DNA of 63,223 nucleotides, the filler included, from Craspedostauros australis (lineage: Eukaryota), in the NCBI GenBank assembly GCA_030167865.1. It is 10 parts of 10 records of this genome, joined end to end, with 100 filler letters (N's around TTAATTAATTAA, not from the genome) between each part and the next. Parts side by side here need not be neighbours in the genome. Positions count along the whole stretch, not along the records: positions 1 to 26,060 come from JALAGF010001378.1; positions 26,161 to 36,432 come from JALAGF010001384.1; 8 more parts are not named here. One strand, given 5' to 3'. Shown in pieces: positions 1-63,223 of this stretch. Positions within the stretch are counted from its first letter, which is position 1. Each line of letters begins with the position of its first letter. A model generated the notes under the pieces. It saw only the letters and a program-made list of their open reading frames with translations, was not told where the DNA came from and made no database searches. The translations under genes and the position numbers were made by a program.

Positions 1-1066
1 GGCGATGTCGGTTGGGGTAGAGAAAAGCTGGTGCTGCACCTGTTGTTGGTGTTGCATCTGTTGCTGTTGCCATGGTCGCAGTCGAGTTGCTATGTCCTCC
101 TCATGACGTCATGATGACGCGAACAACGGAATTTAATTTTCAGACATGCTTCCGAGTGCGGATCCGAGTGGTCAAATATCATTCCGATCTCCATGGGAGC
201 ACTAAACGCAAGCATACCTCCATACCATCGCACTCAAACACAATATAGACCATATGGTTGTGACCGCCTCGGAGAGAGGATTCTTAAATGATATCTATTG
301 TACAGATTGAGCCAAANNNNNNNNNNNNNNGAGACTTCAAAGATGGAGAGTCGAATTTCTCGAACAAAAGAGGCATGATCCTACCGGACTCCTGTAGAAT
401 TCTACGTGTAACCAACTGTAACCAATGAGATCAAAAAAATTCCAGTCTGTCCGTCGTCCGATGGAAAAAACACACCAAGGGGGTCAACAAACAGATAAAG
501 ATCGACAAGATGGTAGTAACAACAAGATAATGTTATTGCTTTCCTGGATAGCCCTGAGTCTTAAGTTTAGATAGATGCAAAGAGATGTTCGATTGAGTGT
601 CTATAACTTTAAGTCTGAGATCGGGAAAATTGGATCCAAAATCTGTAACCAATTGTAACCAATTTTTGGGGTCCGGCTCTTTGAGGCACTACGGCTTCAC
701 ATTCGACATGATCTGTCAACAATACCCAAAACATGGTATACTGTTTGCTTGTGGAAAGGCACGTTCCAGAAATGAGAACTCCACTTCAACAAAACTGTTC
801 GCGTTCGACAAACCAAAGAGGAACGCGAACCAAAACGAAGGAACATGCGCTTCACAACTCTGTTCTGTCGCATCGACGCTTCAAGGTAGCAGCACAACAA
901 GCCAAACCAAACCAGAGCAAACCAATGCATTCGCGTACAGCTCAGCTTCACAATCGAAACACAAGAAACGCAACAGGTGCTTGTACCATACCACACAACC
1001 GAGCACTTCCTCTTCCCTCCTTCCCCTTTGCTTCATCCTCCATTCGTCAATCAGTCAATCACCACG

Positions 1067-2251
1067 ATGTCCTTTCGCAGAGCCTTTGACAGAAGCTTCA
1101 ACGATGGCCTTGTTGCCACCGATGCCAAAGCTCCGGGCAAAGGTGAACCAGCGGCTCCCTTGCTTGCCATCGGAACTCTGCAGTGGGGAACCACGTGGTT
1201 CGACGAGAATGTGATCAACAAGCGCGGTGGTTGCATGACGGAAACCACCTCGCGCGAGATCTTTCAAGGCGCCACCAAGGCCGGTGTTCAGCTTTGGGAT
1301 ACTGCCGAAGGATACGGCGGTGGTACTTCCGAAAAACGGTTGGGACGTCTGCTGCAGGAGCAGAAGAAGCTGTCGCAAAATGGCAAGGGGGCAAGTCACG
1401 AAGGCAGCACTGAAAACGCCACTGACAACAACAGCAATATCATCATCATGACCAAGTTCCTGCCCGCAGCATGGCGGTACTCGCATGGGTGCTTTGAGAG
1501 TGCCGTGCGGGGATCCTGCAAGCGCCTTGGCGTTGATTGCATTCCAGTGTACCTCCTGCACTCGCCGATGCACTGGCGCCCGTTGGAGTTTTGGGTGGAG
1601 GCCGCCGCCATCTGCAAGCGCAAGGGCCTCATCGAAGCCCTCGGTCTGTCCAACTGCAACGCCGATCAGGTGGAGCGCGCCGTGAAGGCTGGCAAGGAGT
1701 TCGGGGTGGACGTGGTGGTCAACCAAGTGCACTACTCCTTGCTGAGCTACGGATCAGAATCATTGACGAAGATGCAAGAGGCCTGCGTAAAGAACAATGT
1801 CGCCATCGTGGGTTTCTCAACCATCGGTCAGGGCCTGCTGACGGACAAGCTGACGACGGAATCATTCGAGGGCAACCGCCCCGCCAAGATGATGCACATC
1901 GGGTGGGACGAACTGAGCCCGCTCCGCGCCACGTTGAAGATCATCGCGGACAAGCACGACGTGACGATGGCACGCGTTGCGCTGAAGTGGTGCATACAAC
2001 ACAACGTGATCCCACTCGTGGGATGCCGCAAGCCATCGCAGCTGGAGGACAGCCTGGGTTGCCTGAGCGACACCTGGGAGATCTCTGACGCAGACATGAA
2101 GGCATTGGATGAGGCTGCCTTGAACCGATCCACCTTCGACGGCCCCAAATGGCGCCGTTCCTTCTTCGTGACGTTGTTCGGAGTAGTCATGGTGGTGTGC
2201 CGCACGATGGACTTCCTTGGTTTCGGAATGGTGAAGACTGCCTCCATGTGA
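1067..2251 (+). CDS. Aldo-keto reductase (pyridoxal reductase/At1g06690-like subgroup)
   Basis: Motifs IGTLQWG, WDTAEGYG (Asp/Tyr), MTKF (Lys), LLHSP (His), GLSNC, NQVHYSLL, IPLVG. First ATG at 1067. Hydrophobic C-terminal segment SFFVTLFGVVMVVC. Confidence 0.9.
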   Translation: MSFRRAFDRSFNDGLVATDAKAPGKGEPAAPLLAIGTLQWGTTWFDENVINKRGGCMTETTSREIFQGATKAGVQLWDTAEGYGGGTSEKRLGRLLQEQKKLSQNGKGASHEGSTENATDNNSNIIIMTKFLPAAWRYSHGCFESAVRGSCKRLGVDCIPVYLLHSPMHWRPLEFWVEAAAICKRKGLIEALGLSNCNADQVERAVKAGKEFGVDVVVNQVHYSLLSYGSESLTKMQEACVKNNVAIVGFSTIGQGLLTDKLTTESFEGNRPAKMMHIGWDELSPLRATLKIIADKHDVTMARVALKWCIQHNVIPLVGCRKPSQLEDSLGCLSDTWEISDADMKALDEAALNRSTFDGPKWRRSFFVTLFGVVMVVCRTMDFLGFGMVKTASM

Positions 2252-2294
2252 TACAACGGCAGGTGCATGGGATGCAACTACTCCACTTCACTCT

Positions 2295-2328
2295 GATTTA
2301 CTTTACTTTACTTTACTTTACTTTACTT
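2295..2328. repeat. (CTTTA)n microsatellite
   Basis: ctttactttactttacttta... seen directly downstream of the AKR stop. Confidence 0.85.
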
Positions 2329-3108
2329 CACGATTTCCTGCTCGCACGAGTGCGGATATCAGCACGGGCAGACACAGGAACATGATGATAACAGAGGCAC
2401 GCAATCAGCAAGCGTGAATGCAATGCGTGCTCCTCCGAGTATCGCGATACAGCCATTCCGGCAGCCACAATCACAGTTACAACAGCATACTCTGAACGAA
2501 TCTATTCTATTCTATTGAAGCCGCAAGCATTGTTCTTTTGGTGGGCTCCATTCGAGCATCACTGGGTGATCGATGGTTTTGGATGGGGGGTTGGCGACTG
2601 CTGGCGACTGTTGGCGGCCGCAAACAAGGTCTTGTCTCGGAGTTTCTTGCCTGGGCTACCATGACCGAATTGAAGCGAGATCGAAGGAGATCCACGATCC
2701 GTGTTTCAACCAATGGGATCTTGTTCGGAAGGAGTCTTCGTCGTGACGTCACCAGTCCAACAGTTCGTTCGGCGGAGAACAGATGCCACGAAGGTGTCAA
2801 GGGGAAGAATCAACAACAACCACAACAACACGAGAAACGAAGACACGTGATGAACATGGGCGAAACAAAAGCAACATCGCGAACAATCCTCGCGCTTCGC
2901 CGCCGTGAGAGAGAGGAATGACAACAACAAGACACCATCGCTGTCATTGTCTTGATTGCAAACATCAACACCACAAGCAAATGACGCAACAGATCAAACG
3001 TGGCGCCTTTGGGGACGAAGCGTTGATGTGACATAATATTATATAGAATAATACAATACATGTTTACTCCAAAACATTTGAAAGCAGATTGGAAAGCAGA
3101 GTTGAAAG

Positions 3109-4959
3109 ATGAAGATGATGAATGAAAAGGAGGAGACGGGGCACCGAGGCTCCTCCACACGTGTTAGTGCGAGTATGGCAGCAGGAATGCCATACTCGTG
3201 GATGGTGATTGGTGCAGCGCTCGTGGGATGCTGTGACACAAGGATCGCAGGTGTGGATGCTTTCGCACGAACAGCGAAGCCGCTGTCACTTTCACCGATG
3301 CAGCGACAGCGGCAGCGACAGCAACAGGCTCCACCAAAGCAGGCTCAATTCGCCGCCACCGCCTCATCGTCGATCGCAGAAGCGATGAGAGAGTCAACAG
3401 CAGCGACGACAGCGACGACGGTGCCACCAATCTCCAACAGGCATCTGAGATGGCAGAAGAACGACGATGAATGGAAGATGCAAACAGCTGTCACGACCTT
3501 CGAGCGGATCGTGGATGATCGCAAAGAGACGGTGAAGCTCATTGCCCAGCTGCATTTCGGCAGCAAGGATTACTTCGAGGGTATCACGGCCTCCATCCAA
3601 GACATGGATTCCGTCCATTATGAACTGCTCGTCGATGACTCCTTGCTGGACCAGAGCGATCCACAGCAGCCATGGAAGAGGCATCTCAAAGAGCCCATCA
3701 TGGCATCGACAAACGACCAGAACCTTGCCGCGAACTACGGTTGGGAATGCCAGGTCAATGTCATGGACTACGCGCAGCAGTCGCAATCGCAGTCTCAAAC
3801 ATCTATGCGCCCGAGTGTTCGGTCCAGTGGCAACATCTTTGACAGGATGCTTCGAAATGATGGAGTTGATCAACCGGAATGGATCCATGCCGATTTTACG
3901 AGGCAGGAGTTCTTGGAACTTGTCAATGAGCAGCAACAACAACAACAACAGCAGCAGCACAACTCGGGCACAAGCAGCGACGGAAATGAAAACGACAACA
4001 GTCAGGTTCGACAGCGTCAGGGACAACCGCTTTGGGCACTGGTGTCTCCGTCATCACAGGTGGCCGAAGCTGTGTCTGCCTTGGTCAGCGGGCCTCCGAC
4101 GCTCACTCTCAACCGCAAATCATCTCTCAGACGGCGGCTGTTCTCCAATCTGTTCCTGTCCGGGCACACCTTTACCAGCCAGTTGCGTTCGGTGCTCTGG
4201 TTCACCCTGCCTTCACCGGAGCTCTTCATCCTCCTACTGGACTACTCGAGCCTCTTCTGGACGAAACGGCAGAAGAAGCAGACCAGCATCCATACCTTCA
4301 CGGGCATTTCTGATGTGGTTGAACCTATCTGGAACAACGTCTGCTCCTTCCAGCTCACCAACATACGGCGCTTAATCTTCGGACAGACATTGCTCGCTGC
4401 ATCCGCCAACGACGACAACGATCTTCTCATCCGAAAGCGCAACGAGCATGCGCTGGAGATCATGCAGCGTACATTGCTGTTCAGCGACGAGCGAAGCAGT
4501 CGGGACAAGACGTCCTACAACACGGCCGTCTTGTACGGCAGCAGCCACTGTCCAAACCTGCAAGATGAATTGCTTGGAATGGGATTCCAGCCAACCTCGC
4601 AGGAATGGAAGACTGCGTGGGCTGTATCCACGGCAAGCGTCAGCAACCAAGACGCTGCCGTTGCCGTCGCTGACAACAACAACAACAACAACAACAACGG
4701 CATAGACCTCAATATCAATACGAATACGAATGCCATGAACAGCATCTACCTCATCCTGTTCGCCTCCGGCTATCTTGGCATCGGCGCGTTGGATTGGGTG
4801 GACATGTTCCACGGCACCATCCTGGCTCAAGAACAAGGCCAAGCCGACGGCATTTCATCTTTTCTCGACATTGCCGGCATTGGCGGGCTCTACTTGATCC
4901 GTCATGTGGCGCTCTACCTTGGTCTGAGCAAGTTTTTGATGAATTGGGAATACAAATGA
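3109..4959 (+). CDS. TraB/PrgY/GumN-like protein, probably plastid-targeted, with C-terminal TM segments
   Basis: 616-aa ORF. Hydrophobic leader ending VDA-FAR. Motifs VKLIAQLHFG..Y, VHYEL, LLIRKRNE, VLYGSSHC resemble TraB-family G..H / E / RN / YG..H. The start Met is uncertain (3109-3187). Confidence 0.6.
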   Translation: MKMMNEKEETGHRGSSTRVSASMAAGMPYSWMVIGAALVGCCDTRIAGVDAFARTAKPLSLSPMQRQRQRQQQAPPKQAQFAATASSSIAEAMRESTAATTATTVPPISNRHLRWQKNDDEWKMQTAVTTFERIVDDRKETVKLIAQLHFGSKDYFEGITASIQDMDSVHYELLVDDSLLDQSDPQQPWKRHLKEPIMASTNDQNLAANYGWECQVNVMDYAQQSQSQSQTSMRPSVRSSGNIFDRMLRNDGVDQPEWIHADFTRQEFLELVNEQQQQQQQQQHNSGTSSDGNENDNSQVRQRQGQPLWALVSPSSQVAEAVSALVSGPPTLTLNRKSSLRRRLFSNLFLSGHTFTSQLRSVLWFTLPSPELFILLLDYSSLFWTKRQKKQTSIHTFTGISDVVEPIWNNVCSFQLTNIRRLIFGQTLLAASANDDNDLLIRKRNEHALEIMQRTLLFSDERSSRDKTSYNTAVLYGSSHCPNLQDELLGMGFQPTSQEWKTAWAVSTASVSNQDAAVAVADNNNNNNNNGIDLNINTNTNAMNSIYLILFASGYLGIGALDWVDMFHGTILAQEQGQADGISSFLDIAGIGGLYLIRHVALYLGLSKFLMNWEYK

Positions 4960-5185
4960 GTGAACAGATACCTGGATACGACACCATACATTACATGAGC
5001 ACCATACGAGTGAGTACGTATAATACATCATAGAAAGATCAAGTTACAAAATCACAAGTACAATCGTCATGACTACGCAACTTAACTCTCTGGTCTGCCA
5101 GCTGTGTGCGAAGAGAGTGCTTGCGTCTATTCCACAGTCTCATTATTGCTATGCTATTTTCCAGATTCATTCATCATTCACTCAT

Positions 5186-6778
5186 TCATTCGCCGTGCTC
5201 GTCATCATCATCGATACAGGATCCTTCGTTGTCACCGTAATCATGGATAACTTTGAGCTTGACGGGATGATGCTGAGCTCCTGCCATACCACCATAATTG
5301 CTGTGGGCTTCGGTCTCGAAAGTATCTCGCAGGATCTCCACAACACGTGATTGCAACTTTTCCACCACAGCCTTGGGCGTGAACCCATCGTCCGTGGACC
5401 GTGCGATGGTCACCATCAATGGGAGGTCGGTGACTGTTGCCGTGGACTCCTTCAGATACTGCTGCACGCTGAGGAGTTCTTGGTCGATGTTCTGCGTGCT
5501 CCATGGCGCGTGCGGCATGTGCCAAAAGGGAATGGCATCGATCGCTGCTTGAATGTGCTTGGACTTGTATGGGGCTTTTTGTATCAACGAGCGGATGGAT
5601 GCTTGTGCGGCGATGCGGCCACTCCTGCCATTCTCATTGTCATCATCTTTATCGTCGTCGCCATCGTAAAATGTAAGCAAGCGTTGGAGGGAGGAATGCA
5701 TTTCCCTGTCATCAGAAGGTGTCGCACTCAGCCGTTGCAACAGTTCTTTGAGAATGGCAGAAAACGATGCTCGATCTGAGAAGTGATTCTGCGTCGTGCT
5801 ATGTCTGTGCTTCATAAAGTTGGCTGCCTGGATGATGTCGTCCAGAACCTTGTAGAGCGGCGCGTCCATGATGTCAACCAAGAATGGATTGCAGCATGCA
5901 AAGTAATCAAGGCATACATCCAGCACCCACGGATCGCTTGTCGCATTCCGCTTGATTTCACATGGTTTGGCAGCGGAGGTTCCATTCGGTGTTGCAATCT
6001 GTGCGACCTGCAACTCCAACAACTTCGGGAACAGAAGGCCGCCGCCGCTTCTATCATTGTCGTTGTTGTCGCCAGTGTCACTTATGGGCAGACAAGACCC
6101 ATCCTCCATGTAGTACGGGTGGCGCCAATCAACCATGATCCGGGCCTGCGGAGAGAGGTCAAAGATGGTGGCCTCTTCCTCCATTCCAGCTTTGATGCGC
6201 TCGTGCAAGTTTTCATCCTGTACTCCGACGTTGTACTGATGCACGCCCATGGGCAGCTGGTTGGAAAACGATGGCTTGACCCATTGGATCGTGCGCAATC
6301 CGCTGCTCAAGACCAACGGGAGGATCCATTCCGATATGCCGCTTGCTGTCGTGTCAAGCAGGTCATAGAGATCCTTGCTTGCAGAGGAATCTTCCTTCAT
6401 GATTGAGCTCCGGGCACCCTTTGCGTCGCATTCTGACGCATTTGGCTGTCCATGGTCTGCCGCAGATGGTGACTTCTCATGGATGGTCGGGGTGTTCCAC
6501 AGATGCACCTGCCTGGGAAGGTACGACGCCATCGCAGGGATATGCTGGGGAGCAGCCAGATCCGGGTGTGCATCAAAGTGCAGCATGTTCCATTGGCGAC
6601 CGACGACCTTGGACCTTCTCAGAATCTGATGAATGTGCTCCAAAGCATGCTGATGTTGCTCCACCACGACAACAAACAGCGTCCGTGCTTTCCTACGTGC
6701 GTCGCTAGTGTTGTTGCTGTTGTTGCCGTTGCTGTTGGCGGCGGCGGCGGCGGCGAGACCACCAATGTCTTCCTTCAT
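5186..6778 (-). CDS. UPF0489 family protein (C5orf22 homolog)
   Basis: Motifs VVEQHQHAL, MLHFDAHPDL, ISEWILP, WVLDVCLDYFACCNPF, VTIARSTDDGFTP. First ATG at 6778 (the ORF is open to 6928). Confidence 0.85.
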   Translation of the reverse strand: MKEDIGGLAAAAAANSNGNNSNNTSDARRKARTLFVVVVEQHQHALEHIHQILRRSKVVGRQWNMLHFDAHPDLAAPQHIPAMASYLPRQVHLWNTPTIHEKSPSAADHGQPNASECDAKGARSSIMKEDSSASKDLYDLLDTTASGISEWILPLVLSSGLRTIQWVKPSFSNQLPMGVHQYNVGVQDENLHERIKAGMEEEATIFDLSPQARIMVDWRHPYYMEDGSCLPISDTGDNNDNDRSGGGLLFPKLLELQVAQIATPNGTSAAKPCEIKRNATSDPWVLDVCLDYFACCNPFLVDIMDAPLYKVLDDIIQAANFMKHRHSTTQNHFSDRASFSAILKELLQRLSATPSDDREMHSSLQRLLTFYDGDDDKDDDNENGRSGRIAAQASIRSLIQKAPYKSKHIQAAIDAIPFWHMPHAPWSTQNIDQELLSVQQYLKESTATVTDLPLMVTIARSTDDGFTPKAVVEKLQSRVVEILRDTFETEAHSNYGGMAGAQHHPVKLKVIHDYGDNEGSCIDDDDEHGE

Positions 6779-7239
6779 GTCATCTGGCAACCATGTGCAT
6801 GTACTTCTGATGTCTCTGGAGAGAGGGAGAGGGATAGAGTTCCTTTGGTCGATGCTGCTTTGGTCTGCTCTGCTTTGTGCTCGCAGGCATGAGCACCAAC
6901 AACAACAAATGAGGTTTGATGCCACCAATGTTCACTGATGGCGCAAACACGTACATAGCTCTCCAGAAAAAACACTTGCCAAGAAACTCGGATTATTTTG
7001 TGTTCTTCATCGTCGAATGTAAATTATCAAAGTTGTAGTTCCAGGCGCAAACACAAACACGAAACAAGAACAACACGACACAAGAAGAAAAGACACAACA
7101 AGACGCAGACCTCCCTTGGAGACTCTCGCAGCCGCAAACTTGGAGCAACCGAAGTGGAGCAAGGCAGAGCGTGAGCAACAGACCAAGAGCACAGAAGGAG
7201 ACGAAGAAGGCAACGGGCACAATCAAAAGATAATAAGAA

Positions 7240-7748
7240 ATGGGATTGTCACTTTGGAATCTCTTGAAGGTGTGTCGCAGACAAACTGGATTGGACACAC
7301 GCACACGAGAGCATGAAGCATGTCGCGAAACATGTTGTGGAGCAGGTGGAGAAATAATGACAGCGCTGGTCATTGGCAGGCAGGCATCGCAACGCTCGTC
7401 CCCTTCGGTCTTCATTGCTGACACCGTTGCTCTTGTTCCATGTCGACAATCATGCCTGATTATCTCTCACTCTCTTCCTGTTTCATCTCTCTGCTTGAAA
7501 CAAAACGATGTCTTTTGCGCAACGACGCAACGACACAGGCAAGCCTGCTGCTGGCCAACGCCGCCATGATCCTGAACCGGAAACGGTTTCTCGCACAATA
7601 CGGGCTGGATGACATCACGAATGGTGACACGAGCAACCCGCTGAAGGTTCAGCTGACGGGAATGCTGCACGCGATGCAATATCTCAAAGTACCCGTCATC
7701 GCACTGAATGCATTCACGATTGTGTTCGAGATCATACTCGGATCGTGA
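7240..7748 (+). CDS. YOS1: Yos1/IER3IP1 ER-Golgi transport membrane protein (2 exons)
   Basis: Exon 1 7240-7269 (MGLSLWNLLK), GT-AG intron 7270-7538, exon 2 7539-7748 (ASLLLANAAMILNRKRFL...LKVQL...VPVIALNAFTIVFEIILGS). Matches the Yos1 pattern and size. Confidence 0.88.
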
Positions 7749-8579
7749 GCGCGCCTGCGACGGCCATCGGTTTTTACGTGGTATGGTAGATTGCCTTGGC
7801 CATCACATTGCTCATTTCGGGGGAGATAGTCTGAAGATGGGAGTTGCAGTGGCATTCGCAAGATTTCTGAATGATCAATGGCGAGCGACACGACAAAGGC
7901 TGGGATGCTTGGAACGATACAGCAACGAAAGCAAACACATCACATGAATAGACATTGTACATTACTATTATTTCAACCCTTGCTCCTAGATGCAATCATG
8001 GTGGAGTGCATGGGGGGAAGCATCATCAACGTTTCAGTCGAGTGTCCTTGGACTGGTGTCGGAGACCAAGACAGCATCCGAGAGAACGAACGCAACTGTC
8101 CACCTCTAGTTTCGATTCGTAGAAAGCACCGCGACATTTCTGGATTGACCAAGCCGACCAAGATGAGTGACGAACGAAGAAAGGAACAAGAAGACATGAC
8201 GCAGAGCAACACAAACGTCCACCCATCATCACCACCACCTTTGCAGTTCTGCGCCATCTCAGACACAGGATCGTCATCGCCATCTTCGTTGTCATCTCTC
8301 TGCGATCGTCAGAATCTTTTCTGCGCCGAAGATACATCACTCGATAACCTCCGCCATCGGCCTGTCTTTGTTTCGGCAGCTCATCTCCCGTTCGGTGTTT
8401 AATTTTAGACTCGAACTTTGTTCCATCCGCAACGTCCGAGACATCCAGCACATCCACTCTTTCGTTGCAGTTGCGCATCGTGACTACAGAATATCCACAG
8501 CGCACGTACACATCCACAGTGCACGTACACATCCATACCCGCACCCACCCAACCACCCACGCAAGAGGTCAAGAGTATC

Positions 8580-10553
8580 ATGAAGCTGGACGCATCCGCT
8601 GCCGCGCTGGTCGTGGCATGCGCCGCCTTGTGCGCAGTCGAGACGTTGGCCTTCGTGCCTCAGAAGTTCATGCCTGCCTCGGGACGACGTGGCGTGTCAT
8701 CATCGCCATTGATCGGAACATCCACAACCATTGCATCCACCGAGACATCGAGCTCCGATGTCGCGGCAGGATCGGCAAAGGGCAGCCCGGTGGATTACGC
8801 CGCATACTCCAATGGATTCAAAACGGTGTTTGATGAAATCACGGCGAAGCAGTGCGCCCCGACGTTGGGCGAGATCCCTGCCGACATGGCACCCGGCACG
8901 TACTACCGCGTGGGACCTGCCATGTTCAGCGCCGGATCCATCGTCCCACCCAAGACCTCGATCATCCAACCGCGCGATGGACCACCGGTGCCGGACGGTC
9001 AGAATCAGAAGCGAATGGTCGCGCATCCTTTCGAGGGTGACGGCGGCATGCTCGCTGTCACCTTCCAGGGCAAGGAGCAATCGGAAGAGGTCACGACGCG
9101 TTTCCGATACGTGCGGACGTTGCCCTTCACCAACGAACGTCGCAAGGGACAGCGTCTCTACCGCTCCATGGATTCCACCAGAGAGCTGGGATCCGCCATC
9201 GGCGAAGGGCTGGGAAATGACCTCCACATGCCATTGTTCCGCCATCACTTGCAAACGGGTCTCAACAAGAACCGAAAGAACACATCCAACACCAGGGCCA
9301 TCTACTGGGGCAAGAGGTTGCTGTCCATGTGGGAAGGCGGCCAGCCAGTCAAGATGGACGCCTTGGCCTTGTCGACCGAAGGGCGTTCGCAGCTTGGCGG
9401 TGTGCTCAAGGAACCGGATTCCTTCGGCTGCCGCATGTGCGTCGATCCTGACAAAAAGCGTGCCGTGTTCTACGGCGTTGCGCAGTCGGCCGTGTCGTCG
9501 GAGATCACGACGTACGAATTCGATGAATCCTTCCGTCTCATCGAAGAGGGGGATGGCAAGGTGCAGCAGGACGTGCCCGGATTTGCCATCATCACGGACA
9601 TGGCGCTGACTGCAAACTACGCCGTCTTCGTCCAACCTGCAGCATCGACGAGCATGCAATTCCTGTTCAACAAAGAGCCGGGCAAGGTGCTCACCATCGA
9701 GAAAGAACCGGCTACCCTTCATCTCGTGCCACGCATCGGGAGCAAGAAGGAACCGCAGGCTTTGTCCATCCCATTCGATGGCGTCGTCGAGGCCAACATG
9801 CAGCTCATCAACGCGTACGAAGACGGCGATAACATCATCTTGGATGCCATTCGTTGCGACGGAACCAAAAAGCCGCAAGGCAACAGCGACAAGCCCATCC
9901 AATGGCCATGGGCGTCCACGGAGGCCGAGTACCAGTCCTACTCCTCCCAGCGATCCATGTGGCGATACACCATCAACAGCAAGACAGGATCCGTGGAGAA
10001 AAAGCAGATACTCGACACGCAGTGCTTCTTCGGCACAGTTCATCCAAATCAGAGCACCAAGGCCCACAAGCATGTTTACATCGCACTGGGCAGCCAAGGT
10101 GACGGCATCGCGCCGCCGCAAGGAATCGGGCGCCTGGATTGCGACACGAACGCGCTGGATTCCTGGATGCCGGAATCGTACCAATTTTGCGGTGAACCCA
10201 TGTTTGCGGAGAAGACGGACAGCAGCGACGAGAATGATGGCTACATCCTCACTGTCCTCTTCGATGGCAAGCAGGAACAGAGCGAGATGCTCATCTTTGA
10301 ATCGCTCGACATCGCGAAGGGACCCATCACTCGCATTCCGTTGGGCATTGGCATACCGCATGGTCTGCATGGAATTTGGACCACTTCCAAGGAAGCGCAG
10401 TGGGATGGCGAAGAAATCATGAGACGGGCCAAGCTGGCCGACAAGATGGAAAGCCGCGGTAATATGTGGAACGAGGTCAAGAGTGACTTTTCTGGTTTGG
10501 GTCTGCGATTCGACGACATGGAGGAGTACTTTGGTGATTCCTTCCTGTCCTAG
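8580..10553 (+). CDS. Carotenoid cleavage oxygenase (RPE65/CCD)-fold protein, plastid-targeted, with degenerate Fe ligands
   Basis: Signal peptide ending TLA-FVP. Motifs GTYYRVGP, HPFEGDG, KNTSNT, WEGGQP, GEPMF, DGYIL, PHGLHG. Confidence 0.88.
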   Translation: MKLDASAAALVVACAALCAVETLAFVPQKFMPASGRRGVSSSPLIGTSTTIASTETSSSDVAAGSAKGSPVDYAAYSNGFKTVFDEITAKQCAPTLGEIPADMAPGTYYRVGPAMFSAGSIVPPKTSIIQPRDGPPVPDGQNQKRMVAHPFEGDGGMLAVTFQGKEQSEEVTTRFRYVRTLPFTNERRKGQRLYRSMDSTRELGSAIGEGLGNDLHMPLFRHHLQTGLNKNRKNTSNTRAIYWGKRLLSMWEGGQPVKMDALALSTEGRSQLGGVLKEPDSFGCRMCVDPDKKRAVFYGVAQSAVSSEITTYEFDESFRLIEEGDGKVQQDVPGFAIITDMALTANYAVFVQPAASTSMQFLFNKEPGKVLTIEKEPATLHLVPRIGSKKEPQALSIPFDGVVEANMQLINAYEDGDNIILDAIRCDGTKKPQGNSDKPIQWPWASTEAEYQSYSSQRSMWRYTINSKTGSVEKKQILDTQCFFGTVHPNQSTKAHKHVYIALGSQGDGIAPPQGIGRLDCDTNALDSWMPESYQFCGEPMFAEKTDSSDENDGYILTVLFDGKQEQSEMLIFESLDIAKGPITRIPLGIGIPHGLHGIWTTSKEAQWDGEEIMRRAKLADKMESRGNMWNEVKSDFSGLGLRFDDMEEYFGDSFLS

Positions 10554-10882
10554 AGAGGCATGTGGCGGAGTACATATACCAAGCGATACTGTACGTACTA
10601 ATACGAGCACGGTAGAGTGCCATCAAGCTACCTAGTATTTGCGCAAAAGCCATAACATGAAAACGACATATGTATTGATTCGACTCACAAGTTCACATGG
10701 CGCAGGCATTTGTGCGAGTAGATTGGCGTTTCCCGTGGTGACCATACTTGTACGCTCCTCTGAGTTGATAATAGGTGATAATACTATGTGTCGGGTCCAC
10801 TTTCTCGTTCTCTAGACATCATACCTCTTACTAGTATGCACGGATACTACCCGTACACTTCTCGTACACTCTCTGCACACCA

Positions 10883-12283
10883 TCATGATTCTTCCTGCTT
10901 GTCTGTTTTCTGCATCTGAGATCGCAAGTGTTTCACCAGCTTATCAGTGTCATCTGCACTTGAGAACTTGCGCAACAACCGCAACAAGTGATGCAGATTG
11001 TGACCAAAGAGCAACGTGTCGACAATCATCTCCTTGGCTTGGATCAAATGATGGATGTAGCATCGCGTGAACTTATCATCCTTGCATGCCATGCAGGTAC
11101 AACCTGGCAGGAGCGGCTTCGGATCGCGTTCATATCTCTTGTCTGCTAGATCCATGCAGCCGTCTGCGTCCAGGGCAATTGCGGCAGTGGTCGACTCGCT
11201 TACCGATCCATCTTGATCATTCATGCTGTTGCTGTCAAAATCAATAACAAAGGCATGCTTCTTGGTGCTCCATTGCATCGGCAGATTGGTACCGATTACA
11301 TCAATCACATGGCTGCTGGCCATGGCAATGATCTCGTCGAGTGACCTCGTGGACAACGTCGCGACGTTCTGCGCGAAATTGAGCTCGGCAAGCTGCTCCA
11401 CGAAGCTATCCTCCCATTGCCCGACAAGAGCAATACCCTGCGATTTCCTCAAGGATTGAATAGCATGCTGCCTCGTCTGATCGTGCCGAATGAGCGGCAG
11501 CAAGAGCGGTGCCCATTGCTGCGTTGCCGTCTCAGAAGCCTTCGTCGATGCTGATGAGTTGGCTGCTGCCCCCTGATTTGCATCGTGCTTGGTGGACACT
11601 CGTTTCTGAAAGTCTTCCCACAACGACGTACATCGTCTCCTCGCCCTTTCCTGACGCTTCTTCCCCGATGCCGGCGGCTCCATATCGTAGAGCGACAGCG
11701 TGTGATGCGAACGAAGACCGAGCGCCGCGTCAGTGTACACCTGAGATGTGATGGCCTGCCGCCCATGCGGTGTCCAAATGAGCAGTTCTTCATTGTTCCA
11801 TGTCACATCCGCCTTCGTGGACTCCTTGGATTCGGCGGCCTTGTTGTCTTGCGTGAGATTGAAGGACGGCACCGTGAAACGCGTGTGCGGCAGCAACCAC
11901 GGATCTGGCGATGCGTTTGGCGTGAAGGTGTATCCTCTGCTGGGCGCTCGCTTCCGGCCGTTGTGATTGCCGCTGCCTTGCGCACCAGCCGCCTGGTTCC
12001 TCAATGCCTCGTCGGCCACAGCGATCACGCAGGTATCGCGAACGGCAAGGCCCATCCACAGATCGTCGCTGGGAGGGAAGTAGTTCTCGATCAGCATGGG
12101 CGTGAGGAACGGCACGCAGCCATCGACGGTGTGGAGCAGCAGCCGCAGCTTGTGCTGTCGCCGCTTCGGCCTTGGCTCTTCCTTCGTTTGTTCGACATTT
12201 CCAGCATCATCACTGCTGGCGTTCGTGGACGCCGCATCCGCTGCACACTTTGCTTCTTCGGCAGAGTCGTGGGCCCGCTTCAT
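10883..12283 (-). CDS. QTRT2: Queuine tRNA-ribosyltransferase accessory subunit 2
   Basis: LLLHTVDGCVPFLTP N-terminal motif, WTPHGRQ, C-terminal Zn site PLLPGCTCMAC..FTRCYIHHL...LLFGHN. Catalytic DSGG motif absent, as expected for QTRT2. Confidence 0.82.
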   Translation of the reverse strand: MKRAHDSAEEAKCAADAASTNASSDDAGNVEQTKEEPRPKRRQHKLRLLLHTVDGCVPFLTPMLIENYFPPSDDLWMGLAVRDTCVIAVADEALRNQAAGAQGSGNHNGRKRAPSRGYTFTPNASPDPWLLPHTRFTVPSFNLTQDNKAAESKESTKADVTWNNEELLIWTPHGRQAITSQVYTDAALGLRSHHTLSLYDMEPPASGKKRQERARRRCTSLWEDFQKRVSTKHDANQGAAANSSASTKASETATQQWAPLLLPLIRHDQTRQHAIQSLRKSQGIALVGQWEDSFVEQLAELNFAQNVATLSTRSLDEIIAMASSHVIDVIGTNLPMQWSTKKHAFVIDFDSNSMNDQDGSVSESTTAAIALDADGCMDLADKRYERDPKPLLPGCTCMACKDDKFTRCYIHHLIQAKEMIVDTLLFGHNLHHLLRLLRKFSSADDTDKLVKHLRSQMQKTDKQEES

Positions 12284-12841
12284 GACTGTGCTCGTAACAC
12301 GATGCGTAAGCGTATGGGTTGCTGTTCTCCTGAAACCTTTGCCTGTTGGATGAATGGGCGCACATCATCACTACGACAACGACTACTGATCAACCATCCC
12401 ATCTGATGCCATGTACCACCCTCGTGACATGCCGTCACTGCTCGTACCACTGCGTCCATCCAGGGAGACGACCTCTGCAACACGACAAACCAACCAAAGT
12501 CCTCCAACCAACAAACACTGCCAAGATCCAACCCTTCTTGGATTGACCCATCGGATTCACTTGTGAGAATGCTCCCCAAACACGATTGCAAAAGGAAACC
12601 GAAAACATGATGGCAGATGTCACAGACATCAGAGCGCAATCGAAAGATACGAAGACGCGGGGCAACAACACGAGAAAGACCAGAACCAGAAGGAAAGAAG
12701 AAAACCATCACCAGAAGAGAGAGAGAGGAATTGACGATCTCTACTCTCGCGCACAAGGTACAAGCACGACCTGCCATACCCCATACCCAACAACAATAGC
12801 ACAACAACAACAACAACGACAGCAACAACGACAAAAGCAAG

Positions 12842-14803
12842 ATGAGCGCAGGCAACAAACGAGATCTCTCATCGCACGCGCAGCCGCAGGAGGCTGTGGT
12901 GACTCATTTTGATTGGAGCGCGAAGGTGGACTTTGCGTCTGGCACCATCTCCGCAGCGGCGACCTACCAAGTCCGCAAGGTCTCGCCAAGCGCCACGCAG
13001 GTGCATCTGGACACCTCCCATCTGCGCATTCAGTCGGTTCAGACCGTCAAGGGCGACAAGCTGAAGTACACGCTTCACGAACCGACCCCCAACAAGCCCC
13101 ATCTGGGTCAGAAGCTCTCCGTCGATCTGCCATTGGGCGATGGGGCGGCCAAGTCGGACACGGTCCAGATCACCGTGCTTTACTCCACAACGGAGAAGTG
13201 CAGCGCGTTGCAATGGCTCCCACCATCCCAAACGGCCGGGGGCAAGTACCCTTACCTCTTCAGCCAGTGCCAGGCTATCCACGCTCGTTCCCTCATCCCA
13301 TGTCAGGACTGCTGTGGCGTCAAGATGACCTACACGGCCACCGTCACCGTCCCCTCCTGGGCCACCTGCGTTATGTCCGCCGTTCTGCACAAGCAATCGA
13401 AGGATGCAGCGAGTGGGAACACCAACGTCTTTGAATGGAAGCAGGCCGTGCCCATCTCGTCTTACCTCTTCGCCATCGGCGTCGGTCAGATCGTCAAGAA
13501 GGACATCTCCAAGCGCTGCGCCATCTGGAGCGAACCCAGCATGGTCGAAGCTGCCGCGTACGACTTTGCGGAGACAGAGGAATTCCTGAAGATCGCCGAG
13601 GCCATCGCGGGCAAGGAGTACGTGTGGGGACGATACGACTTGCTCTGCTTGCCACCATCCTTTCCGTACGGAGGAATGGAGAATCCGTGCCTCACCTTCA
13701 TCACACCCACGTGTTTGTCGGGTGACCGATCTCTCGCGGATGTTGTCGCGCATGAGATCTCCCACTCGTGGACAGGCAACCTCGTCACCAACGCCACGTG
13801 GGACCACTTTTGGCTCAACGAAGGTTGGACGACATGGTTCGAGCGAAAGATCATGGCGCGCATCAAGAAGGATCCAAACTACCTCGATTTCGATGCCATC
13901 GGCGGACGGAAGGATCTGGATGACACCGTCAAGGAGATGCCGCCCCAGTTCACCAAGCTTGTCCTGGACATTGGCGACGGCGATCCAGACGAATCCTACT
14001 GCACGGTGGCATACGAGAAGGGCTTCACTCTGCTGCTGTCGCTGGAACGACGCGTGGGAACCCCGGCTTTCGAGAAGTTCTTCCAGGCCTACATCAACAA
14101 GTTCGCCTCCAAGACACTGACGTCCACAGACTTCAAGGATTTCTTCCTCCAACATTTCAAGGGCAACGCCAAGGTACAAGATGTAGATTGGGATGCCTGG
14201 CTGTACGGTTCTGGCATGGCACCGGAACTCCCACCCCTTGACACCACCTTGGCAGAGGCCTCCCAAAAGCTTGCTGATAGCTGGATGGCAGTTGACGCAG
14301 GCACCGTGGCTTCGTCGACGCTCGTGGATGGCATCAAGAGATGGTCGTCGCTGCAGACCACGTGCTTCTTGGATGCGCTGCAGATTGCAGCGACGTCGCC
14401 GTTGAAGATCTCCACCTTGACTGCCATGAACGGGGCCTACAAGTTCTCCGACAGCAAGAACTCAGAGATTCTGTTCCGATACTGCGAACTGGCCATCGCT
14501 GCGGAGGACAGCAGCATCATCCCAATGGCGCTGCACTTCATCACAACGCAGGGTCGCATGAAGTTCGTCCGCCCGCTCTACAAAGCATTGCACAAGTCCA
14601 AGATGGGCAAGGATATCGCGGTCTCCACCTTCTTGAAGAACAAGAGCTTCTACCACCCCATCTGCGCCAAGATGGTCTCCGGTGACCTCAAGGTTGAAAA
14701 CGAAAAGAAGTCTCAATCGTGGGAGATTCCGTACGGCATGATCGCAGCCGTCGGCGCTGTATCGGCCATTGCCGCCGTGCTGGTGTTGCGACGAAGAAAG
14801 TGA
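12842..14803 (+). CDS. LTA4H: Leukotriene A4 hydrolase / M1 leucyl aminopeptidase with C-terminal TM anchor
   Basis: SQCQAIHARS, YGGMENP, HEISH-x18-E (WLNEG), YEKG, QGRMKFVRPLY. Terminal hydrophobic helix followed by RRRK. Confidence 0.95.
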   Translation: MSAGNKRDLSSHAQPQEAVVTHFDWSAKVDFASGTISAAATYQVRKVSPSATQVHLDTSHLRIQSVQTVKGDKLKYTLHEPTPNKPHLGQKLSVDLPLGDGAAKSDTVQITVLYSTTEKCSALQWLPPSQTAGGKYPYLFSQCQAIHARSLIPCQDCCGVKMTYTATVTVPSWATCVMSAVLHKQSKDAASGNTNVFEWKQAVPISSYLFAIGVGQIVKKDISKRCAIWSEPSMVEAAAYDFAETEEFLKIAEAIAGKEYVWGRYDLLCLPPSFPYGGMENPCLTFITPTCLSGDRSLADVVAHEISHSWTGNLVTNATWDHFWLNEGWTTWFERKIMARIKKDPNYLDFDAIGGRKDLDDTVKEMPPQFTKLVLDIGDGDPDESYCTVAYEKGFTLLLSLERRVGTPAFEKFFQAYINKFASKTLTSTDFKDFFLQHFKGNAKVQDVDWDAWLYGSGMAPELPPLDTTLAEASQKLADSWMAVDAGTVASSTLVDGIKRWSSLQTTCFLDALQIAATSPLKISTLTAMNGAYKFSDSKNSEILFRYCELAIAAEDSSIIPMALHFITTQGRMKFVRPLYKALHKSKMGKDIAVSTFLKNKSFYHPICAKMVSGDLKVENEKKSQSWEIPYGMIAAVGAVSAIAAVLVLRRRK

Positions 14804-15063
14804 GTAACCAACGAGTACAGTAAACGAATGGTACTCTCGGACAGTAGTTTCGCACTCGTTTGGCGAAAGAAGGCTCCTGGCCGCAAGACCATACATGATG
14901 AGCAGACACATAAATCAAGCATGTGGAAAGCACGAATATCAAACAATCGTCTTCAACACAATCCACTTCATGTGCGGTTGCTGTGTACGAGTATTGTACG
15001 CGTAAAGCAGCCCTCTGGTGGGAATTAGGTGCCGTTTTATTTATCTCGTGTTACGATGGAGCT

Positions 15064-16362
15064 CTATCCTGTCTTCTTCCTCCTCGCTCTCGCCCATGTC
15101 AGAAATAATTTGCCATCATCAATCATTTCCCAGTTCGTGGCAAGGCTCGCAATGTTTTCATCTGCATTTGATTCCAACAGCCACTTGCATTCCGCGGTAC
15201 CATCGCTGTACGGAGTTACCTCGGCCTGTTGAAATCCAACGTAATGGCCGATGTACGCGTTTGTTGCCTTGTAAATCGCCTCCTTGAGACTGAATCGCAA
15301 CAGGACTTCTTCCTCCACCGTCACATCCTCCACGCCACCGAGCTCTGACATTTCATGTGGTGTTAAGATACGTTTGGCGATGTTGCGTTTCTGTACCTTG
15401 CTGGTCTCCTCCAAGTCCACTCCGATGGCCTCTTCACATGCATCCGTTGTGACTGTTGTTGTCGGCTTGACGACCGCCACGGCATATACATCACCTGTCG
15501 ATTTAAGCACCTTGTGAGTGATGGATCCGCAGTATCCTTCGGGCAATCGCGGTCGCCCATCGTCGTGGCATAAGATGGGAGCATGTTTGGAATTGTCATA
15601 TCCCAATGCAAGCCGCAATGCCAAACGCCCCAGCGCGAACGTTTCGACCTGCACCTTCCGATTGAGAATGCCGTACTCCAGTTCGTCGGGATGCAGCCAG
15701 GATGATATCCAGTGGTCATTAGCAGCATCAGCATCAATGTCGCGCAACTGCTCTAGTGTCAAGGAATGAGGTGATGAATCCCCAACGCTCTTCATTTGGA
15801 TTCCGATGCATCGAATGTCATCAGAAAGGGAACGATCCAACCATATGGAACATACGTTTGGGACAATGGATTGGAGGGTGGTCTGGTTACTTTCGTTTGC
15901 GTGGATGGATGAGTTTTCATCTCGAACGGAGCTGGAATAGCGTGCAAACTTCGACCGAGCTGGGTATCTTGGCTGTTGCAGACTCCAATAGTGCAGATTC
16001 GTTCTTGTGATGGTACCCGTGCGTGCAAACAACCGGTGCGTGCGATGGAATCGAGTGACGAATCCATACGCCGCCATCCTTGGATGGGTACTCATAGTGA
16101 TCAGGATTGCTGCGTTCAATACGATTGTCAACAACGGAACTTGCGGAAGATGGGGCGGATGGCGACGCCGTCTCTTTTGATAAGGACTGCTTTCAGAACA
16201 ATGCTCAGTTCTGGCCATGCCCGCGCTCGCGGCCATTGCTGTTGATGCCGCCGTTGTTGCCACCCTTGGTGTTGGTGCTGTCGCTGTTCTGAATATTGAG
16301 GTCTTCGAAATTGCGCCCTTCAGCTGATGATGTTGCGTTCTGGTTTGGCTCTGCACAGCCAT
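15064..16362 (-). CDS. 4'-phosphopantetheinyl transferase (EntD/Sfp type) with long N-terminal extension
   Basis: FALGRLALR, GRPRLPEGYCGSITHK, IGVDLE, RFSLKEAIYKA. The start is uncertain: the ORF is open to 16713 and has several Mets. A hydrophobic segment followed by AYG-FV may be a targeting signal. Confidence 0.88.
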   Translation of the reverse strand: MAVQSQTRTQHHQLKGAISKTSIFRTATAPTPRVATTAASTAMAASAGMARTEHCSESSPYQKRRRRHPPHLPQVPLLTIVLNAAILITMSTHPRMAAYGFVTRFHRTHRLFARTGTITRTNLHYWSLQQPRYPARSKFARYSSSVRDENSSIHANESNQTTLQSIVPNVCSIWLDRSLSDDIRCIGIQMKSVGDSSPHSLTLEQLRDIDADAANDHWISSWLHPDELEYGILNRKVQVETFALGRLALRLALGYDNSKHAPILCHDDGRPRLPEGYCGSITHKVLKSTGDVYAVAVVKPTTTVTTDACEEAIGVDLEETSKVQKRNIAKRILTPHEMSELGGVEDVTVEEEVLLRFSLKEAIYKATNAYIGHYVGFQQAEVTPYSDGTAECKWLLESNADENIASLATNWEMIDDGKLFLTWARARRKKTG

Positions 16363-17002
16363 GTCAACCAACAGCAATGTCCTTGTTGTTGCTGCGCTCG
16401 TATGGTGCTCAATCCGAAGAAGCGCAACAATCCTGGCAGCTGTACTCGTCGCTCTTTTCACTTTTCGAAGGTCGTGACAAGCGTTTTCTTCGACTTGAGC
16501 AGGGATGAGCGCACCCTGATTCTTTCCATGCTTTCGAGCCACAATGCCCTCTGATCTCCAGGTTGCATCACACTCTGCTTCAGCGTCATGAACAATGCAA
16601 AGGTTGTACTCTGTGCTTTTCGTGCTGCGCTGTATCGATGGATGTGTCGATGGAGGCAAACAACGATGATGAGAGAGTGGAGTGACGCCATTGCCTTCTG
16701 CGGTGGACATCACCCATCACGCAACGTCCTGCCAGCGACAAAGATTCCCACGTCTCGTCGAGTATCTTTTCCATCCGACGACGGAGTGACGAAAAGCCGA
16801 CCAAATTGAAGCTAGGCGGGTTTTCGACCATCTCCTGCCAACCGCATGTGGACTGCTCTGACAGTACTCTCTATAGTACTCGTAGAGAGTAAACCTACTC
16901 ATACCCGGATGTTATCTACTGAATTAACGAGTTACTGGGTTGCCGAATTTGCATGGAGTGGAGTACTCGCACAGTGCGATTGCTCTACTTGGCACCGACC
17001 AT

Positions 17003-19720
17003 CTACTTTGCAGCTTTTGACGCCTTCTTGACAGCCTTGTCGATTTCATCCACCGTGAGGAAGATCTGGCCACGGATATTCTCGTCCCAACCGTTGGTCC
17101 CATCCTCCACGTCGATGATGTACTTGCGCACCTCCTCCATCGTCTTGCCAATTCTGCGAGCGATGGGCTTCACCAGAATGCTCTGCGTGGCGGGGTTGTC
17201 AAGGTACAGACCCATTTGGGTCGTCACATCCGCCAGGCGATCCTCCAGTTCTGTCGCGTTCTTCTTCATCTGGTCCTCCACCTTCTTGCCATTGAAGAAG
17301 GACTGGGTCTTCAGCGTGTCAGAATCCACCTTGTGGCAGCTCTCAACTAGCGTGACGACCTCGTTTACCAACATCTTCGACGTGTGTTCAATGAAGGCGT
17401 TGCATGCAGAGCGGAGGGCATCCTCCAGATCGCGCTTGGAGTCCACTGACTCCTCCTGGACGGACACACCCTCCCGCAGCAACGTCACGAGCGCATTCTC
17501 CGTGCTCATGGAGAACAGGCGGCGGTTGCGATTGGCGAGGAATCGTGACACGGCCTTGCCCGCATCACTGAAATCCAGCTGGCGCTCCACCGATCGCAGC
17601 TTCACGTCGAATGGCGACAGTTGCTCACGGAGGATCTGCAATATCGTAGAGTGTGGTTAAATGAGGAAGACCACAAGTCACATTGAGGAATGTGAAGCAT
17701 GCATGGAGGCGAGTTGGTGAGAGAGAGAGAGAGAATTCATTTGAAGGGCCTGCTATGTGTCATGAGAGTATTTTCAAACACACAACACGCAGACGAAACT
17801 TACCAGAAGATGCTTGACGAGGAACAAGTCGGAATGCATGATGCCCTTGCGCTTCTCGATGTAACTTCCCGCATCCTTGAGACACCGCGTGCAGGACTGC
17901 ACGGATTGCAGTGCAATGTCCTCAAACACTCGCGCCTCGACGACACGGAACAGCTTGGATAGGATCTTGAGAACGCTTCGGATCGGCGGATACCAGGACT
18001 CGTAGACTTGCATCTGTCGCTGGATGGCGTCGTCGAAAGCATCGGTGGCGCCGTCAGCCTTGTCGTCTGCGTCATCCCCGCTGGCATCTTCCTTCTTCTT
18101 CTTGATCAGCTTGTCCGGGTAGTTGAGGTCCGACGTGGAGGCCTTGAAGCGCGTGACTTCCTTGGAGAGCGAACTGGTGGCACAGAAGATGAGTCGTTCC
18201 TGCGCATCTTCGATGACAGTCGAGACGGCACGCGCCGCGGCAGTTGTGGTCGGCGACGAACTTGCCAGTGCGCGTTCCTCGCGCAGCACGGACACGATCT
18301 GGCACAGCGTATCCAAATCGACCACCGTCACGAGTCCCCGTCGCACTGTTCTGTGCAAGGCCGTGCACAGGGAGGAGAGGTAGGTCTGGAATTCTGAGTC
18401 GTAGTAGCTGCCATCATCCTTCATGACCTGCGAACCCAACGACTTGGTGTCCTTTTCCTTCGATTCGCCGTCCTTCTTGGCTGTGGCATCCTTTGCGTCG
18501 TCCACCTTGCGATCTCCGAAGAAGTCAAGGTACAGCGACGTCTCGAGGGTGCAGAGCCGAATGAGAAAGACGCTAGCCAGGCGCGTCATGCCCACCAGAC
18601 CGTGCTGACTCTTGAGGTTCTCCATGTGAGTTCGAACCGTGTTCTTGAGCAAGGACTCGCGGCAGGTGCAGTACGTGTGCCTGCACAGCTGCATGAGTTC
18701 GTGGTACGCTTCGCCATTGTGCAGGCGTTTCTTGACCAAGCCGAGCAGTCTGTTGCTGCGGGACGAAATTCCGTGGAATCTCGTGTACACCAACGATGCC
18801 TCCAGACGGTCCGCGGCGATGGGTGCTTTGTTGAGATTGAGCGCCGATGTGATCTGCTCCGTCGTCGTGTTGAGCCGGTCCACCACGGCCTCGCGCACCA
18901 GAAAGAGGGCCGCCTCCTGCAACGCCAGAGAGCGTCGGAAGTACTCCAGGTTGCCGCTGACCTCCGTCGACTTGCTGCGCTTCGATTGCTTCTTGTACTC
19001 CTCCAGCGCCGCCTTGCCTCCGCACTCGCGCTCGAAGAAGGTGACGGCGTCGTTGATCTTGTCCAGGATCTCCACGAAGTCCTCGTTGTCCACCTTGACC
19101 TTGGCGAGACCGCGCACCACGGCGTTGCCCTTGAAGAGCACCCCCACGTGAACGCCCAGCTGATCCACCGAGTCGTAGTGCTTGAGGGGCATCCCGATCT
19201 CCTTGGCGTGGCGCGTGAGCATGGCCTCCTCCTCCTGCAGACGGTCGGCAGCGGCGGACAGCTCGCTGGAATGGCGGATGAGGTCGGCATGTCGGTTGGA
19301 GATGTCCTCCGCGATGTTCATGGACGCTCGCAGCGCCAGCCGCAGGGACGTGGAGTGCTTCAGCAGCGCGGTGGTGTGGTCCGTCGTCTGCAACGCCTTG
19401 CGCATGACGGCGTCCACCTCGCTGCCGCCCATGCCGGTCAAGAAGGACTGCTCCGCATCCTTGGGCGCGGAAACGGCACGAGCCAGGAAGTCCTTTTCGA
19501 TCTTGACGGCGTTGGCCGCGCCTTGCTTTCCCTTCGCCCTTGGTGCTTGCGTTGCGGGTCTACGCGCCGTCGGTCCTGCGGTCAGCTCCGCAATCCTCGA
19601 CAATCGCGACGTCTGCGCCGATGACCGCGGTGCGAAGGTCTCGTACGAGACGTTGGACGAGCTCGATCTGGGCTTGGGAGGTGGCAGTTGGGCCTGCCGT
19701 TGCGCGTCCATTGTTGCCAT
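17003..19720 (-). CDS. COG3: Conserved oligomeric Golgi complex subunit 3 (Sec34), 2 exons
   Basis: Exon 1 19720-17804, intron 17803-17636 (GTAAGT...TTGCAG), exon 2 17635-17003. Motifs DAQERLIF, DLNYPDKL, WYPP, LFLVKHLL|ILREQLSPFD, DSKRDLE. Confidence 0.92.
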
Positions 19721-20164
19721 GGTGCTGCGTTAACTTTTGCGGCACCTTGATGGATGCGTCTGATCACGCACTGCCTTGCTCCGACAACGAGACGATCAAC
19801 AGCACAGTCCAGCACAGTATAGCACAGATACTGATACTGATACGGATACGAAGACCAGCGATCCGTCCGCACTCGTGTTTCGTGTTGCTTCGTCTTGTGT
19901 CCCCTCCAACCAGCGTTTGGGAATAGCCGTACCCAACGCAAACTGATCCCCACTTTTTCACTCTCTTGTGACTCTTTGCTAATTTTTGGCGTTTGCACGA
20001 CTCTTCAACCAGATGGAAGTGGGACACTCTTTGTCCAAGCCTACTATGATAAAACTAGATAAAGCAGGGGAAGCAGCTCATTGGCAATCGGAGATTGGCA
20101 CGATGCGAGCTGCCATCACAGATACACGATGCCACTCCTCCCACGTCCAAGCATTGTTCCATTC

Positions 20165-22072
20165 CTACTTCCGACTCGTGCTCATGCTCATTCCCATATT
20201 GGCATTGGAGTCTGAATTGGGTTTGCTCCCGCCATAGTTCAGAAGCATTCCAGCTATTGTTCCGACCACGAATCCAACGCTGCCAATCCACAGTGGATGC
20301 TGAGCTTTCAATGCGGTCGCAAAACTCTGAAGGTACGAGTGCTGTTGCGTTGATTGAGTTTCCCGCTGATTCCCCCGTTGTTGCCCATGCTCCTGTTCCT
20401 GTCTCTGTCCCTGCTGATGTCGGAGTTGGTTCTTCTCCGTCTGCCTGGCAGGTCTGTGGGCTCGGTTGTAGGCCAACGCCAAACGATTATGCGCCTTCTG
20501 CACCTTGTCATTCTTCATGTCGGAGTGGGCTGTTCCGGCAGAGGATTTGCACATGATGATCCGGTTCACCGGGCTGATGCGTTGGTCGATGCACTTCATC
20601 CTCACCTCGTACGACTCGTTGGCCATCATCTTTCCAGCCAGCAGCAGATCCATCTGCGTGGCGAACGGGATCTGCAGATTCTTGCTGGTCATCTTCCAAG
20701 TCGATCCCTTCGACACGTCCTTCTGACAGCACGGCATCACGGCGGCGTGAACGCCGAATGACGTTGCAATCGACAGCGTCTCCTCGCTGAGGTGCTGGCA
20801 CGCGTGGCATGCCACGACCAAAACGCGTTGGCGACGCGTCGTGCAAAGGACATTGGACAATTCTGAAGGCAGCGCGGTCCTTAGACATTCATGGCGGAAA
20901 GCAAGCTGCTTCTCTTCGGGCAGGAAGGATTTCCATGCCCTCATCACGCCGTTGTTGCCCACCTGCGCAGGATCAACCACCACGGCTTGTCTTGCGGCCG
21001 TGACGATCAGAAACAGCGTTGCCAGGGCTCCATGGCCACCGGCCACATCGATGACCACATCGAACTTCTCTGTCTTCCAGAACTTGTTCACCGCATTGAG
21101 GAATGCGTACGACTCCTTGAACTCCTTGATGGAGGGGGAATGGATCTTCTCGCAATGAAGCGCATGGAATAGCCTCTGCTCCAAACTGAACTTCTTGCCT
21201 TGAGTCGCCTCTTCTGCTGCTCTTGGTGTTTCCGATAGTGTTGCAGGTTGAAGCGGGGCGGAAGATAGGGAACAATCGCGATTGCCACCATCGCTAACTT
21301 CGTTGTTGCTGACACTGTTGTTGTTGTTGTAGGAAGAAGCAATATCTTGACCTACTAGGAGTACTGATCCGTCGCTACCGCTTGCGCCGCCCCGGGTCCT
21401 AACATCCAGGTAATGGTGCAGGATGGTGTTGACAGATTGGCCACCCTGCTTGAAATGGTACCACCCGTCGATCGTGAGGGGTGCATCCGATGAGAGGAGC
21501 AATGTCAGCCACAACGAATCATCGGCGAACATGTTGTCCAGCGGAATGTTGTACCAATCATCGAACCACTTTGGAGTTATCTCCTCGCATTCTTGAACGT
21601 CAGCGGGCCTGTCTGCCAAATCGATCTGAAACAGATGCACGACCATCTCCACTTCGTCGTTCTGGAACGTGAAGCGTTGGGTTCCCACCTTACTCGCAGC
21701 CATCTCTGCTTGCTTGATGTCGATGTTGGTTTCCTCCTTCAATTCTCTGCAGGCGCCGTTCACTACGGACTCTCCGGGATCCACCTTGCCACCGAACGAA
21801 TTGAACATCCCCTTGCCGAATCCCCGGTTCTTGTGACCGAGCAGGATGTTTCGCTTCTCATTTCTCACAACGATGATCAAGGTGTACTCTTTCAACTTCG
21901 ACACCGCGTTGGTTTCGGCGGTTGCCTCTCGAAACGCATCCAGCGAGTCATGGCTCTTTCCCAATCTGGTGGCTGGCAATCGGTTGACGAAGAGCTCCTG
22001 CTTCTTCTTGATCATGCTCGACATGTCGTGTAATGCAAGGAGAACGCTGATCGATGGACCCAACAGTTGCAT
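20165..22072 (-). CDS. Nudix hydrolase (MTH1/NUDT1-like) fused to a SAM-dependent methyltransferase, with C-terminal TM
   Basis: ILLGHKNRGFGKG, Nudix box GGKVDPGESVVNGACRELKEETNI, EEITPKWF, IPLDNMFADD. Then VIDVAGGHGALA, VVACHACQHL, AVMPCC (Methyltransf_32-like). Single uninterrupted 635-aa ORF. Confidence 0.85.
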   Translation of the reverse strand: MQLLGPSISVLLALHDMSSMIKKKQELFVNRLPATRLGKSHDSLDAFREATAETNAVSKLKEYTLIIVVRNEKRNILLGHKNRGFGKGMFNSFGGKVDPGESVVNGACRELKEETNIDIKQAEMAASKVGTQRFTFQNDEVEMVVHLFQIDLADRPADVQECEEITPKWFDDWYNIPLDNMFADDSLWLTLLLSSDAPLTIDGWYHFKQGGQSVNTILHHYLDVRTRGGASGSDGSVLLVGQDIASSYNNNNSVSNNEVSDGGNRDCSLSSAPLQPATLSETPRAAEEATQGKKFSLEQRLFHALHCEKIHSPSIKEFKESYAFLNAVNKFWKTEKFDVVIDVAGGHGALATLFLIVTAARQAVVVDPAQVGNNGVMRAWKSFLPEEKQLAFRHECLRTALPSELSNVLCTTRRQRVLVVACHACQHLSEETLSIATSFGVHAAVMPCCQKDVSKGSTWKMTSKNLQIPFATQMDLLLAGKMMANESYEVRMKCIDQRISPVNRIIMCKSSAGTAHSDMKNDKVQKAHNRLALAYNRAHRPARQTEKNQLRHQQGQRQEQEHGQQRGNQRETQSTQQHSYLQSFATALKAQHPLWIGSVGFVVGTIAGMLLNYGGSKPNSDSNANMGMSMSTSRK

Positions 22073-22249
22073 AAAGTGTATATGTTAAGTCGATGAAATC
22101 GAATCTGTTAATGTTTCTGTTTAGGTTGTGCTCTGTTGCAGTCATTGCTTGTGTGTTGCGAGTGGTTGGTTGGTGGTTGAAGGTTGATGGCTGAAGGTTC
22201 ACGGTTGATGATTGATTGCCGTGACGAGAAGTAGCGACGCATGTTTCGC

Positions 22250-23780
22250 GCCAGAAATCTCACCGAGGCCAAAACATGTTGAATTTTCCGATGTCCGTAC
22301 GTCGTACGGGCGTGAGCCAGATTGAGTGTTGGAAACTGTAGTCTGAGTTCTTATGTCTATTTGGTGTTGGGAATCTGATCCCTCTCTCTCTCTTGTTGTG
22401 GTGGTTGTTGGTTGCTTTGTGTTCTCAGCCTGTTGTTGTTGTCGATCGTCCATGATTGACGATTGCAGTTCATCGTGTTGTATTGGGGTGGTCATTTCTA
22501 TTGCTCCGTGATAACTCGTCTTGTCCTTCATTGCTAGTCCTCTTTCGGCTGCATCGCCCGGACATTCGACTGATCCGGCAATGCCTCTTCGATCTCTCTG
22601 TTCATCATGTCCATGACCAATGTTTAGGTACATAGCCTCCAAGTTGTGATTGTTGGCAAGTTCCGTGATTGGAAGCCTACGATCGTGGAAGACGGTGTTG
22701 TTGATAGTCGGTCTGTTTGCTATTTCATTACGTTGAGACTCCAATCCTCTCGGTGTCCATTCTCTTGCCTGATGCTCTCGGCACGTTTGTCTATCTTGTA
22801 GATTGAGTCTCCAACTATGAGTTGGTATGCGAGATGCTCTCTTGCCACTCTTTGTATTCTCTCGCTCTCTCAATATCGTGTACTAGTGCTACATGATATC
22901 TCATGTTCAATGCATGTTCCGTATTTGACACTCTGTTTGTTCCTTACTGGTTTCTACTCCATGAGTACTTACCACTTGAACTCCTCTTCATGTATCCATG
23001 ATCTCGATGCCCTTCAGTCATCAAATCTTTATCTTCTGCTTCTGACATGGAGACAGATGTCAATGTGGTGACATGATGACATCCTGTTGACGTCAGTAGG
23101 TGTCCTTCTGCTCTCCAGATGTCATGTTCCATCAATGAGCGATGGTCTGTCAGATGATATCGACATCTGGGGTTTAGTTGGGAGGTACATCGAGCTTCGC
23201 TCGATACCATACGTTTCCATTGATGGATGGATGGACGATATTCCTGATTTTCTCAGAAATCGTTGATTGCAAATTTCCTCCAGAATTTCTAATAGAGCCT
23301 AAACGTAATGGCTGTTGTCTTGTTGGCTGTTGATAGCTTTGGGCAGAGGCTTGATTGGCAAGCGGTCCGAACATGAGTCTTCTGTTCCACAAGTAGTCAA
23401 TTGAGAATACTGGTAGATGGTGAAGAAACGTGCAGATTATGAGATTAGTGCTATGGTTCTTCCCTGCAGGGAGGGTCTCTTGTGGTGTCCTGAGTGACAG
23501 TGTGTATGGGTTGCGTAGCCCAAGTACCGTGGGTCGAGATCCCTTGGCTGAGTTCCGTGAGAGACAAGGGGCGGTAATGTGCGTTGCTGAGGCACTGTTT
23601 CCATGTGTCAGCGTTTTGGCGATGATGGGTTTCAGTGACCTGGTTATCGGAACCCTTCTGGTTCCTTGAAATGGGTCCCAAAGATCTGCTTCAATGTTCT
23701 GGATCGGCCCCCAAACGTGGGGGCCGACGAGGTGTGTATTCGATCTACTGGACTGCTGACAGGTCAGATGGTTCGTAGTG
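22250..23780 (-). mobile_element. Degenerate non-LTR retrotransposon relic (RNase H-like remnants)
   Basis: Non-genic, stop-riddled block. Minus-strand remnants WYRAKLD (cf. SYRAEL), HLTDHRSL and KIKI**LKGHRD across a frameshift (cf. WVKGHQD), in RNase H order. Boundaries are approximate. Confidence 0.45.
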
Positions 23781-24221
23781 TCTCTATCTAAGGTAGGTAC
23801 TAGTTTAGCTCTACTGCGTTATGCCAACCGCTTCCAAAGCAACGTGAGCGTGAACCAAGATGACGATATCATTGCATGGCATGACGACGGCATGCTGACA
23901 GCAACAGTACTACAGCTATTACCAACAGTCAATACCACGCAGCTTCATTCGGATGCACTTGGTGCGTGGCACAGATTGCATCCGTAGGTTGGAGTGGATG
24001 GGTAGGCAAGAGCAAGGGTCTACTAGAACAGTATCGTACTCGAAGAGTATCCATACGAGTATTGTATTGCATCATGTTGTATTGCATTATATTGCATTGC
24101 GCCGAGTCCATGGTTACATAATATGGGGAAGGATGAGTCGACAATCCATGCTCATTCATTTTCTAATGCTACCTAATGCTGCTCAGACCAGACCCCTTGG
24201 AGTACTCTACTCTGTGCTTCC

Positions 24222-26060
24222 TCATACTTCCTCATCTCGCAATCCATCAGATATTGACTGTGATCTCTTCGTGTCTGGTGCTTGCATGTCGTTAACCATC
24301 TTCCATGGGGCGTGCTCCACCAGGGCGGCGCCCTTCGTTGCTGAGCCCTTCCTCATCAGCGCAAACGACATCTGGTGCATCAGACCATCGATGTAGGATG
24401 GTCCCAAGGACAGCGTGGAAAACACACCGAAATGACCGCAGACGATGGAGTCATCGATCACTGTCCGATCAGCAAATGTGAGCAGCGGAGCGTCATAGAT
24501 GCGGGATCCAAAGTACAACATCTTTCCCTGGATGGTCGCCCCTCGGAATCGCAACGCAGCGTTCATCATCGGTGTGCCCCAAACAACTGCCTCGAAGGAC
24601 CACGACTGAAAGAAATGGCTGTAGGACAAGTAGACCATATACAATGAAATCGACCATGGTCCTCCGCGTTCAACGCCTCCCAAGAGAGTGATGGTGACGA
24701 TTACTCGATAGAGAACGAGCCAGATGAGGGTCTGGATGATGGTGGATGCCGCAATGGCAACCGGAATCAGCGCCATTGTCGTGTCTGGCTTGAGTATGAT
24801 CGCCAACAGCTCATATGATGGGATGAGGCTGGCCGCCACTGCCGCAAGGATGATGATATGCAGCAGGGTGTTGTTGATCATGATCATGAAGAACTGGGAT
24901 GCGGAGAGAGGCACGTTGTTTGGATGATGCTCGGTGTTGATCATATCGCTGGTGACGTGGGCGCCAGGAGTCACCATGGCTCTGCGGATGGTCACACCAG
25001 GGCCGCATGCCAGCGTCATGCCGACGGTGCTGTCTTCGATGGTGATCGCCTTGTATTGGCCATCTTCTTCGACATCGAGGTCACAAAAGGAGATGAAGGA
25101 TCGCTTGACCGTGACGAGGTCCAGCTTGGATGGGGGGAACAGGATTGTCACCGCCCTCGATCTCATATCGATGTCCATGCCGTGTGCCATGAGGACGAGG
25201 TTCCAAAGTTGGGAGTACAATGTCAAGTCGAGCATCAGTGTTGTCCCGACGAAGAAGTGGAAGTCACAAGCCCAGTCAGCAAACTTGGAGAATGTTCCTG
25301 TCCGCGCTGGACCGGATCGCTTCTTGCCGATTAGCACCCACTTGAGGATGATGCTGGTGATCACGAAGCAGACGGACGTGAGGCCAAAGAAGACGATCCA
25401 GTAGACGATGGGGGAGTACCTCCAATCTGCAAGCCCATCTCCGACCAACTGATCAGCAGCCACGAAGCATGCGAAGGCGAAGTACAGCTCGATGGCGAGC
25501 CAAACAAGCTTCATCGTTCCCAGCACGATCGATGGGCTGGTGGATTTGTCGGATGCCGTGTCCCCACTCGCTGTTCCAGTTGCGGATGCATCGTCATCGC
25601 CCTTGAGAGTCGACGAAGGAGCATCGACAAATGCTGGGTTGCCTCTGATCGAGGTGTTTGGTGGTGCTTGAGCACCTTCCACGAGCACGGACATGCGCTG
25701 GACCTGGCAGCCAGAGCCGACGCTGGTTCCAGCAAGCAAGGCGCCATTGACCGTAGCGTTGGATCCAACCTGAGTCTTGCGAAACCTCACGCTGGGGCCT
25801 TCCTGCTCATCCTTCCACGGGCCNAACATGCGGCATCGGATGTGCGTGTTGACCGTGGCGCCAGCACCAACCTTGACCAGGTCAAACTCCCGGACGGTCC
25901 CGTTCACGCTGGCCGAGCGATGGATGTTGGCACCCATCAGGTAGTAGAACAGCGTCATCAAAGGCGTGTTGCCGATGATGCGGCCGACGAAGCGCTCCCA
26001 GATATCGACCAACCGATCGACGAACCACCACCTGATGAAATAGATGTTGGTCTGATTGGC
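24222..26060 (-). CDS. Epsilon-poly-L-lysine synthetase (Pls)-like NRPS, C-terminal membrane/acyltransferase-like region; 5' part lies in an assembly gap
   Basis: Frame open from the gap edge at 26060: IYFIRWWFVDRL...GNTPLMTLFYYLMGANI...DLVKVG + hexapeptide repeats...RGNPA; then TM pair ending ILKWVLIGK; second module (LWNLVLMAHGMDI...LDLVTV); TM pair; third module (WGTPMMNAALRFRGATIQG...LLTFADRTVI). Confidence 0.8.
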   Translation of the reverse strand, partial: ANQTNIYFIRWWFVDRLVDIWERFVGRIIGNTPLMTLFYYLMGANIHRSASVNGTVREFDLVKVGAGATVNTHIRCRMXGPWKDEQEGPSVRFRKTQVGSNATVNGALLAGTSVGSGCQVQRMSVLVEGAQAPPNTSIRGNPAFVDAPSSTLKGDDDASATGTASGDTASDKSTSPSIVLGTMKLVWLAIELYFAFACFVAADQLVGDGLADWRYSPIVYWIVFFGLTSVCFVITSIILKWVLIGKKRSGPARTGTFSKFADWACDFHFFVGTTLMLDLTLYSQLWNLVLMAHGMDIDMRSRAVTILFPPSKLDLVTVKRSFISFCDLDVEEDGQYKAITIEDSTVGMTLACGPGVTIRRAMVTPGAHVTSDMINTEHHPNNVPLSASQFFMIMINNTLLHIIILAAVAASLIPSYELLAIILKPDTTMALIPVAIAASTIIQTLIWLVLYRVIVTITLLGGVERGGPWSISLYMVYLSYSHFFQSWSFEAVVWGTPMMNAALRFRGATIQGKMLYFGSRIYDAPLLTFADRTVIDDSIVCGHFGVFSTLSLGPSYIDGLMHQMSFALMRKGSATKGAALVEHAPWKMVNDMQAPDTKRSQSISDGLRDEEV

Positions 26061-26294
26061 NNNNNNNNNNNNNNNNNNNNNNNNNNNNNNNNNNNNNNNN
26101 NNNNTTAATTAATTAANNNNNNNNNNNNNNNNNNNNNNNNNNNNNNNNNNNNNNNNNNNNTGAGACTGGTCAACGTGGAGTGTTGTTGGCTGTCCTGGCA
26201 TGGCAAATTTTGTTGTTGCCGCGCGCAGTCATCATCGTGTCTTGTGGAGGAGGAGTCACACGATGTCTCTTCCTCTGTTGTGACTCGTTTTTCA

Positions 26295-26475
26295 TGACGT
26301 GGAATCCGTTCCATGTGACGTAGAAGACGGATCAGCGAGAGTAAACACGAAATAGCTCTAAATATCCAATCGCCGTTTCTCCCAAAAGCAAGCAAACCAG
26401 TGGCAACAAGGGGCCAAAACTCCACAACTAGTGATATCGCGACACCGTTTTACATTGAGTGCAGCTAGTACGTCA
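26295..26475. promoter_or_regulatory. Three CRE/CCRE-like motifs upstream of the beta-CA
   Basis: TGACGT 26295-26300, TGACGT 26316-26321, ACGTCA 26470-26475. These are the same hexamers as the CO2/cAMP-responsive elements of the P. tricornutum ptca1 promoter. Confidence 0.4.
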
Positions 26476-26752
26476 GCGTGCTGGGAACAACAAGATCCGT
26501 TGCGTGAGAGACATCTCTGTGCGTCCTCTGACATTGATGTTCGGTTGTTTTGTTGTGCGAAACGCTTCGGCTCCCACGAAGCCGGCACACCGCATCAACA
26601 CCTTGTCTCTTCAGGATCTCCTCTTGACACCCTCCGTTGCCATCAACATCATCAGCATCAAGAACCGCATCAACATCTCCACCAGCGATGTTGTGATCAA
26701 CTTCGCAAGCCACCAACCGTCCAACAAAGGAAGAAAAAAGAACAAGAGAATC

Positions 26753-27800
26753 ATGATGAAGATCTCCGTCGCCCTCGCTTTCCTCGCTGCCCTGCAGTCA
26801 GCCGCCGCCTTCGTCGGCGTCGCGCCAACCACCAAGGCATCCACGAGCGCCCTGTCGGCTGCCAACCTGCCACCACCCTCCGCTGACAAATCCAAGCTCC
26901 AGGAAATCTTCTACCAGAACCAGGCCTGGAAGGCGTCCAAGATCTCCGAGGATCCCGCCTTCTTCCAAAGGCTCGGATCCACCCACTCTCCGGAATTCAT
27001 GTGGATCGGAAGCGCCGATGCTCGCGTCCCACCGAACGTCATCATCGGCGAGGATGCCGGAAACGTCTTCGTGCACCGCAATATCGCCAACATGGTCGTC
27101 AATACCGACACCAACCTCATGAGCGCCTTGCAGTACGGAGTCAACTACCTCAAGGTCAAGCACATCATCGTCTGCGGCAACTACGAGTGCGAAGGTGTCC
27201 GCGCCGCTGAGGCTGCCAAAGACTTTGTCGCTCCACTCGAGCTGTGGCTGCGAAACGTTCGTGATGTGTGAGTTCTATTTCTGCGTTGCGTTGCGATGTC
27301 TGTTGCGGTTGCCGTCGCGGTTGCTGTTGTATTACTGTATTCGCTGCATTCATGGGTACGACTGGCGCCATCAGCCTTCTCACCGTCATACAAACGCTCG
27401 TCCCAGTTGCTACCACGCCACGCTCACAACATCAACGTGTGACGAACAACGAATACTGTACTCGTCAAACAATCCACCCACACATACTAACACCCATACA
27501 TACCATCACAACAGCTACGCCAAGCACCGCGAGGAGCTCGACGCCATCGAGGACGCCGATGCCCGCCACCGCCGATTAGTCGACCTCAACGTCATCCAGC
27601 AGTGCGTCAACGTCCTCAAGACCGGCGCCGTCCAGAGACGACGCGCTGCGACTTGGGCCGAGGGTGAGCCATACACCGCACCGCTCGTCCACGCCGTCGT
27701 CTTCGATCCAAAGACCGGCGATCTCAGGCGTCTTGACATTGACTTTGAAGAGTACAGAGACGAGCTCAGCAACGTGTACGGCCTTTACTTGGTCGATTAG
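26753..27800 (+). CDS. Plastid beta-carbonic anhydrase-like protein (PtCA1/2-like) with substituted Zn ligands; 2 exons
   Basis: Exon 1 26753-27267, intron 27268-27514 (GTGAGT...ACAG), exon 2 27515-27800; 266 aa. Presequence SAAA-FVG. Motifs WIGSADARVP, FVHRNIAN, IIVCGNYECEG, VRDV|YAKHREEL, LVDLNVIQQ. Confidence 0.9.
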
Positions 27801-28778
27801 AGTAGACCTTTGCATTGCGAGAACGAGCGATGTGATAGGCGAAACCAGGCGGTGTTAAAGTCGTCGATGCCTCAGCCACTTGATTGACTGACTGGCTCCA
27901 GTGCAGCACACACAAATGCAGGTGGCATCTCCCAACATGTGGAACACCGTCCTCTGTTGTTCACATCATGGAGAGAAGGTTTGACCGTGCAATCTTGACA
28001 GCTGACTACGAGAACTGAATGTTGGAAGACGATGACAATGACTTCCCATTGAGGGCGCCTGCAACATCAACGCAGTTCGTGATGATCGTTTTGCGCCAGG
28101 AAAGGACTCAGAGTGCAACATGACGGGTGATCACTAATTGCGAGAGTAGCGGGGGTAGATGGGAGGACTCTGGATTATGTACTCTCCACAGCGCCTCGCA
28201 TCCTCCACCATGGCCATATCTCATCTGTCTCTCTTCTTCACGTCGATTGGATGATTGTGAGCGCGTTTCCAGTCACCCAAATGAACCCATCTTTCTCTCT
28301 AGTGGGATGCAGTATGTTAGACTACGTCTGGCATACGTGCGTGAAATGACAAAGAAAATCTGTTTGTCGTTTGTGACATCGACACGTCATTGTTCCATTC
28401 GTTTGGCATGTAGTCGAATGGCTCGAGGACAATTCATGACTCATATCCACATCGACTCCCGCTTACTTTTGGCGCGCAAGCTCGATGACATTCCCGCATC
28501 GCTCATTTCTTCGCCTTCGCAGAAAATCGCCATTCGGTTGATCGGGAAAAACAACGCAACACGAAAAACCGACGAACGTGCAAACGCACACGCGTCGTGC
28601 TCATGTTTGTTGTCCATGAGAACATTGGCGTTCCTCACAAGGAACGTGAACAATCATCTATCGGGAAATCAATCCACGCAGCAGCATTGATGCATGCCAT
28701 TGGGCGAAGACTGATTCATCCATACAGCATAACACAGATCAGACAACAACCACCCTGCTTGTGACGAGCACTCACACC

Positions 28779-31700
28779 ATGGCGACGGTTGATGACATGC
28801 AGATGGTGGATCATCATCAACAACAACAGCATCATCATGCACAGCACCAGAAGCAACTGTCGTTGCAAACAGACCACGTCAACGAAGCAGCAGTAGCATC
28901 AGGGGCAGCAGGGGCACCAGCAATCACAACAACACCTGAAGATGCATCTTACATCAACCACGAATTCACACTATCGTTGCAGCGAATGGCACGCAGCAGC
29001 ACCACCGATGCAGATGCACCACCGCAACATCTGAAGCTGGACCGATCCCAATTGCAAATGATCTCATTCGCGTCCGAAGACGATGCATCTAAGAAATGGC
29101 ATTGCGGTGTGGAGTTCCACTCGCAGGAGCAATTCCTGGTCTTTGTGGAGCATCTGTCCGCGGCGTTGAACATGTCGGCATCGTACTTACTGGATCAGTT
29201 CGTGATGGAGTTCATGGCGCATCAGCAGAAGCAGATGATTGAGGTTGAAGAGTCCGCCGCTGATGACGACGATCGTGAGATGCAGGATGCTGCGCAATCA
29301 CAACAAGACTGCGAAGCACAGCACAGCTCTCTGCGCTTTGTGTACTTTATCTTTGACGCAGGCTTGCCGGATGGACGGAGATTCCTCTTCAAGCCTGCCG
29401 CGATTGACAAAGGAGCATCGCATGTGTCGCAGGCATCGCCGAATTATGAAGTCGTGACCTCGGGTGACAATCGCTTCATCCGGAGTTTCATGAAGAACCT
29501 CAATCAAGTGCCATTTCATCAACGCAGGACGGTCATTGGGCCAATCCTCAAACTGTTCCAAGCATCTGGCGTCATGGGAATGCAGAAGAACAGCAGCAGC
29601 AGCAGCAGTAGGAGAGAACATGGCCCAATCAACACGACTGGTCCAGCGCAGCCCCCGCCCAAGATTGCCAATACAATCACCGGACCTGCACAACGAGACA
29701 CACTGCCAACAATCTGTGCCCCACCGAAAGACACGGCCACCCCAATGCCAACGCCAACACCAACGCAGCTGGGCACAGACACTCAAGGTGCCACATCCAC
29801 CGCGTCGCTTCAACGTAAGCGATCCTTGCAGCAGACGAGTGATACGAGCACGACTGTGAGCCACAGCGAGACCATCACGCCACCGCAAAAGCAACGCCAG
29901 GACTCTTCTGGCGCGGATGCCGATGATGGGCGATCGCACGTCACGCAATCATCGTCGATGGTTGCATCGAAGCGTAGGAAGATCATATCCGTGATAGCAC
30001 AGTCAAACGCGAATCAGAAACAACCAGAGAAGACCAACGCTGATACCAAGCCAGGCAGCACCAAGGGACGCAAGCTATTTTCCAAATCAGCATCAAAGAA
30101 GAAACTTTCGAAGCATTCAGCCGGAAGAGCCACGGGCAAATCGAAGAACCCTAGGCCCAGCCTGACAACGATTGATGAACAATCAACAGCATCAGCAGAA
30201 GGAACAGCAGCAACGTCATCCTCTTCGCAAAGTGATCGCAAGCTAGACGTCGCGTTGACGAAAGGAAACGACAGCTGCAGCAAGACTGGTGATAGCATTG
30301 GCAGCAACACCACATCGTCCAAGACAGAGGCATCCGAACAAAGCACAAGTGCCCAAACTTGCCACAAGTCACCACCAGTAGCCAGCAAACCACAAGTAAA
30401 GGCGAAGGCAAAGACAAAGGCAGCCACGAAGGTCGACACACCAGCAAGCTTATCGACGGACGCAGACAGCAAGACGAGCGCGGACAGCAAATCAAATCGA
30501 TTTCTTCTGGCAAGCAATCCTCGTGATGAAGTCGTGCGCAAATTCTCCGCACGCACGCTATTCCATGAGCCATCCACCACCGCTGCGGTAGACGCGAAGT
30601 CAAAGGCTGAACCGCACCGCTCGTCCACAATTCTGCCGCAATCGCCGCAAGCGGGTAACTTCTTGGATTTCATGGAGGGCTTCTCCAGTGTCTGCACGTC
30701 GTCTTCGTCGTTCGATTCCAACTCCGCTTCGGATGACTCCAATACTATGGAAGATACCACACAACAAGTCGATGCTGTTGTGCAGCAACCGGCAACCACG
30801 ACCAGCACTCTGGAAAGCACTCCTTCGGAACACCCGGATGCGCCATCTACGACAGGGACAAAGACAAGCACCCCAGAGGCAGAATCAGACGCAGAATCTG
30901 AAGCAGCATCAGAAGGAACAGCCAGCGTCGATGGAACTTCTGCTCCTGATCTTGATCTTGCTCCGTCTCATCGGGACATGATGATGCTGTCGCCGATCTT
31001 CAAAAGAGGTCGCAAACATCAACCCAAGATCGACCTCTTTGTTGATCAGCCGAACATGAGCCTGCGGGAAAAGCTCACGCGATGCTTGGAGGCACTGACT
31101 ATTTCGTACAGAGCGGAGCATTTGGACATTGGCAACGATAGTTCCAAAGTGTCGCAGCGACTCAACACCATCTGCCGGGCCCTCGAAAACATGTTTGTCC
31201 GAGCGAGCGTGGAAAGCTTGGGTGCACTTCATGTCTGCGGCGTGCCAGGTTCGGGCAAGACCATGGGAATTCGTTGGTGCTGTCACCAGGCCAAGGAATG
31301 GGCTCGTCAAGAAATCCAAAAGGCCAAAAACGAATGGCTGGGTGAGAGTAGCAGTGACGAAGACGAGTCGATCATGAACCCGTGGGACGCCGTGCCGTCG
31401 ATTTGCCACTTCAGCGCCGCCTCCGTGCAAGGCATCGCATACAGAGAAGCATGGGATCAGCTCAGCGATGCCATGTCGCATGCCATGGGCGAGCGCTTCC
31501 AAAGGAAAGCGATTGAGATCACGGGGAAGGGATCCAAATGCTGCATCGTCCTCGTGCTAGATGAGATCGATCTGTTGGTGGGCACTCCGTTGGAACCAAT
31601 GTTGAAGAGGCTGCTGGAATGGTCGACCGATCCGTTGATTGCGTTTGGGTTGATTGGCATCTCCAACTCCATCGAAAACGCCACTGCCGTCCGTTTGCAT

Positions 31701-32612
31701 TCTCTTGGCAAGGTGAGCCGACTCTTCTCGTGCATACGGGTATCATGCATCGCACCCGTGCCAATATCTGTACTCTACAATGCAATGCCTTGATTGGCTC
31801 ACTTCCAACTCGCACTTCCACAAACACAAACACTCCTGACAATTGCATTATTCCTTCTCCATTTCATCTCTTTCCATCATTCACCCTCAAAACTGTCCCT
31901 TCTCGTCTGCCCTTGTTGAACTCGAACAACGCAGTTTCAAATGAAATTGGCGTTCGAGACGTACGACCGTCAAGATCTCATTCAGCTGGTGCAACGCCGC
32001 ATCGGCGTTACCATCATGGACGAAAAGGCGTTGCAATTGCTGGCATCCACCGTGTCCACCACCACCGCCGATGCCAGACAAATGCTGGAATTCGTGCGAC
32101 GTTCCATCGACATCTGCCGCTCCAGTTTGGACGCTGCGACCCTGGACAGCACCGCTCCTGTCACCATGCCGATCATCAACATCAAGCACGCCCTGTTGGC
32201 CCGCAAGGCCTTGGCGCAGACATCGCACAAGGACCAAATCCAAAAGCTCCCCGATTCGCTCAAGAGCATGCTGTGCGTCATCACGGTTCTGCATCATGAG
32301 ATGAAGTCTCGCGAGTTGCCGATCCGCGACGTTCTGAGAGCCTGCAACGTGGCCATGGATGCGACGCGTGCGAGTATGGCATCGGACGAGGAATTGCGTG
32401 CCGGGATCCATCAGCTGGTGGATGCGGGATTGCTGCAGAAGCGCAAGCTGTCATGGCGATTGGTGACGCAGGAGGCCGGCGGCGAGGTGAACGACTTCGC
32501 TCTCGATGTTCTGGAGGATGTGGGACGCGTTACCGAACAGGTCCTCCTGAAGTCTGGGCTGTACAATGGCATCGTCGATCGAGTTTGCGCACATTTGGGG
32601 TTGAGCGGTTGA
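28779..32612 (+). CDS. CDC6: Cdc6/Orc1-family AAA+ replication initiator with long low-complexity N-terminus; 2 exons
   Basis: Exon 1 28779-31712, intron 31713-31934, exon 2 31935-32612. Walker A CGVPGSGKT, Walker B VLVLDEID, sensor IGISN, F..Y...L, DARQML, C-terminal winged-helix-like region. Confidence 0.8.
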
Positions 32613-32969
32613 ATGGACAAATCACAAAGGAGTCGTACCATATGTCGAATTGAATAGGAATCACATGTTCGAATCAAAACTGCCGGATGCGGTCACTATT
32701 ATTGTCATGCAACGCGTTGCTTGTGTTTCGCCAATGCATCAAACACGTCGATTGCCACGTGCCGTTGTGATTGCTGGAATCGATCAATGTGAGAAGAATA
32801 GTAGAGAATCATTTGTTGGAACATGAAGAGTACTCGTCTCCTTTGTCTCATTCCATGCCATCATCCCATGCCATGTTATTCCATTCCATGATATGGCCCC
32901 GCGGCACTTCTGTTGCGTTGCACAAGATTCAAGATTTCTCGCTCCCACACGCGCATCCCAGCCAAACAT

Positions 32970-34148
32970 TTAGTTGGACACGAACTCTTGGACCATGTTG
33001 GCGAAATACTGATGCCACCTGTGATCCTGAGTGAGCTCTGGATGGAAGGCGGTGCAAAGGATATTCTGCTTGCGAACGGCGCTGATGACTTCTCTCGAGT
33101 TGGTGCCATCCGCGGCACCCGGCAACGAAATGCAGTTCTGCTCCTTCTCGTCTTCCTTCTTTTCCTCTTTCGAATCCTCGTGCGACTTGACGACGACGCG
33201 GTACGTGATTTCCTGTGACGACTTGCGTTCCAAAGCATCGACAACCCCCATCATGATGACATTCTCGCCGTTGCGAATCTTGCGTTCCAAATCCTCCAGG
33301 ACGACGGCCGCCTGTCTGCACGGTGTCGCGAAGACCTTGCCGAGCACTTCGACGCCTTTTCCAGCTGACAGGATCGCAGGCGCGCGGATGAAGACGCCGG
33401 GGTAGGTCTCCTCGGGATCTCCGATGGACGGCGGAGGCGGCGTGGGCATCTCGAAGGACGAGACCTGCGACCCGAAGTAGTTGCGGCAGACCAAGATGTC
33501 CACGCCACCGATCAAGGTCTGACCGTTCTCAATGACGGCGCTGGCTCCCACGCACTTGTCGGACAGCAGAATCATGCCAGCGCAGGTTCCCCAGGTTGGC
33601 TTCGTGGCTGTGAATTCCTTGAGCGCGTCCCACACGTTCTTGCCATCCGGCGTTGCTGCTGACGTCCCGATGAGGCCCATGGCCGTGGATTCGCCACCTG
33701 GCAAGACGATGCCGTCGATGCCCTCCAAATCGGTCACAGTTCGGACCTGTTGATTGCGTGATTACGCGTGCCATGAGTTGAGAACAGAGGGATTGATCGT
33801 GCGCAGCAAGAGCAAGGAAAGATGCAAAGGCGGGGTGAGCAAATTGGCGGCGGCAGCAGCAGCTTCATCAACTGACTGATGCACTCTCATTGATTACATC
33901 ATATTATTGTAGAATATGGTATTACATAATATTTCACGACGAGAGCAGCAAGTCCTGTACAGATATGCAGTTGACAGATGGAAGAAGATGGAGCATCGGG
34001 CACGAACCTGCTTGGTCTTGCAGCCGACGGCCTCCAGACTCTGCTGATGCTCCTCGAAGGCACCCTGGAGGGACAAAACGCCGATCAGGACATCCTTCTT
34101 CGTGCCGTTTGTTGCTGCTGCTTCTGTGGCTGTTGCTGTTGACGCCAT
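32970..34148 (-). CDS. PDX2: Pyridoxal 5'-phosphate synthase glutaminase subunit; 2 exons
   Basis: Exon 1 34148-34008 (IGVLSLQGAFEEH), intron 34007-33747, exon 2 33746-32970 (PGGEST, WGTCAGMI, RNYFGSQ, FIRAP, FHPEL). Confidence 0.95.
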
Positions 34149-34894
34149 GGTGATGTTGCAACTCTGCTGATGGCGATGATGCCGATGATGGCGATGATGC
34201 CGATGTTGCTGATTCTGACTCGGTGCTCGCGACTTTGTAGAGATTTGTGGTTGATGCCAAGGAGAAAGATGATTCGCCCAAGACGAGAAAGACGAGGAGG
34301 GAAAGTTGGGCTGGTGGCGAGGAACACCATGACGACGATGGTGGTGGTCGCGGTGGCGGTCGTGATGGCGAGGCGGAGATCGGAACGATGTTGGGTTCTC
34401 GAATTGTGAGTGTTTGGAGAAGTTCGCACGGGTTGACGCACGGACATACATGCACGTTTCAGAAGTGGTCGATTCGATCCATCGGCTTCGTCCTGAGCGT
34501 TGTATCGTCTGTACTTCGTACGATACTTCTATTGAGGTTTAACTAAGTACATTTCCCGAAGTTCCAGCCGCGTATCTTTCGCCACAACCAAAGATCTGCT
34601 GCGTTGTGGACGAACCAGTGGTGAAAGAAAACGCACGCACCTGGGAGCAACGGTAAAAAATGAAAATTACCATAGGTCAGAAAGTAAGCTGAAATGAAAC
34701 ACGTACGCTACGGTGGCTTGGACTGGATAGCATGATCGGGGCAACCAGTGTTGGAGCGCAGAGAGCGAAGCAGCTCACAAACCCGAGAAGCACCACTCCT
34801 GTGTTGTTGGCAACTGCTGGTTTTGCTGATTAAGTGTGCATTTGTTCGTGTTGTGGTTGATTGACTTGTGTGGGACTATTGATGTGTGGAGTAT

Positions 34895-36042
34895 TTAAGG
34901 TGCCATTGGGGTTGTTGCCTTTGGGCGTCTGAGTGAGCGTTTGGTGTTTCTCTTCGGAGTCGCAGAGGTGGCAGAGTTCTGTTGTTTGGGGCACAACACA
35001 GTTGCAGCGTTCATGACAAAAGACACTGGATCAGTATCGTCTCCTTCGTTCTTCACGTTGTAACCAAAGTTTGTGTTGATCTCAGTGCACTCGAGCGGAT
35101 CTTCGTCATGCGCAACATCTTTGTATTGCTCGAAGCGATCAACGAAGTTCGGTACCACCTTGGANNNNNNNNNNNNNNNNNNNNNNNNNNNNNNNNNNNN
35201 NNNNNNNNNNNNNNNNNNNNNNNNNNNNNNNNNNNNNNNNNNNNNNNNNNNNNNNNNNNNNNNNNNNNNNNNNNNNNNNNNNNNNNNNNNNNNNNNNNNN
35301 TTGCTGTCCTGTGTGTTCTCATCTGTCTGTGGCAAGTAAGTTGCTGCATCGAAAAATCGCACATCGACCTTGAGGGAGAGCTCCAAGAATTGCTGTGCAC
35401 TCTCCTCCACAATTTGGAATGCCACATTCTCCCAGTGCATGAGGTACGGGCAGTGGTAGTGGATTGAAAAGCCATGACGCTGATCAGCTTGATTTGCAGT
35501 TTTGGTTGGTTTGTCCACACTGATGGGCATAAGATGCAGGCCCCCCAAGACGAGGGCCTTGAATTCCTGGCCCAATGGGTTGACGGTCATCTTCTTCATA
35601 TTTTTTGTCAATTCGCCGACTTCGCCAAAATCGATCTTCCTTGGTCCCAATTCGTGTTCGTTGGTGTTCGCTGGTTGGCTGGTGGTGGTGGTGGTTGTGT
35701 TGCGACGCTTCTCGTCGAAACGCGCGCGCTTGTTGGATGGACCGGCTTGTGGTGGCGCTGTCACCAAAGGAGTGTCAACGAGCGTCTCAGAAAAACGAAC
35801 AACAGGAGAATGAACGGATCTGGCTGCTGCGATCTATGTGCTGGCTTGAGGATCTGGTTCAAAGGATGCCTCAGAGATGGGACTTCCAAGAGTTGTGAGA
35901 TGCCCTGGAGTGAGGTCTGCGTTGTTGTTAGTGTTATTGTTGCTGTTGTTGTTGTTGTTGTTGGCAGTGGTGCTGGTGGTGCCACTATCGAGATCGATGC
36001 TCTCCAAGCTGATATCACTTTCGTGATTGTTGTCAACGAAGC

Positions 36043-36078
<36 letters not shown>

Positions 36079-36432
36079 TCTCTCCAAATGCGTCGCCTGG
36101 TTGAATGGCCAAGCCACTGCGCTCTGTTGCTGTGATGTCCCTGTTCCTGTCTGGTGTAGCAGGGAGGCCAGCTCGGCGTTTGAAGTCAGTTGGCAGGCCT
36201 GAACGAGAATGGAAGCAGTAGTAGCAGCAACAGCATGTGAGTTTGATCAGGCATGCTTGTGACACAGCAATCCAACTCGTGTACTTACGCTGATTCTTCC
36301 CTTCCCTGTGGAGCTTGAGACGATTGATGCAGCTTCTGAAGTTGCCATGCAGGTTGTTGCGGTTGTAGTTCTTGCCTGGTGGTGCCTGGATCCAGTCAGG
36401 ATGGTTGGTGATGAACTGTTTGAAGTTGGGGG
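34895..36432 (-). pseudogene. Hypothetical intron-containing gene with one in-frame TAG; 5' end in gap
   Basis: Exon ...NLHGNFRSCINRLK.. splices in frame (intron 36288-36199, GTAAGT...CAG) to the acidic/Asn-rich ORF 36198-35837. After TAG at 35836-35834 the same frame continues into ORF 35767-34895. Confidence 0.5.
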
Positions 36433-36532
36433 NNNNNNNNNNNNNNNNNNNNNNNNNNNNNNNNNNNNNNNNNNNNTTAATTAATTAANNNNNNNNNNNN
36501 NNNNNNNNNNNNNNNNNNNNNNNNNNNNNNNN

Positions 36533-36811
36533 AAAGGTCGACACGTTGGACCAGATGGCTGACATATTCACCAAGCCCTTGGCACGCCCACTATTCGAAT
36601 CTCTGCGATTGCGATTATTGGGATGGTAAGCGCGGTCCGCCCGTGCCACCGACAAGAGGGAGTGTGCAGATTTAGTGCCAATTCCCGAATCTGGCCGAAT
36701 CCGAACAATGAGTGTCGATGGACAGACGATACCGCACAAACCACGCGTAGGATCCATGTTGAGCAAATGACCGCTCCGCACAGTCATAATTTTCAGAACA
36801 GACAGGTTTCA
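36533..36811 (+). mobile_element. Ty1/copia 3' end: RNase H C-terminus, PPT and start of the 3' LTR
   Basis: KVDTLDQMADIFTKPLARPLFESLRLRLLGW* (stop 36627-36629), purine tract AAGAGGGAG 36654-36662, then TG at 36663. The LTR end is uncertain. Confidence 0.85.
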
Positions 36812-39800
36812 CCCCCCCAACACCTCCGGTCACGTGAAAAACCTGCACAACATGTCATCCTTCCCCAATCATGCCATCACCAAGATGCGATGCACAATGT
36901 CATTGACAAACCATCCACGAGCATCTGTGTCGATACTCTTCCGAGACTTTCCCATCTACTCTATCATCCAATCACTCAACTGCACGGTGATGACTATTCG
37001 TCGGAGTGTTCGCCTCCGCGGCTTCAGGTTCCTCAACGAGCACAAGGCCTGCATAAAGTGTCTGCCTCTGGGGCTTTCTTGGGTGCGCACGAACCTGCGT
37101 GCAACCCGCGGATGCTCAGCGACATCCAAACCAGTCCTCGCATGCAGGCTTCGGGACATCACGCATCATGAGAACCTTCGCTGGCTTTGGAGTCTCCACT
37201 TCGTTCTCTCGCGAGAGAATGGAGGCATCGCCATTCTCGGCGACATCGGATACGATCTGCCACACACGAGCAGATCATGCGACCTGCACGGGCTGCTTCT
37301 CGCGGAAGCAAGTCGCCATCGTGGTATGACATGACATGATATAGCGTAGTATTGCATAGCATAGCATCGTATGCACCATGGTGATGCTCTGGTCATGCTG
37401 TCCACGATCGGCGTCCCTTCTCATGGCAGCGGTTGTTCCCTCCCTCCACTCATGCGTCATCCATCATGCATCGAAGACGCCAAAACAACCACACAAGACA
37501 GGACAAGGCAAGGCAAGGCAATGCAACAACGGGATCAAAAGTGCGCCCGCAACGCATGTTGATGGACGAGGCAGCCGCCAAGACCAAAGCCCGTCCCAAC
37601 ATCCCAGCCTCTGCCACTGTTCGCACGACAGCAACGAGGACAACAGCAACCGCGAAACGCATCATGTCTCAGGTACTTCGCACCCACAACTACCTCCGCG
37701 CGCTGCGAGTGCCTTGTGTTCAACATGAACCCGCCACAGAGCAGAGAAGAGTGTATGCACAAGGACGAGTGGATCGTGCGAGTATAGTAGATCGTACGAG
37801 CATGGTGGCGTGTGGCGTTTCATGCGACGGCATGTTCCCTCCAACCAATCTCGCTTCAACCAACAAGCGACATCCCAAAACGGAGTTTCGCCATCCTCAT
37901 CACGGTTCTCAACCTTCCTATCACTTCCCCGCCATGCGCGACCGATTCATACTCGCATGTTGATTGGAGATACTTCGTAATTACTATTGCCAGCAATGAG
38001 GCAGAGCATGCCGATAGCTCGTCCACGCACCCCACGAATGAATTGGATGGATGAATGAATGAATGGAACGATGCAAAGACCTGCACAACAAAATCAAGGG
38101 ATATCATCGCCAAGCCGCCCGTTCGCTCCTTCAATCCATTCCTTCGGCGACGCCAGCGCCAATGCCATACATCACGTGATTGTTCGCCTCCTCTCTTGCA
38201 ACTTCTACACTTCTGCGCGCTTCACCTGCAAGACACTCACCGCCGTCTTCTTCTCCTTTCCGCCATTCTCATTCCTTTGCTCCAGCACGGGTGCCGCTGC
38301 TATTCCTGCTGTATCGAGCGCAAAGGTTTCTGTGATCGTTCGCACCATCATGTCGAGGTTAACACTTTTGTGATGGGTCGAACCCGCGCCCATGCCAAAA
38401 AGGGTAGGAGAGCCCGCACCCATCCGCCACAACAACCATGTTGCAAAGCAGGCGTGAACGATAAAAGCAAGCCGCGAGTCTCCGATGAGCAATCGAAGGC
38501 AGGGCAAGAGCGAGTGAGCGTGTGGTACGAGCTGGTACAGTGGAAATGATACTCTCCAACATCTTGCTCAGAGACAATTGGAACAGAACGAGCAGCAATG
38601 CCAGGTCTTCTGCTCTCCTCGCCACGGAACCGACAATGTATCGTTCGCAATGCTCTTCATGTCCACCAAACTCCATCGTCTGTCGTTCCATCTGCCTTTT
38701 GGTGTCTATCACCTGGGGGCGCGACCTTGTTGCAGAATGCTGTCCGAACGAATGATACCGCGAGTGCCACTGCTCCAACGAATTGTGGTACATCGGCCAG
38801 GTGTGGAGCGGAGAGCATCGTATCGCGCGCAAGCACACAGGAGAGGATCTAAACGAACTAACTACGTGAGTGGAGTATAATAGGTCGTGCCGCAACAATA
38901 CATCAATCCGAACGCGGATTCTTGGCCGTCAGTGCTGTTGTTGTCGTTGCCGCTCGCTGGCGGTTGGCGTCGGTGTTGGCGTCACACTCATTTGTTACGC
39001 ATGTTCGACTCCATCTCCACAACAACATCCATGGAGGAACAGAAGCAGCGCCGTTGGCACTACCACCAACTTGTCCCCGCGATCTCTTTGGGTCGTCCCA
39101 TCCGGCCAAGAAGGATGGTGAGAGATACGGACAAATCTCTCAACATCTCGGGTGGGAGTGTTGTCCCTCATGGCTGAGAGTGATGTTCCTGCGGTATTAT
39201 CTCATTTTGTCCAACTGGTGCCGTTGTTCTCATCTCGGATTGCTTTTCGTCTTCCATCCACCAAGACGCAGATGCCCGCACCGCAGCATTTCTCGGACGA
39301 GTTTGGTGCTCCGCTCGTTCATACAACGCGCAGAACGTGCCCGACATCTTCGTCTCAGAAACTGCTGATGCGTTTTGCCGTCATCACACCTCATCTCATC
39401 CATGAGACTCCGCTCTAGAGTACTCGATGCTCTCCTCAATGCTCTACGGCCTACGAGCTGCGCACTGAACTCCGCACCGGTTCGCCACCCCATTGTTTCC
39501 GTTTGTCTCGTTTTCGCTATGCTTCTGCATGACGAATACACTTCCTTGCGGTTCCGTTGCCGCTACTGTTGCTGTTGCTGTTGTTGTGAACGTCAGAATG
39601 GCGTCTGGGTGCTCCTACCCGTGCCTCCCGCACACTATCCCCTGCCATGACCCCATGCCATGGTGTCTCCATCCCGTTTTCTCAAGCTCGACACATCACA
39701 AACTCCTCGTGCGCAACGATGCGAGGACGAATCTTGCCCATCACCTGGGATCGGAGGCGCCTGTCTCTTGTTTCCGGCCGAAATCCGAAGTCGGTATAGG

Positions 39801-41246
39801 ACAGGACAGGACAGAGTAACTGTGCGATACCCTTACAGTTCCAGTAAGTTGACGATGGCCCGCCTGCACGTCTGTTTGTTCTGCGACGCTCAAGTAGTTG
39901 CCCCGAGCATGCGCGCCTCGGCTTCTCCTGGCTCTCTCTCCCTCTGCTTCAACTTTTCTCCTCCGCCCTTTCGTGCTTGTTTTGCGTTGCGAAATGGCTT
40001 GGCGCCTCTTCCGACGCCGGTGTCGGTGATTGGGCGCAGATCTCTGCCTCTTGCTCGCGACATTTTGCGCTTTGGCTCGTTCGTTGTTGGTCATGTTTTG
40101 CGCAGTCTGTGTTCGCTGCTCTGTGGTGGTTCATGATCAATTAGTGACGGTTAAGAGTAAAGACCAACAAGTGATCATACGAAGGAATGACATTGAGTTC
40201 GCATGCTTGCGCAAGTTCTCGTTTCTGTAACGCCCAAAGCGATGCCGATCGCTCTCGCGAATAGAAAACCGTTGGTCCCGCCGCGCTCGGTGTCAACCAC
40301 CGATTGTCACGTGAGTACGCAGAAGCGACAACACGGAGAACTAGACTGTTAACTCATGTGGTTGAAGCATCATTCGACGTCGAATACGAAGAAACAGGAA
40401 TTCGTTGCGGTACTGACAGACAGTGAACACAAAATGACTGCAACTGGACATACTCTTAAGCTGTGAATCGCGAGTCGGTAAGTATCTTGAAACGGCTAGT
40501 CGCGTCTCGATACCTTCTCGCTGTTCTACAGTTCTCAATGACAACCCGAAACTTGAACAAAACGCACTTCTGACAACAGGAGATGCACGGTTAATTCCTC
40601 CGCTCGAGACGGGTTCATAGCACCCAGTTCCACAAAGGCAACACAGTCCGTGATACTCGCTGCCTCGCGGACCAGAGCAATCACGAAGATTCGCGGACTC
40701 GCGTGCACGGCCCCAGTATTTGCGCACACTGGTACTGTATTTCCCATGCGAACACCAAGAATGGGAAGAACAAATGAGGTGATGATGGGCGAACAATCCA
40801 TCCCAGACACGGCCCCATACCCAGTTCCTCGAGGGTCATTTGGGGGTTCAAAACGCCGCCGAGAGTATCAGTGCGGACATCCCCTTCAACCACGTGGCAA
40901 AGCACTAATGTGCGGGCCACAAGACCGCGTCCAAAAGCGCGTGAAGCAGGTCGCTCTCGAGTTCGGGAACAAATCACCCGCCAAGACCACACAAGTGTTT
41001 GCAGGTTCTGTATGGTCTCAGTGTGGTTACTGTGTGGTCTCTGTTTGCTCTCGGTGCGGTCTCTGTTTGCTCTCAGTGCGGTTACTGCGTGGTCTCTGTG
41101 AAGCCTCTCTCTCGCTCTCCATCTTCCCACAATTCCAACCCAGGACCAACCACCACACCAAACACACCAAACACACCAAACACACCAAACACAACATCAC
41201 CATCATCATCATCAACTTCATCCAAGCAAACCACAAAGACACAAAA

Positions 41247-41883
41247 ATGAAACAAGTTCAATTCGATCTGTTGGCCAGCGCCTCCTCGTCCCACTGCGGC
41301 AGCATCCACATCCTCACGCCAGCAACAATCGCAAGAGCAACAACTGAAGCAGGTGAAGAGACGCAGCCAACGCACCCACGCAAGCAGAAGCAGCCACAGC
41401 AGCAACAGCAGACATCCAACAAAGATTGCGACATGGCCATGTCAGCAGCTTCGCCACCAATGGCAGAACGATCTCAATCACAGGCATCTTCATTCATGCT
41501 CGGCACACCACCACTGTAAGTGCACAATCGCAATGAGGCTCCCTTGTGTGCTGCCTCTCCTTCTGCTGTTGCTGATGTTACATACAATACACATCATTCT
41601 GACGCAAACTTCTGCCTCCCTTTCTTCCCCCTTGCTCGTCCTCAACAACAACAACAACCATGACAACAACCGTGACAACAACAGTGCCCGACCAGCACGC
41701 ACCGGCAGAAGACTGCGACGTTTCGGAAGCATGTCATCAACAAGGCGGTGTCGTGAGCTTGCCACGTTGATCGACCAAGCATTGACGATCGCAGAGGAGC
41801 ACGAAGAGAGTTTCGACCGCATGCGGGCAGACACCCCACCAGCGCAGCCTCTCGTCCAGCCTCTGCGTCGTGGATACTGCTAG
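41247..41883 (+). CDS. Small hypothetical protein; 2 exons
   Basis: ATG 41247 after a CA-rich leader. Intron 41516-41684 (GTAAGT...ACAG) joins in frame to ARPARTGRRLRRFGSMSSTRRCRELATLIDQALTIAEEHEE...*. Confidence 0.45.
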
Positions 41884-43157
41884 AGACCATGGCAACAACG
41901 GCAACAACCGCCACAACGCCAACAACCACAGCGGAGCAACGCCAGCCCGCCCCTTTTTGTACACATCTTTCAACCAACCACAATCTTGCCCATTTGGGGC
42001 CCCAGCTCTCACGAGAGCACACATCATCAATTCAAGCAACAGATGAACAGTCACCAACAATCACCTCGCGACAGCAGCAGCATGTGCACGCGGTGTTGGC
42101 AGACCCCATTTTGATCAACAGGAATCGCACCCGCAAAAGCACACAAGCAGAAGCAGCAATCACCCCACCACAGAAAGCACCACGGCACGAGAAACACGGT
42201 GAACATCTCACAACAGAGACATCGTCGCCGCTCGGTGCACAGGAGAGGAGATTCGCGACGCCAACCCAATTTTACAACAGCCACAAGGCAAACAACAAGC
42301 ACGAGCAAAAGCGCCAAGCACAAAGCAAACAAACGATTTTAAGAGGCGCATCCCGCCAGCAACGCGCAACATTTTTGAACACAAACTAGAGAAACAGCAC
42401 ACAATTTTTAACACAAACAGCAAGCACCATGCACTCTTCGTTCTGCCCAAAGCTCATTGTTCCCATTTCTCTGTGTTCCCAGTGATAGTCGTGCGTGCAC
42501 TACTGTAATTCAACACCAAAACAGGACAGCACTCTCTCATCCCATTATCCCGGCCTGCTGGAGTGTCAGCGCGTCAGAGCGCAGTTCGTGCTGCCAAACC
42601 TTCAGTCTTAGCAGACACATTTGACGCACAATGCTCCCGTCCGCGAAGACACACCACCCCAGCCCCCATACCATGTTACTCCGACTTGTGCTTGTCGTTG
42701 CGTTTCTCGGGTTCCGAGCCTCTCTCCGGTTGACCCACGTCTCGTGTTTTTCCGGATACCGCATCTCTGCGTCCAGCTTCAGCAGATGGTGTGACAGCGG
42801 GAACAGCTGGTCTTGGTGGGAACCAGGATTCCCATTCGTTTCATGTTCGTTGAGGATCACGTCCAAACACAACAACGCGATTTGAGACATGCTCACCAGA
42901 GATATCCTGGTCATTGTATCCGTGGTACTTTCACAAGGGAACATCGTTCGATGCCGTCAAAGAATCCCTTTGTTTGGCGCCAAAGCGCCAGTGTGAACCC
43001 TTGTTTGGCTTCCGACAAACATCGTGGCATAACAACACGCGCGCCAAGAACACTGCCAACAGAACAAGGAGACAGATCGAGAGAGGAAGAAAGGATCGGA
43101 GGATACCAGAAAGACGAACAAGAGGGAGGGAGCATTGCAATCCACGGAGCAGAAAGG

Positions 43158-44750
43158 ATGAGTCTGGTGTACTCGGGGAAGGCACCAGCGCCAGGGCAGC
43201 GGCGTCCTGGGATCTACATCGGGGGGAAGGCAGATGCCAAGTCGCTGGACAAGCTGGAGCGGTGGAGGATCTCGCACATCCTCAATGTGACACCCACGAA
43301 GGAGGCGTCCATCAAGGTACATACAATGTCACGCAATGCAATGCGCACCATGCCAACCTATGCCACGCTTGCATGTGTTGCACAGGATGGTGTCTTGCTT
43401 GGCAACGCTGCGCTGTTCACAGAGAGTATTCTCACTCGATATGTTCTGTGCACATGCTTGCATCCACCCTCAAAACGCCTCTCATGTGGGACGTTCCGCC
43501 CACGATGATGATGGTGATGACGACAACAACAACAGCAACAACAACAACAACAGTCAAGACTACGACAATACGTACGCCGATATATGCGCCGATACCATTC
43601 GCATCGCATCATGCCAGGGCCATCCACTCACCTTACCCACGCCTACCCGTCTATACTTCTCCCCACCTGAATCGTTTGACGGCCTATCACGTCCTGCTTC
43701 CTTCTCACTCGCTGCTGACTCCATCGGGATGAATTCACATGTGGCACTCTACTCTACTCTCTTCTATTTCACGCCATACGCTACTCGATGATTCTTCGCT
43801 CTCTGCACTCCAACATCTCCCTGTGGTTGGTTGGGTTGAGACTGCTCTTGGAATGCTCGCCCACGCACAATGCGTGATGCATGGTGCATGGTGCACGATA
43901 CCAACAAACGGGATGGCACTCAATGGTATGGTACCATATTTGTGACAATATCCGACAATTCACAACACCGTGCACAAATTGAATCGAACGAAACGTCATG
44001 AACCCATCCATGCACTCTTCTTTACTCCACTCTCCCGCAATTCCGCAACGTGCCGTTCACACGTACGAGTAGGCCGGTGTAGCCAACTACTTTGAGTCAT
44101 CGAATCGGTTCGTGTACAAGCGCGTTTCGGTCTACGATGTTTCCACATCCGCGCAGGATCTTCAGCACCAGGCGAAGGATATCGTCAAATTCATTTCCAA
44201 CGGCCTCCATCATGGCAGCGTGCTCGTCCATTGTGCACAGGGCATGTCCCGCTCGACGACGTGCGTCCTCTTCTACCTGATGGACAAGCAGGGCTATGGC
44301 CTGCAGGAAGCGTTGCAGATGGTGCAACGCAGACGCCCGACAGCGCAACCGATATCAGCTTTTATGGACATGCTGCAGGACTACGAGGCATCTGTGAAGC
44401 GAAAGCGCAAAGCAACCGGAACTGCAACTACAACCACACCCGCAACGCTTGGAGATTCATCGCCGTCGAAGAGCACCAAGAAGCAAAGAATGGGCGCAAC
44501 CATAGGGCCATCAATAGGGCCGCCAATTGGACCATCGATTGGACCTGCAACAAAGGCGCCATCACCAAAAGCAGATCAGCCAACAGATGAAAGCAAGGCA
44601 ATCGGCCCGTCGCCTCCTCCCACTGCGTCGAACAATGGCACGGCATCAAAAACCACCTCCGGCATAGGACCTGCAATGCCACCAACTACAGATGATGCCA
44701 GCAGCAAGAAATCGATCGGTCCATCCTGGCCACCTCCTGGTGATAAATGA
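43158..44750 (+). CDS. Dual-specificity protein phosphatase with IGP/Pro-rich tail; 2 exons
   Basis: Exon 1 43158-43316 (IYIGG...ISHILNVT), intron 43317-44072, exon 2 44073-44750 (VYD, VLVHCAQGMSRS, YLM, RRP.AQP). Confidence 0.9.
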
Positions 44751-45084
44751 GAAGCGAGCTTCACCAGCGCACACTTGAACAACATCATGTGGATACCTAT
44801 ACCGGGCGTGTATGAGCATGATATGGGGGATAGCGAGGGATCTGTTCTGCACAAAAGACAGCATCTCACAAGGGATTGGACATGGGCAAGGATAGGGATC
44901 TCTTCAGGAATGTCGCTGTCGCTGTATCGTCGGGTTCTTGTGGATGGTACCAGCAGCACAACAACAAGACGAGGGGGACCAAGAACAGTGCCCGCTGAGA
45001 CTGTTGCCATCTGGCGTACGAGCCACTCAACTCTTGCTGCAGAGTACTCTGCTCTGTCAATAAGACGAGTAGTGTGTGAATCAA

Positions 45085-47390
45085 TGTTGTTCGCTAATAT
45101 TATGAGATATTACATTGCTGAGCTGAGGAGTTGCGGTCTTGGCTCCTGCTAGTGTCTTGATCTGCTCTAGGAGGAAAGTGGGCGCGAGGTGCGCACTTTG
45201 CGTACGCCGGTCAGTCGGGTCACGTGCGGGACTGGAATCAATACACCCTCGCGTAACTCCCAACATGCTCTGTCTTGCTGATTTGCCGCTGTCAGGAGTA
45301 GGCTTGAGGTATACTTCTCTCATTTTTCGGTGATGTGCCGTCGGATGATGCTTCGTGAAGTAGTTGGCAAGATTGTCTGCACTGGGGGCCCAGTATACGA
45401 TGAATTGGCCTTGCTGGATTCGGTCGCGCACCCAGTAGAAGCGCATGTCCATTGCTCTTGTGCGTCGCTGTTTCATGGTGTTATTGACGATGCCGGATGC
45501 TGTGGAATTGTCGGTTTTGATGGGCGTGGGTGGCTGGGCGTGGCCGAGCTCGTCGAGGGTGGTGCGCAGCGCCGACGCCGCTGTGCAGTTCAGGTATAGT
45601 GCGCCGACCTCGGCTTCGGCCGCCGAGCTCATGACGTTCTGAATTTTGTTGCATACTGTGTGTATGGCTCCGTTGTTAGGAGGCGGTTGGATGGGCGCCT
45701 TGCTGTTGTCTGGCGAGCGTTTGCTGAGGTACATGTGCCCGCCTGCGCGACTTCTGGCCTTTGGTAGGCTCAGGTATGATGCGTCGCTGTCGACATGCAG
45801 TATCATGTCGCTGGCGTGGTAGACGATGGTCGCGTTGGGATGGGTGGCGCAGTAGTCGAGTAGTTGCTTGACTCGGTTCGCCGTGTTGTGCGTGGCATGT
45901 GCCTGCTGTGTGGCGATGTCACTGACTGCTGGGAGGATGGTGGGGTCGACGGCTCTCGCGTAGTAAAGCAGGGTTCCTACTATCTGCCGGATGCGGATGA
46001 TCTCTTCAGCTGGCAGTTCCGGTGCGGTGTCTTCCAGTTTGGGTTCCTGCGTTCTTGCACCGTATACTGGTGCTTCGCACGGGGCTGGCGCGTGTTGCGG
46101 TTTGGTGGGGATCGGATGTTGGAATTTGTGAAGCGCCTTTTCACGTACCCTGGCATGGAGAGCTCCACTTTTCTTGCGTCGTAGTCCCATTTGAGACTGA
46201 CGCCGCAGTAGAGATCGCCGTCCCACTCGATGATGCACTTGTATATCGTTTGAAGCGCCCCGATGAGATGTTGTGCGTGTTCCTTGCCCACGTATTTGAC
46301 TCCGAAGTCGTCTACCACGAGAGTGAATGTGATGGGTCTGCAGTCGTGCTTCCACAATCCTGGAGTGTGTGGGACTGGCCTGTACCCGAATTTCGCGAGG
46401 TGTTTTTGGAGCTTCACATTTGCGATTTTGCCCGCCTGTGGTAGCCCGTACATGCCCTTTCGCACTTCGACGTAGACGTTGCCGTTGTGTTCCAAGTTCC
46501 GGAGCTGGTATTGTTCGATGATCTCTGGTGGCAGCATTGTCATTGGCATTCGCATGTATTCGTATCTGTCCATTTCGGTGTTCAGATAAAAATCCTTGAT
46601 GTCGATGGTCATGAATCTCGCATTCGGTGTGGAGACGACGCTGTTGAACAAACACTTCGCGGTGGTGAGTTCGGCGGTGGGTGTGTGCACGTCGAAGGGG
46701 TAATCGATGAGATTTCCTCCTACGGTGAGGCGCGTGCGATGTGTTTCCGCTTTTTGTGGTCGTACGGCGCAGACGATGCGGCCGTATGTGACGGTGCGAT
46801 CTCGTGGTACTGCTGATCTTGGGACGAAGAAGATGGTGTTGGTTGCCGCCGATGCTGGGATGCGGGTTCCGACGCCTTGTGCGAGACGCCCGATCTCGTT
46901 TGCGAAGGATGTGTACCATTGTTGCGGGGTGTGGCCATGAACCTTGCCAGCGATGAGGTGCCGGTATTCGTATGCCGTTCCCGTGCGTTCGTCGATGACT
47001 GCGTTTGCGGTGGTGGCTCCGCGTGCCCATTGCTTGCGCTGGATGGTGCCGGTGCGCAGTCGTGTGCGTGGCGTTGTTGCGGAATGGCCTGTGGGAGGTG
47101 CTCCCGTGTTGGCGCTGTCGTCGTCGTCGTCGTCGTCGTCCGATTCTGGTTCGGAGTCGGCTTCGTCGTCTGTGACTTGCGGTGTGGTTTGGGGCACCCT
47201 CGGAGGTGTGCGCGCCGGCGTCGCGAAGGTGACGCGTTTGTTGTTGGTGCCACTGCTGGCCGTGGTGAGCACCCTCGGAGGTGGCTCGGTGTGCACCCTC
47301 GGAAGTGGCGCTGTGGGCGTCGCGGGGAGCGCCTGCTGGAAGATGTCGCTGAGCTGCTGGAGTGCTCCGAGTTGCTCGTCGCCAATGGAC
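45085..47390 (-). mobile_element. Ty1/copia retrotransposon 3' part: RT + RNase H + putative 3' LTR
   Basis: RT motifs RLTVGGN, IDIKDFYL, GMYGLPQAG, LVVDDFG. RNase H motifs HVDSDASY, SAAEAE, TDNSTA, MRFYWVRDR, NLANYFTKHH. One frameshift at ~46140. GAGGG-TG at 45250-45244 marks the probable LTR start. Confidence 0.93.
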
Positions 47391-47490
47391 NNNNNNNNNN
47401 NNNNNNNNNNNNNNNNNNNNNNNNNNNNNNNNNNTTAATTAATTAANNNNNNNNNNNNNNNNNNNNNNNNNNNNNNNNNNNNNNNNNNNN

Positions 47491-47888
47491 TGTTCTGCCA
47501 CTGCTCCAACACGCGATGATCTCGCTCTGCGTCCATAGCTGGAGCTCGGTACAGTCACCAGCCCGCTCACGTCCCCAGACAGCGCCAATTTCGCAGCCGA
47601 TTTTGCAGCTCGCATGGCAACCGAGTTTCGTGACGTCATCGTTCGATTGGTCGCCGATGATTGATTGAGAGGAGCGACTCTGTCTGCATCACCGTCGCCG
47701 CCATGATCTTGTTGACTATTTGCATCGTACGCAACTCCTGCATTGGGTCGTCTCTGCCGCTGCACTTCGTTGAGCAACTCCAGCACCTCGTTGGGATCGT
47801 CTTGGACATCTTCCTCCTCCTCCTCGAAGCTGTCGTCCCTCGCTTGTCCGTGGTTGCTGGCGTTTCGGCGATGGTTGGGATCGCTCAT
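47491..47888 (-). CDS. Hypothetical protein, N-terminal fragment running into a gap
   Basis: ATG 47888 (ACCATG context); frame open to the gap (MSDPNHRR...EEEEEDVQDDPNEVLELL...). Confidence 0.45.
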
Positions 47889-49789
47889 GGTCCCAGTTCT
47901 TCATTCAATTCTATTCCACTCTGCTGTTTCTCGTTGTTGAGCTTGGTCCAACTCACCGACTTCTGCCAAACCTCTCTTTCGCGATACCTGTCGATCGATG
48001 GGCTCAGATCTGCGTTGATGCGTTCTTGTGGGTGGTCATCGCAGTCGCATTCTTTGTTGGTCTGTTGGGAGTGCCGCGAACACCATCACGAATTGTACGA
48101 CCAACACTTGAGCTTTTCCCCTTCGACTTTTTCTCACTCGTGACCAAATCTGTCTTGCGTTGTGTCTCTGACGGTTTCGAAACGTTATGACAATCCACAA
48201 TCTGCCATGCAGGTAGGACGCACTAAGTTGTGAGGTTGGGTGAAGCGATTGTGTCCACATGAGCTGACTGCGTACCCACGTGCATCAAGAAGAGTGCGAG
48301 CTATAATACGATCTATGGAACCCGAGCACTTCCAATTCAACTCAAGACTGCTGTGCTGCCATCGTTCTGCACAAGAGCTGGCGATGGATGGCATCGCGAG
48401 GAAGCACAGCGAAAACGGTGCGGTCCTTGGCGAAGCCATTTGCGATACCACAGCTCATAGATCGTAGATCGTGTAATAGATCGTCGATCGTACGCAGTCC
48501 CATAGACTCTAAACTAAAAAGGAGAAAGAGAATTCTGTATCAACGGCATCAACGATTGAACTGCAAGTGTAGTACTCGGAGAGTGTCATGTACTCCACAC
48601 GTGTTCCTCTGCTACGGAATGATTTGCGTCAAAGGACTTGTTGCAACACGCAACTACCGCACATCATGCCACAGCAGAGCGTCAGAGTACGACAACTGGC
48701 TGTCTGCACTCGTCCATGTGTTCATGGAGATGCTGATGCGAACATCCAACGACAAGAATCATCCAAGAACCCAAAGTCATGACGCGTGTGGAGTAAAGTA
48801 CTGTTATATATATATATATTCATATTACACCGTTATGACCAGCACTTTGGGTTTTTCCACATCGCCGAAAGACTTTGTTCTGTGGATCGCCAAGGAGAGA
48901 AGAATCCGTTCTGTGGGCATCGTCAGAAACTGGACACTGTCAGATGACTGTTCGATCCTCGCTATGCCACCCATGTCTGCGATAATGCAGCACAAGTATT
49001 GGTGCATGTACGAGCTAGGCACATCAACTATTTTACTTTTGAACCAACAGTGTTCGTACGAGTACGAGTACGTTTTCATTCTCGCCACTGTGCTTGCCAT
49101 CGGAGGTTGGTTTCCTTGTTGAGGATCGCCACCAGGTTCGCATCGATGGATCCAAGACATGAGGTTGGAGTCTTTCGGGCGCTGCAAATGTCCAAACAAA
49201 TGCCAGGCAACCACAGCGCAACTCGCAGACCACTCTGTTTTGGAATCGCCTTGACACCTTGATGAACTTGCATGTACTCGTAGCGCATGGGTACGAGTAG
49301 TCGACGAGGATCACACCCGCAGGCATCAATCTGTTTCGAAATGATATTGTCTTGATTGCATGTGATGAGGAAAACATGAGACGAAAGCGAAATCAGTTCT
49401 CTGCATAGTCCCGAAAATGAGGGCGTGTGATGTGTTGGAGGTACTACTATGGTGAAAGTACTCTGCCATTAGCTCGTGACCATATCACGCAGCGAAAGTC
49501 ACGATGTCACACCACTCGTCACATCCCGCGCACTCGTACCACACCATGCACACGACAAGCTCACGGTATTGACTGGAATCAATTCCGTCCCTCCAACACC
49601 GACAGTCGCTGTCTCATAAAATCAATCGATGAACAGATTGAAAAGCAAACCATCACCAGCCAGCAACCACAACGACAACAACGACAACANNNNNNNNNNN
49701 NNNNNNNNNNNNNNNNNNNNNNNNNNNNNNNNNTTAATTAATTAANNNNNNNNNNNNNNNNNNNNNNNNNNNNNNNNNNNNNNNNNNNN

Positions 49790-51050
49790 GATGAGAATAT
49801 CCTGCATGGATTTGTTCTCTCCGCTGTTGTCTCCTCGGAAGATGATTTGTTGATCACCAGTCTGTGACTTGATTGTCTGGACGAATTGTTTGATGTATCC
49901 TGGTTGATCACTCTTGTTCTTGAGAAAGAAACTCCAGCAGTGATCCGTGCAGTCGTCCACNATCAGGGTCCAGTAGCGTTTATCTCCGAAGCTTATGTGT
50001 TTAGTGTAACTAATGTCAATGAAGAGACGTTCACCNCTGTGAGTTGCTCTTGGGATTGTTGCCTTCAAGATGTTCTTCACTCTTGCGTTCGCGACCGCGC
50101 AGTCGCGACATACCGGCATTTCACCGATGATCTTCCATCCGTATTGAGCGGCTGTCCGCTTCATGGTCTTGAGTGGCGCGTGGCCGAGCATTCGATGCAA
50201 GTTCACTGCGCTGATCTCCTTGGATGGATTCTTGATGATGGCTGTGCAAGCCTTGTCGTCGACTGTTGGCATGATGGGATGCATCTGCACTCCCGTGATG
50301 AATCCGTTGGATGTGGGGAAGACTCGATCGAACACGATCTTCGTTCTGGATCCGTTGATGGTGTCCATCAGAATGCCGTTGTTACCAAGCTGGTATCCAT
50401 TGTACAGAGCCTTGTTCGTTGAGAAAAGGTTCACCACCATTTTCGGTGTGTACTTCACATCATCGAGCCGGATGATGTGGCCAGTGTTGTCTCGTTGCTT
50501 GACCTTCAAGCAAATGGATCCCATTTTGGGAGAGTCCAGCTTTGTACTATCTCCCACTTGGACGAAGGACTTGATGTGCCGCACGTTGAAGAGAGCGGCG
50601 TCCGAATTGACGATATGACACGAAGCTCCGCTGTTGGCGAGCCAGGTGTCTTTGTTGACCTTGTCCTTGTATCTGCTACTCAGCTCGTGGAGCTGCTCCA
50701 CGGCTGCTGCAGCTATCTCGTCGTCAAAGCTGCCGTCGTCTTCATCTTCGTGGACTCTGTCTTTGTTGTACGGATTGTGATGATCTCCATCATCCATGCC
50801 GTCATCGCTTGGTAGTTCTGCGTAGTCCGATGGAACTGTGCTGTTCTGATGGATTCTGGCCCCTGTGTCGTATGGCGCGACGTGTGGTCGCTCGCGCAAG
50901 AGCACACGCATGCATCCTCCAAGGACGTAGTGTAGATCCAATTCTGAGAGTTGATCCTCTTCTGCTTCCTCCAATAGTCGGTTGAGGATGGCTGCGTTGG
51001 CGAGTATCTCTTCAATCGACTTGAAGTTGTCGGACAGGATGGTGCTCACC
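49790..51050 (-). mobile_element. Ty1/copia pol fragment (protease, GAG-pre-integrase, integrase core)
   Basis: WLANSGASCH (protease DSG changed to NSG), LHRMLGH...CRDC zinc motif, RLFIDIS, VDDCT, RGDNSGEN. Gaps on both sides. Confidence 0.9.
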
Positions 51051-52399
51051 ANNNNNNNNNNNNNNNNNNNNNNNNNNNNNNNNNNNNNNNNNNNNTTAAT
51101 TAATTAANNNNNNNNNNNNNNNNNNNNNNNNNNNNNNNNNNNNNNNNNNNNCTTGTGCCGTCGGCGATATGCCAATGGTTACCAATAATTACCAATAAGT
51201 GCCAAAAAACCGGAAATTAGCCAATAGCCACTAGTGCCTCAAAGAGCCAGACCAAAAAATTGTCGATTTTTGGCGATGTTTGGCTACAGTTGGCTTCAGA
51301 TCCTGGATCAGTTTTTCCCAAACTCCGCCTACGTGTTATGGCCCCATTCAGGGTTCGCACGTACGCAAATGCGGATTTTTATTTTATAAGCTATATCATC
51401 CTAATATATTGTAGAGAGTATATGTGTGAAGTTGCAAGCTCCTGGTCCCTATAGTTAAAAAGTTTATATTTTTGCAATACTCTACAACTAGAAACGTTAA
51501 GCATGCGGACGCAAAGGGGCAACTTGGATTCGCAATCGCCAGTCATGCTTCAGCTTGATTTCCAGTCGTGCCCACCATCGAGACACTCACATTTCGCGTG
51601 GGGAAGGCGGTTGGTTTTGAGGATTGCGTGGCAGCGGTAGGCACGCTGAGGCTTCTGCTTCGTCTGGAATGTGGATCAGTTGTCAAAATTCAGAGTTGTG
51701 GGTTGGTGGGGAATCCAGATCTTGACCCCCAGCTTGACTGTCACACAGTTCTGTCACCATTTATGTCCCAGGACGTTGAGCTTTGTCCCTGTCTCAATCA
51801 GCACACATTGACTTCCATCTACATGCCCAATCTATTCTGTGGCCTCATCCTTGCTTCAGGTCTATTCTCTGTTTGTTCCTTTCGACCTCCTCTCTGCTCG
51901 TCGTTGCCAACAGCCATCATTGGCTTCTGGCCGTTGTTCATCTGTTCTCCTATCAGCTTCTTATTTCGGTGTCGATCATTTTATTCTTCCGAATTGAAGG
52001 CATTTTCGCGTGTTTTCCCATTTCTGGAGAAGCATGATTTTAGTTGAGATTCAATGAGGGACAGACTATTACCGGATACGGTATCAACCAGATGAGAGAA
52101 ATTCTTGTTTTGGCGCGAAATCTTCCGACTTGATCGACCACCAAACCTTTTTCTCCTCCTTTCTCTCCTCCATTCACGAATCCATCATGACTCAAACATG
52201 ACCGACCTGACTCACAATCCACCTTGGGAACTATATGCTCCTCAGATCCCTTTACTGCAACATATCTCGATTCCCTCCATGCTGATGACTACTGCACCAN
52301 NNNNNNNNNNNNNNNNNNNNNNNNNNNNNNNNNNNNNNNNNNNTTAATTAATTAANNNNNNNNNNNNNNNNNNNNNNNNNNNNNNNNNNNNNNNNNNNN

Positions 52400-53704
52400 T
52401 GACGACCTATAACCACTCGGAACGCACCCATTGGGGACCATACCATGGCCCACCATCGTTGGTTTGCTCGCGCATTGATCATTTGTATGTACATCTAGCC
52501 AGAACACGATATTCAGTGGTGCTGAATATCCAACTTCGAGTGTATCACCAAACATGACCGGAGGATCCTATAAATACGTAATGACGACCTATAACCACTC
52601 GGAACGCACCCATTGGGGACCATACCATGGCCCACCATCGTTGGTTTGCTCGCGCATTGATCATTCCTATGTACATCTGTCCAGAACACGATATTCAGTG
52701 GTGCTGAATATTCACTGTCATATGAATCACCAAATTCGACCGGAGGATCCTATAAATACGTAATGACGACCTATAACCACTCGGAACGCACCCATTGGGG
52801 ACCATACCATGGCCCACCATCGTTGGTTTGCTCGCGCATTGACCATTCCTATGCACTTCTGGCAAGAACACGATATTCAGTGGCGCTGAATATTCACTGT
52901 CATACGAATCACCAAATTCGACCGCAGGACCCCCAAATATGCATTGGCGACCTATAACCACTCGGAACGCACCCACCGGGGACCATACCATGGCCCACAA
53001 TCGTTGGTTTGCTCGCGCATTGGTCATTCCTATGCACTTCTAGCCAGAACACGATATTCAGTGGTGCTGAATATTCAACTTCGAGTGTATCACCAAATTT
53101 GACCGCAGGACCCCTTAAATATGCAATTACGGTCTATAACCACTCGGAACGCACCCATTGGGGACCATACCATCGTCCCCCGTTGTTGGTTTGCTCGCGC
53201 ATTGATCATTCCTATGTACATCTATCCAGAACACGATATTCAGTGGTGCTGAATATTCACTGTCATATGAATCACCAAATTCGACCGGAGGATCCTATAA
53301 ATACGTAATGACGGCCTATAACCACTTGGAACGCACCCATCGGGGACCATACCATCGTCCCCCGTTGTTGGTTTGCTCGCGCATTGACCATTCCTATGCA
53401 CTTCTAGCCAGAACACGATATTCAGTGGTGCTGAATATTCACAGTCATATGAATCACGAAATTGGACGGAGTGACTCCTAAATATGCAATTACGGTCTAT
53501 AACCACTCGGAACGCACCCATTGGGGACCATACNNNNNNNNNNNNNNNNNNNNNNNNNNNNNNNNNNNNNNNNNNNNNNNNNNNNNNNCCAGAACACGAT
53601 ATTCAGTGGTGCTGAATATTCAACTTCATATGAATCACCAAATTGGACCTCAGGACCCCTAAACATGCAATGGCGGCCTATAACCACTCGGAACGCACCC
53701 ATTG
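52400..53704. repeat. ~182-bp tandem satellite (at least 7 units)
   Basis: Unit anchors at 52405, 52587, 52769, 52950, 53132, 53314, 53495, 53676. Conserved core TATAACCACTCGGAACGCACCCA..GGGGACCATACC. Both ends abut gaps. Confidence 0.97.
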
Positions 53705-54250
53705 NNNNNNNNNNNNNNNNNNNNNNNNNNNNNNNNNNNNNNNNNNNNTTAATTAATTAANNNNNNNNNNNNNNNNNNNNNNNNNNNNNNNNNNNNNNNN
53801 NNNNAAGAGCAATAGCGTAACCCTATCTACGATTTTCAGGATTTCAGGCGATTCACTTTTCTGTCTCAACGCAGTGTATTAAGTCCCGTTAAATTAGGTC
53901 ACGATCTAGAAAAGTGAAAATCGGACAAAATGTTGGGTGTTCCAGAACTTCGCTTGTGTCCATTCATCGTCCAGTCTCCATCAAGGGCACCAACGAAGAA
54001 CACAGCGATATTCATTACCGTTTCCAAGTGTTTCTCTCATCTCCTTCACTGTACGTCTGGAGCTATTTCGAGCTGTCGGCACAACAGCGTCCAAACTTGC
54101 GCGATTTCTCAAAGGCCGTGACCAGAAACGACACAGCGCTCGCGAGCATCCCAGCGAACCGTTTGTTGCCACGAAGCAGAGCACCAGCACTCACATCGCA
54201 TTCCCCTGCTCTTCGTCCTTGCAGCTGAACGTGCCTACGTCCTCGCTTCA

Positions 54251-54273
54251 GAGAGAGAGAGAGAGAGAGAGAG
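54251..54273. repeat. (GA)n microsatellite
   Basis: Seen directly. Confidence 0.85.
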
Positions 54274-54618
54274 CATTGGACTTCATTCAGAATACACAAA
54301 CACATCCACGTGCCAATACCAACACCGAATCTGCTGTGTTGGTCTTCTTGCAGCTGCTCGTTGACTTTTGCACTGACTGGTGATACTAATAAAACAACTT
54401 GGCAACTGCGCCACCATCGAACCCAAAACACTTGATCGTCCATCACAAGTGAGGAGATACAATACCATCTCTCTGTCTCTCTTCATCAGCGCTGCCATCG
54501 TGATCAGCAGCCACTCTTTCAAGACAGTGTCGGTATAGCCTGTCGGGTCTCGCACCATCGGACCCCGCAATACGTCGCACCACATTCGAAATCATCGATC
54601 GACAAGGCATCAAGCACC

Positions 54619-57192
54619 ATGGCAGACAAAACAACTCCCTGTGAGCAGACGGATGATCAAACGTACGCTTCATCACATCCAGGGACAGACACTACCGATG
54701 ATCCCAAGCACAGTATCTACGACGACGACAACCACACGTTCGGTGACGACGACGATGGCAACGATGACGATGACGAACAGTGGGATCAATTCCAGTTCAA
54801 CACCTTCGTGGGACGCGAAGACGAGCTGGAACGATTGAACTCGATCTACGGCCGCATATGTCGCAAACCACTGACGAAGCCCACACTTGATGACAGCAGC
54901 AGTGCCGATAGCAACAGGGATGCACAGGTCGTCCTCATCCACGGCTATTCAGGGACGGGCAAATCAACATTGGTGGATCGTTTCTTGCATAGATTGAATG
55001 ATGGCGCAACCAAGTCACCATCGCCGCCCCCATCGTCTCCACCATCTCAAACTGAAACATCCGCAATTGCTCACTCTGTACAGAATGAATCACCCATGCC
55101 ATCAAACAAGCGACGAGCTGACTCGCATCCATGTCACTATGGAAAGGGAAAGTACGACCAATTCAATGCAGGTGGCAATCTCTCGGCCATCGTGGATGCG
55201 CTGTCACATTTCTTTCGGAGCCTTGTTGCATCTGGCGACACCGAAGAATGCGACCGGATCAGGATGGGACTCAATCGGAGGATGGATGCCACACGCCGCA
55301 TGCTTGCGTGTCGAGCCATTCCGGGGCTTGCGTCTTTGTTGAAGGAACATCGGGCAAGTCTTGCAGGCAATGCTGGCAATTTGGTCGGTATCGCGACCTC
55401 AAACAGTTTTCGAAGCGGTCGCTCAAGCGAGTTGCTTCGCGAAGACCAGGCGTCGGTTTCTGCGGGCTCGATAGCTTCGGGGAGTGTGATGGACACAGGC
55501 ACGTTCTCCCATGCGGGATCCAAAACGAACGAGTGGGTTCAGCTGGTGTACAGCTTCAAGGTCGTTCTGAAGGCCATCTGCACTGACGGCCGTCCTCTCG
55601 TGCTCTATCTGGATGGTGAGTGGTAGCAATGGCATTGTCTGTTTCATGTGTGCGATGTTCCTCCACGGCCTCGGCGCGGCATCGTACGAGTACGCTGTCA
55701 CAACGCACCACACTGAACCACCGTTGTATCTTTCGCGTTCCCGATCTCTCACATTCGCACACCTGTACTCGCACGATCAGACCTTCAATGGGTTGATGAA
55801 CGATCTCTCAAGCTCATTACGGAGATCTTGATCGACCAATCCATCCGCAACCTTCTCATCATCGGATCATACCGATCCAACGAGGTGCACAACGATCCTC
55901 AACATCAGCTCACCACGGCCGTCTCCCAGTGGAAAAACAATGGAAAAACCATCCATGATATCGCCCTCAATGATCTCACAGCCACTCAAACTTCGGAGCT
56001 GCTCGCATCCTCACTTCGGTTGGATGCAGTCAAAACAACCCCTCTGGCCAAGCTGCTCCATGACAAGACCAAAGGCAACGTTCTCTACACCATGCAAGCG
56101 TTGGAGGGACTGCGCCGTCGTAAGGTTCTGACTCGCAACATCCACACAATGCAATGGGAATGGGATGAGCAGCGAGCAGCCGATGAAATTGATCTATCAG
56201 CGAATGTCGTCGACCTGATCACATCGAAGTTGCAGTCACTGCCTGAGGATCTTCAGAGGTGCTTGCAGATGGCTTCATTCCTGCGATCGACGTTCCGCCG
56301 GTCGTTGCTGGAGACGCTGATGGACATGGAGATTGAACAGCAGCAACAGAAGGCAGATGGTGGAGACACCATGCGTACCTTGGCAGGGACCGATATGAGC
56401 GTAGGTGACGCATTGAATCTAGCAGTGAAGGAGGAACTACTGGAGAGACTCGATGTCGACACAGCAACCGCCGCAGAGATAGCTGAAGGCACAGTCACCT
56501 CAGGTGCGACGTTCCGCTTCGTTCATGACCGAATCCAACAGGCGGCCTTCTCGTTGACTCCTCCAGGTGACGAACTCGATCAAATGAAGTATCGGGTTGG
56601 TAAACACCTCATGGAGATCACGTCTGATCCCATGCTGGGTGAAGATTGGATGTGGTTTGTGGCCGCAGATCATCTGGAGAATGCATCTTCGCTCACAACC
56701 ACCAACACTATCATCCCGGAGCTTGATCTGATCAAGCTGAACCTCAAGGTTGGGCAGCTCGCCGTTGGCGTGGCTGCATTTGTGCCAGCAATGAAATACT
56801 TGAACCGGGCATTGACGAATCTGGAGGTCAAGATAGCTGACCCTTGGAAGACGCAGCATGAGCTGTGTTTGGAGATCTACCATAGATTATCCGAGGTTGA
56901 GCTGACCCTTGGCAACTATGAGAAGGGATCGATCCTGTGCCAGGCCATCATCGACAACTGTGACAATTCCATCGAAGACATCGTCAGGGCAAACATATTG
57001 CTTGCCGTGGCTCTCGAACGGATGGAGAGACACGAGGAAGCTTGTGACTTACACCTTCGGTCGCTCAAGTTGCTGGGGACATTCCCAATGAGAAACCATC
57101 TATTCCTGGCACTGAGAGACTTCAGAAAGCTCAAGAAGTACTTCGCGAAGCACACAGATGAAGAGGTGCTGAACCTTCCTATCAACATCTAG
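54619..57192 (+). CDS. STAND/AAA_16-type NTPase (bacterial multi-sensor-kinase-like ATPase region), probably C-terminally truncated; 2 exons
   Basis: FVGREDEL, Walker A GYSGTGKS, GKYDQ, Walker B PLVLYLD|DLQWVD across intron 55616-55780, IGSYRSNEV, KTKGN, FRFVHDRIQQAA, then TPR-like helices. Confidence 0.85.
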
Positions 57193-58160
57193 ATCGAAAT
57201 TAGGTACCCATCTCCCATGACTGAAACGTGATTCATTATTTTTGATTCGACTCGATTTTGAGAGTATAGTCGAGTGAGTCTTGATACACGATTGAGATTC
57301 AGTCACTACAGTCATCGAACATGACGTAGGCACTGACATCATCGTATGACGTCAGTGGATCGGTCATTATGATCCTCGGAATCGAGATTATATCTTAGTC
57401 ATGGTATGCTGACCTGTCTAGCCTAGCCGAATGCATCATCGAGCACGTGGCAGCAACATTTAGGATCCAGAACAACATNNNNNNNNNNNNNNNNNNNNNN
57501 NNNNNNNNNNNNNNNNNNNNNNTTAATTAATTAANNNNNNNNNNNNNNNNNNNNNNNNNNNNNNNNNNNNNNNNNNNNCCAAACCTGCGGATGTTCTTGT
57601 CCGCAGGAGGGGCGCGTGCTGTCCTCTGAAGAAGGTGCGTCACTTGCCCATGGACATGCTGTCCTGATCAACGTCGTCGTCTGGGTGGTTGCCATGGTTG
57701 GCGTGGTATCGGGACCTCCTGATCCACCGTGGGTGTCTTCCTTATGTTACCAGAGGACAGGCTACCCTCCTCGCGGTTATACAGGTATCAATCNNNNNNN
57801 NNNNNNNNNNNNNNNNNNNNNNNNNNNNNNNNNCAAAGGTGTGACAAATAGTCTCCGAACATGTGACGAATAATATTCAAAGCTGTGACGAACAATGTTG
57901 GGAGGTGCGGCAATTACGGGTATTCCGACAAAGTTGTACCCTCAATTCCTAACAGCCATCCGTACCATCCACTCGTTTCGGTTATCAATCTATTCATCAA
58001 TAGCGAGTGTGCAATGAGAATGATCAGGGAGACCATCAAGCTCAAGCAGGGTGATCAACCATCAGAGCACTATCCTCTCAGCAACTGAGCATTCGAGATG
58101 GTGCTCTTTTTGAGCCGTTGCTGGGCGTCTCTTCCTGCACACGCCTTAACTGTGAACACC

Positions 58161-59357
58161 TCAAGAACATGCATCTGATTTTGGCGTTGGGCAGCCAAAA
58201 TTTGGATAATGGATGGTATAGGTAGAGTTGGCGGATCCAGAACACATATTCGTGTTGACACAGTTTTGGCAGCTGTAGCCCGCATAGCAGGTATGTGATT
58301 CAATGACAAGGTCATGAATGGCATCGTCACTGTTCGCGACACCATTGCAGATATTGTCCCCCACGCACGCATAATACCCAATAAAAAGGCTTCCAAGATT
58401 CTTGGAATCACCTCTGTGGGCATTCTTGCATGCATTTTCTCCTCTACATGCGAAGTCTCTGATGATGATGTCAGCGATGACGGGCGGGGACTCGTCCTCT
58501 CCCTGGTAGGAACGACGTCCAAGATTCATGCAGCTGCGCAACCCAAGGCATGCCTGGGATTGAACTCGGATAGAACCGTAGATGTTCCTTCCAAGATTCT
58601 GGCAGCTGGAAGTATCAGTGCATGCATCTCGTCCAATAATCTTGCTACCGATGACAGCGTTACCATCCGGTCGACGTGGGCGGAACTGTCCAAAGTTTCT
58701 GCAGGAGTTCTCCCCAATGCAGCTCTCGAAGATCATGACGTTGGGAGCGACGTTGATGCAAGAGCCAATTCCTGCGCAGGAATTTGGGGTGATGGTGAAC
58801 GATCCACCGTTGGATGAGCAACCTTCGGGTGGACAGCATGAGTATCCTTTGGCACTGCATGCTGCGGTGAGTGCGTCGCCCCGTCCGGTCATGATTCCGC
58901 TGCCTTCGACAAAACTCAAGATGAGGGCAATGGCGTCGTCATCATTCTTCACACGGTCGAAGCGTGTCTGGGAGATGTCTTGCGTGTTTGCCCGGTTTTG
59001 TCCATTGCATGCAAAGATGCTCTTGACAAGCCTGCCCTTTTTGCCTGGGAGTATCTTGATGGCCCTCACAAAGTTGGCGCATGTACCATCGACCTCGTCG
59101 CAAAAAACTCTGGACGGACGCCTTCTTTTGTGGAAGGTGCTGTCGACATCCCCTGGCGTTTCGAGGCAACCGACGAGCATGGAAGGTAGAACAGGGGTCT
59201 CAGTCGGCTCCTCTGATGGCATCGACAACGGCGGTGCATCCTCATTCAACAATCTTTGCGGAGCGAACACCAAATCTTCAGCTGGATCCAAAGCCAGTGT
59301 CATTGCCATGTTGGCAAAGACGAGAGTGCCGATAATAGATGCCTTGATCTTGAACAT
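58161..59357 (-). CDS. Secreted Cys-rich repeat protein
   Basis: Signal peptide MFKIKASIIGTLVFANMAMTLA. Seven (S/A/T)C-x5-C-x-N-like repeats: SCAGIGSCIN, SCIGENSCRN, ACTDTSSCQN, ACLGLRSCMN, ACRGENACKN, ACVGDNICNG, TCYAGYSCQN. Confidence 0.8.
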   Translation of the reverse strand: MFKIKASIIGTLVFANMAMTLALDPAEDLVFAPQRLLNEDAPPLSMPSEEPTETPVLPSMLVGCLETPGDVDSTFHKRRRPSRVFCDEVDGTCANFVRAIKILPGKKGRLVKSIFACNGQNRANTQDISQTRFDRVKNDDDAIALILSFVEGSGIMTGRGDALTAACSAKGYSCCPPEGCSSNGGSFTITPNSCAGIGSCINVAPNVMIFESCIGENSCRNFGQFRPRRPDGNAVIGSKIIGRDACTDTSSCQNLGRNIYGSIRVQSQACLGLRSCMNLGRRSYQGEDESPPVIADIIIRDFACRGENACKNAHRGDSKNLGSLFIGYYACVGDNICNGVANSDDAIHDLVIESHTCYAGYSCQNCVNTNMCSGSANSTYTIHYPNFGCPTPKSDACS

Positions 59358-61201
59358 GGTTGCTATCGGTTGGTTGGTTTGTCAGTGTACGTCGTTGTCT
59401 GCATGGAACGAAACAGTGCGCACGCAGATGCAGATGGGTCGCAGACGTGTTGTACCATGCGAAGAATAGGTGGAAACGAATCACATCATTGGCCGGAGCC
59501 GGATCAGGCAGGAGTCAAGATGCAATCCATCCAGCGATTTGTTTGTTGAGAGAAGCGTCGTGGTTGTGGATGGGCGAACAAGTGGGCGATGTGGTGAGCG
59601 TGTGATGAGCGTGTGATGAGCGAGGATGTGAGAATGAGGGAGAACGAGAACGAAGTCTGATCTTGCTGGGAGTGGGGGTAAAGTGGAGTGGCATGGCATG
59701 CCTTTGCCACATTGTGACATTGGTGGACCGCCATGAGAACAGTTCGCAGGTAGAGCAGAGGACGATTCCGAGAGTGTGCAGATGACTGGCAAGCTGGACC
59801 TGGAAGCGTCTGTTCACGCCAGTCACAATGGCGCGTGGGCACCTGCTGCGTTATGCCATGGTGTTGTCATTGCCACGGCCATGATGCACACAAATGAACG
59901 TACCGTTTGCTTCGTTCTGTTTCGGTTTTCGATCAGTTGGTGGTGTGTTTCGAGATGGCCGTGGTTTTGTTTTGCTTGCACTTTGGTGTTGTACGACTAC
60001 TACTATAAAAGTTATCGCTGTTGTTGTTGTTGTGAGACAGTTGCTTTTATGAGATGTGAAAAGGGATCCAAGATGGTTCGAAGTGAGTATGGGTACTTTC
60101 ATGTGGAGAAGCATGGTACAGTGCACAGGAAGAGGATGATGGCTCTGCACAACACGTCCATGATAGGTGACATGCCTCACGTCCATGTTGGTTGCTGAGA
60201 GGTAGCAATCTTCGTTGGTCCTTGAGGGTTCCGCAAGGTGAACGTGTGTTCAATTACGTGTTGTGTGACTGCAAAGAACAAAAGTAGGAACAACCGCAAT
60301 AAATCTCACTGTTTTCTTTTCGATGAGAAACACGGAAAACTGCATGGGATCGTTGGGGTGACCTGACAGAACACGAGCTTGGCATTCCACTCCATACACA
60401 GTTTGGGCGCCAAGAGTGCACATAACGCGAAAGGAGGAGAAGGGACACGCATAAACATTTTGAGCACGATCAAAAAGACCTATCACATTAAATAATACAC
60501 AATGCAATAGACGTCTGACATTTCATTGGTCATCACATCTGTATTGATAAACTATTGCTATCATGTGAAATTGTCTGGAATGTCGTGGAGTATATCTGTT
60601 GCGGCTCATGGTATTCTAAAGGGAGCAATTGACGACCACATCCACAATTATGCATGATCGAAACATAATATCATGATACAACTGTACGTATAATTGGTAT
60701 CGGTTGAAACGAATCCGGACTTCTGCCGAGTGTCCCAAAGACTCATGCGTGTCGCACCCCAAGTTCTGTGCGCCCCTCTATTCCGAATTGAGCAAATCCA
60801 CTAACCAGGTCGTTTTGGATGCCAAAGTTCACTAACCAGGTCGTTTTGGTGCCTGACCAATCACAATGGCCGGACTGTTGACAGGCGCGTCCTTGCGACA
60901 ACGACGAAAATATTAATTTAGCCGCGAAATACACATGTCAACCGTTTCCCAGTAGAGTCGAGTAGAGTAGAGTAGACGAGACAAGTCGATGATGATGTTG
61001 ATGAATCCTGTTCTGTGGAATGCGAGTAGAGGGTTAAACCAATTATATTGCATACTGACATCAGCCATTGGCATGTACCTACTTTGGGATGGTCCAGACC
61101 CAACTGCGAGGAGTTTCAGATTACATGTAGTCCATTCCTGCGATACCGTTCGGTCACTGTGTGTACTGTGCATACGAAAGGTCAAGCATATTTGATGATA
61201 C

Positions 61202-61510
61202 CAACTGCACCACTCCAAGCACACTCCCAAGAGTACGGCCATGGAGCCTGCAGTGTTAGAGCCATCTGGAAGTTATCGAAATCTATGGATGCTGATACCA
61301 CGCAGTACTGCGTCGGACAAGACTGCACAGTATGCATCGCCTTGTGCAGTATTATGCATATCGATGTATTGCACAGGCCATTTTCAGAGATCCAATCAAC
61401 TGGACAACTCCAAGCTCACTCCAAAGAGTACGGTCATCGAGTTTGAAGTCCTAGATCCGTTTAGAAGGGATCCAATTCTACGGATGCTGATACCAAGCAT
61501 TACGGAATGG
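61202..61510. repeat. Degenerate tandem duplication with ~195-bp period
   Basis: caactgcaccactccaagcacactcccaagagtacgg...ggatgctgatacca at 61202 recurs as caactggacaactccaagctcactccaaagagtacgg...ggatgctgatacca at 61397. Confidence 0.75.
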
Positions 61511-61698
61511 TACGCATCGCGCTGTACAGCGTTCTGAGCATGTGTGCAGACAAAATGTCAATCATATTCCAATCCAACGCTTCGATGACTCCGAGCCTNN
61601 NNNNNNNNNNNNNNNNNNNNNNNNNNNNNNNNNNNNNNNNNNTTAATTAATTAANNNNNNNNNNNNNNNNNNNNNNNNNNNNNNNNNNNNNNNNNNNN

Positions 61699-63223
61699 AA
61701 GTTAAACTTGGCGTCACATGATTGCCAGGTGGTGGCCAGACCGAATCTCTGATGTTCTCTAGTGTGTCCCTTATGCCAATAAGCATGTGTCTGGAGGAAA
61801 AGACGTTTCAGCACATACCAGGACGGACTAATCAGAAAATGTATCAGGTGAATAAAGCATTGTGCTAATAAGCTGAAAGCAAAGATCATGAAGAACGTGG
61901 AAGCGGAAGTGGGGACAAGAAAAGTACAGGCAGTAGCCCACAAAGAAAGCACAGACGATGCCNCCAAGGATGCGGATGAACACATGGGGCCAAGGTAGTT
62001 GATGTAAGCGCACCGAACGGAAATGAAGGCTCTCATGATTGACTGGCCATCCTACAAGCGAATACGGCAAGATTTGCAACTGCCGTTCAAGTTTATCCTT
62101 GCAGCAGTCATTGTGAATCCCTCCATCTCTATTAAACTCTGACCCCACCTCACCAGGAGAACAAAGCTCAAGCACCAGCTGTGGTGTCCATTGTGCAAGG
62201 AGTTCGCCACAGTGATAGACAGCCGAAAGAAGATGCAGTACAACCGACACAAGAGTTGAGGAAAACACATCACAACCGAGCTCATTCGCATATGTGTGGT
62301 GGTCAGATTGCTGATGCGAGTCTGTGCGTCGGGCTTTATGCCCAACCTGCATCATTGGAGAATGGAACACGTCGAATGNGCCATGACGAGGGCAATGGCA
62401 ACAGTGAAATGGTATGCCATGAGCACAGTCGCGGTTCATTGCTGATGGCCTCTGCACCATCAGAATTGATTCTTTTGGCTCATGATTGTCATCAGTCAAT
62501 CCGTTCAAATACTTGGCAGAAACTTGGCGACGGTCACATGCAACGAGCAACGATCATACCACGAGAGCGCATTGGCTGCCCAGGGTATCCGTGTTGGCAG
62601 CATTGAACAACTAGAATAGGTGAGATGTGTTGTGATGCAGGCTACGAGCATGAGGAGGAGGCACCAATGCATGGGACTAGCAATGNGCCGCATCTATATG
62701 TCTGCATGGAATGTGCCCAGGTTGCGAGAGCTTGGCTGTTGGCGACTGGGCAAAGATTCTGCCTCTACACACGCGCCGATGGCAGTGTTTTAGTGCATCC
62801 AGCGATCAGCATTTGGTACAGTCATGGAAGGTGTCCTGTCAGGCTCTGCATGCACCAGAATACGCAGCAGCGACGTACACAAGTCAGTTGCCACGTAGTT
62901 GGAGCTTGGGCCTTGGCCATATTATGCCTTCCTACTCCGGCCATGCGCACAGATCCCAGATGGCATATGCCAAGATTGTGGCCAATGCAGGCTTCGTGTT
63001 GGGGTACGCCTGACGATGGGAAGAATAGAAGAGAAGATATTGGAAGAGGGAAGATGACTAATCACATACCCTGTCATGTGGGGTCAATTGTTGTTGGAGT
63101 ACGCTGGTCCCAAGATCGGTTGCCTCGTGCAGACGCCGCTTCTTCGGGCCAGTTGTTCACATGGGCAAGGCGACACCAGAAGAGGGTCGATGGGAGGATT
63201 GCGAAAAGCATGCAGAAGATGGG
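61699..63223 (+). mobile_element. Possible degenerate DNA-transposon (hAT-like) relic
   Basis: Stop-riddled frames with CPLC(Q/K) zinc-finger-like motifs (WCPLCKE...NRH...H) and TRAHWL; several ambiguous bases. Family assignment is weak. Confidence 0.25.

What the first reader, a model, noticed from the sequence alone, without database searches (positions are those of the whole stretch)
24222..26201. Pls-type (epsilon-poly-L-lysine synthetase-like) membrane NRPS in a diatom: candidate amino-acid homopolymer system
Seen: three tandem acyltransferase-like/left-handed beta-helix modules separated by TM pairs, with the motifs YFIRWW, G(N)TP...GA.I, GNPA and KWVLIG. Known: this is the C1-C2-C3/TM architecture of Streptomyces Pls (TIGR02353-type NRPS terminal domain), which polymerises amino acids via isopeptide bonds; homologs are described in bacteria and some fungi, and I know of no characterised algal example. 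The A and T domains would fall in the gap at 26061-26160. An ATG at 26201 (MPGQPTTLHVDQS) reads into that gap and may be the start. Inference: the diatom may make a cationic homopolymer. Polylysine and polyamines precipitate silica in vitro and epsilon-PL is antimicrobial, so biosilica, adhesive or anti-bacterial roles are plausible but untested. The third module looks shortened.
Basis: partly seen in the sequence, partly recalled or inferred. Interest (0 to 1): 0.9.

Follow-up and report, generated by a model that had tools for sequence, protein, structure and literature searches.

The report
Truncated Pls-like membrane acyltransferase gene, FAAL-type family
This is the tail end of an algal gene whose membrane-bound part distantly resembles the bacterial enzyme that makes polylysine, but its relatives carry a fatty-acid-activating head instead of an amino-acid one, so a polylysine-like product is unlikely.

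Summary
The minus-strand ORF 24222-26060 (612 aa) has three mutually homologous left-handed beta-helix modules separated by two TM hairpins, and all four named motifs are present. It is a real but distant homolog of the Pls/PosA terminal domain (TIGR02353 E 3.7e-14, 52 bits against a cut-off of 423).

The rest of the interpretation needs correcting.
- **The gap is artificial.** 26061-26160 is a 44N+TTAATTAATTAA+44N joint, one of 9 in the window. The ATG at 26201 lies on another scaffold.
- **Much more than 100 bp is missing.** About 770-900 residues are absent, and nothing elsewhere in the window encodes them.
- **The relatives are not amino-acid NRPSs.** All 31 close relatives scanned have an AMP-binding domain of the fatty-acyl-AMP-ligase (FAAL) type, and most have an ACP-like carrier. 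Bona fide bacterial Pls/PosA proteins have amino-acid adenylation domains and form a separate clade.

The gene belongs to an uncharacterised protist family (diatom, pelagophyte, choanoflagellate, chytrid) built as FAAL-ACP-6TM/3xLbH.

My best reading is a carrier-dependent membrane acyltransferase for a fatty or carboxylic acid, not a cationic amino-acid polymerase. It is a new variant of a known kind, of moderate interest.

The parts
24222..26060 (-). 3' part of the gene: 612 codons plus a TGA stop (24222-24224). It is open at its 5' end, where the scaffold stops.
   Evidence: The tblastn matches of the full-length relatives are collinear over 24216-26060 with no break, so there is no intron in this part.
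25611..26060 (-). Module 1 (C1-like), residues 1-150: two helices followed by a left-handed beta-helix. It holds the motifs YFIRWW, GNTP..GANI, REFDL (D60 = 25881-25883) and GNPA.
   Evidence: AF2 model. VIA-align gives Z 12.3 to maltose O-acetyltransferase 3srt_A (145 aligned, rmsd 3.5) and Z 11-12 to sugar N-acyl/acetyltransferases. TIGR02353 profile positions 79-356 match residues 7-297.
25533..25610 (-). Low-confidence linker rich in Ser/Thr/Asp/Ala, residues 151-176.
   Evidence: pLDDT is under 50 for residues 156-172.
25323..25532 (-). TM hairpin, equivalent to TM3-TM4 of the full-length family, residues 177-246. It ends in KWVLIGKK.
   Evidence: hydropathy; helices 175-206 and 216-244 in the model.
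24903..25322 (-). Module 2 (C2-like, diverged), residues 247-386. It holds the GMDID and PPSKLDL motifs.
   Evidence: hhalign m1-m2 95.5%; model.
24669..24902 (-). TM hairpin, equivalent to TM5-TM6, residues 387-464.
   Evidence: hydropathy; helices 387-422 and 431-458 in the model.
24225..24668 (-). Module 3 (C3-like), residues 465-612. It holds GTP..GATI and the universally conserved His543 (24432-24434).
   Evidence: hhalign m1-m3 96.8%. H543 is conserved in 28 of 29 close, 24 of 24 intermediate and 19 of 20 bacterial rows.
26061..26160 (.). Artificial scaffold joint (44 N + TTAATTAATTAA + 44 N). It is not a sequencing gap inside the gene.
   Evidence: The same 100-base construct occurs 9 times in the window, against 0 expected.
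15064..16713 (-). Sfp-type 4'-phosphopantetheinyl transferase gene on the same scaffold. It is a possible activator of the carrier domain, but no link has been shown.
   Evidence: Pfam ACPS 5.2e-13 and 4PPT_N 2.5e-8. A PPTase also lies about 3 kb from a bacterial Pls-type gene in locus L021.

Best explanation
The ORF is the C-terminal 612 residues of a roughly 1,400-1,500-residue eukaryotic enzyme. Its missing N-terminal part, judged from relatives, is a fatty-acyl-AMP-ligase-like adenylating domain, an ACP-like carrier and a first TM hairpin. The part present is a membrane-anchored triple left-handed-beta-helix acyltransferase domain, remotely homologous to the polymerising C-terminal domain of Pls/PosA synthetases.

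Proposed mechanism, with its basis:
- The FAAL-like domain adenylates a fatty or other carboxylic acid and loads it on the phosphopantetheine arm of its own carrier. This is inferred from relatives.
- An even number of TM helices lies between every pair of soluble parts, so all three LbH modules sit on the same side of the membrane as the carrier. This follows from the sequence.
- The tri-LbH domain transfers the carrier-bound acyl group to an amine or hydroxyl of a so far unknown acceptor. Candidate catalytic residues are the His543 and Asp60 positions conserved across the superfamily. This step is inferred.
- The product is more likely an acylated lipid or amine than a homopoly(amino acid).

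The copy in this assembly is cut by a scaffold end, not by biology as far as can be seen.
For: - **Homology.** TIGR02353 scores E 3.7e-14. The HMMER scan of 1.84e9 representatives gave 435 hits, 83 of them at E<=1e-30, the best with 42% identity over residues 5-590.
- **Architecture of close relatives (31 scanned).** AMP-binding is present in 31 of 31, the DIP2/FAAL-type C-subdomain PF23024 in 24 of 31, PF13193 in 0 of 31 and PP-binding in 22 of 31.
- **FAAL-type adenylating domain.** FAAL families top the NCBIfam lists at about 245-302 bits for the 5 full-length diatom-clade relatives, while TIGR01733 reaches only 107-157 against a cut-off of 317. PDB sequence hits of P0010 are FAALs at 1.6e-65 to 1.7e-40 (plus McyG at 8.8e-39), against NRPS A domains at 2.9e-26 or weaker. 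The consensus motifs are YHD.GL, YGLAE, KTTSGKI and a GLSS carrier, against SFDMW, YGPTE and LGGHS in bacterial Pls/PosA.
- **Contrast set.** Bacterial Pls/PosA proteins score 604-647 bits on TIGR02353 and 367-380 on TIGR01733. Of 120 listed, 86 carry PF13193 and none carries PF23024. Their A domain matches the solved Pls A domain 7wew at 1.6e-79.
- **Tree of 74 C-terminal domains.** The window lies in a 30-row clade (SH-aLRT 99). The 20 bacterial rows sit on one side of a branch of length 2.69 (SH-aLRT 100).
- **Fold.** The LbH acyltransferase fold is supported by VIA-align Z 12.3 and by Foldseek's best rows.
- **Conserved columns.** Thirteen columns are conserved in all three groups, including D60 and H543.
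- **First hairpin.** A TM1-TM2 pair is present upstream in 24 of 24 full-length close relatives.
Against: - The window's own A and T domains are absent, so their type is inferred only from relatives of 30-42% identity.
- No member of this eukaryotic clade has a known substrate or product, and I found no biochemical evidence.
- The FAAL assignment rests on overall similarity and motifs. All FAAL NCBIfam scores are below those models' curated cut-offs, and the FAAL-specific insertion and helix were not examined.
- The conserved tri-module layout and conserved residues shared with true polymerases would also fit an iterative, polymerising reaction.
- Modules 2 and 3 are strongly diverged from bacterial C2/C3. 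In bacterial proteins only the module-1 part of my profile matches, and it matches three times. So a different or lost activity in those modules is possible.
- The bacterial sample in the tree was drawn only from relatives of one protein (P0159). It holds no Streptomyces Pls or fungal Epls.
Confidence: 0.6

Rival explanations
1. One reading: a Pls-type NRPS that activates a basic amino acid and polymerises it through isopeptide bonds into a cationic homopolymer.
For: The domain layout is the same (TM pairs and three tandem modules), and the homology to TIGR02353 is real. Thirteen columns are conserved with bona fide members, including H543. All characterised members of the family that I recall make homopoly(amino acid)s; the Pls and Epls architecture and product are described in PMC7179176 (passages read).
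Against: The TIGR02353 score is 52 bits against a cut-off of 423. None of the 31 close relatives has the NRPS-type C-subdomain PF13193. TIGR01733 is far below cut-off while FAAL models lead. The PDB neighbours of the relative's A domain are FAALs and do not include the Pls A domain 7wew. The window clade is separate from the bacterial Pls/PosA clade.
Confidence: 0.1
2. The Pls-like iterative mechanism is kept but the monomer has changed. The FAAL-like domain loads a bifunctional acid (hydroxy- or amino-fatty acid), and the tri-LbH domain polymerises it into a polyester or polyamide that is extruded at the membrane.
For: The whole six-TM/three-module polymerase scaffold is conserved in distant protist lineages. 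Three relatives carry an FAD-dependent oxidoreductase/amine-oxidase-like insert between the A and T domains (P0004, P0014, P0031), which could modify the tethered acid.
Against: There is no direct evidence. No FAAL is known to me to feed a polymerase. Modules 2 and 3 are much diverged from those of true polymerases.
Confidence: 0.12
3. The copy is a dead fragment: a truncated pseudogene or a relic at a repeat-rich scaffold end, with no function.
For: Only the 3' 40% of the expected gene is present. The assembly holds one ambiguous base in it. No sequencing run could be listed for it, so expression is unknown.
Against: There are 612 codons without a stop or frameshift. The frame is collinear with relatives to their C-termini. 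The residues that are invariant or nearly invariant in relatives are kept in the window copy. The truncation coincides exactly with an artificial scaffold joint.
Confidence: 0.08
4. Bacterial contamination of the assembly.
For: Pls/PosA proteins are mostly bacterial.
Against: The same scaffold (1-26060) carries eukaryote-type genes, namely COG3 Golgi complex subunit, LTA4 hydrolase, RPE65, TGT and a NUDIX-methyltransferase fusion. The best named relatives are from a diatom, and the nearest Atlas cluster is 94% Eukaryota, commonest Bacillariophyta. The gene falls in the eukaryotic FAAL-type clade.
Confidence: 0.01

Closest known systems
[quoted passage not shown]
   Same: A membrane enzyme with a carrier-tethered acyl donor and a C-terminal domain of TM pairs alternating with three tandem soluble modules (PMC7179176, passages read). 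The remote sequence homology and the conserved W-W, D-L, G and H columns are shared.
   Different: Pls and Epls have a lysine-specific NRPS A domain and are 51% identical to each other (PMC7179176). The window protein scores only 52 bits on the family model, and its relatives carry FAAL-like A domains and ACP-like carriers.
Bacterial Pls/PosA family NRPSs (TIGR02353), such as those of Mucilaginibacter, Chitinophaga and Chryseobacterium (P0221, P0240, P0280)
   Same: The order A - T - TM pair - C1 - TM pair - C2 - TM pair - C3 and the hydrophobic pairs sit at matching places.
   Different: They score 604-647 bits on TIGR02353 and 367-380 on TIGR01733, and carry PF13193. They form a separate clade on a branch of length 2.69. 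Their three modules all resemble the window's module 1, whereas the window's modules 2 and 3 have diverged.
Fatty acyl-AMP ligases with a fused or cognate ACP (FadD32, FadD28, EcFAAL and other FAAL-ACP didomain loaders)
   Same: The adenylating domain of the relatives is closest to these in both PDB and NCBIfam searches. A carrier follows it, as in FAAL-ACP didomains described in PMC11837247 (passages read).
   Different: Known FAALs hand over to PKS/NRPS modules or stand alone. None described in the papers I read is fused to a Pls-type membrane domain. The window itself lacks this part.
Trimeric LbH acyltransferases, including the acyl-ACP-dependent LpxA and LpxD
   Same: Module 1 has the left-handed beta-helix fold, with Z 12.3 to maltose O-acetyltransferase and Z 7.6-8.6 to LpxA/LpxD entries. 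An acyl donor carried on phosphopantetheine is precedented for LpxA/LpxD (established knowledge).
   Different: Here three LbH modules lie in one chain with TM hairpins between them. Whether they pack as a pseudo-trimer was not tested. Pfam hexapeptide models do not reach threshold.
DIP2 (Disco-interacting protein 2) FAAL-like proteins of opisthokonts
   Same: The relatives' A domains match the DIP2-like C-subdomain model PF23024.
   Different: DIP2 has a DMAP1-binding domain plus two tandem FAAL-like domains and no LbH membrane domain (PMC8460268, passages and supplementary file 4 read).

Membership tests
Pls/PosA family NRPS (TIGR02353 terminal domain) | Score at or above the curated cut-off of the family model (423.1 bits), with full-length coverage of its 695 positions. 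| tested here: not met
   The window protein scores 52 bits, E 3.7e-14, covering only profile positions 79-356. Close-clade fragments score 38-95 bits. True members score 578-647 bits over positions 1-695.
Pls/PosA family NRPS (TIGR02353 terminal domain) | Six TM helices in three pairs that alternate with three tandem soluble modules C1-C3. | tested here: met
   The window holds two TM pairs and three homologous modules. The first pair is lost with the scaffold end but is present in 24 of 24 full-length close relatives.
Pls/PosA family NRPS (TIGR02353 terminal domain) | An N-terminal amino-acid adenylation domain of NRPS type. | tested here: not met
   This cannot be tested on the window itself because the domain is missing. 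In relatives, TIGR01733 scores 107-157 against a cut-off of 317, PF13193 is present in 0 of 31, and FAAL models and FAAL structures lead. True members score 367-380 on TIGR01733, and 86 of 120 carry PF13193.
Pls/PosA family NRPS (TIGR02353 terminal domain) | A thiolation (PCP) domain between the A domain and the membrane domain. | tested here: inconclusive
   The domain is missing in the window. PP-binding matches at E<=0.01 in 22 of 31 close relatives, several of them under Pfam's cut-off. Their consensus is GLSS (ACP-like) rather than LGGHS.
Pls/PosA family NRPS (TIGR02353 terminal domain) | The product is a homopoly(amino acid) made by iterative isopeptide bond formation. | not testable with these tools
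   This needs biochemistry or metabolite analysis.
Fatty acyl-AMP ligase (FAAL), for the A domain of the family | Closest similarity to FAAL models and structures rather than to acyl-CoA ligases or NRPS A domains. | tested here: met
   Met for relatives only. FAAL subfamilies score 245-302 bits in the full-length diatom-clade relatives, all below the models' own curated cut-offs. PDB FAALs match at 1.6e-65 to 1.7e-40. The motifs YHD.GL, YGLAE and KTTSGKI are present; that these motifs are typical of FAALs is recalled.
Fatty acyl-AMP ligase (FAAL), for the A domain of the family | The FAAL-specific insertion and FAAL-specific helix that exclude CoA (PMC8460268). | not tested
   Extra columns relative to bacterial A domains are visible after the YGLAE motif. 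They were not mapped on a FAAL structure.
Left-handed beta-helix (hexapeptide) acyltransferases | An LbH fold. | tested here: met
   For module 1, VIA-align gives Z 12.3 (3srt_A, 145 aligned, rmsd 3.5) and 40 chains at Z>=8, and the rows shown are nearly all LbH-fold proteins. Foldseek's best rows are LbH acyltransferases and gamma-carbonic anhydrases, none at E<=1e-3. Modules 2 and 3 are linked to module 1 by hhalign. The structural search barely tested them on their own.
Left-handed beta-helix (hexapeptide) acyltransferases | A trimer with active sites at subunit interfaces (here it would be a pseudo-trimer of the three modules). | not tested
A pTM of 0.88 says only that the relative placement of the domains is confident.

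The most novel reading that the evidence does not exclude
Protists, with diatoms in front, have re-tooled the Pls polymerase scaffold for lipidic monomers. A FAAL-ACP head feeds a six-TM/triple-LbH machine that either polymerises a hydroxy- or amino-fatty acid into a membrane-extruded polyester or polyamide, or N-acylates polyamines. Either outcome would be a biosynthetic route and product class not yet described in eukaryotes.
Probability: 0.15. Interest if true: 0.85.

Novelty: new variant of a known kind. Interest (0 to 1): 0.55.

Why it matters
All Pls/PosA-type enzymes whose product I know make antimicrobial homopoly(amino acid)s; this is recalled, and I read it only for Pls and Epls. This finding points to a sister family spread across distant protists (diatom, pelagophyte, choanoflagellate, chytrid). 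In that family the same membrane-embedded transfer machine is coupled to a fatty-acid-type loader.

A 2026 survey reports that diatoms have the most FAALs per genome among eukaryotes and gives them no function (PMC12820801). This architecture gives some of those FAALs a testable role. A defined product, whether an acylated lipid or amine or a new polymer, would add a new reaction to algal lipid or cell-surface chemistry. It would also give enzymologists a natural experiment on how the Pls scaffold selects donor and acceptor.

The particular copy in this window is incomplete and adds little beyond flagging the family.

Tried and rejected
- **Whole-genome search:** no genome is held for this window.
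- **Sequencing runs:** none was listed for 24222-26060 and no RNA holder was listed, so expression and the missing 5' part could not be examined.
- **Earlier findings of this scan:** nothing by place, sequence or words.
- **Missing 5' part:** tblastn of all 159 proteins then held against the window matched only 24216-26060. No A or T domain lies on any of the other pieces.
- **PDB by sequence:** the window protein gives only weak LbH or gamma-carbonic-anhydrase rows at E>=0.11. No chain covers the C-terminal half of a true Pls/PosA protein either, so no solved structure of this domain was found. Foldseek gave no match at E<=1e-3.
- **Related loci:** A 7-row alignment on metagenome contigs gave 31 loci. 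Neighbours in the eukaryote-like loci (mitochondrial carrier, pyruvate kinase) said nothing about function. Two high-GC bacterial loci had amino-acid-type Pls genes, one beside a branched-chain amino-acid ABC transporter and one near a PPTase.
- **Asp235-type test for an alpha-amino-binding residue:** rejected as uninformative. The D of the FAAL-type YHD motif aligns with the D of the NRPS FD motif.
- **Literature:** 0 papers hold 'TIGR02353', and 0 hold 'poly-L-lysine synthetase' with 'diatom'. The FAAL papers I read in passages (PMC8460268 with its supplementary file 4, PMC11837247, PMC12820801) do not mention a FAAL fused to a Pls-type or hexapeptide membrane domain. The supplementary figures and tables of PMC12820801 that list eukaryotic multidomain signatures could not be seen in full (one file is cut), so the architecture may be tabulated there.
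- **Neighbour ORF 3109-4959:** its Atlas look-alikes are chlorophyte and streptophyte clusters. That fits an alga but does not show a diatom.
Full report
**What is in the sequence**

On the minus strand, 26060 down to 24225 is one open frame of 612 codons. It ends in TGA at 24224-24222 and holds one X from an N at 25824. Module 3 has the counterpart GTP...GATI.

Hydropathy gives two pairs of hydrophobic segments, at 177-206/215-246 and 387-424/427-464.

An AlphaFold2 model built on a 48-row alignment is confident (mean pLDDT 90, pTM 0.88). It shows the unit [two TM helices]-[long helix + short helix]-[beta-rich block] repeated along the chain. Only a Ser/Thr/Asp-rich linker (156-172) and the two ends are disordered.

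Profile-profile comparison shows the three soluble modules to be homologous to each other: m1-m2 95.5% (E 1.6e-8), m1-m3 96.8% (E 3e-10), m2-m3 80.5% (E 1.3e-5).

The remark that module 3 looks shortened is not borne out. The frame aligns to within about 3-50 residues of relatives' C-termini, and true family members also end with module 3.

**The gap is not a gap in the gene**

The stretch 26061-26160 is 44 N + TTAATTAATTAA + 44 N. The same 100-base construct, whose core is TTAATTAATTAA, occurs 9 times in the window, where none is expected by chance. The window is therefore a chain of at least ten scaffolds joined artificially, and the gene simply runs off the end of its scaffold at 26060.

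The ATG at 26201 (MPGQPTTLHVDQS) exists. It even falls in the same frame if the 100 bases are counted. But it lies on the next scaffold, just upstream of a plus-strand beta-carbonic-anhydrase gene.

By the relatives, 770-900 residues are missing; the alignment starts at residue 896 of P0010, 811 of P0013 and 773 of P0015. A tblastn of every relative against the window matches only 24216-26060. The A and T domains are thus neither in the gap nor elsewhere in the window.

**Relation to Pls/PosA**

NCBIfam gives TIGR02353 (Pls/PosA family NRPS terminal domain) as the only meaningful family. The hit has E 3.7e-14 but only 52 bits against a curated cut-off of 423.1, and it covers profile positions 79-356 of 695. 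Pfam gives only sub-threshold LbH hits.

A full HMMER scan of 1.84 billion representatives found 435 proteins at E<=1e-3 and 83 at E<=1e-30. The best, P0010, is 42% identical over residues 5-590. Among the weakest listed hits is P0159 (E 1.1e-16). It is a bona fide TIGR02353 member, with 578.5 bits over profile positions 2-695. The homology is therefore real but distant. On TIGR02353, close relatives score 38-95 bits, an intermediate group 90-207, and true members 578-647.

**What the whole protein looks like in relatives**

I scanned 31 proteins of the close group with Pfam (6, 25).
- AMP-binding is present in 31 of 31.
- The DIP2-like (FAAL-type) C-terminal subdomain PF23024 is present in 24 of 31.
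- The usual NRPS/acyl-CoA-ligase C-subdomain PF13193 is present in 0 of 31.
- PP-binding is present in 22 of 31, several under Pfam's cut-off.
- A pair of hydrophobic segments precedes module 1 in 24 of 24 full-length members.

The family is therefore A - T - TM pair - C1 - TM pair - C2 - TM pair - C3, as in Pls (PMC7179176, passages read).

The A domain, however, is not of the amino-acid type.
- NCBIfam puts FAAL families first, at about 245-302 bits in the 5 full-length diatom-clade relatives. These scores are below those models' own cut-offs. TIGR01733 (amino-acid adenylation) reaches only 107-157 bits against a cut-off of 317.4.
- The solved-structure neighbours of P0010 are FAALs: 7r7e at 1.6e-65, then 3kxw, FadD32, FadD23, FadD28 and EcFAAL 3pbk, ranging down to 1.7e-40 (plus McyG at 8.8e-39). 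NRPS A domains appear at 2.9e-26 or weaker.
- Group consensus motifs are YHD.GL, YGLAE, KTTSGKI and a GLSS carrier. That these are typical of FAALs and ACPs is recalled.

The contrast set behaves oppositely. Bacterial Pls/PosA proteins (P0221, P0240, P0280) score 604-647 bits on TIGR02353 and 367-380 on TIGR01733. Of 120 listed relatives of P0159, 86 carry PF13193 and none carries PF23024. Their consensus is SFDMW, YGPTE and LGGHS. P0221's A domain matches NRPS A domains (LgrA at 3.4e-150) and the solved A domain of epsilon-poly-L-lysine synthase, 7wew, at 1.6e-79.

Some relatives add an FAD-oxidoreductase/amine-oxidase-like insert between A and T (P0004, P0014, P0031), an alpha/beta hydrolase (P0014) or a ketosynthase (P0122). 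This is company that fits acyl rather than peptide chemistry.

**Tree, conserved residues and fold**

I built a maximum-likelihood tree of 74 C-terminal domains: the window, 29 close, 24 intermediate and 20 bacterial rows. The bacterial rows were picked only from relatives of P0159. The tree used 596 columns and the quick search.
- The window is sister to P0010 (SH-aLRT 99).
- It sits inside a 30-row clade (SH-aLRT 99) that also holds the Seminavis robusta proteins.
- All 20 bacterial rows lie on one side of a branch of length 2.69 (SH-aLRT 100).

Thirteen columns are conserved in all three groups: W11, W12, T32, G43, D60, L61, P142, G294, G347, P414, G495, G507 and H543. His543 in module 3 is kept in 28/29, 24/24 and 19/20 rows. 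Together with Asp60 in module 1, it is the best candidate for a catalytic residue. This is inference, by analogy with the general-base His of LbH acyltransferases (established knowledge).

In bacterial proteins, the module-1 part of my profile matches three times, once per module. The window clade's modules 2 and 3 have no direct bacterial match, so they have diverged.

Structure searches place module 1 in the LbH acyltransferase fold.
- VIA-align gives Z 12.3 to maltose O-acetyltransferase 3srt_A (145 aligned, rmsd 3.5), Z 11-12 to sugar N-acyl/acetyltransferases, and Z 7.6-8.6 to LpxA/LpxD.
- Foldseek's best rows are of the same kind but none reaches E 1e-3.
- I found no solved structure of a Pls-type C-terminal domain.

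**Organism and contamination**

The scaffold 1-26060 also encodes COG3, an LTA4-hydrolase-type M1 peptidase, an RPE65-type oxygenase, TGT, a NUDIX-methyltransferase fusion and an Sfp-type PPTase. It is eukaryotic.

Named relatives come from the diatom Seminavis robusta (30-32% identity), the chytrid Gorgonomyces haynaldii, the choanoflagellate Salpingoeca kvevrii and the pelagophyte Aureoumbra lagunensis. One further NCBI eukaryotic record is named FadD28. The nearest ESM-Atlas cluster is 94% Eukaryota, commonest Bacillariophyta. A diatom origin is thus likely but not proven here.

**How it most likely works**

Shown:
- The retained part is a membrane-anchored triple-LbH domain homologous to the Pls polymerising domain.
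- The soluble modules are separated by an even number of TM helices, so all lie on one side of the membrane.

Inferred from relatives:
- A FAAL-like domain activates a carboxylic, probably fatty, acid and loads it on its own ACP-like carrier. According to PMC12820801, all characterised FAALs load fatty acids on holo-ACP (passage read).

Inferred by analogy with Pls and with acyl-ACP-dependent LbH enzymes:
- The tri-LbH domain transfers the tethered acyl group to an amine or hydroxyl acceptor at the membrane.

An unfunctionalised fatty acid has no nucleophile, so a homopolymer is not expected unless the monomer is a hydroxy- or amino-acid. I give 0.6 to this reading as a whole. The identity of the domain is much surer than the chemistry. 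I give 0.1 to the amino-acid homopolymer and 0.12 to a lipidic polymer.

**Comparison with what is known, and novelty**

The gene fails membership of the Pls/PosA family by the model's cut-off, and its relatives fail by A-domain type. It does share that family's architecture and conserved core. It is best described as a member of an uncharacterised eukaryotic sister family, FAAL-ACP-6TM/3xLbH.

I found no description of this fusion.
- Searches for TIGR02353, and for poly-L-lysine synthetase with diatom, returned nothing.
- The eLife FAAL survey and its table of eukaryotic FAAL-like architectures do not list it.
- A 2025 review does not mention it.
- The 2026 FAALPred paper reports that diatoms have the most FAALs among eukaryotes (2.9 per genome; 16 in Seminavis) and mentions 'FAAL-NRPS' arrangements in chytrids and others without detail. 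Its supplementary tables could not be read in full, so the architecture may be tabulated there.

**Limits**

- The window's own A and T domains are unknown.
- No expression data could be had.
- The bacterial sample in the tree is narrow.
- The FAAL-specific insertion and helix, and the pseudo-trimer packing, were not tested.
- No biochemical datum exists for any member of the clade.

Noticed in passing
window 26061-26160, 36433-36532, 47391-47490, 49690-49789, 51052-51151, 52300-52399, 53705-53804, 57479-57578, 61599-61698: There are nine identical artificial joints (44 N + TTAATTAATTAA + 44 N). The window is a chain of at least ten scaffolds, which get short (1-4 kb) towards its end. Adjacency across any joint means nothing.
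   Followed up: yes
window 15064-16713 (-): An Sfp-type 4'-phosphopantetheinyl transferase (ACPS + 4PPT_N) lies about 7.5 kb from the 3' end of the Pls-like gene on the same scaffold. A PPTase also sits about 3 kb from a bacterial Pls-type gene in metagenome locus L021. This could be a functional pairing or chance.
   Followed up: partly
window 26459-27800 (+): A beta-carbonic anhydrase gene is split over two ORFs (26459-27271 and 27195-27800), which suggests an intron. Its N-terminus (MMKISVALAFLAALQSAAAF...) looks like a signal peptide with an A-F cleavage motif of the kind used for complex plastids; this is recalled and was not tested.
   Followed up: no
window 8580-10553 (+), 12842-14803 (+), 17774-19720 (-), 20165-22072 (-): Long single-exon eukaryotic genes: an RPE65-type carotenoid oxygenase, an LTA4-hydrolase-type M1 peptidase, COG3, and a NUDIX-methyltransferase fusion.
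   Followed up: partly
window 49742-51049 (-): A retroelement fragment (Pol polyprotein beta-barrel domain) lies on one of the short scaffolds.
   Followed up: no
proteins P0004, P0014, P0031, P0122 (relatives, not in the window): Some family members carry an FAD-dependent oxidoreductase/amine-oxidase-like insert between the A domain and the carrier. P0014 also has a C-terminal alpha/beta hydrolase, and P0122 has a ketosynthase. The eLife FAAL paper notes plant FAAL-like domains fused to HemY, the same flavoenzyme superfamily (the superfamily link is recalled).
   Followed up: no
locus L029 3317-8288 and 7661-11809: In a high-GC bacterial metagenome contig, an amino-acid-type Pls-like gene sits directly beside a branched-chain amino-acid ABC transporter set (binding protein, two permeases, ATPase).
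   Followed up: no

Follow-up and report, generated by a model that had tools for sequence, protein, structure and literature searches.

The window that we analysed, a 63,223-nucleotide stretch of DNA from Craspedostauros australis (assembly GCA_030167865.1), carries on its plus strand a two-exon gene for a beta-carbonic anhydrase (beta-CA)-like protein of 266 amino acids (Table 1). The reading frame is open from the start codon to the end of exon 1 and, after a codon split across the exon junction (GT in exon 1 and C in exon 2, giving Val), from there to the stop codon. The third-codon-position GC content of the gene (GC3 = 0.78) is close to that of the neighboring genes of the window (0.73 to 0.77). 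A tblastn search of the window detected no paralogue or alternative exon elsewhere in it, and no Rfam match was found in the region 25900-28900.

Transcription of the gene was evaluated with contigs from the public run X1, which was the sole run found, is presumed by us to be RNA, and carries 42% of the sampled words of positions 26600-27900. One of the contigs (852 nt, depth 43.8) joins position 27267 directly to position 27515. Because this contig is precisely without the intron, it is evidence of a processed transcript and confirms both transcription from the gene's 3′ part and correct splicing of the intron. The contig starts at position 27214, which is 3′ of the three codons at 27011, 27179, and 27191 that are the subject of this analysis. 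A second X1 contig (220 nt, depth 8) falls within the intron (positions 27270-27489) and represents the unspliced form. Both contigs are at least 99% alike to the window and have zero differing letters over the covered parts. The open reading frame (ORF) and the intron are intact, as stated in an initial annotation made from the DNA sequence, and the gene is not silent, at least from position 27214 onwards.

Table 1 Features of the beta-CA-like gene and its upstream region (positions are those of the window)
Feature	Position	Strand	Description
TGACGT hexamer 1	26295..26300	+	Candidate CO2/cAMP-responsive element; sequence match
TGACGT hexamer 2	26316..26321	+	Sequence match upstream of the gene
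TGACGT hexamer 3	26470..26475	-	Sequence match upstream of the gene
Exon 1	26753..27267	+	171 codons plus 2 bases, beginning with the start ATG; presequence and N-terminal two thirds of the beta-CA domain
Predicted signal peptide	26753..26809	+	M1-A19; Phe at +1 after AAA; ASAFAP-type layout judged by eye
First Zn-ligand Cys replaced	27011..27013	+	AGC = Ser87; CxDxR reads SADAR
Asp-Arg dyad kept	27017..27025	+	Asp89-Ala-Arg91; Asp and Arg in 120/120 homologues
Zn-ligand His replaced	27179..27181	+	AAC = Asn143; HxxC reads NYEC
Third Zn ligand kept	27188..27190	+	TGC = Cys146
"Door-keeper" Gly replaced	27191..27193	+	GAA = Glu147, directly after the second ligand Cys; CGG reads CEG
Intron	27268..27514	+	247 nt, GT..AG, phase 2, donor GTGAGT; skipped in the spliced contig
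Exon 2	27515..27800	+	C-terminal third of the beta-CA domain and the stop codon (27798-27800)
C-terminal helix segment	27744..27788	+	FEEYRDELSNVYGLY; conserved in relatives
Start of 3′ UTR	27801..27900	+	440 of the contig's 852 nt align up to 27900; about 412 nt extend beyond

The protein encoded by exon 1 matches positions 2-93 of the Pfam profile Pro_CA (PF00484) with 95.2 bits (cut-off 25.7, E = 6e-27). Exon 2 continues the profile (positions 96-155) with 18.7 bits, a score that taken alone is below the cut-off of 25.7. The closest solved structures are the beta-CA of Porphyridium purpureum (1ddz, two repeats, E = 6e-77) and then 7cxw/7cxy (E = 1.5e-42), and further solved relatives include the enzymes of E. 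coli, Salmonella, Haemophilus, and Pseudomonas and those of fungi. Judged from these matches, the gene product is clearly a beta-CA homologue, probably of the type II (Porphyridium/E. coli/Haemophilus-like) group; both the profile match and the residue-by-residue alignment to solved beta-CAs bear out the family that the initial annotation had given it.

The metal site of the protein departs from that of its family. The zinc of beta-CAs is bound by Cys, His, and Cys (PMC3230598). In the alignment to 1ddz and 7cxw/7cxy, Ser87 falls under the Cys of wigCaDsR and Asn143 under the His of cgHygCgg, while Glu147 aligns with the Gly that follows the second Cys in the solved beta-CAs; Asp89, Arg91, Cys146, and Gly148 are conserved. 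The bases and coordinates of the three altered motifs, SADAR for CxDxR, NYEC for HxxC, and CEG for CGG, are exactly as first annotated, and the alignment to the solved enzymes agrees with them. Two of the three zinc ligands are thus replaced, at positions where Cys and His occur in 120/120 of the best homologues, and the substitution of these two ligands plus the following Gly is confirmed as read in the assembled sequence. When the three codons are compared with those of the metagenomic locus L001, each change is a one-base step (TGC to AGC, CAC to AAC, and GGA to GAA), and all three steps are to A on the plus strand. The replaced Gly also has a described function. In the Coccomyxa beta-CA, the corresponding Gly-107, located after the second Cys, presents zinc-bound anions with its main-chain NH and was called a "door keeper", and together with Tyr-88′ and Ala-108 it makes a narrow channel gate (PMC3230598).

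Combined in a single site, these residues are found in no other homologue that we listed. Among the 120 best matches from a search of 5.8 billion proteins, aligned with MAFFT, Cys, His, and Gly occupy columns 87, 143, and 147 in all 120, most of which are similar bacterial proteins and thus do not count as independent. In a set of 31 closer relatives, most of them eukaryotic, Cys is present in all 19 that cover column 87, and His and Gly in 31/31. We also scanned 1.84 billion representatives of 50% clusters with HMMER and took the best 150 matches. In these diverse representatives, the first Cys is kept in 145, His in 148, the second Cys in 149, and Gly in 134. The residues that replace Gly at column 147 are Ser (7 representatives), Ala (5), and Arg, Tyr, Pro, and Thr (one each), with Glu in none; Ser and Ala at this column occur beside canonical ligands. 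The nearest relatives of the C. australis protein are metagenome and transcriptome proteins: P0003/P0123 are 83% identical to it over 125 residues, P0135, P0136, P0005, P0131, and P0139 are 74 to 78% identical, P0031 is 70% identical, and the ORF of L001 is 58% identical. These close relatives read C[ASV]DAR and GHYECGG wherever the site is covered. A metagenome scan returned 9 loci, of which L001 alone belongs to the eukaryotic clade; the contigs that encode P0003/P0123, P0005, and P0031 were not among the 9. An orthologue with Ser and Asn in another organism, as the initial annotation had proposed to look for, was found in none of the 120, 18, and 150 matches listed. A full-text literature search returned no description of a diatom or algal beta-CA that lacks its ligands or is a pseudoenzyme.

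Loss of the first ligand did occur in other members of the family. Five of the 150 representatives are without the first Cys (P0273, P0275, P0324, P0311, and domain 2 of P0339). We rejected the Thr variants P0273 and P0275, which are explained by a prokaryotic gene caller's read-through of an intron between WIG and GCADAR. The remaining three, like the C. australis protein, are algal-type beta-CA homologues in which the first-ligand Cys is changed to Ser. P0324 (606 amino acids) has a signal peptide followed by Phe, the motifs WIGSSDLS and CGQYGCGG, and a long low-complexity tail; in addition to the change from Cys to Ser, its His is changed to Gln. The full-length transcriptome form of P0311, P0416 (515 amino acids), likewise has a signal peptide followed by Phe and Ser in place of the first-ligand Cys, reads WIGSSDAP, FVASN, and CGHYGCRG, and carries a 250-amino-acid extension. 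P0339 is a tandem protein; in its domain 2, the four positions are occupied by Ser, Ser, Asp, and Pro. The maximum likelihood (ML) tree places P0324 with P0416 (UFboot 74), within a subclade other than that of the C. australis protein, and domain 2 of P0339 among tandem enzymes. Because these ligand-less forms are located elsewhere in the tree, the loss in C. australis is independent of theirs. Their branch lengths are 0.52, 0.39, and 0.49, and long branches are usual for drifting pseudoenzymes. P0324 and P0416 further differ from the C. australis protein by the loss of the dyad Arg, by these long branches (0.39-0.52), and by C-terminal extensions of 250 to 300 amino acids. Judging from these predicted proteins, the loss of ligands in beta-CA homologues is not unique to the C. 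australis gene. The independent Cys-to-Ser forms P0324 and P0416 suggest that ligand-less beta-CAs, so far undescribed, recur in these algae.

Despite the changes at its metal site, the C. australis protein is not fast-evolving. In the LG+G4 ML tree, its terminal branch length is 0.131 versus 0.111 for the canonical sister P0123, and its root-to-tip distance of 0.943 is among the shortest of the clade (range 0.92-1.25). Tajima relative-rate tests against P0123 with 10 outgroups gave no clearly significant result (chi-square between 0 and 3.8), with 3 to 13 changes specific to the C. australis protein versus 2 to 10 specific to P0123; these tests use about 90 to 160 sites and have little power. 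P0123 covers exon 1 only. With distant outgroups, the direction flips and P0123 is the faster of the two. Of the 50 near-invariant columns (at least 98% identical in 120 homologues), 46 are kept in the C. australis protein. The four departures are L83M, which is also found in the canonical sister, and the three metal-site changes. Other changes in the catalytic core that are specific to this protein are few and conservative (V111I, G131N, N155A, N156K, and K73R). The absence of rate acceleration and the retention of 46 of the 50 near-invariant columns indirectly support the view that constraint on the fold has been retained. The short branch would fit either purifying selection on the rest of the protein or a very recent loss, and it fits both equally. 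We also obtained Nei-Gojobori (NG86) estimates against L001 (dN = 0.30, dS = 2.8, ratio = 0.10), which we do not count as evidence, since dS is saturated and the comparison is pairwise and not branch-specific.

The two ends of the protein bear on its likely location. At the N-terminus, a hydrophobic stretch ending in AAA is followed by Phe and then by a stretch rich in Ser, Thr, Ala, and Pro, and the same layout is found in P0123. The ASAFAP rule describes the motif of the bipartite plastid presequence of diatoms, and the N-terminus of the C. australis protein, when judged by eye, resembles such a presequence, in agreement with the plastid assignment of the initial annotation. At the C-terminus, the segment annotated as an amphipathic helix is present, while its amphipathicity is only moderate (hydrophobic moment of at most 0.46 over 11 residues). 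In the Phaeodactylum tricornutum enzymes PtCA1 and PtCA2, a C-terminal helix is described as driving clumping and pyrenoid location (PMC8395977, PMC11142338). The segment is conserved within the diatom clade, and a corresponding one is also found in the bacterial homologues P0004 and P0145 and in the solved fungal and bacterial structures 7cxw and 4o1k. The helix is therefore a feature of the subfamily and not a pyrenoid-specific module, and it is not the specific pointer to the pyrenoid for which it had been taken. The available passages of a preprint on the diatom pyrenoid proteome mention only a theta-CA and LCIP63.

Given these observations, we propose that the gene encodes a catalytically dead, plastid-targeted beta-CA that is under structural constraint and acts as an oligomer partner or a bicarbonate-binding protein, a reading to which we assign a probability of roughly one half. 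Under this proposal, a raphid pennate diatom would carry in its nuclear genome a gene for a plastid-targeted type II beta-CA homologue whose metal site had been rebuilt by three single-base changes. Through the changes of Cys to Ser and of His to Asn, the catalytic zinc would lose two of its three protein ligands, and the change of Gly to Glu would put a carboxylate side chain at a residue whose backbone NH and missing side chain form the narrow gate. Because the two ligands are replaced by near-isosteric residues that bind zinc poorly and because Glu now stands at the gate, both the canonical zinc and the access to the site would be lost. Canonical binding of the catalytic zinc is thus most likely gone, which would leave the protein catalytically dead. 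The remainder of the fold is as tightly conserved as in the canonical relatives, and this holds for the Asp-Arg dyad and the second Cys as well as for the oligomer-forming core and the C-terminal helix.

The proposed role further draws on the non-catalytic bicarbonate pocket of the type II enzymes, whose residues are listed for the Haemophilus enzyme, Hi-CA (PMC3230598). At the positions implied by a constant offset of 45 (residues 48-172 of the query on 3-126 of 2a8c), four of the five, W84, G86, V92, and R109, are kept in the C. australis protein. The fifth, Tyr-181 in Hi-CA, appears to be Phe here (Phe235) and throughout the clade, a tentative mapping by motif, as Hi-CA gave no alignment to exon 2. 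The protein thus possibly keeps this pocket. Type II beta-CAs are obligate oligomers, and the simplest role for the protein would therefore be that of a non-catalytic subunit or a bicarbonate-binding regulator. We suggest that its likeliest jobs are co-assembly with an active plastid beta-CA and the binding of bicarbonate, possibly in regulation. The loss of zinc and of activity, the plastid location, and the non-catalytic role are inferred here from sequence, and the initial annotation's overall reading of a selected, non-catalytic protein is in this sense partly supported.

The gene could instead have been inactivated recently and be in early pseudogenisation, with the enzyme made dispensable by redundant CA classes or by a change of habitat and with an ORF that has not yet decayed. 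We hold this explanation to be unlikely, while granting it more weight than any other alternative. It is compatible with the short terminal branch, with the restriction of the Ser/Asn/Glu state to a single sequence that had no counterpart among the 120, 18, and 150 matches listed, and with the single-base nature of all three changes. However, it is the metal site that took the three separate hits, whereas no damage is seen in the splice sites, the codon bias, the presequence, or 46 of the 50 near-invariant columns, and neutral decay that had reached three specific codons should have struck other conserved positions as well. Moreover, the spliced transcript reaches a depth of 43.8. The residues that stand in for the two ligands are near-isosteric with them, as would be expected if the packing of the protein is still under selection.

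An artefact is improbable. In this case, the three changes would be assembly or consensus errors in the draft or mutations that became fixed while the strain was long kept in culture. With its 28 runs of N, the window is draft sequence, the ligand codons lie outside the X1 contigs, which cover the gene from position 27214 onwards, and the shared direction of the changes, all to A on the plus strand, could also point to error. Nevertheless, three independent errors that hit metal-site codons within 183 bases and no other conserved column would be very unlikely. Where X1 covers the gene, its contigs match without a single difference, and the nearest run of N ends about 590 bases upstream of the start codon, at position 26160.

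It is very improbable, in our view, that the protein remains an active CA or a related hydrolase with another chemistry, in which Ser87, Asp89, Asn143, Glu147, and Cys146 would bind Mn, Mg, or Ca or in which the reaction would be metal-free. The iota-class CAs, which include non-zinc and metal-free forms, offer a precedent for such a chemistry. In the C. australis protein, two soft ligands are lost and a carboxylate is gained beside the site, and Asp89, Arg91, Cys146, and the rest of the active-site shell are kept, which would suit a different metal. However, we know of no active beta-CA with a site of the Ser/Asn/Cys-Glu type, and no relative among the matches listed has the same site. Glu at the gate is also likelier to block the narrow channel described for the Coccomyxa enzyme (PMC3230598) than to serve catalysis. 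Least probable of all is a zinc-sparing beta-CA whose site has been re-tooled to oxygen donors, which would turn over or sense CO2 or bicarbonate and which the upstream TGACGT hexamers would keep CO2-responsive.

Returning to the proposal of a dead but constrained plastid beta-CA, we compared the C. australis protein with known systems. It shares with the type II beta-CAs (1ddz, 7cxw/7cxy, 1i6o, and 2a8c) the Pfam family and probably the subfamily, is collinear with them over residues 48-172 and exon 2, and has kept both the Asp-Arg dyad and the second Cys as well as four of the five bicarbonate-pocket residues. Unlike these enzymes, which have Cys/His/Cys ligands and CGG, it has Ser/Asn/Cys and CEG, together with a predicted presequence of the eukaryotic kind (signal plus transit peptide). 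As far as the published descriptions at hand go, it resembles PtCA1 and PtCA2 of P. tricornutum as a diatom plastid-type beta-CA with a C-terminal helix and with upstream TGACGT motifs on both strands. It differs from PtCA1 and PtCA2, which are active zinc enzymes and which we compared by description only, in the loss of the zinc ligands.

Dead carbonic anhydrases are already known as a kind, and the ligand-less beta-CA here adds another instance. The C-terminal domain of the carboxysomal CsoSCA, studied by Sawaya et al., is reportedly a zinc-less beta-CA fold that serves as the structural partner of the active domain. That domain is duplicated, fused to the active one, and located in a bacterial microcompartment, whereas the C. 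australis protein is free-standing, predicted to be plastid-targeted, and far less diverged. Metal ligands are also lost in the alpha-class CA-related proteins (CARPs) VIII, X, and XI and in the gamma-CA-like subunits of plant complex I, which have binding or structural roles. In comparison with the C. australis protein, the CARPs and the complex I subunits have unrelated folds and belong to other organisms and compartments.

Beta-CAs are central to the CO2-concentrating mechanism of diatoms, and large parts of the ocean contain little zinc. If the proposal is true, the C. australis protein would be a rare case of a pseudoenzyme that is still young, with a divergence of only about 17% from active relatives, and would offer a clean system for the beta-CA scaffold without catalysis, be it as an oligomer partner, a bicarbonate binder, or a pyrenoid component. 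If the changes represent only a fresh loss of function, the gene would be of local interest only.

Three TGACGT hexamers are located 283 to 458 nt 5′ of the ATG, two on the plus strand and one on the minus strand. TGACGT/C motifs on both strands are reported to be the CO2/cAMP-responsive elements of the PtCA1 and PtCA2 promoters that are bound by PtbZIP11 (PMC11142338). In the 592 nt upstream of the C. australis gene, the count is 3, whereas the window-wide rate predicts 0.30 (Poisson, P ~ 0.003, a post hoc value). We regard the hexamers as CO2-responsive elements of this gene as a lead only. A divergent ORF (positions 24222-26012, minus strand) is located upstream in the window, with the run of N ending at position 26160 lying in between. 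Because the upstream region is common to the two, the hexamers may serve either the beta-CA-like gene or the divergent ORF.

Elsewhere in the window, a single-exon ORF (positions 12842-14803) encodes an M1 peptidase of the leukotriene-A4-hydrolase type, whose matches mark the window as DNA of a pennate diatom that lacks a close annotated relative in the database. Its top match overall is 68% identical, and its best named matches, from Nitzschia inconspicua (65%), Pseudo-nitzschia multistriata (64%), Cylindrotheca closterium (64%), and Seminavis robusta (63%), are all from raphid pennate diatoms.

Ligand-less homologues of beta-carbonic anhydrases (beta-CAs) also occur independently outside the window, among database proteins from algal metagenome and transcriptome data: P0324, P0311 with its full-length transcriptome form P0416, and P0339. 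P0324 carries the motifs WIGSSDLS and CGQYGCGG and ends in a low-complexity tail of ~300 amino acids. In P0416 (motifs WIGSSDAP and CGHYGCRG), Phe comes after a signal peptide, and the C-terminus is extended by 250 amino acids. P0339 is a tandem CA, the second domain of which lacks all three ligands. Our literature searches turned up no account of P0324, P0311/P0416 or P0339.

Close relatives of the window's CA gene differ from it in intron position (window intron 27268-27514 versus P0005, P0031, P0131, P0273 and P0275). In the window gene and its canonical sister, P0123, the intron follows ...RDV and none lies near the CxDxR motif, whereas in P0005, P0031 and P0131 RDV|YAK is uninterrupted and the break falls just before GC[AS]DARV. 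These differing positions point to an intron gained or lost inside this clade. The spliced contig of sequencing run X1 (depth 43.8) begins at 27214, which is 21 nt past the Glu147 codon. For the remainder of exon 1, X1 offers no contig that is 90% or more alike. Possible reasons for the contig ending at this position are 3′ bias, filtering, or a variant at which the graph branches.

The hexamer TGACGT occurs three times in the 592 nt preceding the CA gene, versus 0.30 expected for this motif chosen post hoc. According to PMC11142338, the CO2/cAMP-responsive element of the promoters of PtCA1/2, the pyrenoidal beta-CAs of Phaeodactylum tricornutum, is the same motif. As laid out in the joined stretch, the hexamer region is common to the CA gene and a long divergent open reading frame (ORF). 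No Pfam family matches this ORF at E 1e-4, and the ORF appears to contain several hydrophobic segments as well as short G/N-rich turns that recur.

Features of the joined stretch
Feature	Position	Strand	Remark
Long ORF, 578-596 aa	24222-26012	-	Adjoins CA gene in joined stretch
N-run pair	26061-26104 with 26117-26160		Example
TGACGT hexamer	26295-26300	+	Upstream of CA gene
TGACGT hexamer	26316-26321	+	Upstream of CA gene
TGACGT hexamer	26470-26475	-	Upstream of CA gene
N-run pair	36433-36476 with 36489-36532		Example
ORF with Pol polyprotein beta-barrel domain (PF22936)	49742-50911	-	

N runs in the window are paired, with exactly 44 N in each run and 12 called bases between them (ten pairs in total). 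Given this odd regularity, the runs look like the product of a scaffolding or masking convention and not like ordinary gaps. Such pairs also flank the ORF with the PF22936 domain, and the domain indicates that this ORF is a putative retrotransposon remnant.
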